A stretch of DNA of 25,577 nucleotides from Bugula neritina (taxonomy: Eukaryota > Animalia > Bryozoa). The translations under genes and the position numbers were made by a program. This document shows, piece by piece, positions 1 to 25,577 of the stretch. Positions within the stretch are counted from its first letter, which is position 1; every line of letters begins with the position of its first letter. The DNA is taken from positions 1 through 25,577 of the forward strand of contig CAXIUT010000065.1 of assembly GCA_964035545.1 (NCBI GenBank). The letters are read 5' to 3'. The notes below the pieces were generated by a model. The model did not search any database and had not been told where the DNA came from. It was given only the letters and a program-made list of their open reading frames with translations.

Positions 1-383
1 ATGCGGGGCAGGGCGGCTGACTGGCTGCATTGCTCCAGGAGCTTGTTGACGGTGCTGCGGGCGAGGGGGCTTCCACGCTCGGACACAAAGAGCCAGGGCA
101 GCTCACTCTCACGCTCTCGAAGGTAACGCCTGAGAAGCCTCAGTTCGTCACCAGCAATCGGGTGCATCCCGTCGATCCCGTTCTTGGATCGCTTCACGAA
201 TACCGTGGCCTGATCGAGGTTCAACCGCTCAAGCTTGATATGGCAGAGCTCCGACACGCGCAGGCCGTGGCGGTAGAGCATCAGAATGATCAGCTCGTTG
301 CGAGCTGGATTTCTGGTCTTTCGTGCTGTTTTACGTAGGGCCTCGACCTCACTGGCCGTGACCCAGTTTTTCACCTTGTTCAT
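1..383 (-). CDS. Tyrosine recombinase, 5' part (cut by window edge; full copy at 17653..18192)
   Basis: Same sequence as 17810..18192; MNKVKNW start. Confidence 0.85.
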   Translation of the reverse strand, partial: MNKVKNWVTASEVEALRKTARKTRNPARNELIILMLYRHGLRVSELCHIKLERLNLDQATVFVKRSKNGIDGMHPIAGDELRLLRRYLRERESELPWLFVSERGSPLARSTVNKLLEQCSQSAALPR

Positions 384-466
384 GAAACTTTCTACAAAAT
401 ATAAGCTGACGTCCTGTCTGAGCCTTCCTGAAAGCCTAACAAAATAGGGCAGGGGGGTTACAGAAC

Positions 467-494
467 ATTCAACATTATATACATAATGTAGAAT
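467..494. other. Symmetric dif-like tyrosine recombinase core site (11-6-11)
   Basis: ATTCAACATTA-TATACA-TAATGTAGAAT; inverted arms with 1 mismatch, extendable to 464..497. The minus strand reads TGTATA TAATGTTGAAT versus E. coli dif TGTATA TTATGTTAAAT. Lies directly upstream of the recombinase gene. Confidence 0.7.
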
Positions 495-520
495 GTTTAA
501 AGCTCTGGCGAGAGAAAATT

Positions 521-548
521 TTGACATCCAAATAAGTATGTATATAAT
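521..548 (+). promoter_or_regulatory. Sigma70-type promoter of the TA-Fic operon
   Basis: TTGACA-N16-TATAAT, 24 nt upstream of ATG 573. Confidence 0.75.
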
Positions 549-572
549 AGTGGTGTAATTTAATATGGTGAT

Positions 573-842
573 ATGCAAACTATGGGAAATGTAAAGAGAA
601 CCTTCACCCTTCCTGATGAGGTGAGCCAGGAACTTGATGAAGTGATCCCAAATAGGGAGCGTTCAAAGTTTATCGCAATGACTTTGCAGGAGGCTTTGCG
701 TCAGAAAAAACGTGATGAGCTTATGAAGCTTCTAGATGATCTGCCGCGTGATAAATCTCTGGATGGGGTGCAGGCAGAGGATGTGCTGCGCGAAATCCGC
801 GATACCCGCGCCGATGAAATACTTTCTAACTCTCGCCCATGA
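573..842 (+). CDS. CopG/ribbon-helix-helix antitoxin (VapB-like)
   Basis: KRTFTLPDEVSQELD...RSKFIAMTLQEAL RHH pattern; ATGA overlap with the PIN gene. Confidence 0.85.
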   Translation: MQTMGNVKRTFTLPDEVSQELDEVIPNRERSKFIAMTLQEALRQKKRDELMKLLDDLPRDKSLDGVQAEDVLREIRDTRADEILSNSRP

Positions 843-1285
843 AGCATAAAATCATAGTACCCGATGCAAATGTCGCAGTAAAAATTCTCCACACTGAAGC
901 TGACACTGAACAAGCTCGTGCCCTGTTTCGTTCCTGCGCAGAGCACGGAACCAAGATTTTGGTCCCTGAGCATTTTCTCTATGAAGTGGTGAATGTATGC
1001 CAGCGTGTCAAAGTTGGGGTTGATGATGTTCTGGACTTCTACGAAGCATTGAGATCGTCAATTCTTACCGTGGTATCTCCGAACCGGGATATCTGGCAGA
1101 GAGCTGAACAGATTGCTCAAGATGGGCATCCAAACAGTGGCTTTCCATCGATCTATGACAGTATCTACCAAGCACTCGCGCTTGATGCTGGGGGCGTCTT
1201 TATAACTGCTGATAAACGCCACGTTGCAAAAACCCATCAACATGGTGGGGTGATGTTGCTCAGTGATTGGGCAGACGACAAATAA
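839..1285 (+). CDS. vapC: PIN-domain toxin (VapC family)
   Basis: IVPDANVAVK, YEVVNV, SIYDSIYQALA and FITADKR carry the acidic PIN motifs. Confidence 0.9.
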   Translation: MKHKIIVPDANVAVKILHTEADTEQARALFRSCAEHGTKILVPEHFLYEVVNVCQRVKVGVDDVLDFYEALRSSILTVVSPNRDIWQRAEQIAQDGHPNSGFPSIYDSIYQALALDAGGVFITADKRHVAKTHQHGGVMLLSDWADDK

Positions 1286-1297
1286 CCATGCGATACT

Positions 1298-2296
1298 ATG
1301 AAAAACGATAGAAAAATTACATCTTTGGATCTGACGGAACCGATGGTTCCAATAAGCCCGAAGCAAAAAGAGGAGCTTGTGCAGCTGCGCGAGCGTTTTA
1401 TTCAATTAGTTTCTAAAATTATGAACGCTGAAAGTTTTGATCTTACTCAGGTCTATCCAGATACCGAAGACCTTGGCGAATTGTATGACCAACTTGATGA
1501 CTTAAAAAAATGCCTGGACAGCTTCAGACCATTCAATCCTGCTCAAGTGAAAAACCTCCGTGAGGTATATGATACTGAATACACGTACGCGTCTAACAGG
1601 ATCGAGGGAAATACTCTTACGCTCCAGGAGACCAGTTTTGTTATCAATGAAGGTCTGACGATCAGCAACAAGCCGATGAAGGATCATATTGAGGCGATCA
1701 ATCATAAAGTAGCCATCGACTTCATGCGCGAGCTTGCTGACCAGAATGAACCTATTAGTGAGCGAAACATCAAGCTGATACACGCACTGATTTTGCAGGG
1801 TATAGACCGTCAAGAGGCTGGAAAATATCGCGATGTGGTAGTTGGGATACGTGCTACTGATATCGTCTTCCCAGAACCCTTCATGGTTCCTGATCTTATG
1901 CGTGATCTCATAGACTTCTATGAAGAGCATAAGGACGAGTTTCACCCAGTGAAACTTGCGGCGCAGATGCACGCTAGGCTGGTGAATATCCATCCGTTCA
2001 TTGATGGAAATGGACGCACTTGCCGCTTGGTAATGAATCTAATTTTGTTGCAAAACGGTTATCCACTCACAATTTTTGCACCTGACGCGGATGCAAGACA
2101 GACATATTTTGATGCGCTCAACCAGACACGCGACACTGAAGATCAATCACACTTCGAGCTCTTCGCGGCAAAAAATGTCAAACGATGGGCGATGGAATAC
2201 CTCTCGATGCTTGCCCCGAATATCGGGGAAAACGAACAAAAAAAAGGCTACTACTACTTCAAGAAAGTCGAGCCATATCTACGGCATACAAAATAA
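1298..2296 (+). CDS. Fic family protein (class II, intramolecular inhibitory helix)
   Basis: Catalytic motif HPFIDGNGRTCR; inhibitory motif SNRIEGN N-terminal to it. Confidence 0.95.
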   Translation: MKNDRKITSLDLTEPMVPISPKQKEELVQLRERFIQLVSKIMNAESFDLTQVYPDTEDLGELYDQLDDLKKCLDSFRPFNPAQVKNLREVYDTEYTYASNRIEGNTLTLQETSFVINEGLTISNKPMKDHIEAINHKVAIDFMRELADQNEPISERNIKLIHALILQGIDRQEAGKYRDVVVGIRATDIVFPEPFMVPDLMRDLIDFYEEHKDEFHPVKLAAQMHARLVNIHPFIDGNGRTCRLVMNLILLQNGYPLTIFAPDADARQTYFDALNQTRDTEDQSHFELFAAKNVKRWAMEYLSMLAPNIGENEQKKGYYYFKKVEPYLRHTK

Positions 2297-2302
2297 CCAA
2301 AC

Positions 2303-2330
2303 TTTCAACATTATATTTATTTTGTGGAAA
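2303..2330. other. Second, hybrid/degenerate dif-like site
   Basis: TTTCAACATTA-TATTTA-TTTTGTGGAAA; left arm plus TA matches 468..479 (ttcaacattata); 6 nt after the Fic stop. Confidence 0.5.
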
Positions 2331-2404
2331 AGGCAAAAGAAATGGGTGTCTCAAGAGGAACCGTCTACAAAGCAACTGCCCAATTTATAATCTCCGGCCT
2401 TTAA
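2324..2404 (+). pseudogene. C-terminal HTH remnant of a serine resolvase/invertase
   Basis: Translates VEKAKEMGVSRGTVYKATAQFIISGL*, a Hin/resolvase-type recognition helix with no catalytic N-terminus. Confidence 0.6.
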
Positions 2405-2452
2405 CCTGATTTGTTTGCGGGGATGATAACACCCCTCACGCCTGCCAAAATC

Positions 2453-3481
2453 TTACTTCAAAAACTCTGCCAATACGGCCGCTTCGTATGCCTTAACGCT
2501 CATCCGTGCTGACGGGCCATAGCTTTCGAAGCCCGTCTCCAACTGTGGGAACAGCTCAAGGATTTCGTTGCGCGTTGCTACATCCAGCGCGGACCAACCC
2601 ATTTCACCTGGGTGGAAGCTTTCTGTGGCAGACCCTTCGGCAAAGATGATCTCGTGTTGATCGAACAGGATGTGGAAATATTCCACTTCGCCGCCTTCGT
2701 CACGGGTAATCGTTTTGTCGTTGATCAGGGCCTTGGCAGGGGCCAAAACTTCGGCCTCGCCAAAGAGCAGCTCTGCACGCCATCCTTCCAGAACCATACG
2801 GTGCTGAGGAGAGACGCGAAGATCACGGGTGTTGCCCAATGTGCCTGCGGCGATCTTGATTGGGGCCAGTTTGCCAAGGGCCGCGCGTTTGGTGGATCCG
2901 ATCCAGCGGATTGGCTGCATCCCATTGTCGCGGGTGCGCACCATCATGCCTTCGGCCAGATCCTGCACGGCAACTTCGCCTTGATTCGTGTCAATCATCG
3001 TGTCGCGGGCAAAGCAGACGGCGGTTAAAGACGCATTATCAAGTGTAAATACGTCAGCGCCATTAGTGGACCCAATTCTAATGCCTGTGATATCGGATGC
3101 TGCTGTGAAAGTGATCGTTGCCGTTTGGTAATCAAGACCAGCACTATAAACTGCATCAAAAGTTCCCAGCACATTGCCGTCTTGATCTTGCAAACTCAGT
3201 TGAGAATCGCTTCCTGAACTGCGGCTCCCGGCATCATAGTCAATTGTAAATGTATATTCGGTGCCTGTCGTCAGTGGGGTTGTTAAGGTCTGCTCCATCA
3301 TTTCCCCTATGACCATAACCCAGTCATCCCCGTCCGTGGCCCCACCTGGCGCACCCATGCTGGTTAGGCCTCGGTTCAAGTCAGCTGTTCCAACAGCATT
3401 TGTCCATTCAGGTGGAGCTGTGCTGTATACCACGCCTGTGTGTGGGCCTTCGAAGCTGCCATTTCTAAGTAGTTCAGTCAT
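2453..3481 (-). CDS. Hint-domain protein copy 1 (N-terminal carbohydrate-binding-like jelly roll + Hint_2/BIL domain)
   Basis: Hint starts at C156 (VCFARDTMIDT); LRVSPQHR block; YFHILFDQHEIIFAEG..TESFHPG; N-domain runs LLRNGSFE...LDNASL; RBS AAGGA. Confidence 0.92.
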   Translation of the reverse strand: MTELLRNGSFEGPHTGVVYSTAPPEWTNAVGTADLNRGLTSMGAPGGATDGDDWVMVIGEMMEQTLTTPLTTGTEYTFTIDYDAGSRSSGSDSQLSLQDQDGNVLGTFDAVYSAGLDYQTATITFTAASDITGIRIGSTNGADVFTLDNASLTAVCFARDTMIDTNQGEVAVQDLAEGMMVRTRDNGMQPIRWIGSTKRAALGKLAPIKIAAGTLGNTRDLRVSPQHRMVLEGWRAELLFGEAEVLAPAKALINDKTITRDEGGEVEYFHILFDQHEIIFAEGSATESFHPGEMGWSALDVATRNEILELFPQLETGFESYGPSARMSVKAYEAAVLAEFLK

Positions 3482-3733
3482 TTGTTGTATCCTTCTTTCA
3501 CCTTAAACAGGCTTCAACATGATGTGTCAGATTTAGATCATTCACTTTAGTGATCGTGTGCTTCTCTTTCCTCGAAACGGATCATTAATTAATCTTTAGT
3601 TTTTAATTTGGGCAGATTTGTAATCGAATTTGGGCGTGCTTGTGGTCAAATTTGGACCAGTGAGGCCAATGGGCAGATATTAGGTGGCTCAAGCTTAGAG
3701 CGTTTCAACCGTAACCGCCTAAGGTTGGATACC

Positions 3734-3763
3734 AAAAAAGGGCGGCCCTTGGGCCGCCCTTTT
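3734..3763. terminator. Bidirectional intrinsic terminator downstream of Hint copy 2
   Basis: aaaaaaGGGCGGCCcttgGGCCGCCCtttt; gives a U6 tract on the minus strand. Confidence 0.85.
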
Positions 3764-3807
3764 GAAACTACGAAACGTTTCGCTTTTAATCTGATTTGTT
3801 GTGGAGA

Positions 3808-3842
3808 TTGGAGTGTAGCCAATTCAATTGACTACACCCCAA
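3808..3842 (-). other. Long palindromic hairpin (REP-like) in the 3' UTR of Hint copy 2
   Basis: ttggagtgtagccaatt-c-aattgactacaccccaa; both mismatches become G.U pairs on the minus strand. Confidence 0.65.
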
Positions 3843-3872
3843 GACGCAATAAACCCCACTGCTACCAAGATC

Positions 3873-4901
3873 TTACTTCAAAAACTCTGCCAACACGGCC
3901 GCTTCGTATGCCTTAACGCTCATCCGCGCGGACTGACCATAGCTTTCGAAGTCCGTCTCCAACTGTGGGAACAGTTCAAGGATTTCGTTGCGCGTTGCGG
4001 CATCCAGTGCGGACCAGCCCATTTCACCTGGGTGAAAGCTTTCTGTGGCAGACCCTTCGGCAAAGATGATCTCGTGTTGATCGAACAGGATGTGGAAATA
4101 TTCCACCTGACCGCCTTCGTCACGGGTAATCGTTTTGTCGTTGATCAGGGCCTTGGCAGGGGCCAAAACTTCGGCCTCGCCAAAGAGCAGCTCTGCACGC
4201 CATCCTTCCAGAACCATACGGTGCTGAGGAGAGACGCGAAGATCACGGGTGTTGCCCAATGTGCCTGCGGCGATCTTGATTGGGGCCAGTTTGCCAAGGG
4301 CCGCGCGTTTGGTGGATCCGATCCAGCGGATTGGCTGCATCCCATTGTCGCGGGTGCGCACCATCATGCCTTCGGCCAGATCCTGCACGGCAACTTCGCC
4401 TTGATTCGTGTCAATCATCGTGTCGCGGGCAAAGCAGACGGCGGTTAAAGACGCATTATCAAGTGTAAATACGTCAGCGCCATTAGTGGACCCAATTCTA
4501 ATGCCTGTGATATCGGATGCTGCTGTGAAAGTGATCGTTGCCGTTTGGTAATCAAGACCAGCACTATAAACTGCATCAAAAGTTCCCAGCACATTGCCGT
4601 CTTGATCTTGCAAACTCAGTTGAGAATCGCTTCCTGAACTGCGGCTCCCGGCATCATAGTCAATTGTAAATGTATATTCGGTGCCTGTCGTCAGTGGGGT
4701 TGTTAAGGTCTGCTCCATCATTTCCCCTATGACCATAACCCAGTCATCCCCGTCCGTGGCCCCACCTGGCGCACCCATGCTGGTTAGGCCTCGGTTCAAG
4801 TCAGCTGTTCCAACAGCATTTGTCCATTCAGGTGGAGCTGTGCTGTATACCACGCCTGTGTGTGGGCCTTCGAAGCTGCCATTTCTAAGTAGTTCAGTCA
4901 T
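3873..4901 (-). CDS. Hint-domain protein copy 2
   Basis: 342 aa; differs from copy 1 at 4 C-terminal residues. Confidence 0.92.
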   Translation of the reverse strand: MTELLRNGSFEGPHTGVVYSTAPPEWTNAVGTADLNRGLTSMGAPGGATDGDDWVMVIGEMMEQTLTTPLTTGTEYTFTIDYDAGSRSSGSDSQLSLQDQDGNVLGTFDAVYSAGLDYQTATITFTAASDITGIRIGSTNGADVFTLDNASLTAVCFARDTMIDTNQGEVAVQDLAEGMMVRTRDNGMQPIRWIGSTKRAALGKLAPIKIAAGTLGNTRDLRVSPQHRMVLEGWRAELLFGEAEVLAPAKALINDKTITRDEGGQVEYFHILFDQHEIIFAEGSATESFHPGEMGWSALDAATRNEILELFPQLETDFESYGQSARMSVKAYEAAVLAEFLK

Positions 4902-5153
4902 TTGTTGTATCCTTCTTTCACCTTAAACAGGCTTCAACATGATGTGTCAGATTTAGATCATTCACTTTAGTGATCGTGTGCTTCTCTTTCCTCGAAACGG
5001 ATCATTAATTAATCTTTAGTTTTTAATTTGGGCAGATTTGTAATCGAATTTGGGCGTGCTTGTGGTCAAATTTGGACCAGTGAGGCCAATGGGCAGATAT
5101 TAGGTGGCTCAAGCTTAGAGCGTTTCAACCGTAACCGCCTAAGGTTGGATACC

Positions 5154-5183
5154 AAAAAAGGGCGGCCCTTGGGCCGCCCTTTT
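5154..5183. terminator. Bidirectional intrinsic terminator downstream of Hint copy 3
   Basis: Identical to 3734..3763. Confidence 0.85.
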
Positions 5184-5227
5184 GAAACTACGAAACGTTT
5201 CGCTTTTAATCTGATTTGTTGTGGAGA

Positions 5228-5262
5228 TTGGAGTGTAGCCAATTCAATTGACTACACCCCAA
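5228..5262 (-). other. Palindromic hairpin in the 3' UTR of Hint copy 3
   Basis: Identical to 3808..3842. Confidence 0.65.
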
Positions 5263-5292
5263 GACGCAATAAACCCCACTGCTACCAAGATC

Positions 5293-6321
5293 TTACGACA
5301 AAAACTCTGCCAATACGGCAGCTTCTTGTCCCTTAACGCTCATCCGTGCTGCCAGGCCATAGCTGTCGAAATCAGTTTCCAGCTCTGGGAACAGCTCAAG
5401 GATTTCGTTGCGCGTTGCGGCATCCAGTGCGGACCAGCCCATTTCACCTGGGTGAAAGCTTTCTGTGGCAGACCCTTCGGCAAAGATGATCTCGTGTTGA
5501 TCGAACAGGATGTGGAAATATTCCACTTCGCCGCCTTCGTCACGGGTAATCGTTTTGTCGTTGATCAGGGCCTTGGCAGGGGCCAAAACTTCGGCCTCGC
5601 CAAAGAGCAGCTCTGCACGCCATCCTTCCAGAACCATACGGTGCTGAGGAGAGACGCGAAGATCACGGGTGTTGCCCAATGTGCCTGCGGCGATCTTGAT
5701 TGGGGCCAGTTGGCCTCGGGCCGCGCGTTTGGTGGATCCGATCCAGCGGATTGGCTGCATCCCATTGTCGCGGGTGCGCACCATCATGCCTTCGGCCAGA
5801 TCCTGCACGGCAACTTCGCCTTGATTCGTGTCAATCATCGTGTCGCGGGCAAAGCAGACGGCGGTTAAAGACGCATTATCAAGTGTAAATACGTCAGCGC
5901 CATTAGTGGACCCAATTCTAATGCCTGTGATATCGGATGCTGCTGTGAAAGTGATCGTTGCCGTTTGGTAATCAAGACCAGCACTATAAACTGCATTAAA
6001 AGTTCCCAGCACATTGCCGTCTTGATCTTGCAAACTCAGTTCAGAATCGGCTGGTGTACTGCGGCTCCCGGAATCATAGTCAATTGTAAATGTATATTCG
6101 GTGCCTGTCGTCAGTGGGGTTGATAAAGTTTGCTCTATCATTTCCCCTGCGATCCAAATCCAGTCATCCCCGTCCGTGGCCCCACCTGGCGTGCCCATGC
6201 TGGGTACGCCTCGGTTCAAGTCAGCTGTTCCAACAGCATTTGTCCATTCAGGTGGAGCTGTGCTGTATTCCACGCCTGTGTGTGGGCCTTCGAAGCTGCC
6301 ATTTCTAAGTAGTTCAGTCAT
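5293..6321 (-). CDS. Hint-domain protein copy 3 (divergent N-domain)
   Basis: 342 aa; 16 substitutions in residues 18-109 versus copies 1/2. Confidence 0.92.
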   Translation of the reverse strand: MTELLRNGSFEGPHTGVEYSTAPPEWTNAVGTADLNRGVPSMGTPGGATDGDDWIWIAGEMIEQTLSTPLTTGTEYTFTIDYDSGSRSTPADSELSLQDQDGNVLGTFNAVYSAGLDYQTATITFTAASDITGIRIGSTNGADVFTLDNASLTAVCFARDTMIDTNQGEVAVQDLAEGMMVRTRDNGMQPIRWIGSTKRAARGQLAPIKIAAGTLGNTRDLRVSPQHRMVLEGWRAELLFGEAEVLAPAKALINDKTITRDEGGEVEYFHILFDQHEIIFAEGSATESFHPGEMGWSALDAATRNEILELFPELETDFDSYGLAARMSVKGQEAAVLAEFLS

Positions 6322-6392
6322 TTGTTGTATCCTTGTCTAATATAACACTATGGCGAGACCTTTATGCGCAAATATCCGTCTGCACAAGCCAG

Positions 6393-6413
6393 TCATATCG
6401 ATAATCGATATGA
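6393..6413. promoter_or_regulatory. Perfect palindromic operator candidate in the divergent promoter region
   Basis: TCATATCGAT-A-ATCGATATGA. Confidence 0.55.
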
Positions 6414-6434
6414 TGATTAATGGATATATTTACG

Positions 6435-6479
6435 AGATATGCTATTTACAGTTTTGCAAGATATGCCATTTTACAGTTT
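6435..6479 (+). repeat. Imperfect 20/21-bp direct repeat upstream of the NusA-NTD-like gene
   Basis: agatatgctatttacagttt (6435) and agatatgccattttacagttt (6459). Confidence 0.6.
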
Positions 6480-6506
6480 ATTATCCCTAAAAAGAAGGAA
6501 ATGTAG

Positions 6507-6923
6507 ATGGATATGCTAAAAAATACTGGCCCTATCGACCTGAACACGCGGGCCGATTTGCGTCCACACATCGAAAATTATGCATCAGACAATGATATGA
6601 CATTTGATGACGCATTAGATCGAATCAGCACCCTATATGTGCAGGCCGCCCATTCGGTTCATGGATCCCAATATGATTTTCGCGCCACATTGAATGACGT
6701 AGGGCAAATCAAGCTGTTGCAGGTGTTAACTGTCGTAAGCACCGTAACAGACGAGGATCGGCAAGTATCTCTGACCAATGCCCGAAAAACCTATCCAAAT
6801 ATTGAATTGGGCGGGTATATTTTGAACCAGATCACCCCTGTGGAACCTGAAGGCTTATTCGATACTCCTGCGACACAAACTATAACAGTTAAAGGCATGA
6901 CCTTAAAACCTGTTCGCGGCTAA
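6507..6923 (+). CDS. Stand-alone NusA N-terminal-domain-like protein
   Basis: QAAHSVHGSQYDFRATLNDVGQIKLLQVLTVVSTVTD..RQVSLTNARKTYPNIELGGYILNQITP aligns by eye with the alphaproteobacterial NusA-NTD pattern (KAARSRYG..NIRA.I...GEI.L.R.L.VVE.VED...QI.L..AR...P..LGDFI...LPP). No S1/KH domains; RBS AAGGA. Confidence 0.7.
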   Translation: MDMLKNTGPIDLNTRADLRPHIENYASDNDMTFDDALDRISTLYVQAAHSVHGSQYDFRATLNDVGQIKLLQVLTVVSTVTDEDRQVSLTNARKTYPNIELGGYILNQITPVEPEGLFDTPATQTITVKGMTLKPVRG

Positions 6924-6926
6924 GGC

Positions 6927-6958
6927 TACGTCTGCGACCCTTGCGGGCCGCAGACGTA
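6927..6958. terminator. Stem-loop directly after the NusA-NTD-like gene
   Basis: tacgtctgcg-acccttgcgggc-cgcagacgta; no strong U tract on the + strand. Confidence 0.5.
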
Positions 6959-6963
6959 AAGCC

Positions 6964-7128
6964 ATGCTTGGCTCATCGCCTCCAGCAGCCTGTTATTGTG
7001 CCGCACAGGATTATATCCCAATCGTGATCACGCGATCCGGGGACAAGACCTCTGCCGTGCTTATTTCACTGGCCGAATACGAATCATTGGTGAAAACACA
7101 GCATCTTTTAAAACATCGGGTTAAGTAG
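6964..7128 (+). pseudogene. Phd/YefM antitoxin remnant
   Basis: 7000..7113 translates AAQDYIPIVITRSGDKTSAVLISLAEYESLVKTQHLLK, the YefM core; the N-terminal strand/helix, the C-terminus and the toxin are missing. Confidence 0.65.
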
Positions 7129-7762
7129 AGGCGATGGAGGGGCCGGGATGGTCTATCCAGGCAACGGCAATGCTGTCATCTGCCGCGCGATGGGGAATGG
7201 CATAGCCTTGCGCTGTTTTCAGTGCTGGGTTTTGCCGCGCGGCGCGCAGTCCTTCTGTGAGCCCCCCCGATCTGATCAGCGCACGCTCTTCGGCATCCGC
7301 AGTGGATGTGAGCCAGGCATTGAGGTGGCGCAGCATATCCGCTTGGGTACTGACCCCAAGGGCTGCGAAAGCAATAGGCTCATCGACAAGGCGCAGCACT
7401 TCGCCAATTCGGGTTCTGTCCGTTGCCTCAACAATCTCTAGCTGCCCTTGTTCGGTAAAGGCGCACAGGATGACCGTCTGCTTCTTGGTGATTTGCGGCA
7501 AGAGTGTGGATAATTCTTCAACCGCCCGTGGCGGGGGGGATGCGTCTTTAAGCATGTCCATCGTGGTATGCGTGATCAACCATGCGTTGTCACCCAGCCG
7601 CATTCTGACCCATCCTGCCTCACGCAGATTATTCAGCGCGCGCCAAATACCCATACGGGACAGCTCGGGCAGAGCACTTTGCAAGTCTCTCAAAGCCACT
7701 GGAGCATTTTGCGCGACGGCGCGATAAACTGCCAAAGTGCGGGTGGTTGGGGTGCCGGCCAT
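7121..7762 (-). CDS. IclR-like winged-HTH transcriptional regulator
   Basis: RTLAVYRAVAQNAPVALRDLQSALPELSRMGIWRALNNLREAGWV is an IclR-type HTH; degenerate C-terminal effector domain; start site uncertain. Confidence 0.65.
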   Translation of the reverse strand: MAGTPTTRTLAVYRAVAQNAPVALRDLQSALPELSRMGIWRALNNLREAGWVRMRLGDNAWLITHTTMDMLKDASPPPRAVEELSTLLPQITKKQTVILCAFTEQGQLEIVEATDRTRIGEVLRLVDEPIAFAALGVSTQADMLRHLNAWLTSTADAEERALIRSGGLTEGLRAARQNPALKTAQGYAIPHRAADDSIAVAWIDHPGPSIAST

Positions 7763-8056
7763 ATTGGGAAACACTTTTTTTGGGGGTCGTTTGCACATTG
7801 TTGCACAAATCTGGGAGTACTAGAACCTGACGTCCGGAAAATTTGTCAGAGGGTTACATTTGCCTGTCGGGCACGCATGCAAATGCATCTCAGCTCCAGC
7901 CAGACCAGTCACGACCGCATTGCTTTAGTGTCGTGGTGTACGCTACCAAGGCCCACTCGTTAATTGTGCAAAAAAAACCGTTCATGCTCAGATCTAAGCA
8001 TATACATATTTGTTACAACTATACTACCCTCCCTATTTTCCGGTACTCCGTTAGAA

Positions 8057-8629
8057 ATGGACGAAACTTTCCTTCTCGCCATAAACGCCTCGATCTTGTG
8101 GGGCGTTTATGTTGGCCTGCTGACTTGGCTCTTGCGCTTCAAAACACTGGTGTTGGTCCTGCTGCTGGCTCCTTTAGTGATCGGGTCCACTTTCCGGCAC
8201 ATTGCCGGGATGCCAGAGTTGATCGGCTTCTACGGCACGTCGCTGCTTTATGGCGCTCCGGGTATCATCGCTGGTATGCTCTACGCGGATTATCAGCGGA
8301 CGAAGGCATATTTCGCCCGTATTTCAAAGACCTCATTCCTTGCCCGTGGCGGGATCGGGCTGTCATCGGTGTATCTGCTGGGGTATTTCGGACAGAAGAT
8401 CATTTTTGAGAACCCAATGGTCGAACTGGTTCTTGGTTACATCAAGGGTGGGGACCGTGCGAAAGAGATCGTCTCCCGGGTCGATTATGACGGGGCGCTC
8501 ACTGCTGGCGGGGTCATTGTGGCTTGTGCGGGGGTGCTCGCCTTCAATACTTACCGGGAACACCGCAGGGCAGGGCCGGAAAACGTCCCAGCCATCAAAG
8601 AAGAACAAGAAACAGGCATTTCCTCATGA
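8057..8629 (+). CDS. Polytopic membrane protein (about 5 TM), function unknown
   Basis: Several hydrophobic segments; probable start MDETFLL; ATGA overlap with the next gene. Confidence 0.75.
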   Translation: MDETFLLAINASILWGVYVGLLTWLLRFKTLVLVLLLAPLVIGSTFRHIAGMPELIGFYGTSLLYGAPGIIAGMLYADYQRTKAYFARISKTSFLARGGIGLSSVYLLGYFGQKIIFENPMVELVLGYIKGGDRAKEIVSRVDYDGALTAGGVIVACAGVLAFNTYREHRRAGPENVPAIKEEQETGISS

Positions 8630-9660
8630 AGAACCCCAAGCTCATTTTTGCCATTGTCCTTGGCGTGGTTTTCTGCTTCGCAGGCTATAACCTCTGGTCC
8701 TATTTCAAGGAACAACAGGCCATCCAGCTCGAAGAGGATCGTCTGGCCGAAGAGCGCCGGGTCCAGCGCGAACAGGAACGGCAAGCTCAGATCACAGCGG
8801 AAGAAGAAGAACGTCGCCAGCGTGAAGCTGAGGCTGAAGCGCGGCGTTTGGAAGAGGAACGCCTTGCTGAAGAACGGCGTCTGGCCCGGGAAGCTGAAGA
8901 AGAAGCCCGTCGCCAAGAGGCTGAACGCCTACGGGCAGAACAAGAAGCCGAACGGCTCGCAGAACGTATTTCCCGCGCTCGCACCGTTGAGCGGATCGAA
9001 GAGGTTCCCCAGGAACTGATAGACCAGATGAACGGTCTGTCCCGTCGCTACATTGCCGATCATCCCTACGAATTCCTGACCCAGACTTTCGATGGCAGAA
9101 CCTTTGGGCCTCGCACGAATTTCGAAAAGCTGATCCAAGGCGACACTGATGCCTTGATGCTGGTCTCCGCAATTTCAGGGAACACCAAGCACCTGGAAGC
9201 GCTGATCGGCATTGGTATGGATATAAACCGGGGGAATGAAGCAGGTTACACGCCACTCATGTTCGCTGCCGCATACAACACGCCAGAAGTCGTCAGTTTT
9301 CTGGTGGGGCAGGGGGCAGATATTTCAGCCAAGGCCTATGTCCAGGACCTGACCCCATTGCATGTAGCCGCGCTCTTCAACCCGAACCCCGATGTGATCA
9401 ACGCCCTGGTCGATGCTGGTGCTGATCTTGAGGCGGTCACAGAAACCCCCATGACACCCCTTCTACTGGCCTGCTCAGACAACCAAAATCTGGAAGTCGC
9501 TGAACGGCTCGCGGAGCTGGGGGCCGACATTGAAGCCTATTCCCCCGATGGCCTCACAACCAAGGGATTGTGTGAACAACGTATCCGTGGGGAAGGGGAT
9601 CGGTACATCAAGATCACCGATGAGGTGAATGAGCGTATTTTGAGCCGCCTCACGCCATAG
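8626..9660 (+). CDS. Membrane-anchored coiled-coil + ankyrin-repeat protein
   Basis: MKNPKLIFAIVLGVVFCFAGY anchor; E/R/A-rich helix; repeats GYTPLMFAA, LTPLHVAA, MTPLLLAC with ..GAD ends. Confidence 0.88.
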   Translation: MKNPKLIFAIVLGVVFCFAGYNLWSYFKEQQAIQLEEDRLAEERRVQREQERQAQITAEEEERRQREAEAEARRLEEERLAEERRLAREAEEEARRQEAERLRAEQEAERLAERISRARTVERIEEVPQELIDQMNGLSRRYIADHPYEFLTQTFDGRTFGPRTNFEKLIQGDTDALMLVSAISGNTKHLEALIGIGMDINRGNEAGYTPLMFAAAYNTPEVVSFLVGQGADISAKAYVQDLTPLHVAALFNPNPDVINALVDAGADLEAVTETPMTPLLLACSDNQNLEVAERLAELGADIEAYSPDGLTTKGLCEQRIRGEGDRYIKITDEVNERILSRLTP

Positions 9661-9994
9661 ACATCACTGGGTCGGCTTCCCATCCTTCTGACATTGCCAG
9701 TGCGTCCTCGCTGTCGAGGGTGCGCATGGCGTCGGTGCAGGTCTGGATGATTTCAGCGGCTTCACACATATCGTCAGCTCCGCTTCCCACGAGCTCGGTC
9801 AAATCATGAATGACTGACGCGTCAGTTTTCACGGTCATATGGAAATTATCATTGATCAGGTAAGATGCCATACCGTGCAAAGCCATGAGCTGATCGCGCA
9901 TATCATCAATCTGATAGCCCAGCTGATCGAGCTTATCTATCGCAGTCAGGAACTGCCACGTATCGAACTCCTCTGAACAAAGCTCGGCCCGCAT
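9650..9994 (-). pseudogene. TnpC-like (Tn4652-type transposase regulator) protein, probably 5'-truncated
   Basis: FDTWQFLTAIDKLD...RDQLMALHGMASYLIN resembles the TnpC family motif; the usual N-terminus is absent and there is no room for a promoter. Confidence 0.5.
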
Positions 9995-10008
9995 TAACGC
10001 TCTGCTCG

Positions 10009-10275
10009 ATGCTGACGATTAAGCTATCCAAGCGAGCGGACAAAGCGCTCGGTAAAATACAAACCAAGCAAGCGAAACAGATTGCTGCACGTATCAAACA
10101 GTTGGCTGACGATTCAGAAGCTTTGCCTACGGTCGAGCTGAAAGGATACGCGCCATGGCGGCGAGCAAAGTCCGGTGAATACCGTATCATCTACAAGATT
10201 GATGGGGATATTTTGAGTGTTGCCTTGGTTGGTAAGCGCAACGACGATGAGATTTACCGCCTCATTGAACCATGA
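10009..10275 (+). CDS. relE: RelE/ParE family toxin (orphan)
   Basis: IKLSKRADKALGKI...LKGYAPWRRAKSGEYRIIYKI...VGKRNDDEIY. Confidence 0.88.
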   Translation: MLTIKLSKRADKALGKIQTKQAKQIAARIKQLADDSEALPTVELKGYAPWRRAKSGEYRIIYKIDGDILSVALVGKRNDDEIYRLIEP

Positions 10276-10685
10276 GAGCTGACCAAGCAAAAACCATCCC
10301 CCTTGATCTCTATCTTGAGCACCAGGGGTACAAACCCGCAAAAACCCGAATGGGTGGGCGCGAGCTTTGGTATAAGAGCCCCATTCGCAGCGGTGACAGC
10401 TCTCCATCCTTCAAAGTCGATACCATCATCAACAAATGGTACGATCACGGCATTGGGCGTGCTGGCAACACACTCGATCTTGCTGTTGAACTATGCTGTT
10501 CTTCCGTTCGTGACGCTCTGCGTCACTTGGAACGCACCGGGTTGTACTCACCTTACGGATATCGCCAGGCATCCAACCCCACGCACCTGCCGGAGCTATT
10601 GGATCAAAAACGAGCTGCTATTGAAAAAGAAAAAGATGATGGCACGGCACTGAAGCTGCTTCACAAAGGGCCGGTCAAGCACCCT
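10272..10685 (+). pseudogene. DNA primase-like (CHC2-like + Toprim) gene, 5' part, interrupted by transposon
   Basis: ELWYKSPIR..DSSPSFKVD...WYDHGIGRAGNTLDL; the frame continues after the TSD as HP|ALLQYLDKRKI. Confidence 0.85.
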
Positions 10686-10723
10686 GGGGTCGAGTGGGGC
10701 TGAGTGCAGAAAACCCCGTTAAG
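10686..10723 (+). repeat. Tn3 left inverted repeat
   Basis: GGGGTCGAGTGGGGCTGAGTGCAGAAAACCCCGTTAAG. Confidence 0.95.
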
Positions 10724-10758
10724 GGTTTTGGCGGGCGTTTGAAATTTGAGATTGGCTC

Positions 10759-11310
10759 TCAGGTCTCGTTCGTTGCGAGATATCGATAGATGGTAGCCTT
10801 TGAGAGGCTGTAGTGAGCCATCAGGTCTTTGATCAGCGTTCCAGCTGCGCGCCTTTGGCGAAGCTCAGCGATCTGATCTTCTGAAAGCGCGGGCCGTTTG
10901 CCAAACTGAACGCCGCGATCCTTCGCCTTTTTGATCCCGTCCATTTGACGCTCGGCACGGATTTCGGTTTCGAACTGTCCGATGGCACCAAGCATGTTGA
11001 ACAGGAGCCGCCCGGTTGCGTCGGATGTGTCGATGTTCTGATCGAGGACGACCAGATCGACGCCTTTCTCGCGCAGGGTCTCGGCGATCTGACACAGGTG
11101 TAGCGTTGAGCGCGCCAATCGGTCGATGCGCGTGACGATGAGTTGATCTCCGCCGCGGATGTAATTCAGGCACTCTTTCAGCTGAGGGCGGGCATCGGTC
11201 GTGCCACTGCGCTTCTCTTCGAAGAGCTTGTCGCAGCTATCCAGCTTTTCGCGCTGCACGTCCAGAGATTGTCCAACAGAACTGACGCGGGCGTATCCGA
11301 CTTTGGCCAT
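10759..11310 (-). CDS. tnpR: Serine resolvase
   Basis: GYARVSS, RPQL, TRIDRLARS, C-terminal HTH SKATIYRYL. Confidence 0.95.
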   Translation of the reverse strand: MAKVGYARVSSVGQSLDVQREKLDSCDKLFEEKRSGTTDARPQLKECLNYIRGGDQLIVTRIDRLARSTLHLCQIAETLREKGVDLVVLDQNIDTSDATGRLLFNMLGAIGQFETEIRAERQMDGIKKAKDRGVQFGKRPALSEDQIAELRQRRAAGTLIKDLMAHYSLSKATIYRYLATNET

Positions 11311-11434
11311 GGGTTCTCATTTAGGTTTTGGATTTGTGCGACATCCATATTGAGACATTGAAAAAGACATGGCAAGCGGATGGTCTCAGTTTCTACAGTT
11401 TTAAAGACCCTCCTCTGACAGAAAGACGATCCCC
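11311..11434. promoter_or_regulatory. Probable res site / divergent promoters
   Basis: Lies between divergent tnpR and tnpA; tctca/tgaga half-site-like motifs; subsites not resolved. Confidence 0.5.
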
Positions 11435-14335
11435 ATGGCACACCGAGCGGTCCTGACCGCGCGACAACGCGCGGCCCTTTTCGACCTTCCGACGGATGAG
11501 GCGTTGCTGCTTCGGCACTACACCCTATCCGATGAAGACATCAATTTTATCCGTACTCGTCGTCGCCCCGAGAACCAGATTGGCATCGCGCTGCAGCTTT
11601 GTGCCCTTCGATATCCGGGGCGGCTGTTGAGGCCCGGAGAAATCATCCCCAAAGAAATGTCTGACTACATCGCTGCCCAACTTGGGGTCAAACCCGACGA
11701 CCTTCTGCCCTATGCCGAACGAGAGAACACGCGCCATGAACATCTGGAAACACTGCGCAAGATTTACGGATACGAGATGTTCAAGGGAAAGCGGATCAAG
11801 CAGATGCGTACCTGGTTGGATCAGAATGCTGAAGGTGCGCAATCAAGCGAAGGCCTGGTCCGCGCTTTTGTGGAAGAATGCCGTCGGCGACAGATCATTC
11901 TGCCGGGCATAACGGTCATAGAACGGCATTGCGCCGACGCACTCGTTGCTGCTGAGCGCCGGATCGAAACCCGTATTGCCGCGCGGCTCGACAGCCCGAT
12001 GCGTACCCGCCTCGACGAATTATTGAACGAAGAAACGGACCACCGAACCACCAGGTTCGTCTGGTTACGTCAGTTTGAGCCAGGCAAGAACTCCGCAGAC
12101 ATCAACCGTCTGCTGGATCGATTGGAATTTCTGAAGGCGGTTTCCCTGGTTCCGACAATCCTCGATGACATCCCTGCGCATCGGATCACGCGGCTGCGCC
12201 GACAGGGGGAGCGCTACTTTGCGAAAGGACTGCGCGACATCACCAGTGACCGCCGCCTTGCCATTCTGGCCGTGTGTGTCGTGGAATGGACTGCGGCCAT
12301 CGCGGATACCGTTGTGGAGACACATGACAGGATCGTGGGTAGCATCTGGCGGGATGCAAAACGGATTTGCGAGACAAGTGTAGCCGAAGCCCAAGCGGCA
12401 ATCGCAGAGACCCTGGCCGGGTTCGAGGCCCTGGGGTCAAGCCTGTTGATGGCCAGGGGGGATGATGCCGCCCTCGCCGGTGCAGTTGACACTTCTTGTG
12501 GCTGGACAAGCCTTGAAAGCCTGGTCGCGCAAGCAACGCAGCTTCAGACAACGGTAAAAGCAGATGTGCTGGCCCATGTGTCCAAGGGTTTCCACCGGTT
12601 CAAACGCTACGCGCGGCGTATGCTGGCGGCTTTGGATATGACATGTGCCAGTGTGGCTCAGCCTTTGGTCACGGCAGCGCACATCATCCGTGACAAACAG
12701 GATATCCCCGTCACTTCGCTGTCTTTCTTGCTGCCACGTTCGAAATGGCGGCCCCAATTCCGCGCGCCTGATGTCGATCAAGAGCGGCTGTGGGTTGTCG
12801 CCGTCCTGTGCCACCTGCGCGATGCGTTCCGTTCTGGCGATATCTGGCTTCCGCATTCGCGGCGTCATGCCGATATGAAGCAAACCCTTGTCTCCATTGA
12901 TGCCGCCCGCACCATGGGGCTTTCAATGCCACTGGAACCAGAGATCTGGATCGCGGATCGAAAGCGCCGCTTGGAAGATGGATTGAAACGGTTGGTCAAG
13001 GCCGTGCGCTCCAAAACCCTGCCGAGCGGGGTCATTGAAGACGGCGTATTGCGCGCCGAACGTCTTGAGGCCGATGTGCCAGAAGAGGCCAGTGATCTCG
13101 TCCTCGATCTTTACCGCCGTCTGCCCGAGGCGCGGATCACCGATATCCTCACAGAGGTCGACAACGATACCTGCTTTACCGAGGCCTTCACGCATCTGCG
13201 CACCGGTGCCCCGTGTCGCGACAAGATCGGCCTGCTCAACGTTATCTTGGCTGAGGGCCTCAATCTGGGCCTGAGCAAAATGGCAAATGCCACCAGCACC
13301 CATGACTTTATCCAACTCTCCCGCTTGTCGCGCTGGCATGTCGAAAGTGAGGCCATGGCCCGCGCCCTGGCCACGGTGATCGACGCGCAAGCCCGATTGC
13401 CGATGGCCCAGTTCTGGGGGGCAGGCACAACTGCTTCAAGCGATGGTCAGTTCTTCCCGACCACGCGCCAGGGCGAAGCGATGAACCTCATCAACGCGAA
13501 ATATGGCAACGAGCCCGGCATCAAAGCCTACACCCACGTCTCCGACCAATATGCACCTTTCGCCACGCAGGTCATTCCAGCCACGGTGAGCGAAGCGCCG
13601 TACATACTGGATGGTTTGCTGATGAACGAGGCAGGGAAGCAGGTCAAAGAGCAATATGCCGACACCGGAGGCTTCACTGATCTCGTCTTCGCCGCCACGT
13701 CCCTGCTCGGGTATCGTTTCCATCCCCGCATTCGCGACCTGGCCTCCAAGCGGTTGCATGTGTTTGACCTCCGCGCTGTTCCCAAAGAGCTGAAAGGGTT
13801 GACCGGGGACAAGATCCGGGAAGCGAAGATCGTTGAAAACTGGCCGGACGTTTTGCGCTGCATCGCTACAATGCTGTCAGGCCGAATGCAGCCAAGTCAC
13901 CTCCTCAAGAAATTGGCCGCGCGCCCGAGGCAACATGATCTGGCGTTGACCCTGCGGGAGATCGGCCGGGTCGAACGCACATTGTTCATCATCGAATGGC
14001 TGCTCGACACCGACATGCAGCGCCGCGTCAATATCGGCTTGAACAAGGGAGAAGCACATCACGCCCTGAAAGGTGCCCTCCGGATCGGGCGTCAGGGAGA
14101 AATCCGTGACCGTACCACCGAAGGTCAACACTTCCGCATCGCTGGCCTCAATCTGCTGACCGCCATCATCATTTACTGGAATTCCAAACAGCTCGGCAAC
14201 GCCGTGACAAAGCGACAGCGGGCAGGACTGGACTGCCCACCCGAACTCCTCGCCCACATCTCACCGCTTGGATGGGCACACATCATTCTAACGGGTGAAT
14301 ACCGCTGGCCGAAAATCCCGGTTCAAAATCCTTAA
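11435..14335 (+). CDS. tnpA: Tn3-family transposase
   Basis: 966 aa; SSDGQ, DTGG, LNKGE (DDE) and HISPLGWAHI; stop codon inside the right IR. Confidence 0.97.
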   Translation: MAHRAVLTARQRAALFDLPTDEALLLRHYTLSDEDINFIRTRRRPENQIGIALQLCALRYPGRLLRPGEIIPKEMSDYIAAQLGVKPDDLLPYAERENTRHEHLETLRKIYGYEMFKGKRIKQMRTWLDQNAEGAQSSEGLVRAFVEECRRRQIILPGITVIERHCADALVAAERRIETRIAARLDSPMRTRLDELLNEETDHRTTRFVWLRQFEPGKNSADINRLLDRLEFLKAVSLVPTILDDIPAHRITRLRRQGERYFAKGLRDITSDRRLAILAVCVVEWTAAIADTVVETHDRIVGSIWRDAKRICETSVAEAQAAIAETLAGFEALGSSLLMARGDDAALAGAVDTSCGWTSLESLVAQATQLQTTVKADVLAHVSKGFHRFKRYARRMLAALDMTCASVAQPLVTAAHIIRDKQDIPVTSLSFLLPRSKWRPQFRAPDVDQERLWVVAVLCHLRDAFRSGDIWLPHSRRHADMKQTLVSIDAARTMGLSMPLEPEIWIADRKRRLEDGLKRLVKAVRSKTLPSGVIEDGVLRAERLEADVPEEASDLVLDLYRRLPEARITDILTEVDNDTCFTEAFTHLRTGAPCRDKIGLLNVILAEGLNLGLSKMANATSTHDFIQLSRLSRWHVESEAMARALATVIDAQARLPMAQFWGAGTTASSDGQFFPTTRQGEAMNLINAKYGNEPGIKAYTHVSDQYAPFATQVIPATVSEAPYILDGLLMNEAGKQVKEQYADTGGFTDLVFAATSLLGYRFHPRIRDLASKRLHVFDLRAVPKELKGLTGDKIREAKIVENWPDVLRCIATMLSGRMQPSHLLKKLAARPRQHDLALTLREIGRVERTLFIIEWLLDTDMQRRVNIGLNKGEAHHALKGALRIGRQGEIRDRTTEGQHFRIAGLNLLTAIIIYWNSKQLGNAVTKRQRAGLDCPPELLAHISPLGWAHIILTGEYRWPKIPVQNP

Positions 14336-14368
14336 CGGGGTTTTCTGCACTCAGCCCCACTCGACCCC
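14331..14368 (-). repeat. Tn3 right inverted repeat
   Basis: Exact reverse complement of 10686..10723. Confidence 0.95.
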
Positions 14369-14373
14369 ACCCT

Positions 14374-14903
14374 GCCCTTCTTCAGTATCTGGACAAACGC
14401 AAGATAGCTTCAACGCTGATCGAAAAGTACCTTCACCAGATACATTTCACTTCACCAGGCCAGTCCAAAAATATTTCGCTATCGGTTGGCCTTCTGGATC
14501 GGCCACGAGGCCAGAAATTCGCTCTTCAAGGGTTTTGTTGGGGTTGGGAAGGACATCACCTACCTCGAAGCGCCTAACAGCTCTGTATGCGCCGTTTTCG
14601 AGGGTTTTTTTCGATTTCTTGGCTTACCTAAGTTTTCACAATCATTCTGAGCCACCATTTTCGGTGGTTGTGCTCAACTCAGGCGCTCTCAAGGCTCGTG
14701 CTGTAGCTCAGATACTTGAAGGCAAGTATGATGGGGTTCGTTTGTTTTTGGATAATGACCAGGGGGGTGATGCGGGAACAACTTACTTCCAGGAGCTTTT
14801 GGGGACGATTTCAGTTGATGACTGTCGTGATCAGTATCGTGGGTTTAAGGATTTCAATGAAATGACCATGAGTGACAGCCCTGGCTTTTCTTTTTCATCG
14901 TAG
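14374..14903 (+). pseudogene. Primase-like gene, 3' part (Toprim), three frameshifts
   Basis: Segments ALLQYLDKRKI / KYFAIGWP / GHEARNSLFKG..KDITY..VFEG / FDFLAY..FLDNDQGG..KDFNE change frame at about 14470, 14500 and 14608. Confidence 0.8.
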
Positions 14904-14947
14904 ATGTTTAGCTGTCCAAATATTTGTTTGAGCGTCTGTTAGGAAAG

Positions 14948-14956
14948 TTTTCCACA
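14948..14956 (+). promoter_or_regulatory. DnaA box
   Basis: TTTTCCACA matches TTWTNCACA; followed by AT-rich GGTTAA repeats (14967..14992). Confidence 0.65.
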
Positions 14957-15056
14957 ATGATTTCGGGGTTAAAAATTAGGTTAAAGGTTAATAATACGGT
15001 TGAAAAAGAGGTTGGGTTTTGTGGTTTTGCTTTAAGATCAGTATCTTCTGAGGTGG

Positions 15057-15377
15057 TAGCGTGAACCAGAACCCTGTAAATTTGGCTCGTAGCGTGAACC
15101 AGAACCCTATGTTCGACCCCTGTGTAGCGTGAACCAGAACCCTACATTGGAGCAATTTGTGTTCTAGCGTGAACCAGAACCCTACATTTTGTGGCCTCGA
15201 TTATATGAAACGTGAACCAGAACCCTAGGTTTTCATGTAAAACCCGCTCTAGCGTGAACCAGAACCCTATATTTGATGGTGATCGGTCTCAGATATTATG
15301 GGGTTGTAGGCGTGTAGAATCCGAAACGTGAACCAGAACCCTATGTTTGGCCCTGTGTAGCGTGAACCAGAACCCTA
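15057..15377 (+). repeat. Eight 20-bp iterons (replication origin)
   Basis: (tag/aaa)CGTGAACCAGAACCCT(a/g) starting at 15057, 15090, 15125, 15165, 15208, 15250, 15324 and 15358; adjacent to the rep 3' end. Confidence 0.9.
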
Positions 15378-15391
15378 TAGTATCGGGCGAG

Positions 15392-15400
15392 TTTTCCACA
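15392..15400 (+). promoter_or_regulatory. DnaA box
   Basis: TTTTCCACA in the same gttttccacaat context as 14947..14958. Confidence 0.65.
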
Positions 15401-15407
15401 ATTTTGT

Positions 15408-16591
15408 CTAGGTCTGAGCCTTCAGAAATTCCCTGCGAGCCTTCTCGTAGTCCCTGAGATTTTTGAAGTCGCTCTTCCTCGGTTCAAGCAGAGGGTATCC
15501 GGCCTCCCCTTCCACAGCGCCTTCTAGGCGTTTGGAATGAGCATTGCTCTTCACCTGTTCATGGGTGAAGGCGCGGCTTGGGTAGATGATGAATTTAGCA
15601 TCAACAACCTGGCGTCGGCGGGTTTCGGGATTGACCGCATGTTCCTTCAGGACCTTCACCTCGGAAACAATATCCAAAGCCTCAAGCGTGTTTTGTACGT
15701 ATCTCACATTGTCCATTACGCGCGTGTACGGACTGATGCCTGAGTGGTTGATCACGGTCGAAAGCTTGATGTTGTAGGACTTGAACGGATCGGCCTGCGT
15801 GAAACGCAGACTGAGGGTTTTACGGAACCAACGGCCAAGGAAGCTGTCGTCCTGGATTACATTATCATAGCCGATTTGACGCCAGTTTTTTGCAAGGATC
15901 GACTTGGCGACCAGTGAGTTGAGCTTGATGTAGACGGTGGCGTTTTTGCCAGTCTTACTCTTACTGTCCTTCTCGTTCATGTAGCCGAACTCAACAAAGG
16001 GGGAGAAGGTAATGCTTTCCTCTTTTGTTTCGCCCTTCAGCACGTAGCGGGTCTCTGAAAGCACCTGAAGTGCCTCTAGGACTTGAGTGTGATTGTAGGA
16101 TGGATGTTTGGTACCGTGGCGCTTCTTCAGCTCTTGCTGGATTTCATAAACGGTTGTGAAAACAACGTAGTTATCAGTCTTTGCTGATGGTTCATCCTCT
16201 CCATCGAAGAAAAATCCACGCTCGATGGAAAGCTTAAAAATGATGAACTCGATGATCTCCTCGCGCACCCCTGGAAAGACAGATTTGTAGCCTTCTTTCT
16301 GCTCAAGGCTGGCTGGCTTGATGGTGAGATTGTACCCTTTCCCGCGATGAACATAAAACTTCTCAACCGGCAGAGCTGTTCCATCTTCGTTACGTTTCAC
16401 CTCCCCTATCGTTCCGTCTGGACGGATATACTTGGCACGATCACCGCCCGCCACAAAACGCGGGATAGCTTCATAGAACTCAAAGGCGTTCGTGTAAGGA
16501 ACGTCTGTGAGGCGAAGAGCTCCAGCTGGATCGGTTGTTTTCCCAAGTCCTTCATCCTGATGTTTATGATAGGGTTCTTTGGTCTAGCCAT
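15408..16591 (-). CDS. Plasmid replication initiator Rep, split by a one-base frameshift near 16510-16545
   Basis: Frame A MARPK...QLELF (ATG overlaps the stop of the upstream gene) and frame B TDVPYTNAFEFYEAIPRF...FPGVREEIIE join into about 394 aa with one extra base; next to iterons and the par genes. Confidence 0.7.
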
Positions 16592-16856
16592 ACTTCAAAT
16601 AGTCAAGGATTAAGTTACGCAGCACTGTGGATGCCGGTCGTCCATCAAGCTTGCGCTCAAGCTCTTCCCATTCAGGTTGAGCCAAGTATGCACTCACTTG
16701 CTTCTGGCGCACTCCTGCGTCAGAGCTTGGTTTGCGACCAGGTTTTGCTGCTGATTTTGGTTTAGGTGTTTCCGGCACGGCATGAGGAAGAGCCTCAACG
16801 TCAGTGTTTTTCTTGAAGGAAAAGGCGGTTTCTGGCTGTTTCATTTTCATGATCAC
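16584..16856 (-). CDS. Small ParA partner, RHH-like centromere-binding protein (type Ib)
   Basis: Follows parA; flexible N-terminus then QVSAYL..EWEELE...STVLRNLILDYL. Confidence 0.65.
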   Translation of the reverse strand: MIMKMKQPETAFSFKKNTDVEALPHAVPETPKPKSAAKPGRKPSSDAGVRQKQVSAYLAQPEWEELERKLDGRPASTVLRNLILDYLKYG

Positions 16857-16862
16857 ATTGGG

Positions 16863-17441
16863 TTAGGAGATAGCTTTGATCAGGTTGCGTACCTGTTCGA
16901 GGGGCTTTGAATAGTGGAAGCTGAAAAGCGGGCTTTCATCTACCATCTGCTGAAGTGATTTCTTGTGCTCGATGGCTCGACTAAAGGCTGTGGACTTCTT
17001 GACCTCAAAGATCGGATACTCGTAGTCGAACTCCGCAAGAACGGTCTGCGCCCTTTCGAAGTCCCCTGGTTTGGCCTTGTTCAACACAATGATGATGCGG
17101 TCCGTATACTTCTCGATCTCGGACAGCGCGTTGATGGTCACCTGCATTTCAAGTGGTGACTCGTAGATGATTGGGACTACGACACAATCGGCTTGCTTAG
17201 CAGCCTGAATGATACGGGCATCAGGATAGCCCCCAAAGTCATAGATAAGATTGAGCTCTGCTGGCACGTCTGGCAGCTCGTCACGCATTCCCATGCGAAG
17301 GGCTCGATCCTCTCCGAGAACCTCGTCAATCGGACTGTGAACGTCATTTGTGACGACATAAAAGCCCTCAAGCATCGCGATGGCCATTGAGAGCACGGTT
17401 TTCCCCTGCCCTCCCTTCAGATTCCAGACAACGATTTTCAT
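16863..17441 (-). CDS. parA: Short ParA family ATPase
   Basis: Deviant Walker A NLKGGQGKT; IYDFGG Walker B; ADCVVVP; LNK. Confidence 0.92.
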   Translation of the reverse strand: MKIVVWNLKGGQGKTVLSMAIAMLEGFYVVTNDVHSPIDEVLGEDRALRMGMRDELPDVPAELNLIYDFGGYPDARIIQAAKQADCVVVPIIYESPLEMQVTINALSEIEKYTDRIIIVLNKAKPGDFERAQTVLAEFDYEYPIFEVKKSTAFSRAIEHKKSLQQMVDESPLFSFHYSKPLEQVRNLIKAIS

Positions 17442-17460
17442 GGCGTTCCAGCTTAGTTGA

Positions 17461-17601
17461 TATGGTGGTTATGGTATCTAGTTTTTTTAAGTTTACAAGT
17501 TTTTTCGCCATTAAAGTATTGTCTACCATTGTAGGCTTTGTTATGGTTTCTGCCATTTACGGCATTAATATGGTATAAATGATTATTATCATTTTTATGG
17601 T
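17461..17601. repeat. parS-like cluster of WATGGY hexamers upstream of parA
   Basis: TATGGT at 17461, 17470, 17542, 17569 and 17596; inverted RCCATT at about 17507, 17525 and 17552. Confidence 0.5.
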
Positions 17602-17652
17602 AAATTTTAACCCTGAGACCTGGGAGATCCACCCCTAGCGCTAAGTAAGGCG

Positions 17653-18192
17653 CTACTCCCACATCCCCACAAACTGCTTCTCATTAAATCTGGCATAAAT
17701 CGCCGTGTTGCTAATCGAAACGTGACCCAGGTAGATTTGCACTGCACGGATATCATAGCCGTTGTTGATCATATAGAAGCCGCAGCCATGCCTCAGCATG
17801 TGCGGGTTGATGCGGGGCAGGGCGGCTGACTGGCTGCATTGCTCCAGGAGCTTGTTGACGGTGCTGCGGGCGAGGGGGCTTCCACGCTCGGACACAAAGA
17901 GCCAGGGCAGCTCACTCTCACGCTCTCGAAGGTAACGCCTGAGAAGCCTCAGTTCGTCACCAGCAATCGGGTGCATCCCGTCGATCCCGTTCTTGGATCG
18001 CTTCACGAATACCGTGGCCTGATCGAGGTTCAACCGCTCAAGCTTGATATGGCAGAGCTCCGACACGCGCAGGCCGTGGCGGTAGAGCATCAGAATGATC
18101 AGCTCGTTGCGAGCTGGATTTCTGGTCTTTCGTGCTGTTTTACGTAGGGCCTCGACCTCACTGGCCGTGACCCAGTTTTTCACCTTGTTCAT
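17653..18192 (-). CDS. FimB/FimE-like tyrosine recombinase (179 aa)
   Basis: HGLRVSE (R), RSKNG (K), HMLRH, YLGH, TAIYA (Y); probable start MNKVKNW. Confidence 0.92.
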   Translation of the reverse strand: MNKVKNWVTASEVEALRKTARKTRNPARNELIILMLYRHGLRVSELCHIKLERLNLDQATVFVKRSKNGIDGMHPIAGDELRLLRRYLRERESELPWLFVSERGSPLARSTVNKLLEQCSQSAALPRINPHMLRHGCGFYMINNGYDIRAVQIYLGHVSISNTAIYARFNEKQFVGMWE

Positions 18193-18275
18193 GAAACTTT
18201 CTACAAAATATAAGCTGACGTCCTGTCTGAGCCTTCCTGAAAGCCTAACAAAATAGGGCAGGGGGGTTACAGAAC

Positions 18276-18303
18276 ATTCAACATTATATACATAATGTAG
18301 AAT
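18276..18303. other. dif-like site (duplicate of 467..494)
   Basis: Repeat copy. Confidence 0.7.
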
Positions 18304-18329
18304 GTTTAAAGCTCTGGCGAGAGAAAATT

Positions 18330-18357
18330 TTGACATCCAAATAAGTATGTATATAAT
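18330..18357 (+). promoter_or_regulatory. Sigma70 promoter (duplicate)
   Basis: TTGACA-N16-TATAAT. Confidence 0.75.
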
Positions 18358-18381
18358 AGTGGTGTAATTTAATATGGTGAT

Positions 18382-18651
18382 ATGCAAACTATGGGAAATG
18401 TAAAGAGAACCTTCACCCTTCCTGATGAGGTGAGCCAGGAACTTGATGAAGTGATCCCAAATAGGGAGCGTTCAAAGTTTATCGCAATGACTTTGCAGGA
18501 GGCTTTGCGTCAGAAAAAACGTGATGAGCTTATGAAGCTTCTAGATGATCTGCCGCGTGATAAATCTCTGGATGGGGTGCAGGCAGAGGATGTGCTGCGC
18601 GAAATCCGCGATACCCGCGCCGATGAAATACTTTCTAACTCTCGCCCATGA
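18382..18651 (+). CDS. RHH antitoxin (duplicate)
   Basis: Identical to 573..842. Confidence 0.85.
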   Translation: MQTMGNVKRTFTLPDEVSQELDEVIPNRERSKFIAMTLQEALRQKKRDELMKLLDDLPRDKSLDGVQAEDVLREIRDTRADEILSNSRP

Positions 18652-19094
18652 AGCATAAAATCATAGTACCCGATGCAAATGTCGCAGTAAAAATTCTCCA
18701 CACTGAAGCTGACACTGAACAAGCTCGTGCCCTGTTTCGTTCCTGCGCAGAGCACGGAACCAAGATTTTGGTCCCTGAGCATTTTCTCTATGAAGTGGTG
18801 AATGTATGCCAGCGTGTCAAAGTTGGGGTTGATGATGTTCTGGACTTCTACGAAGCATTGAGATCGTCAATTCTTACCGTGGTATCTCCGAACCGGGATA
18901 TCTGGCAGAGAGCTGAACAGATTGCTCAAGATGGGCATCCAAACAGTGGCTTTCCATCGATCTATGACAGTATCTACCAAGCACTCGCGCTTGATGCTGG
19001 GGGCGTCTTTATAACTGCTGATAAACGCCACGTTGCAAAAACCCATCAACATGGTGGGGTGATGTTGCTCAGTGATTGGGCAGACGACAAATAA
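18648..19094 (+). CDS. vapC: PIN/VapC toxin (duplicate)
   Basis: Identical to 839..1285. Confidence 0.9.
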   Translation: MKHKIIVPDANVAVKILHTEADTEQARALFRSCAEHGTKILVPEHFLYEVVNVCQRVKVGVDDVLDFYEALRSSILTVVSPNRDIWQRAEQIAQDGHPNSGFPSIYDSIYQALALDAGGVFITADKRHVAKTHQHGGVMLLSDWADDK

Positions 19095-19106
19095 CCATGC
19101 GATACT

Positions 19107-20105
19107 ATGAAAAACGATAGAAAAATTACATCTTTGGATCTGACGGAACCGATGGTTCCAATAAGCCCGAAGCAAAAAGAGGAGCTTGTGCAGCTGCGCG
19201 AGCGTTTTATTCAATTAGTTTCTAAAATTATGAACGCTGAAAGTTTTGATCTTACTCAGGTCTATCCAGATACCGAAGACCTTGGCGAATTGTATGACCA
19301 ACTTGATGACTTAAAAAAATGCCTGGACAGCTTCAGACCATTCAATCCTGCTCAAGTGAAAAACCTCCGTGAGGTATATGATACTGAATACACGTACGCG
19401 TCTAACAGGATCGAGGGAAATACTCTTACGCTCCAGGAGACCAGTTTTGTTATCAATGAAGGTCTGACGATCAGCAACAAGCCGATGAAGGATCATATTG
19501 AGGCGATCAATCATAAAGTAGCCATCGACTTCATGCGCGAGCTTGCTGACCAGAATGAACCTATTAGTGAGCGAAACATCAAGCTGATACACGCACTGAT
19601 TTTGCAGGGTATAGACCGTCAAGAGGCTGGAAAATATCGCGATGTGGTAGTTGGGATACGTGCTACTGATATCGTCTTCCCAGAACCCTTCATGGTTCCT
19701 GATCTTATGCGTGATCTCATAGACTTCTATGAAGAGCATAAGGACGAGTTTCACCCAGTGAAACTTGCGGCGCAGATGCACGCTAGGCTGGTGAATATCC
19801 ATCCGTTCATTGATGGAAATGGACGCACTTGCCGCTTGGTAATGAATCTAATTTTGTTGCAAAACGGTTATCCACTCACAATTTTTGCACCTGACGCGGA
19901 TGCAAGACAGACATATTTTGATGCGCTCAACCAGACACGCGACACTGAAGATCAATCACACTTCGAGCTCTTCGCGGCAAAAAATGTCAAACGATGGGCG
20001 ATGGAATACCTCTCGATGCTTGCCCCGAATATCGGGGAAAACGAACAAAAAAAAGGCTACTACTACTTCAAGAAAGTCGAGCCATATCTACGGCATACAA
20101 AATAA
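19107..20105 (+). CDS. Fic family protein (duplicate)
   Basis: Identical to 1298..2296. Confidence 0.95.
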   Translation: MKNDRKITSLDLTEPMVPISPKQKEELVQLRERFIQLVSKIMNAESFDLTQVYPDTEDLGELYDQLDDLKKCLDSFRPFNPAQVKNLREVYDTEYTYASNRIEGNTLTLQETSFVINEGLTISNKPMKDHIEAINHKVAIDFMRELADQNEPISERNIKLIHALILQGIDRQEAGKYRDVVVGIRATDIVFPEPFMVPDLMRDLIDFYEEHKDEFHPVKLAAQMHARLVNIHPFIDGNGRTCRLVMNLILLQNGYPLTIFAPDADARQTYFDALNQTRDTEDQSHFELFAAKNVKRWAMEYLSMLAPNIGENEQKKGYYYFKKVEPYLRHTK

Positions 20106-20111
20106 CCAAAC

Positions 20112-20139
20112 TTTCAACATTATATTTATTTTGTGGAAA
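20112..20139. other. Hybrid dif-like site (duplicate of 2303..2330)
   Basis: Repeat copy. Confidence 0.5.
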
Positions 20140-20261
20140 AGGCAAAAGAAATGGGTGTCTCAAGAGGAACCGTCTACAAAGCAACTGCCCAATTTATAAT
20201 CTCCGGCCTTTAACCTGATTTGTTTGCGGGGATGATAACACCCCTCACGCCTGCCAAAATC

Positions 20262-21290
20262 TTACTTCAAAAACTCTGCCAATACGGCCGCTTCGTATGC
20301 CTTAACGCTCATCCGTGCTGACGGGCCATAGCTTTCGAAGCCCGTCTCCAACTGTGGGAACAGCTCAAGGATTTCGTTGCGCGTTGCTACATCCAGCGCG
20401 GACCAACCCATTTCACCTGGGTGGAAGCTTTCTGTGGCAGACCCTTCGGCAAAGATGATCTCGTGTTGATCGAACAGGATGTGGAAATATTCCACTTCGC
20501 CGCCTTCGTCACGGGTAATCGTTTTGTCGTTGATCAGGGCCTTGGCAGGGGCCAAAACTTCGGCCTCGCCAAAGAGCAGCTCTGCACGCCATCCTTCCAG
20601 AACCATACGGTGCTGAGGAGAGACGCGAAGATCACGGGTGTTGCCCAATGTGCCTGCGGCGATCTTGATTGGGGCCAGTTTGCCAAGGGCCGCGCGTTTG
20701 GTGGATCCGATCCAGCGGATTGGCTGCATCCCATTGTCGCGGGTGCGCACCATCATGCCTTCGGCCAGATCCTGCACGGCAACTTCGCCTTGATTCGTGT
20801 CAATCATCGTGTCGCGGGCAAAGCAGACGGCGGTTAAAGACGCATTATCAAGTGTAAATACGTCAGCGCCATTAGTGGACCCAATTCTAATGCCTGTGAT
20901 ATCGGATGCTGCTGTGAAAGTGATCGTTGCCGTTTGGTAATCAAGACCAGCACTATAAACTGCATCAAAAGTTCCCAGCACATTGCCGTCTTGATCTTGC
21001 AAACTCAGTTGAGAATCGCTTCCTGAACTGCGGCTCCCGGCATCATAGTCAATTGTAAATGTATATTCGGTGCCTGTCGTCAGTGGGGTTGTTAAGGTCT
21101 GCTCCATCATTTCCCCTATGACCATAACCCAGTCATCCCCGTCCGTGGCCCCACCTGGCGCACCCATGCTGGTTAGGCCTCGGTTCAAGTCAGCTGTTCC
21201 AACAGCATTTGTCCATTCAGGTGGAGCTGTGCTGTATACCACGCCTGTGTGTGGGCCTTCGAAGCTGCCATTTCTAAGTAGTTCAGTCAT
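20262..21290 (-). CDS. Hint-domain protein copy 1 (duplicate)
   Basis: Identical to 2453..3481. Confidence 0.92.
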   Translation of the reverse strand: MTELLRNGSFEGPHTGVVYSTAPPEWTNAVGTADLNRGLTSMGAPGGATDGDDWVMVIGEMMEQTLTTPLTTGTEYTFTIDYDAGSRSSGSDSQLSLQDQDGNVLGTFDAVYSAGLDYQTATITFTAASDITGIRIGSTNGADVFTLDNASLTAVCFARDTMIDTNQGEVAVQDLAEGMMVRTRDNGMQPIRWIGSTKRAALGKLAPIKIAAGTLGNTRDLRVSPQHRMVLEGWRAELLFGEAEVLAPAKALINDKTITRDEGGEVEYFHILFDQHEIIFAEGSATESFHPGEMGWSALDVATRNEILELFPQLETGFESYGPSARMSVKAYEAAVLAEFLK

Positions 21291-21542
21291 TTGTTGTATC
21301 CTTCTTTCACCTTAAACAGGCTTCAACATGATGTGTCAGATTTAGATCATTCACTTTAGTGATCGTGTGCTTCTCTTTCCTCGAAACGGATCATTAATTA
21401 ATCTTTAGTTTTTAATTTGGGCAGATTTGTAATCGAATTTGGGCGTGCTTGTGGTCAAATTTGGACCAGTGAGGCCAATGGGCAGATATTAGGTGGCTCA
21501 AGCTTAGAGCGTTTCAACCGTAACCGCCTAAGGTTGGATACC

Positions 21543-21572
21543 AAAAAAGGGCGGCCCTTGGGCCGCCCTTTT
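21543..21572. terminator. Intrinsic terminator (duplicate)
   Basis: Same as 3734..3763. Confidence 0.85.
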
Positions 21573-21681
21573 GAAACTACGAAACGTTTCGCTTTTAATC
21601 TGATTTGTTGTGGAGATTGGAGTGTAGCCAATTCAATTGACTACACCCCAAGACGCAATAAACCCCACTGCTACCAAGATC

Positions 21682-22710
21682 TTACTTCAAAAACTCTGCC
21701 AACACGGCCGCTTCGTATGCCTTAACGCTCATCCGCGCGGACTGACCATAGCTTTCGAAGTCCGTCTCCAACTGTGGGAACAGTTCAAGGATTTCGTTGC
21801 GCGTTGCGGCATCCAGTGCGGACCAGCCCATTTCACCTGGGTGAAAGCTTTCTGTGGCAGACCCTTCGGCAAAGATGATCTCGTGTTGATCGAACAGGAT
21901 GTGGAAATATTCCACCTGACCGCCTTCGTCACGGGTAATCGTTTTGTCGTTGATCAGGGCCTTGGCAGGGGCCAAAACTTCGGCCTCGCCAAAGAGCAGC
22001 TCTGCACGCCATCCTTCCAGAACCATACGGTGCTGAGGAGAGACGCGAAGATCACGGGTGTTGCCCAATGTGCCTGCGGCGATCTTGATTGGGGCCAGTT
22101 TGCCAAGGGCCGCGCGTTTGGTGGATCCGATCCAGCGGATTGGCTGCATCCCATTGTCGCGGGTGCGCACCATCATGCCTTCGGCCAGATCCTGCACGGC
22201 AACTTCGCCTTGATTCGTGTCAATCATCGTGTCGCGGGCAAAGCAGACGGCGGTTAAAGACGCATTATCAAGTGTAAATACGTCAGCGCCATTAGTGGAC
22301 CCAATTCTAATGCCTGTGATATCGGATGCTGCTGTGAAAGTGATCGTTGCCGTTTGGTAATCAAGACCAGCACTATAAACTGCATCAAAAGTTCCCAGCA
22401 CATTGCCGTCTTGATCTTGCAAACTCAGTTGAGAATCGCTTCCTGAACTGCGGCTCCCGGCATCATAGTCAATTGTAAATGTATATTCGGTGCCTGTCGT
22501 CAGTGGGGTTGTTAAGGTCTGCTCCATCATTTCCCCTATGACCATAACCCAGTCATCCCCGTCCGTGGCCCCACCTGGCGCACCCATGCTGGTTAGGCCT
22601 CGGTTCAAGTCAGCTGTTCCAACAGCATTTGTCCATTCAGGTGGAGCTGTGCTGTATACCACGCCTGTGTGTGGGCCTTCGAAGCTGCCATTTCTAAGTA
22701 GTTCAGTCAT
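21682..22710 (-). CDS. Hint-domain protein copy 2 (duplicate)
   Basis: Identical to 3873..4901. Confidence 0.92.
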   Translation of the reverse strand: MTELLRNGSFEGPHTGVVYSTAPPEWTNAVGTADLNRGLTSMGAPGGATDGDDWVMVIGEMMEQTLTTPLTTGTEYTFTIDYDAGSRSSGSDSQLSLQDQDGNVLGTFDAVYSAGLDYQTATITFTAASDITGIRIGSTNGADVFTLDNASLTAVCFARDTMIDTNQGEVAVQDLAEGMMVRTRDNGMQPIRWIGSTKRAALGKLAPIKIAAGTLGNTRDLRVSPQHRMVLEGWRAELLFGEAEVLAPAKALINDKTITRDEGGQVEYFHILFDQHEIIFAEGSATESFHPGEMGWSALDAATRNEILELFPQLETDFESYGQSARMSVKAYEAAVLAEFLK

Positions 22711-22962
22711 TTGTTGTATCCTTCTTTCACCTTAAACAGGCTTCAACATGATGTGTCAGATTTAGATCATTCACTTTAGTGATCGTGTGCTTCTCTTTCC
22801 TCGAAACGGATCATTAATTAATCTTTAGTTTTTAATTTGGGCAGATTTGTAATCGAATTTGGGCGTGCTTGTGGTCAAATTTGGACCAGTGAGGCCAATG
22901 GGCAGATATTAGGTGGCTCAAGCTTAGAGCGTTTCAACCGTAACCGCCTAAGGTTGGATACC

Positions 22963-22992
22963 AAAAAAGGGCGGCCCTTGGGCCGCCCTTTT
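22963..22992. terminator. Intrinsic terminator (duplicate)
   Basis: Same as 5154..5183. Confidence 0.85.
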
Positions 22993-23101
22993 GAAACTAC
23001 GAAACGTTTCGCTTTTAATCTGATTTGTTGTGGAGATTGGAGTGTAGCCAATTCAATTGACTACACCCCAAGACGCAATAAACCCCACTGCTACCAAGAT
23101 C

Positions 23102-24130
23102 TTACGACAAAAACTCTGCCAATACGGCAGCTTCTTGTCCCTTAACGCTCATCCGTGCTGCCAGGCCATAGCTGTCGAAATCAGTTTCCAGCTCTGGGAA
23201 CAGCTCAAGGATTTCGTTGCGCGTTGCGGCATCCAGTGCGGACCAGCCCATTTCACCTGGGTGAAAGCTTTCTGTGGCAGACCCTTCGGCAAAGATGATC
23301 TCGTGTTGATCGAACAGGATGTGGAAATATTCCACTTCGCCGCCTTCGTCACGGGTAATCGTTTTGTCGTTGATCAGGGCCTTGGCAGGGGCCAAAACTT
23401 CGGCCTCGCCAAAGAGCAGCTCTGCACGCCATCCTTCCAGAACCATACGGTGCTGAGGAGAGACGCGAAGATCACGGGTGTTGCCCAATGTGCCTGCGGC
23501 GATCTTGATTGGGGCCAGTTGGCCTCGGGCCGCGCGTTTGGTGGATCCGATCCAGCGGATTGGCTGCATCCCATTGTCGCGGGTGCGCACCATCATGCCT
23601 TCGGCCAGATCCTGCACGGCAACTTCGCCTTGATTCGTGTCAATCATCGTGTCGCGGGCAAAGCAGACGGCGGTTAAAGACGCATTATCAAGTGTAAATA
23701 CGTCAGCGCCATTAGTGGACCCAATTCTAATGCCTGTGATATCGGATGCTGCTGTGAAAGTGATCGTTGCCGTTTGGTAATCAAGACCAGCACTATAAAC
23801 TGCATTAAAAGTTCCCAGCACATTGCCGTCTTGATCTTGCAAACTCAGTTCAGAATCGGCTGGTGTACTGCGGCTCCCGGAATCATAGTCAATTGTAAAT
23901 GTATATTCGGTGCCTGTCGTCAGTGGGGTTGATAAAGTTTGCTCTATCATTTCCCCTGCGATCCAAATCCAGTCATCCCCGTCCGTGGCCCCACCTGGCG
24001 TGCCCATGCTGGGTACGCCTCGGTTCAAGTCAGCTGTTCCAACAGCATTTGTCCATTCAGGTGGAGCTGTGCTGTATTCCACGCCTGTGTGTGGGCCTTC
24101 GAAGCTGCCATTTCTAAGTAGTTCAGTCAT
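23102..24130 (-). CDS. Hint-domain protein copy 3 (duplicate)
   Basis: Identical to 5293..6321. Confidence 0.92.
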   Translation of the reverse strand: MTELLRNGSFEGPHTGVEYSTAPPEWTNAVGTADLNRGVPSMGTPGGATDGDDWIWIAGEMIEQTLSTPLTTGTEYTFTIDYDSGSRSTPADSELSLQDQDGNVLGTFNAVYSAGLDYQTATITFTAASDITGIRIGSTNGADVFTLDNASLTAVCFARDTMIDTNQGEVAVQDLAEGMMVRTRDNGMQPIRWIGSTKRAARGQLAPIKIAAGTLGNTRDLRVSPQHRMVLEGWRAELLFGEAEVLAPAKALINDKTITRDEGGEVEYFHILFDQHEIIFAEGSATESFHPGEMGWSALDAATRNEILELFPELETDFDSYGLAARMSVKGQEAAVLAEFLS

Positions 24131-24315
24131 TTGTTGTATCCTTGTCTAATATAACACTATGGCGAGACCTTTATGCGCAAATATCCGTCTGCACAAGCCA
24201 GTCATATCGATAATCGATATGATGATTAATGGATATATTTACGAGATATGCTATTTACAGTTTTGCAAGATATGCCATTTTACAGTTTATTATCCCTAAA
24301 AAGAAGGAAATGTAG

Positions 24316-24732
24316 ATGGATATGCTAAAAAATACTGGCCCTATCGACCTGAACACGCGGGCCGATTTGCGTCCACACATCGAAAATTATGCATCAGACA
24401 ATGATATGACATTTGATGACGCATTAGATCGAATCAGCACCCTATATGTGCAGGCCGCCCATTCGGTTCATGGATCCCAATATGATTTTCGCGCCACATT
24501 GAATGACGTAGGGCAAATCAAGCTGTTGCAGGTGTTAACTGTCGTAAGCACCGTAACAGACGAGGATCGGCAAGTATCTCTGACCAATGCCCGAAAAACC
24601 TATCCAAATATTGAATTGGGCGGGTATATTTTGAACCAGATCACCCCTGTGGAACCTGAAGGCTTATTCGATACTCCTGCGACACAAACTATAACAGTTA
24701 AAGGCATGACCTTAAAACCTGTTCGCGGCTAA
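24316..24732 (+). CDS. Stand-alone NusA-NTD-like protein (duplicate)
   Basis: Identical to 6507..6923. Confidence 0.7.
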   Translation: MDMLKNTGPIDLNTRADLRPHIENYASDNDMTFDDALDRISTLYVQAAHSVHGSQYDFRATLNDVGQIKLLQVLTVVSTVTDEDRQVSLTNARKTYPNIELGGYILNQITPVEPEGLFDTPATQTITVKGMTLKPVRG

Positions 24733-24772
24733 GGCTACGTCTGCGACCCTTGCGGGCCGCAGACGTAAAGCC

Positions 24773-24937
24773 ATGCTTGGCTCATCGCCTCCAGCAGCCT
24801 GTTATTGTGCCGCACAGGATTATATCCCAATCGTGATCACGCGATCCGGGGACAAGACCTCTGCCGTGCTTATTTCACTGGCCGAATACGAATCATTGGT
24901 GAAAACACAGCATCTTTTAAAACATCGGGTTAAGTAG
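24773..24937 (+). pseudogene. Phd/YefM remnant (duplicate)
   Basis: Same as 6964..7128. Confidence 0.65.
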
Positions 24938-25571
24938 AGGCGATGGAGGGGCCGGGATGGTCTATCCAGGCAACGGCAATGCTGTCATCTGCCGCGCGAT
25001 GGGGAATGGCATAGCCTTGCGCTGTTTTCAGTGCTGGGTTTTGCCGCGCGGCGCGCAGTCCTTCTGTGAGCCCCCCCGATCTGATCAGCGCACGCTCTTC
25101 GGCATCCGCAGTGGATGTGAGCCAGGCATTGAGGTGGCGCAGCATATCCGCTTGGGTACTGACCCCAAGGGCTGCGAAAGCAATAGGCTCATCGACAAGG
25201 CGCAGCACTTCGCCAATTCGGGTTCTGTCCGTTGCCTCAACAATCTCTAGCTGCCCTTGTTCGGTAAAGGCGCACAGGATGACCGTCTGCTTCTTGGTGA
25301 TTTGCGGCAAGAGTGTGGATAATTCTTCAACCGCCCGTGGCGGGGGGGATGCGTCTTTAAGCATGTCCATCGTGGTATGCGTGATCAACCATGCGTTGTC
25401 ACCCAGCCGCATTCTGACCCATCCTGCCTCACGCAGATTATTCAGCGCGCGCCAAATACCCATACGGGACAGCTCGGGCAGAGCACTTTGCAAGTCTCTC
25501 AAAGCCACTGGAGCATTTTGCGCGACGGCGCGATAAACTGCCAAAGTGCGGGTGGTTGGGGTGCCGGCCAT
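24930..25571 (-). CDS. IclR-like regulator (duplicate)
   Basis: Same as 7121..7762. Confidence 0.65.
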   Translation of the reverse strand: MAGTPTTRTLAVYRAVAQNAPVALRDLQSALPELSRMGIWRALNNLREAGWVRMRLGDNAWLITHTTMDMLKDASPPPRAVEELSTLLPQITKKQTVILCAFTEQGQLEIVEATDRTRIGEVLRLVDEPIAFAALGVSTQADMLRHLNAWLTSTADAEERALIRSGGLTEGLRAARQNPALKTAQGYAIPHRAADDSIAVAWIDHPGPSIAST

Positions 25572-25577
25572 ATTGGG

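Follow-up and report, generated by a model that had tools for sequence, protein, structure and literature searches.

A tandem array of type-B bacterial intein-like proteins and a NusA-NTD-like neighbor on a small plasmid in a Bugula neritina assembly

RESULTS

Three Hint genes lie in tandem on a small circular replicon

The window analyzed here, a whole contig of 25,577 nt from a Bugula neritina genome assembly, is a circular 17,809-bp replicon read 1.44 times. Because the assembler over-read the circle, the Hint array is seen twice in the window. A second array at 20262-24130 was considered as a separate biological array and rejected, being the same DNA in an exact repeat at offset 17809. The replicon, whose genes include ParA, a tyrosine recombinase, Tn3, and a resolvase, is a small plasmid of a marine Roseobacter-type bacterium that is carried in the bryozoan assembly. 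The bacterial chromosome is absent from this 216-Mb assembly, in which we found no bacterial NusA and no further Hint_2 genes elsewhere. No Rfam family matched the plasmid.

The three tandem Hint proteins of the original prediction are encoded by three intact 342-aa open reading frames (ORFs) on the minus strand, all with Shine-Dalgarno sequences, in a tandem unit of 1,420 bp (Table 1). Promoter and terminator scans remained at background level except for a hairpin repeated in each spacer, and no gene was called on the coding strand of the spacer between Hint genes. The control region upstream of copy 3 resembles the spacers only in the roughly 25 nt that precede the start codon.

Table 1. Features of the Hint array and its surroundings (window coordinates)
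Feature	Position	Strand	Evidence or remark
Copy 3, 342-aa precursor, first gene of the array	5293..6321	-	ORF; ancestral-like N-domain
Copy 3 N-domain, codons 1-155	5857-6321	-	Fold matches
Copy 3 Hint_2, codons 156-292	5446-5856	-	Hint_2 E 9e-52
Copy 3 tail, codons 293-342 and stop	5293-5445	-	
Copy 2, 342-aa paralog	3873..4901	-	Codons 1-263 same as copy 1, 3′ end distinct
Copy 1, 342-aa paralog, last gene of the array	2453..3481	-	ORF
Variable patch, copy 3 codons 18-109	5995..6270	-	Homogenized sequence on both sides
Spacer between copies 3 and 2, 391 nt	4902..5292	-	Terminator-like hairpin 5158-5170, then Shine-Dalgarno before copy 2 start
Spacer between copies 2 and 1, 391 nt	3482..3872	-	Hairpin 3738-3750; 100% identical to spacer 4902-5292
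Divergent control region, 185 nt, copy 3 start to NusA-NTD-like gene	6322..6506	.	
Stand-alone NusA-N-terminal-domain-like protein, 138 aa	6507..6923	+	Pfam NusA_N E 2.8e-9, above cut-off
Second reading of 1-7768	17810..25577		7768/7768 identical at offset 17809, 0 mismatches

Each protein joins a rare beta-sandwich to a type-B intein-like domain

We found that the N-terminal part of the precursor has the roughly 155-aa beta-sandwich that had been predicted from the sequence. Foldseek relates it to HpiC1/Stig cyclases and to CBM4/16/61 at E 1e-8 with probability 1.0. It shares its fold with HpiC1/Stig cyclases, CBM4, CBM16, CBM61, and porphyran-binding modules (VIA Z 13.1 to 13.8 over 129 to 153 residues), including HpiC1 itself (Z 13.8 over 153 residues) and the CBM 8xmz (Z 13.7 over 131 residues). 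The comparison with the cyclases is one of fold only, and the N-domain differs from them in scoring 20.6 to 22.3 bits against the HpiC1-like family PF22825, below the gathering cut-off of 27; its relatives P0003 and P0037 carry a precomputed PF22825 match. Residues 1-155 are thus predicted to be a CBM-like beta-sandwich by fold, from which carbohydrate binding does not follow. A word search with the N-domain alone returned no match because it was limited by shared 5-mers; an exhaustive search of 1.84 billion representatives gave 11 relatives at E ≤ 0.001. By this count, the N-domain type is rare.

The remainder of the protein is dominated by a Hint domain. Pfam Hint_2 covers residues 155-292 (E 9e−52 to 3.6e−51; 174 to 176 bits against a cut-off of 28.4) and is matched over profile positions 1-146 of 147. 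The proposed initiation of the domain by a cysteine holds: C156 is invariant in 14 aligned relatives, and residue 156 of the model aligns to residue 1 of several inteins. The top structural match of the Hint part is the bacterial intein-like (BIL) domain 2lwy (VIA Z 15.1, rmsd 2.2, 117 residues), and mini-inteins score Z 13 to 14.4. The motif S224-P-Q-H227, also invariant in the 14 sequences, lies 68 to 71 residues after Cys1, and we tentatively assign S224/H227 to block B, whose Thr/Ser-x-x-His motif assists the acyl shift, from this invariance and spacing, which is near that of H69 in BIL2. The distance from Cys1 is also near the Hedgehog spacing. The fold ends at about residues 288-292 in an invariant E-S-F-H-P-G that has no Asn, and intein block G is therefore absent. 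Type-B BIL domains are distinguished from type-A BIL domains and inteins by the absence of block G, a terminal His-Asn followed by Cys/Ser/Thr (PMC4031507), and reviews describe their cleavage as uncoupled from splicing (PMC4031507, PMC5874633). The Hint part is a type-B BIL (Pfam Hint_2) domain that starts at Cys156.

Outside the Hint fold, the protein ends in a 50-aa tail that is conserved across the Hint family. The AlphaFold2 (AF2) model of copy 3 has a pLDDT of 76, with values below 50 at tail residues 322-342. As had been noted, there is no signal peptide in the Hint proteins, and the RTX family PF00353 is unmatched in all three copies. A polymorphic toxin with a releasing HINT domain was rejected as an identity for these proteins: only the family-conserved tail follows the Hint domain, and the coding strand of the spacer has no called gene that could confer immunity.

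Constant Hint modules carry variable N-domains in marine Rhodobacterales

One search returned 1,922 Hint relatives, the named ones mostly from Rhodobacterales (Planktomarina, Thalassobium, Loktanella, and Marinovum), and homologs occur on 235 alphaproteobacterial plasmids. In a tandem array of Thalassobium, the Hint-plus-tail parts are 93 to 96% identical and the N-domains 24 to 35% identical. A constant Hint module behind variable N-domains in tandem arrays is thus a trait of the family. Type-B BIL domains in Rhodobacter and other alphaproteobacteria go back to Amitai et al. 2003 and Dassa et al. 2004, as cited in PMC4031507, and one comparative study places PF13403 among the functions enriched in fast-growing bloomers (PMC12487129). 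The plasmid proteins share with type-B BIL (Hint_2, PF13403) proteins the Cys-initiated Hint fold without a C-terminal His-Asn or +1 nucleophile, the C-terminal position behind hypervariable N-terminal parts, multiple copies per genome, and an alphaproteobacterial host. They differ in their rare CBM/HpiC1-like N-domain, the small plasmid, and an obligatory NusA-NTD-like neighbor.

A stand-alone NusA-NTD-like gene adjoins the Hint genes

The divergently transcribed neighbor of copy 3 resembles the RNA-polymerase-binding NTD of NusA in its Pfam NusA_N match and in the fold of an isolated NTD. The top 17 Foldseek matches of its AF2 model are all NusA NTDs (TM 0.63 to 0.66 to 2kwp and 2mt4). It cannot be a full NusA: the 138 residues comprise the NTD only, the RNA-binding S1 and KH domains are absent, and the TIGR01953 score is 34 bits against a cut-off of 253. 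It also differs from NusA in lying beside a Hint gene and not in a nusA-infB operon.

In every context examined, this partner (17 clusters in 5.8 billion proteins) adjoins a Hint gene; conversely, every relative that we checked has such a partner gene as its neighbor, and the pairs occur in four gene arrangements. Carriers of the gene pair include the culturable Ruegeria sp. ANG-R and HKCCD4884. A pattern scan of the species genomes for the partner, which gave 3 loci, was superseded by a six-frame search of 401 genomes; the partner profile also recovers genuine NusA in 52 of these 401 Rhodobacterales genomes. A small ORF overlapping a Hint gene in Fuscovulum was rejected as a NusA-like partner, having proved to be a Hint fragment. 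The ESM Atlas yielded no usable match for the partner, and we found no description of a NusA-NTD-like neighbor of Hint genes in the literature. PADLOC and PHROGs contain no family for either the Hint protein or the partner and therefore lend no support to a known defense or phage role. A Hint-plus-tail tree has an unresolved backbone, with P0122 on a very long branch, and is compatible with one or several origins of the partner-linked modules. As judged from gene neighborhoods, a rare Hint subfamily always adjoins a stand-alone NusA-NTD-like gene among the contexts examined, and this pairing appears to be new here. The constant adjacency of the two genes implies that their products may well work together.

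The N-domain of copy 3 differs in one dense patch

The list of amino acid changes that had been reported between copy 3 and copies 1 and 2 was reproduced exactly by codon comparison, with 16 nonsynonymous and 3 synonymous codons in residues 18-109. The changes are V18E, L39V, T40P, A44T, V55I, M56W, V57I, I58A, M62I, T67S, A84S, S89T, G90P, S91A, Q94E, and D109N, and the 23 nucleotide differences in the patch correspond to 20 nonsynonymous steps and 3 synonymous ones. The stretch described as unchanged beyond the patch spans residues 110-201, after which the next changes are L202R and K204Q. The noted clustering is also real (12 pairs within 3 nt versus 3.2 to 5.1 expected, P ≤ 0.0003), and it includes 6 changes in 12 nt and 5 changes in 9 nt. 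The density of changes falls from 23 in 276 nt to 3 in the 459 nt of the next segment (P = 7e−8).

The original prediction regarded the N-domain as apparently positively selected, with candidate roles as lectin, adhesin, phage decoy, or effector. We found a dN/dS of 2.1 for the patch (NG86; Fisher's test, P = 0.16), and a simulation aware of the mutation spectrum expects 5.3 synonymous changes among the 23, compared with the 3 observed (P = 0.18). For codons 1-262, the whole homogenized 5′ part, omega is 1.76 (P = 0.20). The only regime rejected is purifying selection at the strength seen in the tail (P = 0.001; N:S versus the tail, P = 0.004 to 0.04). Two further observations speak against that proposal. 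The changes were expected in varying binding loops, and 6 of the 16 fall in beta-strands 53-58 and 61-70, as judged from the secondary-structure string of the model; instead of a diversified series of N-domains, the array contains two variants only. Across relatives, the changed columns are no more variable than other N-domain columns (P = 0.25). A diversity-generating retroelement was rejected as the source of the changes, given that the plasmid ORFs include no reverse transcriptase and that the substitutions involve all four bases with no adenine bias. Positive selection on the Hint N-domains is not demonstrated and should not be treated as established. Given the strong clustering of the changes and the mosaic that gene conversion has made of the genes, a tract that is older or was imported accounts for them just as well.

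Copies 1 and 2 show no difference over a stretch of 1,182 nt that takes in the spacer, whereas the three genes have 3′ ends of old divergence (dS 0.2 to 0.4). Trp56 is present in 6 of the 6 outgroups aligned at column 56 and was lost in copies 1 and 2, and outgroup residues match copy 3 17 times versus 8 times for copy 1. By this comparison, the N-domain of copy 3 probably keeps the ancestral state, and most polarizable changes would lie on the lineage of copies 1 and 2. We propose that the array evolves by gene conversion, that the difference in the copy 3 N-domain is a 276-nt patch within homogenized DNA, and that the copy 1/2 lineage would have lost the conserved Trp56 together with an A58I change on the same strand.

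DISCUSSION

We suggest, with a probability of about 0.7, that the locus encodes three paralogs of the type-B BIL family on a 17.8-kb plasmid, each consisting of a beta-sandwich, a Hint domain, and a tail, in a gene-converted array with a conserved NusA-NTD-like neighbor.

The patch in copy 3 can be read in two ways, and the data do not separate adaptive change from a tract of older or foreign history. We tentatively hold, at somewhat under even odds, that codons 18-109 are a gene-conversion mosaic, having either escaped homogenization or come from a diverged chromosomal paralog, or else a relic of relaxed constraint, with copies 1 and 2 drifting since their duplication. The sharp tract boundaries between homogenized flanks, the concentration of synonymous changes in the patch (3 of 4), the loss of an outgroup-invariant Trp56 in copies 1 and 2, and the failure to reject neutrality are all consistent with such a history. 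However, with a dS of 0.048 the patch falls well short of the unconverted 3′ ends, and it is therefore not just an equally old leftover that escaped conversion. In addition, all three genes have intact ORFs and Shine-Dalgarno sequences, two of the three copies carry the derived variant, and no donor copy was found in the assembly, from which, however, the bacterial chromosome is missing.

It seems unlikely to us that the beta-sandwich is under diversifying selection toward altered ligand binding and that the array supplies a small set of released binders differing in specificity. Such selection would account for an N:S ratio in the patch (20:3) that does not fit purifying selection as seen in the tail (P = 0.001 to 0.04) and for a patch dN (20/211) exceeding the flank dS (1/126; P = 0.0005, if the 5′ 790 nt share one coalescence), but the significant contrast uses a patch picked after viewing the data, and dN/dS above 1 is nonsignificant (P = 0.16 to 0.20). 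The synonymous changes lie largely within the same patch, as expected for a tract of different age, and the dense multinucleotide clusters raise dN/dS artificially if each arose in one event. In CBM-like folds, contacts to sugars are often made by aromatic residues, and one of the changes exchanges Trp and Met on a beta-strand of such a fold; across the family, moreover, N-domains diverge while Hint modules stay constant. Against this, relatives show no special variability at the changed columns, and the array has just the two variants.

As for the workings of the proteins, the precursor would begin with the CBM-like beta-sandwich (1-155), continue with the Hint domain (156-292), and end in the conserved tail, which would be helical (293-342). 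Homology predicts that Cys156 acts on the Val155-Cys156 bond by an N-to-S acyl shift; hydrolysis of the resulting thioester would then free a 155-aa beta-sandwich from the Hint-tail module. The C-terminal autoprocessing domain of Hedgehog offers a parallel: its Hint module (VIA Z 12.8 to 1at0) is also followed by a short, probably helical C-terminal extension, and an N-terminal signaling or binding domain is released via a Cys thioester, the counterpart of which is predicted here. Hedgehog differs in joining Hint to a sterol-recognition region; the plasmid tail has no sequence similarity to it, and the plasmid proteins are bacterial and have no signal peptide.

Release could be coupled to export, with a chromosomal type I system exporting the precursor and the Hint domain then cutting the beta-sandwich free outside the cell; we consider this possible but less than likely. 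The position of the Hint-tail module is that of the C-terminal signal in type I secretion substrates, and many family members, P0026, P0044, P0066, and P0086 among them, have RTX repeats N-terminal to the same module and are annotated at source as type I secretion targets. The distant relatives of the N-domain are extracellular types (PEP-CTERM-anchored DUF642/HpiC1-like and, weakly, choice-of-anchor C), and a Phaeobacter plasmid homolog lies near genes for a calcium-binding protein and an ABC transporter. On the other hand, the three plasmid proteins lack RTX repeats, no ABC transporter, membrane-fusion, or outer-membrane genes are among the plasmid ORFs, and the partner protein has no obvious role in the scheme. 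The family-wide conservation of a tail outside the Hint fold also speaks for export, but strong sequence conservation is unusual in type I secretion signals.

Alternatively, the beta-sandwich-Hint protein and the NusA-NTD-like protein could form a two-component system in which the thioester transfers the beta-sandwich to a nucleophile and the tail or the partner serves as adaptor or acceptor, possibly linking to RNA polymerase. We regard this as improbable. Hedgehog cholesteroylation and lysine conjugation by the Tetrahymena BUBL protein are models for the proposed transfer. The BIL2 domain of BUBL (PDB 6y75), the second-best structural match to the Hint part (VIA Z 14.8), shows that such a domain can ligate instead of only releasing: through its thioester, the flank on its N-terminal side is joined to a lysine in a second protein (PMC8616854). 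It differs in its ubiquitin-like cargo and C-terminal Asn.

Type-B BIL/Hint_2 proteins are abundant in marine Roseobacter-group bacteria, and we know of no biological role for them beyond autocleavage in vitro since 2003. The array of three type-B BIL paralogs offers two natural N-domain variants (Trp56 versus Met56) as a ready comparison for ligand binding, and the strictly conserved, translationally coupled partner gene of one Hint subfamily is a concrete experimental handle. If true, transfer of the beta-sandwich through the thioester would amount to a new way for bacteria to conjugate proteins without an enzyme, and type-B BIL domains would thereby gain a function.

Architecture of the Hint proteins

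The three tandem Hint genes, which repeat with a unit of 1,420 bp, are real genes, and their products belong to a known family of type-B bacterial intein-like (BIL), or Hint_2, proteins. The Pfam Hint_2 domain spans residues 155-292 (E about 1e−51). The AlphaFold model (input alignment of 34 relatives; mean pLDDT 76) consists of a beta-sandwich (about residues 17-153), the Hint domain, and a helical tail of low confidence. The best structural match of the Hint part is the solved Clostridium thermocellum BIL domain (Z 15.1, rmsd 2.2 over 117 residues), followed by BIL2 of Tetrahymena BUBL (Z 14.8), mini-inteins, and then Hedgehog (Z 12.8). In the structural alignment of the model, intein residue 1 pairs with residue 156 and the Hint fold stops near residue 290. 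An alignment of 14 relatives shows no variation at C156 or in the S224-P-Q-H227 motif, and the E-S-F-H-P-G motif that closes the fold is likewise invariant and has no His-Asn.

The N-domain resembles Stig cyclases (HpiC1), CBM4, CBM16, CBM61, and porphyran-binding modules (Foldseek E 1e−8; VIA Z 13.1-13.8). Together with the position of intein residue 1, these carbohydrate-binding-module-type matches bear out the original prediction of a beta-sandwich of about 155 aa before a Cys-initiated Hint domain. The N-domain scores under the Pfam threshold for HpiC1-like domains and is weakly similar to the choice-of-anchor C domain. Among its distant relatives at the sequence level are a PEP-CTERM-anchored DUF642/HpiC1-like protein and another that carries two HpiC1-like domains.

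Features of the Hint array, its partner gene, and the Tn3-family element
Feature	Positions	Strand or orientation	Observation
Copy 1, 342-aa ORF	2453-3481	-	Intact ORF
Copy 2, 342-aa ORF	3873-4901	-	Intact ORF
Copy 3, 342-aa ORF	5293-6321	-	Intact ORF
Partner, 138-aa ORF	6507-6923	Head-to-head with copy 3 across 185 nt	Pfam NusA_N above threshold
Tn3-family transposase (966 aa) + resolvase	10759-14335		DNA 87% identical to copies on several Sulfitobacter sp. OXR-159 plasmids

A NusA-like partner gene

The model of the partner protein resembles the NusA N-terminal domain on its own: all of its 17 best Foldseek matches are NusA, with TM scores of 0.63-0.66 to 2kwp and 2mt4. A NusA-like gene adjoins the Hint gene in every relative of this N-domain type with readable context. 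In Planktomarina (two assemblies and one MAG), the order is NusA-like gene, GNAT acetyltransferase, Hint gene, all co-directional, and in two metagenomic lineages the NusA-like gene lies directly upstream of the Hint gene. A reverse test that started from the partner agrees: in all five further members examined (Ruegeria sp. HKCCD4884, Ruegeria sp. ANG-R, Sulfitobacter sp. F26204, one metagenome contig, and G327), the 3′ end of a Hint_2 gene encoding 366-369 aa overlaps the beginning of the small gene by 4 nt. Because the pairing is kept across four gene arrangements, gene context argues for a functional link between Hint proteins of this rare N-domain type and the partner. In the contexts examined, no partner gene was found beside Hint_2 proteins bearing other N-domains.

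The partner itself is rare. Its profile matches only 17 clusters among 5.8 billion proteins, and a stand-alone copy occurs in 2 of 401 sampled Rhodobacterales genomes, where the other 52 matches are the N-terminus of genuine NusA. Neither the Hint protein nor the partner is present in PADLOC or PHROGs, and no paper joining NusA with a Hint domain was found in the literature library searched. The Hint-module tree is compatible with either a single or a multiple origin of the partner-linked genes.

The GNAT (Acetyltransf_3) gene of the Planktomarina-type cluster (L007 7491-8000, L008 7456-8004, and L017 713-1222, ends overlapping) is found neither on the plasmid nor in the other arrangements. 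In one Planktomarina assembly (L007 1-5521), the cluster has immediately upstream of it an SU10-like podophage block with portal, major capsid, and M15 peptidase genes; the second assembly (L008) has an equal cluster without the phage block. A Hint_2-annotated fragment, P0147 (194 aa, on a 793-bp contig), matches the partner profile (E 8e−6); either the Hint and partner genes are fused there or their overlap may have been mis-called.

Distribution of the family and tandem arrays

A word search returned 1,922 relatives, the named ones being mostly marine Rhodobacterales (Planktomarina temperata, Thalassobium, Loktanella, Marinovum); one is labeled Pirellulales. Their Hint-tail modules are 55-69% identical, but what precedes these modules is unrelated and consists of RTX repeats, FG-GAP, other sequence, or nothing at all. 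Homologs are carried by 235 alphaproteobacterial plasmids. The closest full-length relative is only 53% identical, and a search with the N-domain alone at E ≤ 0.001 picks out only 11 of 1.84 billion cluster representatives.

Tandem Hint_2 arrays also occur beyond the Bugula neritina-assembly plasmid: Thalassobium sp. R2A62 (L015 183-4529) has three consecutive Hint_2 genes beside Mob_Pre-like and integrase genes. Among these three genes, identity is 93-96% in the Hint-tail module and 24-35% in the N-domain. Variable cargo on a constant Hint module is therefore a family trait, of which the plasmid array is a mild case. The Thalassobium array is the stronger example, and it lies on a mobile element.

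Divergence of copy 3 and tests for selection

The amino acid and synonymous changes originally counted by hand in residues 18-109 of copy 3 proved exact on codon comparison with copies 1/2 (16 nonsynonymous codons, in 20 nucleotide steps, and 3 synonymous), and their clustering, also noted originally, is significant (P ≤ 0.0003). This patch is much denser in changes than residues 110-262 (P = 7e−8), with no change at all in residues 110-201. Each of two dense runs, one of 6 changes in 12 nt and one of 5 in 9 nt, may have arisen in one event. In the secondary structure of the model, six changes map to strands 53-58 and 61-70 and three to the 39-44 loop; about five others are within the 84-93 loop or flank it. 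Among relatives, variability at the changed columns does not exceed that at other columns (P = 0.25).

Copies 1 and 2 are identical up to residue 263, and their units are identical over 2691-3872, including a 391-nt spacer that equals the next spacer; the 3′ ends of all three genes diverge (dS 0.19-0.38). The three genes are a gene-conversion mosaic. When the changes were polarized with seven outgroups, Trp56 was found in all six aligned at that column, and outgroup residues agreed with copy 3 17 times versus 8 times with copy 1. Copy 3 is therefore ancestral-like, and copies 1/2 carry W56M plus A58I on the same face of one strand.

The claim that the N-domain is positively selected is not established. 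Nei-Gojobori dN/dS for residues 18-109 is 2.1 and not significant (20:3 steps, Fisher P = 0.16), random placement of the observed mutation spectrum yields 5.3 synonymous changes of 23 (P = 0.18 for 3 or fewer), and omega across the entire homogenized 5′ part, codons 1-262, is 1.76 (P = 0.20). The patch N:S ratio does reject omega ≤ 0.5 (P = 0.009), and the tail has a significantly different ratio (P = 0.039 and 0.0045). Patch dN would also exceed flank dS (P = 0.0005) given a single coalescence time for the whole 5′ part, but the patch boundaries were picked post hoc. Three of the four synonymous changes of the 5′ part lie inside the patch, as expected from a tract of different age or origin. 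Selection on the N-domain is thus possible, and a conversion tract or relaxed constraint fits the patch equally well.

A probable circular plasmid in the assembly

Positions 1-7768 equal positions 17810-25577 exactly (7768/7768 identical at offset 17,809, 0 mismatches), and the window is the complete contig C74 of a 216-Mb assembly. For these reasons, the contig is most readily interpreted as a circular replicon of 17,809 bp that the assembler covered 1.44 times; the "second array" at 20262-24130 is the same DNA as the first. A search of the assembly found no bacterial NusA and no Hint_2 gene other than those of the window, indicating that the host bacterium is absent from it. Most likely, a long-read assembler went around a circular plasmid more than once, and the eukaryote assembly that contains it has no bacterial chromosome.

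The remaining genes encode a ParA-like ATPase, a tyrosine recombinase, a Toprim-like ORF, the Tn3-family transposase and resolvase, and PIN-domain, Fic, and ankyrin-repeat proteins, a content that suits a small plasmid. The Tn3 element is the sole part with close DNA relatives (87% to Sulfitobacter plasmids). A small ORF (573-842) and the PIN-domain gene (839-1285) form a VapBC-like pair, directly followed by the gene for the 332-aa Fic protein (1298-2296), which matches the SoFic defense family (PADLOC E 2.4e−31) and also PDC-S04 candidates. Three ORFs of 221-348 aa, at 7121-7798 (-), 7964-8629 (+), and 15408-16454 (-), match no Pfam or NCBIfam family. The 225-aa ORF among these weakly matches the C-terminal part of a CARF-family profile, and the 348-aa ORF adjoining ParA may be a replication initiator. 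A 378-aa protein (8524-9660) combines a Glu/Arg-rich coiled-coil stretch with ankyrin repeats (Pfam E 1e−18). Proteins of the ankyrin type are characteristic of bacteria interacting with eukaryotic hosts, which makes this one noteworthy for a bryozoan-associated bacterium.

Proposed mechanism and significance

The domain architecture, the intact catalytic Cys, the conserved His motif, the gene-conversion mosaic, and the conserved partner are directly supported. Judging from the family, an N-to-S acyl shift would take place at the Val155-Cys156 bond, and the beta-sandwich would be released from the Hint-tail, with hydrolysis as the default fate of the thioester. Hedgehog is a precedent for transfer of the thioester to a nucleophile. 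Another is BUBL (PMC8616854). Since RTX-bearing relatives end in the same module, a C-terminal type I export signal could plausibly reside in the Hint-tail; however, neither the plasmid nor the three Hint proteins contain RTX repeats, and no secretion genes were found on the plasmid.

The rare N-domain subfamily, with its obligatory stand-alone partner resembling the NusA N-terminal domain, is a modestly novel and testable addition to a known family.

What the first reader, a model, noticed from the sequence alone, without database searches (positions are those of the whole stretch)
2453..6958. Candidate system: NusA-NTD paralog divergently coupled to a terminator-punctuated Hint-protein array
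Seen: the NusA-like gene shares a 185-bp divergent control region with the first-transcribed Hint gene (copy 3). The three co-oriented Hint genes are separated by identical spacers, each with a long hairpin and a strong intrinsic terminator. Inference: the mini-NusA could control readthrough and so which variant, or how many, are expressed. This would parallel operon-specific NusG paralogs (RfaH, UpxY, LoaP) but be built from NusA. Adjacency is the only evidence, and copies 1/2 may have their own promoters.
Basis: inference. Interest (0 to 1): 0.75.

Follow-up and report, generated by a model that had tools for sequence, protein, structure and literature searches.

The report
Mini-NusA paired with Hint-domain proteins
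A small stand-alone copy of the RNA-polymerase-binding head of NusA sits next to a self-cleaving Hint-domain protein in every readable relative found in marine roseobacters, so the pairing is a real, undescribed two-gene module, but there is no evidence that it works by reading through the terminators between the three Hint copies.

Summary
Three 342-aa Hint_2 genes lie in a 1420-bp tandem array. The two 391-bp spacers are identical, each with a 17-bp hairpin and a strong terminator. A 138-aa NusA-N-terminal-domain-only gene lies divergently, 185 bp away. The contig is a 17,809-bp circular roseobacter-type plasmid, assembled 1.44 times over inside a 216-Mb assembly.

The main new result concerns the mini-NusA. 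It belongs to a rare family of about 20 clusters among 1.84 billion representative proteins. The family is cleanly separated from true NusA. In all 9 clusters with readable flanks it sits beside a Hint_2 gene, in one of three layouts:
- divergent;
- upstream, sometimes with a GNAT gene between;
- downstream with a 1-4-nt overlap.

The two gene trees mirror each other, and unlinked Hint_2 paralogs lie outside the linked clades. The functional coupling is therefore strongly supported.

The terminator-readthrough mechanism is not supported. No other locus has a terminator or hairpin between or ahead of the genes. The array's terminators look like by-products of duplicating a gene together with its terminator.

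My best guess (about 0.4) is that mini-NusA is a protein-level partner of the CBM-Hint precursor. The close rival (about 0.35) is a NusA-derived, module-specific RNA-polymerase factor.

The parts
2453..3481 (-). Hint copy 1: CBM-like N-terminal domain (1-155), Hint_2/BIL domain starting at Cys156, helical C-terminal tail
   Evidence: Pfam Hint_2 E 3.6e-51. AF2 model and Foldseek hits to HpiC1 and CBM4/16 folds and to the BIL2 domain 6tmm.
3482..3872 (-). Spacer 1, identical to spacer 2. It holds the hairpin 3842-3806, the terminator 3763-3730 and three CCAAATT repeats phased at 22 nt.
3873..4901 (-). Hint copy 2
4902..5292 (-). Spacer 2. It holds the 17-bp hairpin 5262-5226, the intrinsic terminator 5183-5150 and about 250 nt of unassigned sequence ahead of copy 2.
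   Evidence: The spacer is homologous to neither outer flank of the array beyond 13 nt upstream and about 95 nt downstream.
5293..6321 (-). Hint copy 3, 92% identical to copies 1 and 2. Differences cluster in the N-terminal domain and the C-terminal tail.
6322..6506 (.). The 185-bp divergent control region. It holds the 19-bp palindrome CATATCGAT-A-ATCGATATG at 6394-6412 and two direct repeats GATATGCYATTT(T)ACAGTTT at 6436-6454 and 6460-6479.
   Evidence: The palindrome is exactly conserved in the divergent gap of the closest homologous locus (L007-L009) while its flanks have diverged.
6507..6923 (+). Mini-NusA: a stand-alone NusA N-terminal domain paralog. It lacks the linker helix alpha4 and the S1/KH domains, and it has a family-specific C-terminal motif (hydrophobic-x-N-hydrophobic-x-hydrophobic).
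   Evidence: Pfam NusA_N 37.7 bits. AF2 pLDDT is above 90 for residues 15-115. The top 17 Foldseek hits in the PDB are all NusA. The family is separated from canonical NusA by a 99/99 branch.
6927..6958 (+). 14-bp inverted repeat directly after the mini-NusA stop codon, without a T tract
   Evidence: (I19).
20262..24767 (.). The same module read a second time, at an offset of +17809; not an independent copy

Best explanation
The window is a 17.8-kb circular roseobacter-type plasmid. It carries a conserved two-gene module.

Gene A encodes a self-cleaving protein. It has an N-terminal CBM-like beta-sandwich cargo, a Hint_2 (bacterial intein-like) domain beginning with the catalytic Cys, and a helical tail with an E-L-x-x-L-F-P-E-L motif. 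On this plasmid gene A has been amplified to three tandem copies. Gene B is a 138-aa paralog of the NusA N-terminal domain (mini-NusA).

Shown:
- The module is real and is co-inherited.
- It has been kept together through at least three gene-order rearrangements and many genomic contexts.
- The inter-copy terminators are peculiar to this array.

Inferred, about 0.4: mini-NusA acts on the gene A product, not on its transcript. I propose it is made together with the precursor and binds it. The binding surfaces would be the re-tuned aromatic face of the old flap-binding patch and a disordered C-terminal strand motif that folds on binding. In this reading it escorts the precursor or restrains it, for example by timing Hint self-cleavage or export. 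The identical spacers and terminators arose because the duplicated unit carried the gene's own terminator. Whether copies 1 and 2 have their own promoters is open.
For: Linkage. All 9 informative clusters are linked to Hint_2.
- Divergent: the window and P0014.
- Upstream: P0002, P0004, and G198 with a GNAT gene between.
- Downstream with a 1-4-nt overlap: P0005/G001, P0006, P0008, P0018.
- P0001 lies divergent from a gene whose N-terminal domain is 40% identical to the window's cargo domain.

Linkage is not explained by gene abundance. G001 has 9 Hint_2 genes and G198 has 4, and only one in each is linked.

Co-inheritance. Linked Hint_2 proteins form two clades that exclude 13 unlinked paralogs. 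The mini-NusA tree has two matching subclades. Partners of subclade B all share the NGSFE-type cargo domain, and the unlinked paralogs do not.

Points favouring a protein partner over a transcription factor:
- Start and stop codons overlap in 4 clusters, which suits translational coupling.
- In the G198 locus a GNAT protein-modifying enzyme sits inside the operon.
- The family has lost conservation in alpha1 and lost alpha4 entirely.
- The acidic head residues conserved in NusA are replaced: E81 to T, D91 to N, D107 to N, T85 to R. New invariant residues Y56, F58 and Q72 have appeared.
- The conserved C-terminal motif is predicted disordered in the monomer.
- No shared cis element, terminator or hairpin is found ahead of linked Hint_2 genes in other loci.
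Against: - The only known role of a NusA N-terminal domain is binding RNA polymerase at the beta flap. Paralogs of polymerase-binding domains usually keep that partner.
- The four E. coli polymerase-contact positions L27, L31, I43 and V45 (PMC4642336) stay hydrophobic or aromatic here, as I40, Y44, Y56 and F58.
- No physical interaction was tested, because no co-folding tool was available.
- No natural fusion of the two proteins exists among the hits.
- The closest plasmid Hint_2 homologs, at 40-51% identity, manage without any mini-NusA.
- The E-L-x-x-LFP-E-L tail is common to linked and unlinked Hint_2 proteins, so it cannot be the specific docking site.
Confidence: 0.4

Rival explanations
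1. Mini-NusA is a NusA-derived, module-specific RNA-polymerase factor. It still binds the beta flap tip. Because it lacks the linker helix and the RNA-binding S1/KH domains, it competes with full-length NusA. That would reduce hairpin-dependent pausing or termination, or alter initiation, preferentially on the adjacent Hint transcription unit. It would be a NusA counterpart of RfaH, LoaP and UpxY.
For: - The homology to NusA_N is genuine and the fold is NusA-like.
- The hydrophobic flap-contact positions are retained.
- The N-terminal domain alone is reported as necessary and sufficient for pause enhancement (PMC4642336).
- Small flap-directed proteins can act as antiterminators (phage gp39, PMC3351154).
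- A NusG paralog has been reported to work by antagonising NusA (PMC12691694).
- In subclade B the gene is first in the operon or divergent, as for LoaP and UpxY.
Against: - No conserved leader terminator, hairpin or recruitment motif is found across loci.
- In four clusters the gene is last and overlaps the Hint_2 stop codon.
- The targets are single genes of about 1 kb, which do not need a processivity factor.
- The acidic head and helices alpha1 and alpha4, which are conserved in true NusA, are changed or lost.
Confidence: 0.35
2. One reading: mini-NusA sets readthrough of the two inter-copy terminators and so decides how many of the three Hint variants are expressed.
For: - The duplicated unit starts only 13 nt upstream of the ATG, so copies 1 and 2 did not inherit the copy-3 promoter.
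- The simple sigma-70 scan finds a promoter-like site upstream of copy 3 but none in the spacers.
Against: - The tandem array and its terminators occur only in this locus. Each of the other linked loci examined has a single linked Hint_2 gene.
- The terminator has a 12-bp GC-rich stem, a 4-nt loop and T6. From general knowledge this is the strong, factor-independent type.
- Each spacer has about 250 nt after the terminator with phased CCAAATT repeats, which could be an unrecognised promoter or operator.
- Copies 1 and 2 are kept intact and are nearly identical. That can be explained by recent duplication or gene conversion without any expression logic.
Confidence: 0.1
3. The adjacency is fortuitous, or the 138-aa ORF is a decaying fragment of a nusA gene with no function.
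For: - The gene sits among plasmid junk, including a truncated Phd/YefM remnant at 6964-7128.
- No close relative was found by the word search or on 72,556 plasmids.
Against: - About 20 clusters have a conserved length of 113-151 aa. One cluster has 123 members, whose named members are all Planktomarina temperata.
- The family is a single group separated from canonical NusA.
- Linkage holds in 9 of 9 informative clusters, although only about 1 gene in 500-800 is a Hint_2 gene.
Confidence: 0.02

Closest known systems
NusA N-terminal domain (PF08529; E. coli 2KWP, B. subtilis 2MT4, T. maritima 1HH2)
   Same: Sequence homology above the Pfam threshold. The same alpha/beta fold, with body and globular head. 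The hydrophobic patch that contacts the beta flap tip is retained. The sequence is closest to alphaproteobacterial NusA.
   Different: It stands alone at 138 aa. It has no linker helix alpha4 and no S1 or KH domains. Helix alpha1 is not conserved. The acidic head residues are replaced. It has a new conserved C-terminal motif. It is encoded next to Hint_2 genes rather than in the rimP-nusA-infB operon.
Operon-specific NusG paralogs (RfaH, LoaP, UpxY)
   Same: It is a paralog of a general elongation factor that keeps only the polymerase-binding part, and it is encoded in or beside one specific gene set.
   Different: It derives from NusA, not NusG. No ops-like recruitment element was found. The targets are single short genes. 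In half the family the gene is last, overlapping the stop codon of the gene before it. No effect on transcription has been shown.
Bacterial intein-like (BIL) and Hedgehog-type Hint autoprocessing proteins
   Same: The domain order matches Hedgehog: cargo, then a Hint domain beginning with Cys, then a short tail. C156 is nearly invariant, and S224 and H227, taken here as the block-B-type motif, are invariant. The Hint part matches the BIL2 domain 6tmm.
   Different: The cargo is a CBM-like beta-sandwich. There is no N-terminal signal peptide by inspection. A dedicated small partner gene has not been described for BIL or Hint_2 proteins in the literature I could search.
Effector-chaperone or toxin-immunity gene pairs
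   Same: A small cytoplasmic protein is encoded tightly next to a probably exported polymorphic protein, with overlapping reading frames in four clusters and co-diversification.
   Different: No toxin domain is recognisable. The gene order is not fixed. The small partner has an RNA-polymerase-binding fold, for which I know of no precedent in such pairs.

Membership tests
NusA N-terminal domain (PF08529) | Profile match above the curated threshold | tested here: met
   37.7 bits against a cut-off of 23.8, E 2.8e-9. Homologs P0001-P0014 also hit the profile.
NusA N-terminal domain (PF08529) | Alpha/beta fold with body and globular head | tested here: met
   AF2 pLDDT is above 90 for residues 15-115. 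The top 17 Foldseek hits in the PDB are all NusA.
Full-length NusA (TIGR01953 equivalog) | Linker helix plus S1 and two KH RNA-binding domains | tested here: not met
   34.3 bits against a cut-off of 253.4. Only model positions 5-97 are matched. The model has no alpha4. The canonical alpha4 motif is absent.
NusA N-terminal domain (function) | Binds the RNA polymerase beta flap tip | not testable with these tools
   Only indirect evidence: positions aligned to E. coli L27, L31, I43 and V45 are I40, Y44, Y56 and F58.
Operon-specific elongation-factor paralogs (RfaH/LoaP/UpxY type) | Encoded in or beside the operon it controls | tested here: met
   All 9 informative clusters lie adjacent to Hint_2.
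Operon-specific elongation-factor paralogs (RfaH/LoaP/UpxY type) | Conserved cis recruitment or pause element, or leader terminator, in the target | tested here: inconclusive
   No terminator or hairpin was found in the leaders or gene gaps of 8 other loci. No 8-mer is shared across loci apart from the palindrome shared with L007. Elements inside coding regions were not searched.
Operon-specific elongation-factor paralogs (RfaH/LoaP/UpxY type) | Changes readthrough or processivity of the target transcript | not testable with these tools
   Needs in vitro transcription or Term-seq.
Hint_2 / bacterial intein-like domain (PF13403) | Profile match, N-terminal nucleophile and block-B His | tested here: met
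   E 1e-51 to 1e-52. C156 is nearly invariant, and S224, H227, H270 and H276 are invariant, in 19 sequences. The fold matches BIL2, 6tmm.
Hint_2 / bacterial intein-like domain (PF13403) | Autocatalytic cleavage at the Cys junction | not testable with these tools
   Needs expression followed by SDS-PAGE or mass spectrometry.
Toxin-immunity or effector-chaperone pair | Recognisable toxin or effector domain in the large protein | tested here: not met
   The N-terminal domain is CBM/HpiC1-like. No toxin family appears in Pfam, NCBIfam or PHROGs. PADLOC was not run.
Toxin-immunity or effector-chaperone pair | Tight adjacency or overlapping reading frames with the small partner | tested here: met
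   Overlaps of 1-4 nt in P0005/G001, P0006, P0008 and P0018.
Intrinsic terminator | GC-rich stem-loop followed by a U tract | tested here: met
   12-bp stem, 4-nt loop, T6, -24 kcal/mol, at 5183-5150 and 3763-3730.

The most novel reading that the evidence does not exclude
Mini-NusA is the first locus-specific transcription factor built from NusA. In this reading it is a flap-binding, RNA-blind NusA decoy, encoded beside its target, that locally overrides NusA-assisted pausing or termination. This would extend the logic of RfaH, LoaP and UpxY from NusG to the other universal elongation factor.
Probability: 0.3. Interest if true: 0.85.

Novelty: new variant of a known kind. Interest (0 to 1): 0.66.

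Why it matters
NusG has well-studied specialised paralogs. In the literature I could search, NusA has none.

This work defines a small family of NusA-head-only proteins with a strict genomic partner. Its named database members all come from roseobacter-group bacteria, including Planktomarina temperata. Public databases label them only as 'NusA N-terminal domain-containing protein' or 'hypothetical'.

Either outcome would be new:
- a NusA-derived gene-specific regulator of transcription elongation;
- an RNA-polymerase-binding fold re-used as a partner of a Hedgehog-like self-cleaving protein.

The pairing also gives a first experimental handle on Hint_2 proteins. These are common in Rhodobacterales (4-9 per genome here), and I found no functional study of them.

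Tried and rejected
- **Close-relative searches.** The word-index protein search with the mini-NusA found nothing. tblastn of three family members against 72,556 plasmids found nothing except canonical nusA on mislabelled chromosomes.
- **Profile scan of public genomes.** Loci from the look-up of encoding contigs could not serve as genome handles. I reached a handle through a single-protein scan instead.
- **Natural fusions.** I looked for NusA_N plus Hint_2 fusions among the longer hits. There are none. Those hits are canonical NusA pieces or low-complexity noise.
- **Hint tail as docking site.** I considered the E-L-x-x-LFP-E-L helix, which resembles a flap-tip helix. I rejected it because unlinked Hint_2 paralogs carry it too.
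- **Tail lysine as ligation acceptor.** I considered the lysine in the mini-NusA tail as an acceptor for Hint-mediated ligation. I rejected it because that position is not conserved in subclade A.
- **Charge.** The family pI ranges from 4.6 to 9.9 and shows no consistent basic, RNA-binding character, so it is uninformative.
- **Other blanks.** The ESM Atlas gave nothing usable. Literature searches on Hint_2 in roseobacters found no functional study.
- **Not possible here.** Co-folding of the two proteins could not be run with these tools.
Full report
**1. What the DNA is**

The window is the whole of contig C74 of a 216-Mb, 321-contig assembly. Positions 1-7768 are 100% identical to 17810-25577, and no other offset comes close. 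The contig is therefore a 17,809-bp circle assembled 1.44 times over.

Its genes are those of a small bacterial plasmid:
- an unassigned 89-aa ORF overlapping a PIN-domain gene (573-1285);
- Fic (1298-2296);
- the Hint array and the NusA-like gene;
- a truncated Phd/YefM remnant (6964-7128);
- a 225-aa protein with only weak helix-turn-helix matches (7121-7798);
- an ankyrin-repeat protein;
- a Tn3-family unit with TnpC-like, resolvase and TnpA genes;
- a Toprim protein, an unassigned 348-aa ORF, ParA and a tyrosine recombinase.

Only the Tn3 part has close DNA relatives, at 87% identity to Sulfitobacter plasmids. The assembly contains no bacterial nusA and no other Hint_2 gene. The plasmid is thus a stray bacterial replicon in an assembly far larger than any bacterial genome.

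**2.

Three 342-aa ORFs on the minus strand each carry a Hint_2 domain, at E 1e-51 to 1e-52. They form a 1420-bp tandem array. The two 391-bp spacers are identical at every position. Units 1 and 2 share 1186 nt of uninterrupted identity.

Each spacer holds a 17-bp perfect hairpin just after the stop codon. Further on it holds a textbook terminator with a 12-bp GC-rich stem, a 4-nt loop and T6. The 138-aa ORF at 6507-6923 lies divergently, 185 bp from copy 3. It matches Pfam NusA_N above threshold.

**3. How the array is built**

Homology between the spacer and the region upstream of copy 3 ends 13 nt before the ATG. Copies 1 and 2 therefore did not inherit copy 3's upstream region.

Downstream of copy 1, homology to the spacer lasts about 95 nt. 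It lacks a 35-nt insert that holds most of the hairpin, and it then diverges before the terminator.

The simple sigma-70 scan finds one promoter-like site facing copy 3 and none in the spacers, but the total number of sites equals the chance expectation. The spacers do carry three CCAAATT repeats phased at 22 nt. Whether copies 1 and 2 have their own promoters therefore remains open.

Between copy 3 and copy 2, codons 18-109 show 16 nonsynonymous and 3 synonymous differences. The Hint core is nearly invariant.

**4. The proteins**

*The Hint proteins.* The AF2 model (pLDDT 76) has an N-terminal beta-sandwich. Its best structural matches are HpiC1/Stig cyclases and the carbohydrate-binding modules CBM4 and CBM16. 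The Hint part matches the BIL2 domain 6tmm. A helical tail follows.

C156, the first residue of the Hint domain, is nearly invariant in 19 homologs. S224, H227, H270 and H276 are invariant. This fits N-terminal autocleavage of the Hedgehog or BIL type. That is an inference from family knowledge and was not tested. By inspection there is no N-terminal signal peptide.

*The NusA-like protein.* The AF2 model is confident (pLDDT above 90) for residues 15-115. Its order of helices and strands matches that of the NusA N-terminal domain. It stops before the linker helix alpha4, and the last 25 residues are disordered. The top 17 Foldseek matches in the PDB are all NusA.

**5. The family**

The word-index search found nothing. 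The exhaustive HMMER scan of 1.84 billion representatives found 36 hits. About 20 of these are stand-alone proteins of 113-151 aa, 29-42% identical to the query. The rest are pieces of canonical NusA or noise.

In a tree, the mini proteins are separated from canonical NusA N-terminal domains by a single branch with 99/99 support. They split into two subclades.

Named members come from Ruegeria, Planktomarina temperata (a cluster of 123 sequences), Ascidiaceihabitans, Shimia, Sulfitobacter and Paracoccaceae MAGs. They are labelled only 'NusA N-terminal domain-containing protein' or 'hypothetical'.

In 401 species genomes of the family that contains Ruegeria sp. ANG-R, only 2 clearly carry one. 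One further genome had an unexamined second match. Nearly all (387 of 401) show canonical NusA. None was found on 72,556 plasmids.

**6. The key test: gene neighbourhood**

I looked at every cluster I could reach.

| Layout | Clusters |
|---|---|
| Divergent from Hint_2 | window; P0014 (168-bp gap) |
| Divergent from a gene cut by the contig end | P0001: its N-terminus is 40% identical to the window's cargo domain and is followed by RTX repeats |
| Upstream, same strand | P0002 (48-nt gap); P0004 (73-nt gap) |
| Upstream with a GNAT acetyltransferase between, all three genes abutting | G198, nearly identical to P0003, so probably Planktomarina |
| Downstream, overlapping the Hint_2 stop by 1-4 nt | P0005 and G001; P0006; P0008; P0018 |

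P0007, P0009 and P0015 sit on contigs too short to judge. That makes 9 of 9 informative clusters linked. The flanking genes differ in each distinct locus.

G001 has 9 Hint_2 genes and G198 has 4, with only one linked in each. A random gene would therefore lie within two genes of a Hint_2 gene under 1% of the time.

The clusters share ancestry, so they are not nine independent trials. The real weight of the evidence is that adjacency has survived two things: divergence to about 25-35% identity, and at least three rearrangements of gene order.

**7. Co-inheritance**

In a tree of Hint domains, linked proteins form two clades:
- clade I: the window copies, G198, P0014's partner and P0004's partner;
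- clade II: the four overlap-type partners, with 99/97 support.

P0002's partner sits on a long unresolved branch. The 13 unlinked paralogs from the same genomes and from plasmids fall outside both clades.

The two mini-NusA subclades correspond to these two Hint clades and to the gene-order types.

A profile of the clade I cargo domain hits the partners of P0002 and P0001 strongly, at 98-99 bits. It hits clade II only marginally, and it does not convincingly hit the unlinked paralogs (best E 0.01).

The closest plasmid homologs of the window's Hint protein, at 40-51% identity, have no mini-NusA neighbour.

**8. Bearing on the proposed mechanism**

I scanned the leaders, gene gaps and 3' flanks of the other loci. 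No terminator or stable hairpin lies between mini-NusA and Hint_2, or ahead of Hint_2, in any of them. Convincing terminators occur only at module ends.

The terminator-punctuated layout is therefore specific to this plasmid's array. It follows simply from duplicating a unit that contains a gene and its terminator. From general knowledge, a terminator this strong is the kind that does not need NusA.

The readthrough model therefore has no comparative support, although it is not excluded.

**9. A conserved operator**

The 19-bp palindrome CATATCGAT-A-ATCGATATG (6394-6412) is conserved exactly in the divergent gap of the P0001 locus. The surrounding sequence there has diverged almost completely. 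This points to an ordinary dimeric DNA-binding regulator at the divergent promoters. Its identity is unknown.

**10. Partner or polymerase factor?**

*For retained polymerase binding.* This is the domain's only known role. The positions aligned to the E. coli contacts L27, L31, I43 and V45 remain hydrophobic or aromatic.

*For a new partner:*
- Column-by-column comparison shows that the family has lost the conservation of alpha1 and the whole alpha4 motif.
- It has replaced the conserved acidic head residues: E81 to T, D91 to N, D107 to N, T85 to R.
- It has gained its own invariant residues Y56, F58 and Q72.
- It carries a conserved but disordered C-terminal strand motif.
- Four clusters have overlapping start and stop codons.
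- One lineage has a protein-modifying GNAT gene inside the operon.
- No shared cis element was found.

I therefore rank a protein-level partnership slightly first (0.4). The NusA-derived polymerase factor comes second (0.35), and the array-readthrough version of it third (0.1). These are judgements, not measurements.

**11. Novelty**

I found no paper describing NusA paralogs that consist of the N-terminal domain only, or a dedicated partner for Hint_2 or BIL proteins. I file the finding as a new variant of a known kind.

Noticed in passing
window 1-7768 and 17810-25577: The two ends of the contig are 100% identical. The contig is a 17,809-bp circular plasmid assembled 1.44 times over. It sits in a 216-Mb assembly that holds no bacterial nusA and no other Hint_2 gene.
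   Followed up: yes
window 6394-6412; L007 1951-1969: A 19-bp perfect palindrome, CATATCGAT-A-ATCGATATG, is conserved exactly in the divergent gaps of two loci whose proteins are only about 40% identical. It is probably an operator for an unidentified dimeric regulator.
   Followed up: partly
window 5293-6321 versus 3873-4901: Codons 18-109 of the cargo domain differ at 16 nonsynonymous and 3 synonymous codons between copy 3 and copy 2, while the Hint core is nearly identical. This fits diversifying selection on the cargo or patchy gene conversion.
   Followed up: partly
window 3605-3655 and 5025-5075: Three CCAAATT motifs are phased at 22 nt in each spacer, about 150 nt upstream of copies 1 and 2. 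They could be a protein-binding array or part of an unrecognised promoter.
   Followed up: no
window 5262-5226 and 3842-3806: The 17-bp perfect hairpin lies largely within a 35-nt insert present in the spacers but absent from the otherwise homologous 3' flank of copy 1. It may be a small inserted palindromic element.
   Followed up: partly
L051 8169-10128 (G198) and L012: In the probable Planktomarina locus the module has three genes: mini-NusA, a GNAT (Acetyltransf_3) acetyltransferase and Hint_2. All three overlap or abut.
   Followed up: partly
window 8524-14335: A Tn3-family unit (TnpC-like 9650-9994, resolvase 10759-11310, TnpA 11435-14335) lies next to a 378-aa protein with a charged coiled region and ankyrin repeats. 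Ankyrin repeats are an unusual cargo for a small bacterial plasmid.
   Followed up: no
window 14295-17441: The likely replication and partition region holds a Toprim-domain protein, a 348-aa ORF with no family match (possibly the initiator) and ParA.
   Followed up: no
window 6964-7128: A 54-aa ORF matches only the C-terminal half of the Phd/YefM antitoxin profile and has no toxin gene beside it. It looks like a remnant.
   Followed up: no
L013 11814-12260: In the P0004 locus an H-type lectin domain protein directly follows the Hint_2 gene. This fits a glycan-binding, extracellular theme for the module.
   Followed up: no

What the first reader, a model, noticed from the sequence alone, without database searches (positions are those of the whole stretch)
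6507..6923. Plasmid-encoded stand-alone NusA N-terminal domain
Seen: an intact 138-aa ORF with its own RBS and a downstream hairpin. Its residues line up by eye with the alphaproteobacterial NusA-NTD along most of its length (AA.S..GS...RA..N..G.I.L...L.VV.TV.D...Q..L..AR...P...LG..I....P, then G.....A.Q.I..K). It has no S1/KH RNA-binding domains and no rimP-nusA-infB context, and it is too divergent to be a fresh fragment of host nusA. Known: NusA-NTD binds the RNAP beta-flap tip/RNA exit channel and modulates hairpin pausing and termination; phage antiterminators co-opt NusA. Inference: a mobile NusA mimic or competitor that retunes termination, or a decoy against phage antitermination.
Basis: partly seen in the sequence, partly recalled or inferred. 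Interest (0 to 1): 0.85.

Follow-up and report, generated by a model that had tools for sequence, protein, structure and literature searches.

The report
Stand-alone NusA head paired with Hint protein
The 138-aa plasmid gene is a real, conserved, cut-down copy of the RNA-polymerase-binding head of NusA, but it lacks NusA's pausing helix and always sits beside a self-cleaving Hint-domain gene, so it probably serves that protein and not general transcription.

Summary
ORF 6507-6923 (+) is intact, with a GAAGGA ribosome-binding site 7 nt upstream and a 14-bp-stem hairpin downstream. It passes Pfam NusA_N (37.7 bits, cut-off 23.8), and its model matches only NusA among solved structures. The window is a 17,809-bp circular RepB/ParA plasmid read 1.4 times, lying in a eukaryote-sized assembly that holds no other NusA_N.

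The ORF belongs to a small family of 113-151-aa proteins in roseobacters (Planktomarina, Ruegeria, Sulfitobacter, Shimia, Nereida, Ascidiaceihabitans). NCBI already auto-names them 'NusA N-terminal domain-containing protein'. The family turned up in 2 of 401 sampled genomes of that bacterial family.

Two new points:
- Homology to NusA stops exactly where helix H3/alpha4 begins. [quoted passage not shown]
- In all ten relatives whose surroundings could be read in full, and in the window, the gene is next to, or one gene from, a jelly-roll + Hint_2 self-cleaving protein. Three gene orders occur, and the two proteins co-diverge (Mantel r=0.60, p=0.002).

The best reading is a dedicated protein partner of the Hint_2 protein. 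An RNAP-directed NusA competitor remains possible but untested. I found no paper on this module.

The parts
6507..6923 (+). 138-aa stand-alone NusA-NTD 'head' protein. It keeps alpha1-alpha2-beta-beta-alpha3-beta, has no H3/alpha4 helix, and has its own N-terminal extension and a C-terminal beta-strand motif. A second copy from the wrap lies at 24316-24732.
6494..6499 (+). GAAGGA ribosome-binding site, 7 nt before the ATG
   Evidence: read from the sequence
6927..6958 (.). Hairpin directly after the stop codon: 14-nt arms, 4-nt loop, no T-run
6393..6413 (.). 21-bp palindrome in the divergent promoter region. It is unique in the plasmid. 19 of its bases are identical in the matching intergenic region of the closest relatives (L003-L005), whose proteins are only 41% identical. 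Probably an operator; the binding protein is unknown.
6429..6479 (+). Two direct repeats with 24-25-nt spacing between the palindrome and the RBS
5293..6321 (-). Divergent neighbour, 342 aa: N-terminal 'NGSFE' jelly-roll domain, then Hint_2 (residues 155-292, Cys nucleophile in 'VCF'), then a conserved tail of about 50 aa
3873..4901 (-). Second tandem copy of the jelly-roll + Hint_2 gene (92% identical to the first)
2453..3481 (-). Third tandem copy of the jelly-roll + Hint_2 gene

Best explanation
Shown: the ORF encodes a member of a small, roseobacter-restricted family of 113-151-aa proteins. The family derives from the globular head of the NusA N-terminal domain and has lost NusA's C-terminal helix H3/alpha4 and everything after it. 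The gene forms a mobile two-gene module with a protein built of a jelly-roll domain, a Hint_2 (bacterial intein-like) self-cleaving domain and a short conserved tail. Inferred: the protein has been taken over from transcription to serve as a dedicated protein partner of that Hint_2 protein. It would bind the Hint_2 protein with the surface that in NusA grips an amphipathic helix. It would then hold or tune the Hint_2 protein in the cytoplasm, for instance by preventing premature self-cleavage or preparing it for export. The closest relative's neighbour carries RTX repeats, which usually mark type I secreted proteins. I do not think it acts as a general NusA competitor.
For: Identity: Pfam NusA_N is above cut-off and all 21 aligned family members match it. 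Family profile against true roseobacter NusA NTDs gives hhalign probability 99.2%, E=8e-20. The same profile finds the true NusA in 385 of 401 genomes at E 1e-6 to 1e-22. The AF2 model has pLDDT 84.6, and its top 17 PDB hits and all atlas hits are NusA. Family: about 20 same-length clusters exist among 1.84 billion representative proteins. Module: Hint_2 is adjacent in Ruegeria, three Paracoccaceae MAGs, Sulfitobacter and five metagenome contigs, and one gene away in Planktomarina. These lie in unrelated chromosomal or mobile neighbourhoods. The closest relative has a divergent jelly-roll + RTX gene that runs off its contig. Background: one complete genome has only 4 Hint_2 genes and three others have none. 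Four modules have a stop/start overlap (Hint_2 then NusA-like), which suggests translational coupling. Identity matrices of the two proteins correlate (Mantel r=0.60, p=0.002). The NusA-like partner diverges faster (20-45% identity) than the Hint part (28-64%). In Planktomarina a RimJ/L-type acetyltransferase gene sits between the two, which also points to a protein-level role.
Against: No binding was shown. The single co-folding job gave no verdict (score 0.00; the partner folded poorly and the alignments were not used). In three modules, the window's included, the genes are divergent, an arrangement more typical of a regulator and its target. Most Hint_2 genes have no such partner, so the partner is not required for Hint_2 function in general. 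Partnered Hint_2 domains were not resolved as one clade. The co-divergence may only reflect shared inheritance of a linked pair.
Confidence: 0.42

Rival explanations
1. Specialised NusA paralogue acting on RNA polymerase. The head binds the beta flap tip. Because it lacks the pause helix, it displaces NusA and lowers hairpin pausing and termination, preferentially for the adjacent Hint_2 gene(s). This would be analogous to NusG paralogues that are encoded next to their target operons.
For: The fold and the beta2/beta3 sheet region are conserved. In B. subtilis, flap-binding residues map to beta2/beta3. Deleting H3 abolishes pausing but has little effect on RNAP binding (PMC4357713). That is what a dominant-negative competitor would look like. 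The divergent arrangement in the window and its closest relatives includes a conserved palindrome. The array of Hint genes is separated by hairpin terminators.
Against: The cryo-EM structure places the flap-tip helix in a pocket made by alpha1, alpha2 and alpha4 (PMC5842316). Alpha4 is absent in the whole family. Alpha1 is unconserved and deleted in three members. There is no RNA- or DNA-binding domain to give gene specificity. Divergence is fast although the flap tip helix is described as highly conserved (PMC4357713). Overlapping stop/start coupling downstream of the supposed target occurs in four modules. A general NusA competitor should be costly to the cell.
Confidence: 0.25
2. Immunity or decoy protein. 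Either it protects the producer against the neighbouring Hint_2 protein as in polymorphic toxin systems, or it acts as a NusA look-alike that traps phage antiterminators.
For: Hint domains act as releasing peptidases in polymorphic toxins (general knowledge; reviews listed). The gene order Hint_2 then small gene, with overlap, occurs in four modules. Divergence is fast and the contexts are mobile, with TA genes, integrases and transposases nearby.
Against: No toxin domain follows the Hint domain, only a conserved tail of about 50 aa that unpartnered Hint_2 proteins also carry. The cargo is an N-terminal jelly roll. Gene order is reversed or divergent in most modules. There are no PADLOC or PHROG hits. 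Nothing links the locus to phage.
Confidence: 0.1
3. Acceptor or co-substrate of the Hint reaction. The thioester formed at the jelly-roll/Hint junction is resolved onto the NusA-like protein, or in its presence, producing a modified or ligated product.
For: Type A bacterial intein-like domains ligate flanking fragments through attack of a free amino group on the N-terminal thioester. Type B domains cleave without splicing (PMC4031507). The pairing is strict, and an acetyltransferase is present in the Planktomarina module.
Against: This is purely inferential. No conserved Cys, Lys or N-terminal motif stands out in the family, whose invariant residues are core positions.
Confidence: 0.08
4. Decaying or functionless remnant of nusA that hitch-hikes on mobile DNA.
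For: The family is rare (2 of 401 genomes). The window copy has no relative closer than 41% identity.
Against: Intact frames of constant length persist across about 20 clusters at 20-45% identity, with a conserved core and a family-specific C-terminal motif. One cluster has 123 members in Planktomarina. Linkage to one gene type is conserved.
Confidence: 0.03

Closest known systems
NusA N-terminal domain (Pfam PF08529; solved as 2KWP, 2MT4, 1HH2, and 6FLQ in complex with RNAP)
   Same: Homologous by sequence (hhalign 99.2%) and by predicted fold (TM 0.6-0.68). It shares alpha1-alpha2, the beta-sheet and alpha3 of the head.
   Different: It has no helix H3/alpha4 with R104/K111 and no S1/KH/AR domains. 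Alpha1 is unconserved. It carries about 12 extra N-terminal residues and a C-terminal strand motif. It is not in a rimP-nusA-infB operon and always sits beside a Hint_2 gene.
Specialised paralogues of general elongation factors (NusG family: RfaH, LoaP, UpxY)
   Same: It is a cut-down or diverged copy of a universal elongation factor, sporadically distributed, often on mobile DNA, and encoded next to one particular gene.
   Different: Those paralogues keep the RNAP-binding NGN domain intact and have known recruitment sites. Here the RNAP-contacting elements are partly lost and no recruitment element is known. No NusA paralogue of this kind turned up in the literature searches.
Bacterial intein-like (BIL) / Hint_2 autoprocessing proteins (the neighbour)
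   Same: The neighbour has a strong Hint_2 match (about 175 bits) with the N-terminal Cys. It sits at the C-terminal end of a probably exported protein, as described for BIL domains.
   Different: No accessory protein turned up for BIL or Hint domains in the papers I searched. The strict pairing with a NusA-derived protein appears to be new.
Effector with a dedicated chaperone, or toxin with an immunity gene
   Same: A small, fast-evolving cytoplasmic protein is encoded beside a probably exported protein and co-diverges with it, sometimes with stop/start overlap.
   Different: There is no recognisable toxin domain, the gene order is variable, and the small protein's fold comes from a transcription factor.

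Membership tests
NusA_N domain (PF08529) | Profile match above the curated cut-off | tested here: met
   37.7 bits against 23.8. All 21 family members match at E<=0.01.
NusA_N domain (PF08529) | Alpha/beta head fold of solved NusA NTDs | tested here: met
   AF2 model pLDDT 84.6. Foldseek top 17 hits are all NusA; 2MT4 gives TM 0.60/0.66. Atlas hits are all NusA_N.
NusA_N domain (PF08529) | C-terminal helix H3/alpha4 with invariant R104 and K111, required for pause enhancement | tested here: not met
   Pfam match ends at profile position 94 of 119. hhalign homology ends at 'GRIA', the start of H3. R and K are invariant in true NusA and absent in the family. The model has no helix after residue 95.
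NusA_N domain (PF08529) | Binds the RNAP beta flap-tip helix | not testable with these tools
Residues reported for flap binding (F59, R61, E94, Q96; PMC4357713) are not conserved in the family, but they are also not conserved among true NusAs, so this is inconclusive.
Full-length NusA (TIGR01953) | NTD followed by S1 and two KH domains; score above the equivalog cut-off; rimP-nusA-infB context | tested here: not met
   34.3 bits against 253.4. The protein is 138 aa with no S1/KH. Its neighbours are Hint_2 and a Phd remnant.
Stand-alone 'NusA N-terminal domain-containing protein' family of roseobacters (defined here) | 113-151 aa, NusA head without H3, C-terminal I-x-N-x-x-I strand motif, Hint_2 gene adjacent | tested here: met
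   Alignment A2. E=3e-18 to the nearest member. The Hint_2 neighbour lies at 5293-6321.
Polymorphic toxin / immunity pair with Hint releasing domain | Toxin domain C-terminal to Hint, and immunity gene immediately downstream | tested here: not met
   Only a conserved tail of about 50 aa follows the Hint domain. The small gene lies downstream in only 4 of 10 relatives' modules.
Known anti-phage defence systems (PADLOC) / phage families (PHROGs) | Profile match | tested here: not met
   No hits for the ORF or the Hint_2 protein.

The most novel reading that the evidence does not exclude
The family is the first specialised NusA paralogue. Its head would still dock on the RNAP flap tip but lacks the pause helix, so it would locally cancel NusA-dependent pausing and termination for the neighbouring self-cleaving surface-protein genes. 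That would be a NusA counterpart of RfaH/LoaP, carried on mobile DNA.
Probability: 0.2. Interest if true: 0.8.

Novelty: new variant of a known kind. Interest (0 to 1): 0.6.

Why it matters
NusA is a nearly universal, essential elongation factor, and my literature searches turned up no described paralogues of it. This is a conserved, mobile family that keeps only the NusA head and is strictly tied to one kind of gene. Either outcome would be new. One possibility is the first accessory protein for a bacterial Hint/intein-like self-cleaving domain, built from a recycled transcription-factor module. The other is a gene-specific NusA antagonist. Both readings can be tested directly with two small soluble proteins. 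The Hint_2 proteins are common in marine roseobacters that live with algae and are themselves almost unstudied.

Tried and rejected
- The word-indexed protein search found nothing. Back-translated scans of genome and metagenome contigs with the window protein also found nothing. Alignments A2 and A3 were too diverse for that tool. Only the exhaustive phmmer search found the family.
- tblastn against 72,556 PLSDB plasmids gave no match at E<=1.
- The ESM-atlas search by features gave no usable hit.
- The single-sequence AF2 model was useless (pLDDT 36). The model built with the family alignment was good.
- Complex prediction of the ORF with the neighbouring Hint_2 protein gave no verdict (score 0.00; the partner folded poorly and the alignments were not used). 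This counts neither for nor against binding.
- dN/dS within the Planktomarina cluster could not be estimated, because there were only 1 synonymous and 1 non-synonymous difference.
- A tree of partnered and unpartnered Hint domains was unresolved. Only the four 'Hint then NusA-like' partners group together (90/88 support).
- A second profile hit in genome G192 proved to be a true nusA start at a contig end, not a family member.
- Long multi-stretch hits of the phmmer search (P0016, P0019, P0022) are adhesin-type repeat proteins that match the Thr/Val-rich C-terminus and are not relatives. P0017 is a NusA with four tandem NTDs.
- No RNA run holds the locus, so expression is untested.
- Literature searches for Hint domain with Roseobacter, PF13403, 'Hint domain-containing protein', and NusA paralogue/stand-alone found nothing on this module.

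Full report
**What is at 6507-6923.**
- The ORF is there as described: ATG at 6507, 138 codons, stop ending at 6923.
- GAAGGA lies 7 nt upstream of the ATG.
- A 14-nt-arm inverted repeat with a 4-nt loop begins 4 nt after the stop. No T-run follows it, so the consensus scan does not call it a terminator.
- The window is not linear. Bases 1-7768 are identical to 17810-25577, so it is a 17,809-bp circle read 1.4 times, and the ORF recurs at 24316-24732.
- The circle carries a RepB-like initiator (28.7% identity to annotated RepB proteins), ParA, a tyrosine recombinase, PIN and Fic genes, an ankyrin-repeat protein and a Tn3-family transposon. The transposon is 87% identical to copies on Sulfitobacter plasmids.
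- The contig belongs to a 216-Mb, 321-contig assembly. In that assembly the Pfam NusA_N model finds nothing but this ORF. The plasmid therefore comes from a roseobacter-type bacterium associated with a eukaryote, and the bacterium's chromosome is not in the assembly.

**Is it a NusA N-terminal domain?** Yes.
- Pfam NusA_N scores 37.7 bits against a cut-off of 23.8 (E=2.8e-9), covering residues 22-109 and profile positions 6-94 of 119.
- The full-length NusA model scores far below its cut-off (34.3 against 253.4).
- phmmer against PDB sequences finds only NusA.
- With the family alignment, AlphaFold2 gives pLDDT 84.6, above 90 for residues 20-110.
- The 17 best Foldseek hits in the PDB are all NusA. 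TM is about 0.6 both ways for the isolated NTD structures 2MT4 and 2KWP. All ESM-atlas neighbours carry NusA_N.
- A profile of the family against a profile of ten true roseobacter NusA NTDs gives hhalign probability 99.2%, E=8e-20.

**It belongs to a conserved stand-alone family.**
- The word-indexed search was blank. The exhaustive phmmer search of 1.84 billion representatives gave 36 hits.
- About 20 of these are proteins of 113-151 aa that align end to end with the query at 23-36% identity.
- The remaining hits are genuine NusA fragments, which score 94-140 bits over the whole Pfam profile, or unrelated repeat proteins.
- Named members come from Planktomarina temperata (a cluster of 123 sequences), Ruegeria, Sulfitobacter, Shimia, Nereida and Ascidiaceihabitans. 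NCBI's pipeline already calls several of them 'NusA N-terminal domain-containing protein'.
- All 21 aligned members match NusA_N.
- The family is rare. Its profile found the ordinary NusA in 385 of 401 sampled genomes of the bacterial family, but a stand-alone copy in only two, both Planktomarina-like.
- None of the 72,556 PLSDB plasmids has a detectable homologue, so the plasmid location is unusual for the family.

**What it has lost.**
- Homology to NusA ends at the residues aligned with 'GRIA', the first turn of the long C-terminal helix. This helix is called H3 in B. subtilis and alpha4 in E. coli.
- In true roseobacter NusAs the Arg and Lys of this helix are invariant. They correspond to R104 and K111 in both E. 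coli and B. subtilis numbering.
- In the family the segment is replaced by a Pro-rich linker and a short strand with an I-x-N-x-x-I pattern. The model shows no helix after residue 95.
- Ma et al. 2015 (PMC4357713) showed that deleting H3, or changing R104 or K111, abolishes pause enhancement while hardly affecting RNAP binding. They mapped flap binding to F59, R61, E94 and Q96 on strands 2 and 3.
- Guo et al. 2018 (PMC5842316) see the flap-tip helix in a hydrophobic pocket made by alpha1, alpha2 and alpha4.
- In the family alpha4 is gone. Alpha1 has no conserved column and is deleted in three members.
- The four strand residues are not conserved either. The authors note that they vary among true NusAs too, so that point is inconclusive.
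- The protein therefore cannot enhance pausing the way NusA does. Whether it still docks on RNAP is open.

**The decisive context.** Every family member with enough flanking DNA sits next to a Hint_2 (PF13403) gene.

| Source | Arrangement |
|---|---|
| Ruegeria (L006), a 441-kb metagenome contig (L049), L052, Sulfitobacter (L054) | Hint_2 then the NusA-like gene, with overlapping stop/start |
| L045, L047, L053 | NusA-like gene then Hint_2 |
| Planktomarina | NusA-like gene, RimJ/L-type acetyltransferase, Hint_2 |
| Window and three Paracoccaceae MAGs (L007-L009) | Divergent |

- The closest relative (41% identity) has a divergent gene with the same N-terminal jelly-roll domain followed by at least 8 RTX repeats. 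That gene runs off the contig.
- The flanking genes differ in every case and often include integrases, transposases or toxin-antitoxin genes. The pair therefore moves as a unit.
- Hint_2 genes are not frequent enough to explain this by chance. One complete Planktomarina-like genome has four, of which one is partnered, and three other genomes of the family have none.
- Unpartnered Hint_2 loci on plasmids and in that genome have no NusA-like ORF nearby.
- The partners share one architecture: an N-terminal 'NGSFE' jelly roll, Hint_2 with its Cys nucleophile, and a conserved tail of about 50 aa.
- Pairwise identities of the NusA-like proteins and of their partners' Hint + tail regions correlate (Mantel r=0.60, p=0.002).
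- The NusA-like protein is the faster-evolving of the two.

**How it most likely works.**
- Type B bacterial intein-like domains catalyse cleavage at their ends without splicing (PMC4031507). The neighbour is therefore probably cut at the jelly-roll/Hint junction.
- The RTX variant in the closest relative suggests export by a type I system. This step rests on general knowledge of RTX proteins and is an inference.
- The following observations favour a protein-protein role over a transcriptional one:
  - the strict pairing;
  - stop/start overlap in four modules;
  - co-divergence of the two proteins;
  - fast evolution of the NusA-like partner;
  - an acetyltransferase inside one module;
  - loss of the pause helix;
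  - no nucleic-acid-binding domain.
- The NusA head is a module that grips an amphipathic helix. My best reading (about 0.4) is that it now grips part of the Hint_2 protein and controls its cleavage, stability or export.
The divergent arrangement in the window fits this rival.
- A 21-bp palindrome at 6393-6413 also fits the rival. It is unique in the plasmid, and 19 of its bases are identical in the relatives L003-L005 despite 41% protein identity. It shows that the divergent promoter region is regulated by some DNA-binding dimer.
- Immunity or decoy roles, a role as acceptor in the Hint reaction, and a dead remnant are less likely, for the reasons given under rivals.

**Novelty.** The existence of such proteins is recorded only as an automatic database name. 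Searches of the paper library for Hint domains in roseobacters, PF13403, and NusA paralogues or stand-alone NTDs found nothing about this family or its pairing with Hint_2. I rate it a new variant of a known kind: a known domain in a new, conserved, stand-alone form with a new obligatory partner.

**Earlier notes.** Notes from this scan on the same window (s1-435114, s1-435115) had proposed a coupling between this ORF and the Hint array. The comparative data here confirm the coupling.

Noticed in passing
window 1-7768 = 17810-25577: The window is a 17,809-bp circular replicon read 1.4 times, with an exact 7,768-bp overlap. It lies in a 216-Mb, 321-contig eukaryote-sized assembly that contains no bacterial nusA. 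It is therefore a plasmid of an associated or contaminating roseobacter-type bacterium whose chromosome is absent from the assembly.
   Followed up: partly
window 2453-6321 (-): Three tandem jelly-roll + Hint_2 genes, 92-98% identical. They are separated by two identical spacers of about 390 bp, each with a GC-rich hairpin followed by a T-run. The differences between copies cluster in the N-terminal jelly-roll domain.
   Followed up: partly
window 10685-14369: A Tn3-family element (resolvase and 966-aa transposase) bounded by 46-nt inverted repeats (98% complementary) and 87% identical to copies on Sulfitobacter plasmids. The ORFs on either side (10272-10703, weak primase-like match; 14295-14903, Toprim_2) look like two halves of one primase-like gene split by the insertion. 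The exact junction and target duplication were not resolved.
   Followed up: partly
window 6964-7128 (+): A 54-aa ORF that matches only the middle of the Phd/YefM antitoxin profile (positions 25-56 of 74, just under the cut-off), with no toxin gene beside it. Probably a remnant of a toxin-antitoxin pair.
   Followed up: no
window 8524-9660 (+): A 378-aa protein with a hydrophobic N-terminal segment, a long Glu/Arg/Ala-rich stretch (possibly coiled coil) and ankyrin repeats. This is a eukaryote-like repeat protein of the kind seen in host-associated bacteria.
   Followed up: no
window 839-2296 (+): A PIN-domain gene directly followed by a Fic/DOC gene. A tyrosine recombinase (17653-18387) and ParA (16863-17441) lie upstream of them on the circle.
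   Followed up: no
P0017: A 739-aa metagenomic NusA with four tandem NusA_N domains before its KH domains. This is either an assembly artefact or a real multi-head NusA.
   Followed up: no
L007: In the Paracoccaceae MAG context the module lies near a DUF4123 gene (a type VI effector-chaperone family) with a downstream 347-aa unknown, and near Fic and CcdAB genes. This looks like a mobile island rich in conflict-type genes.
   Followed up: no
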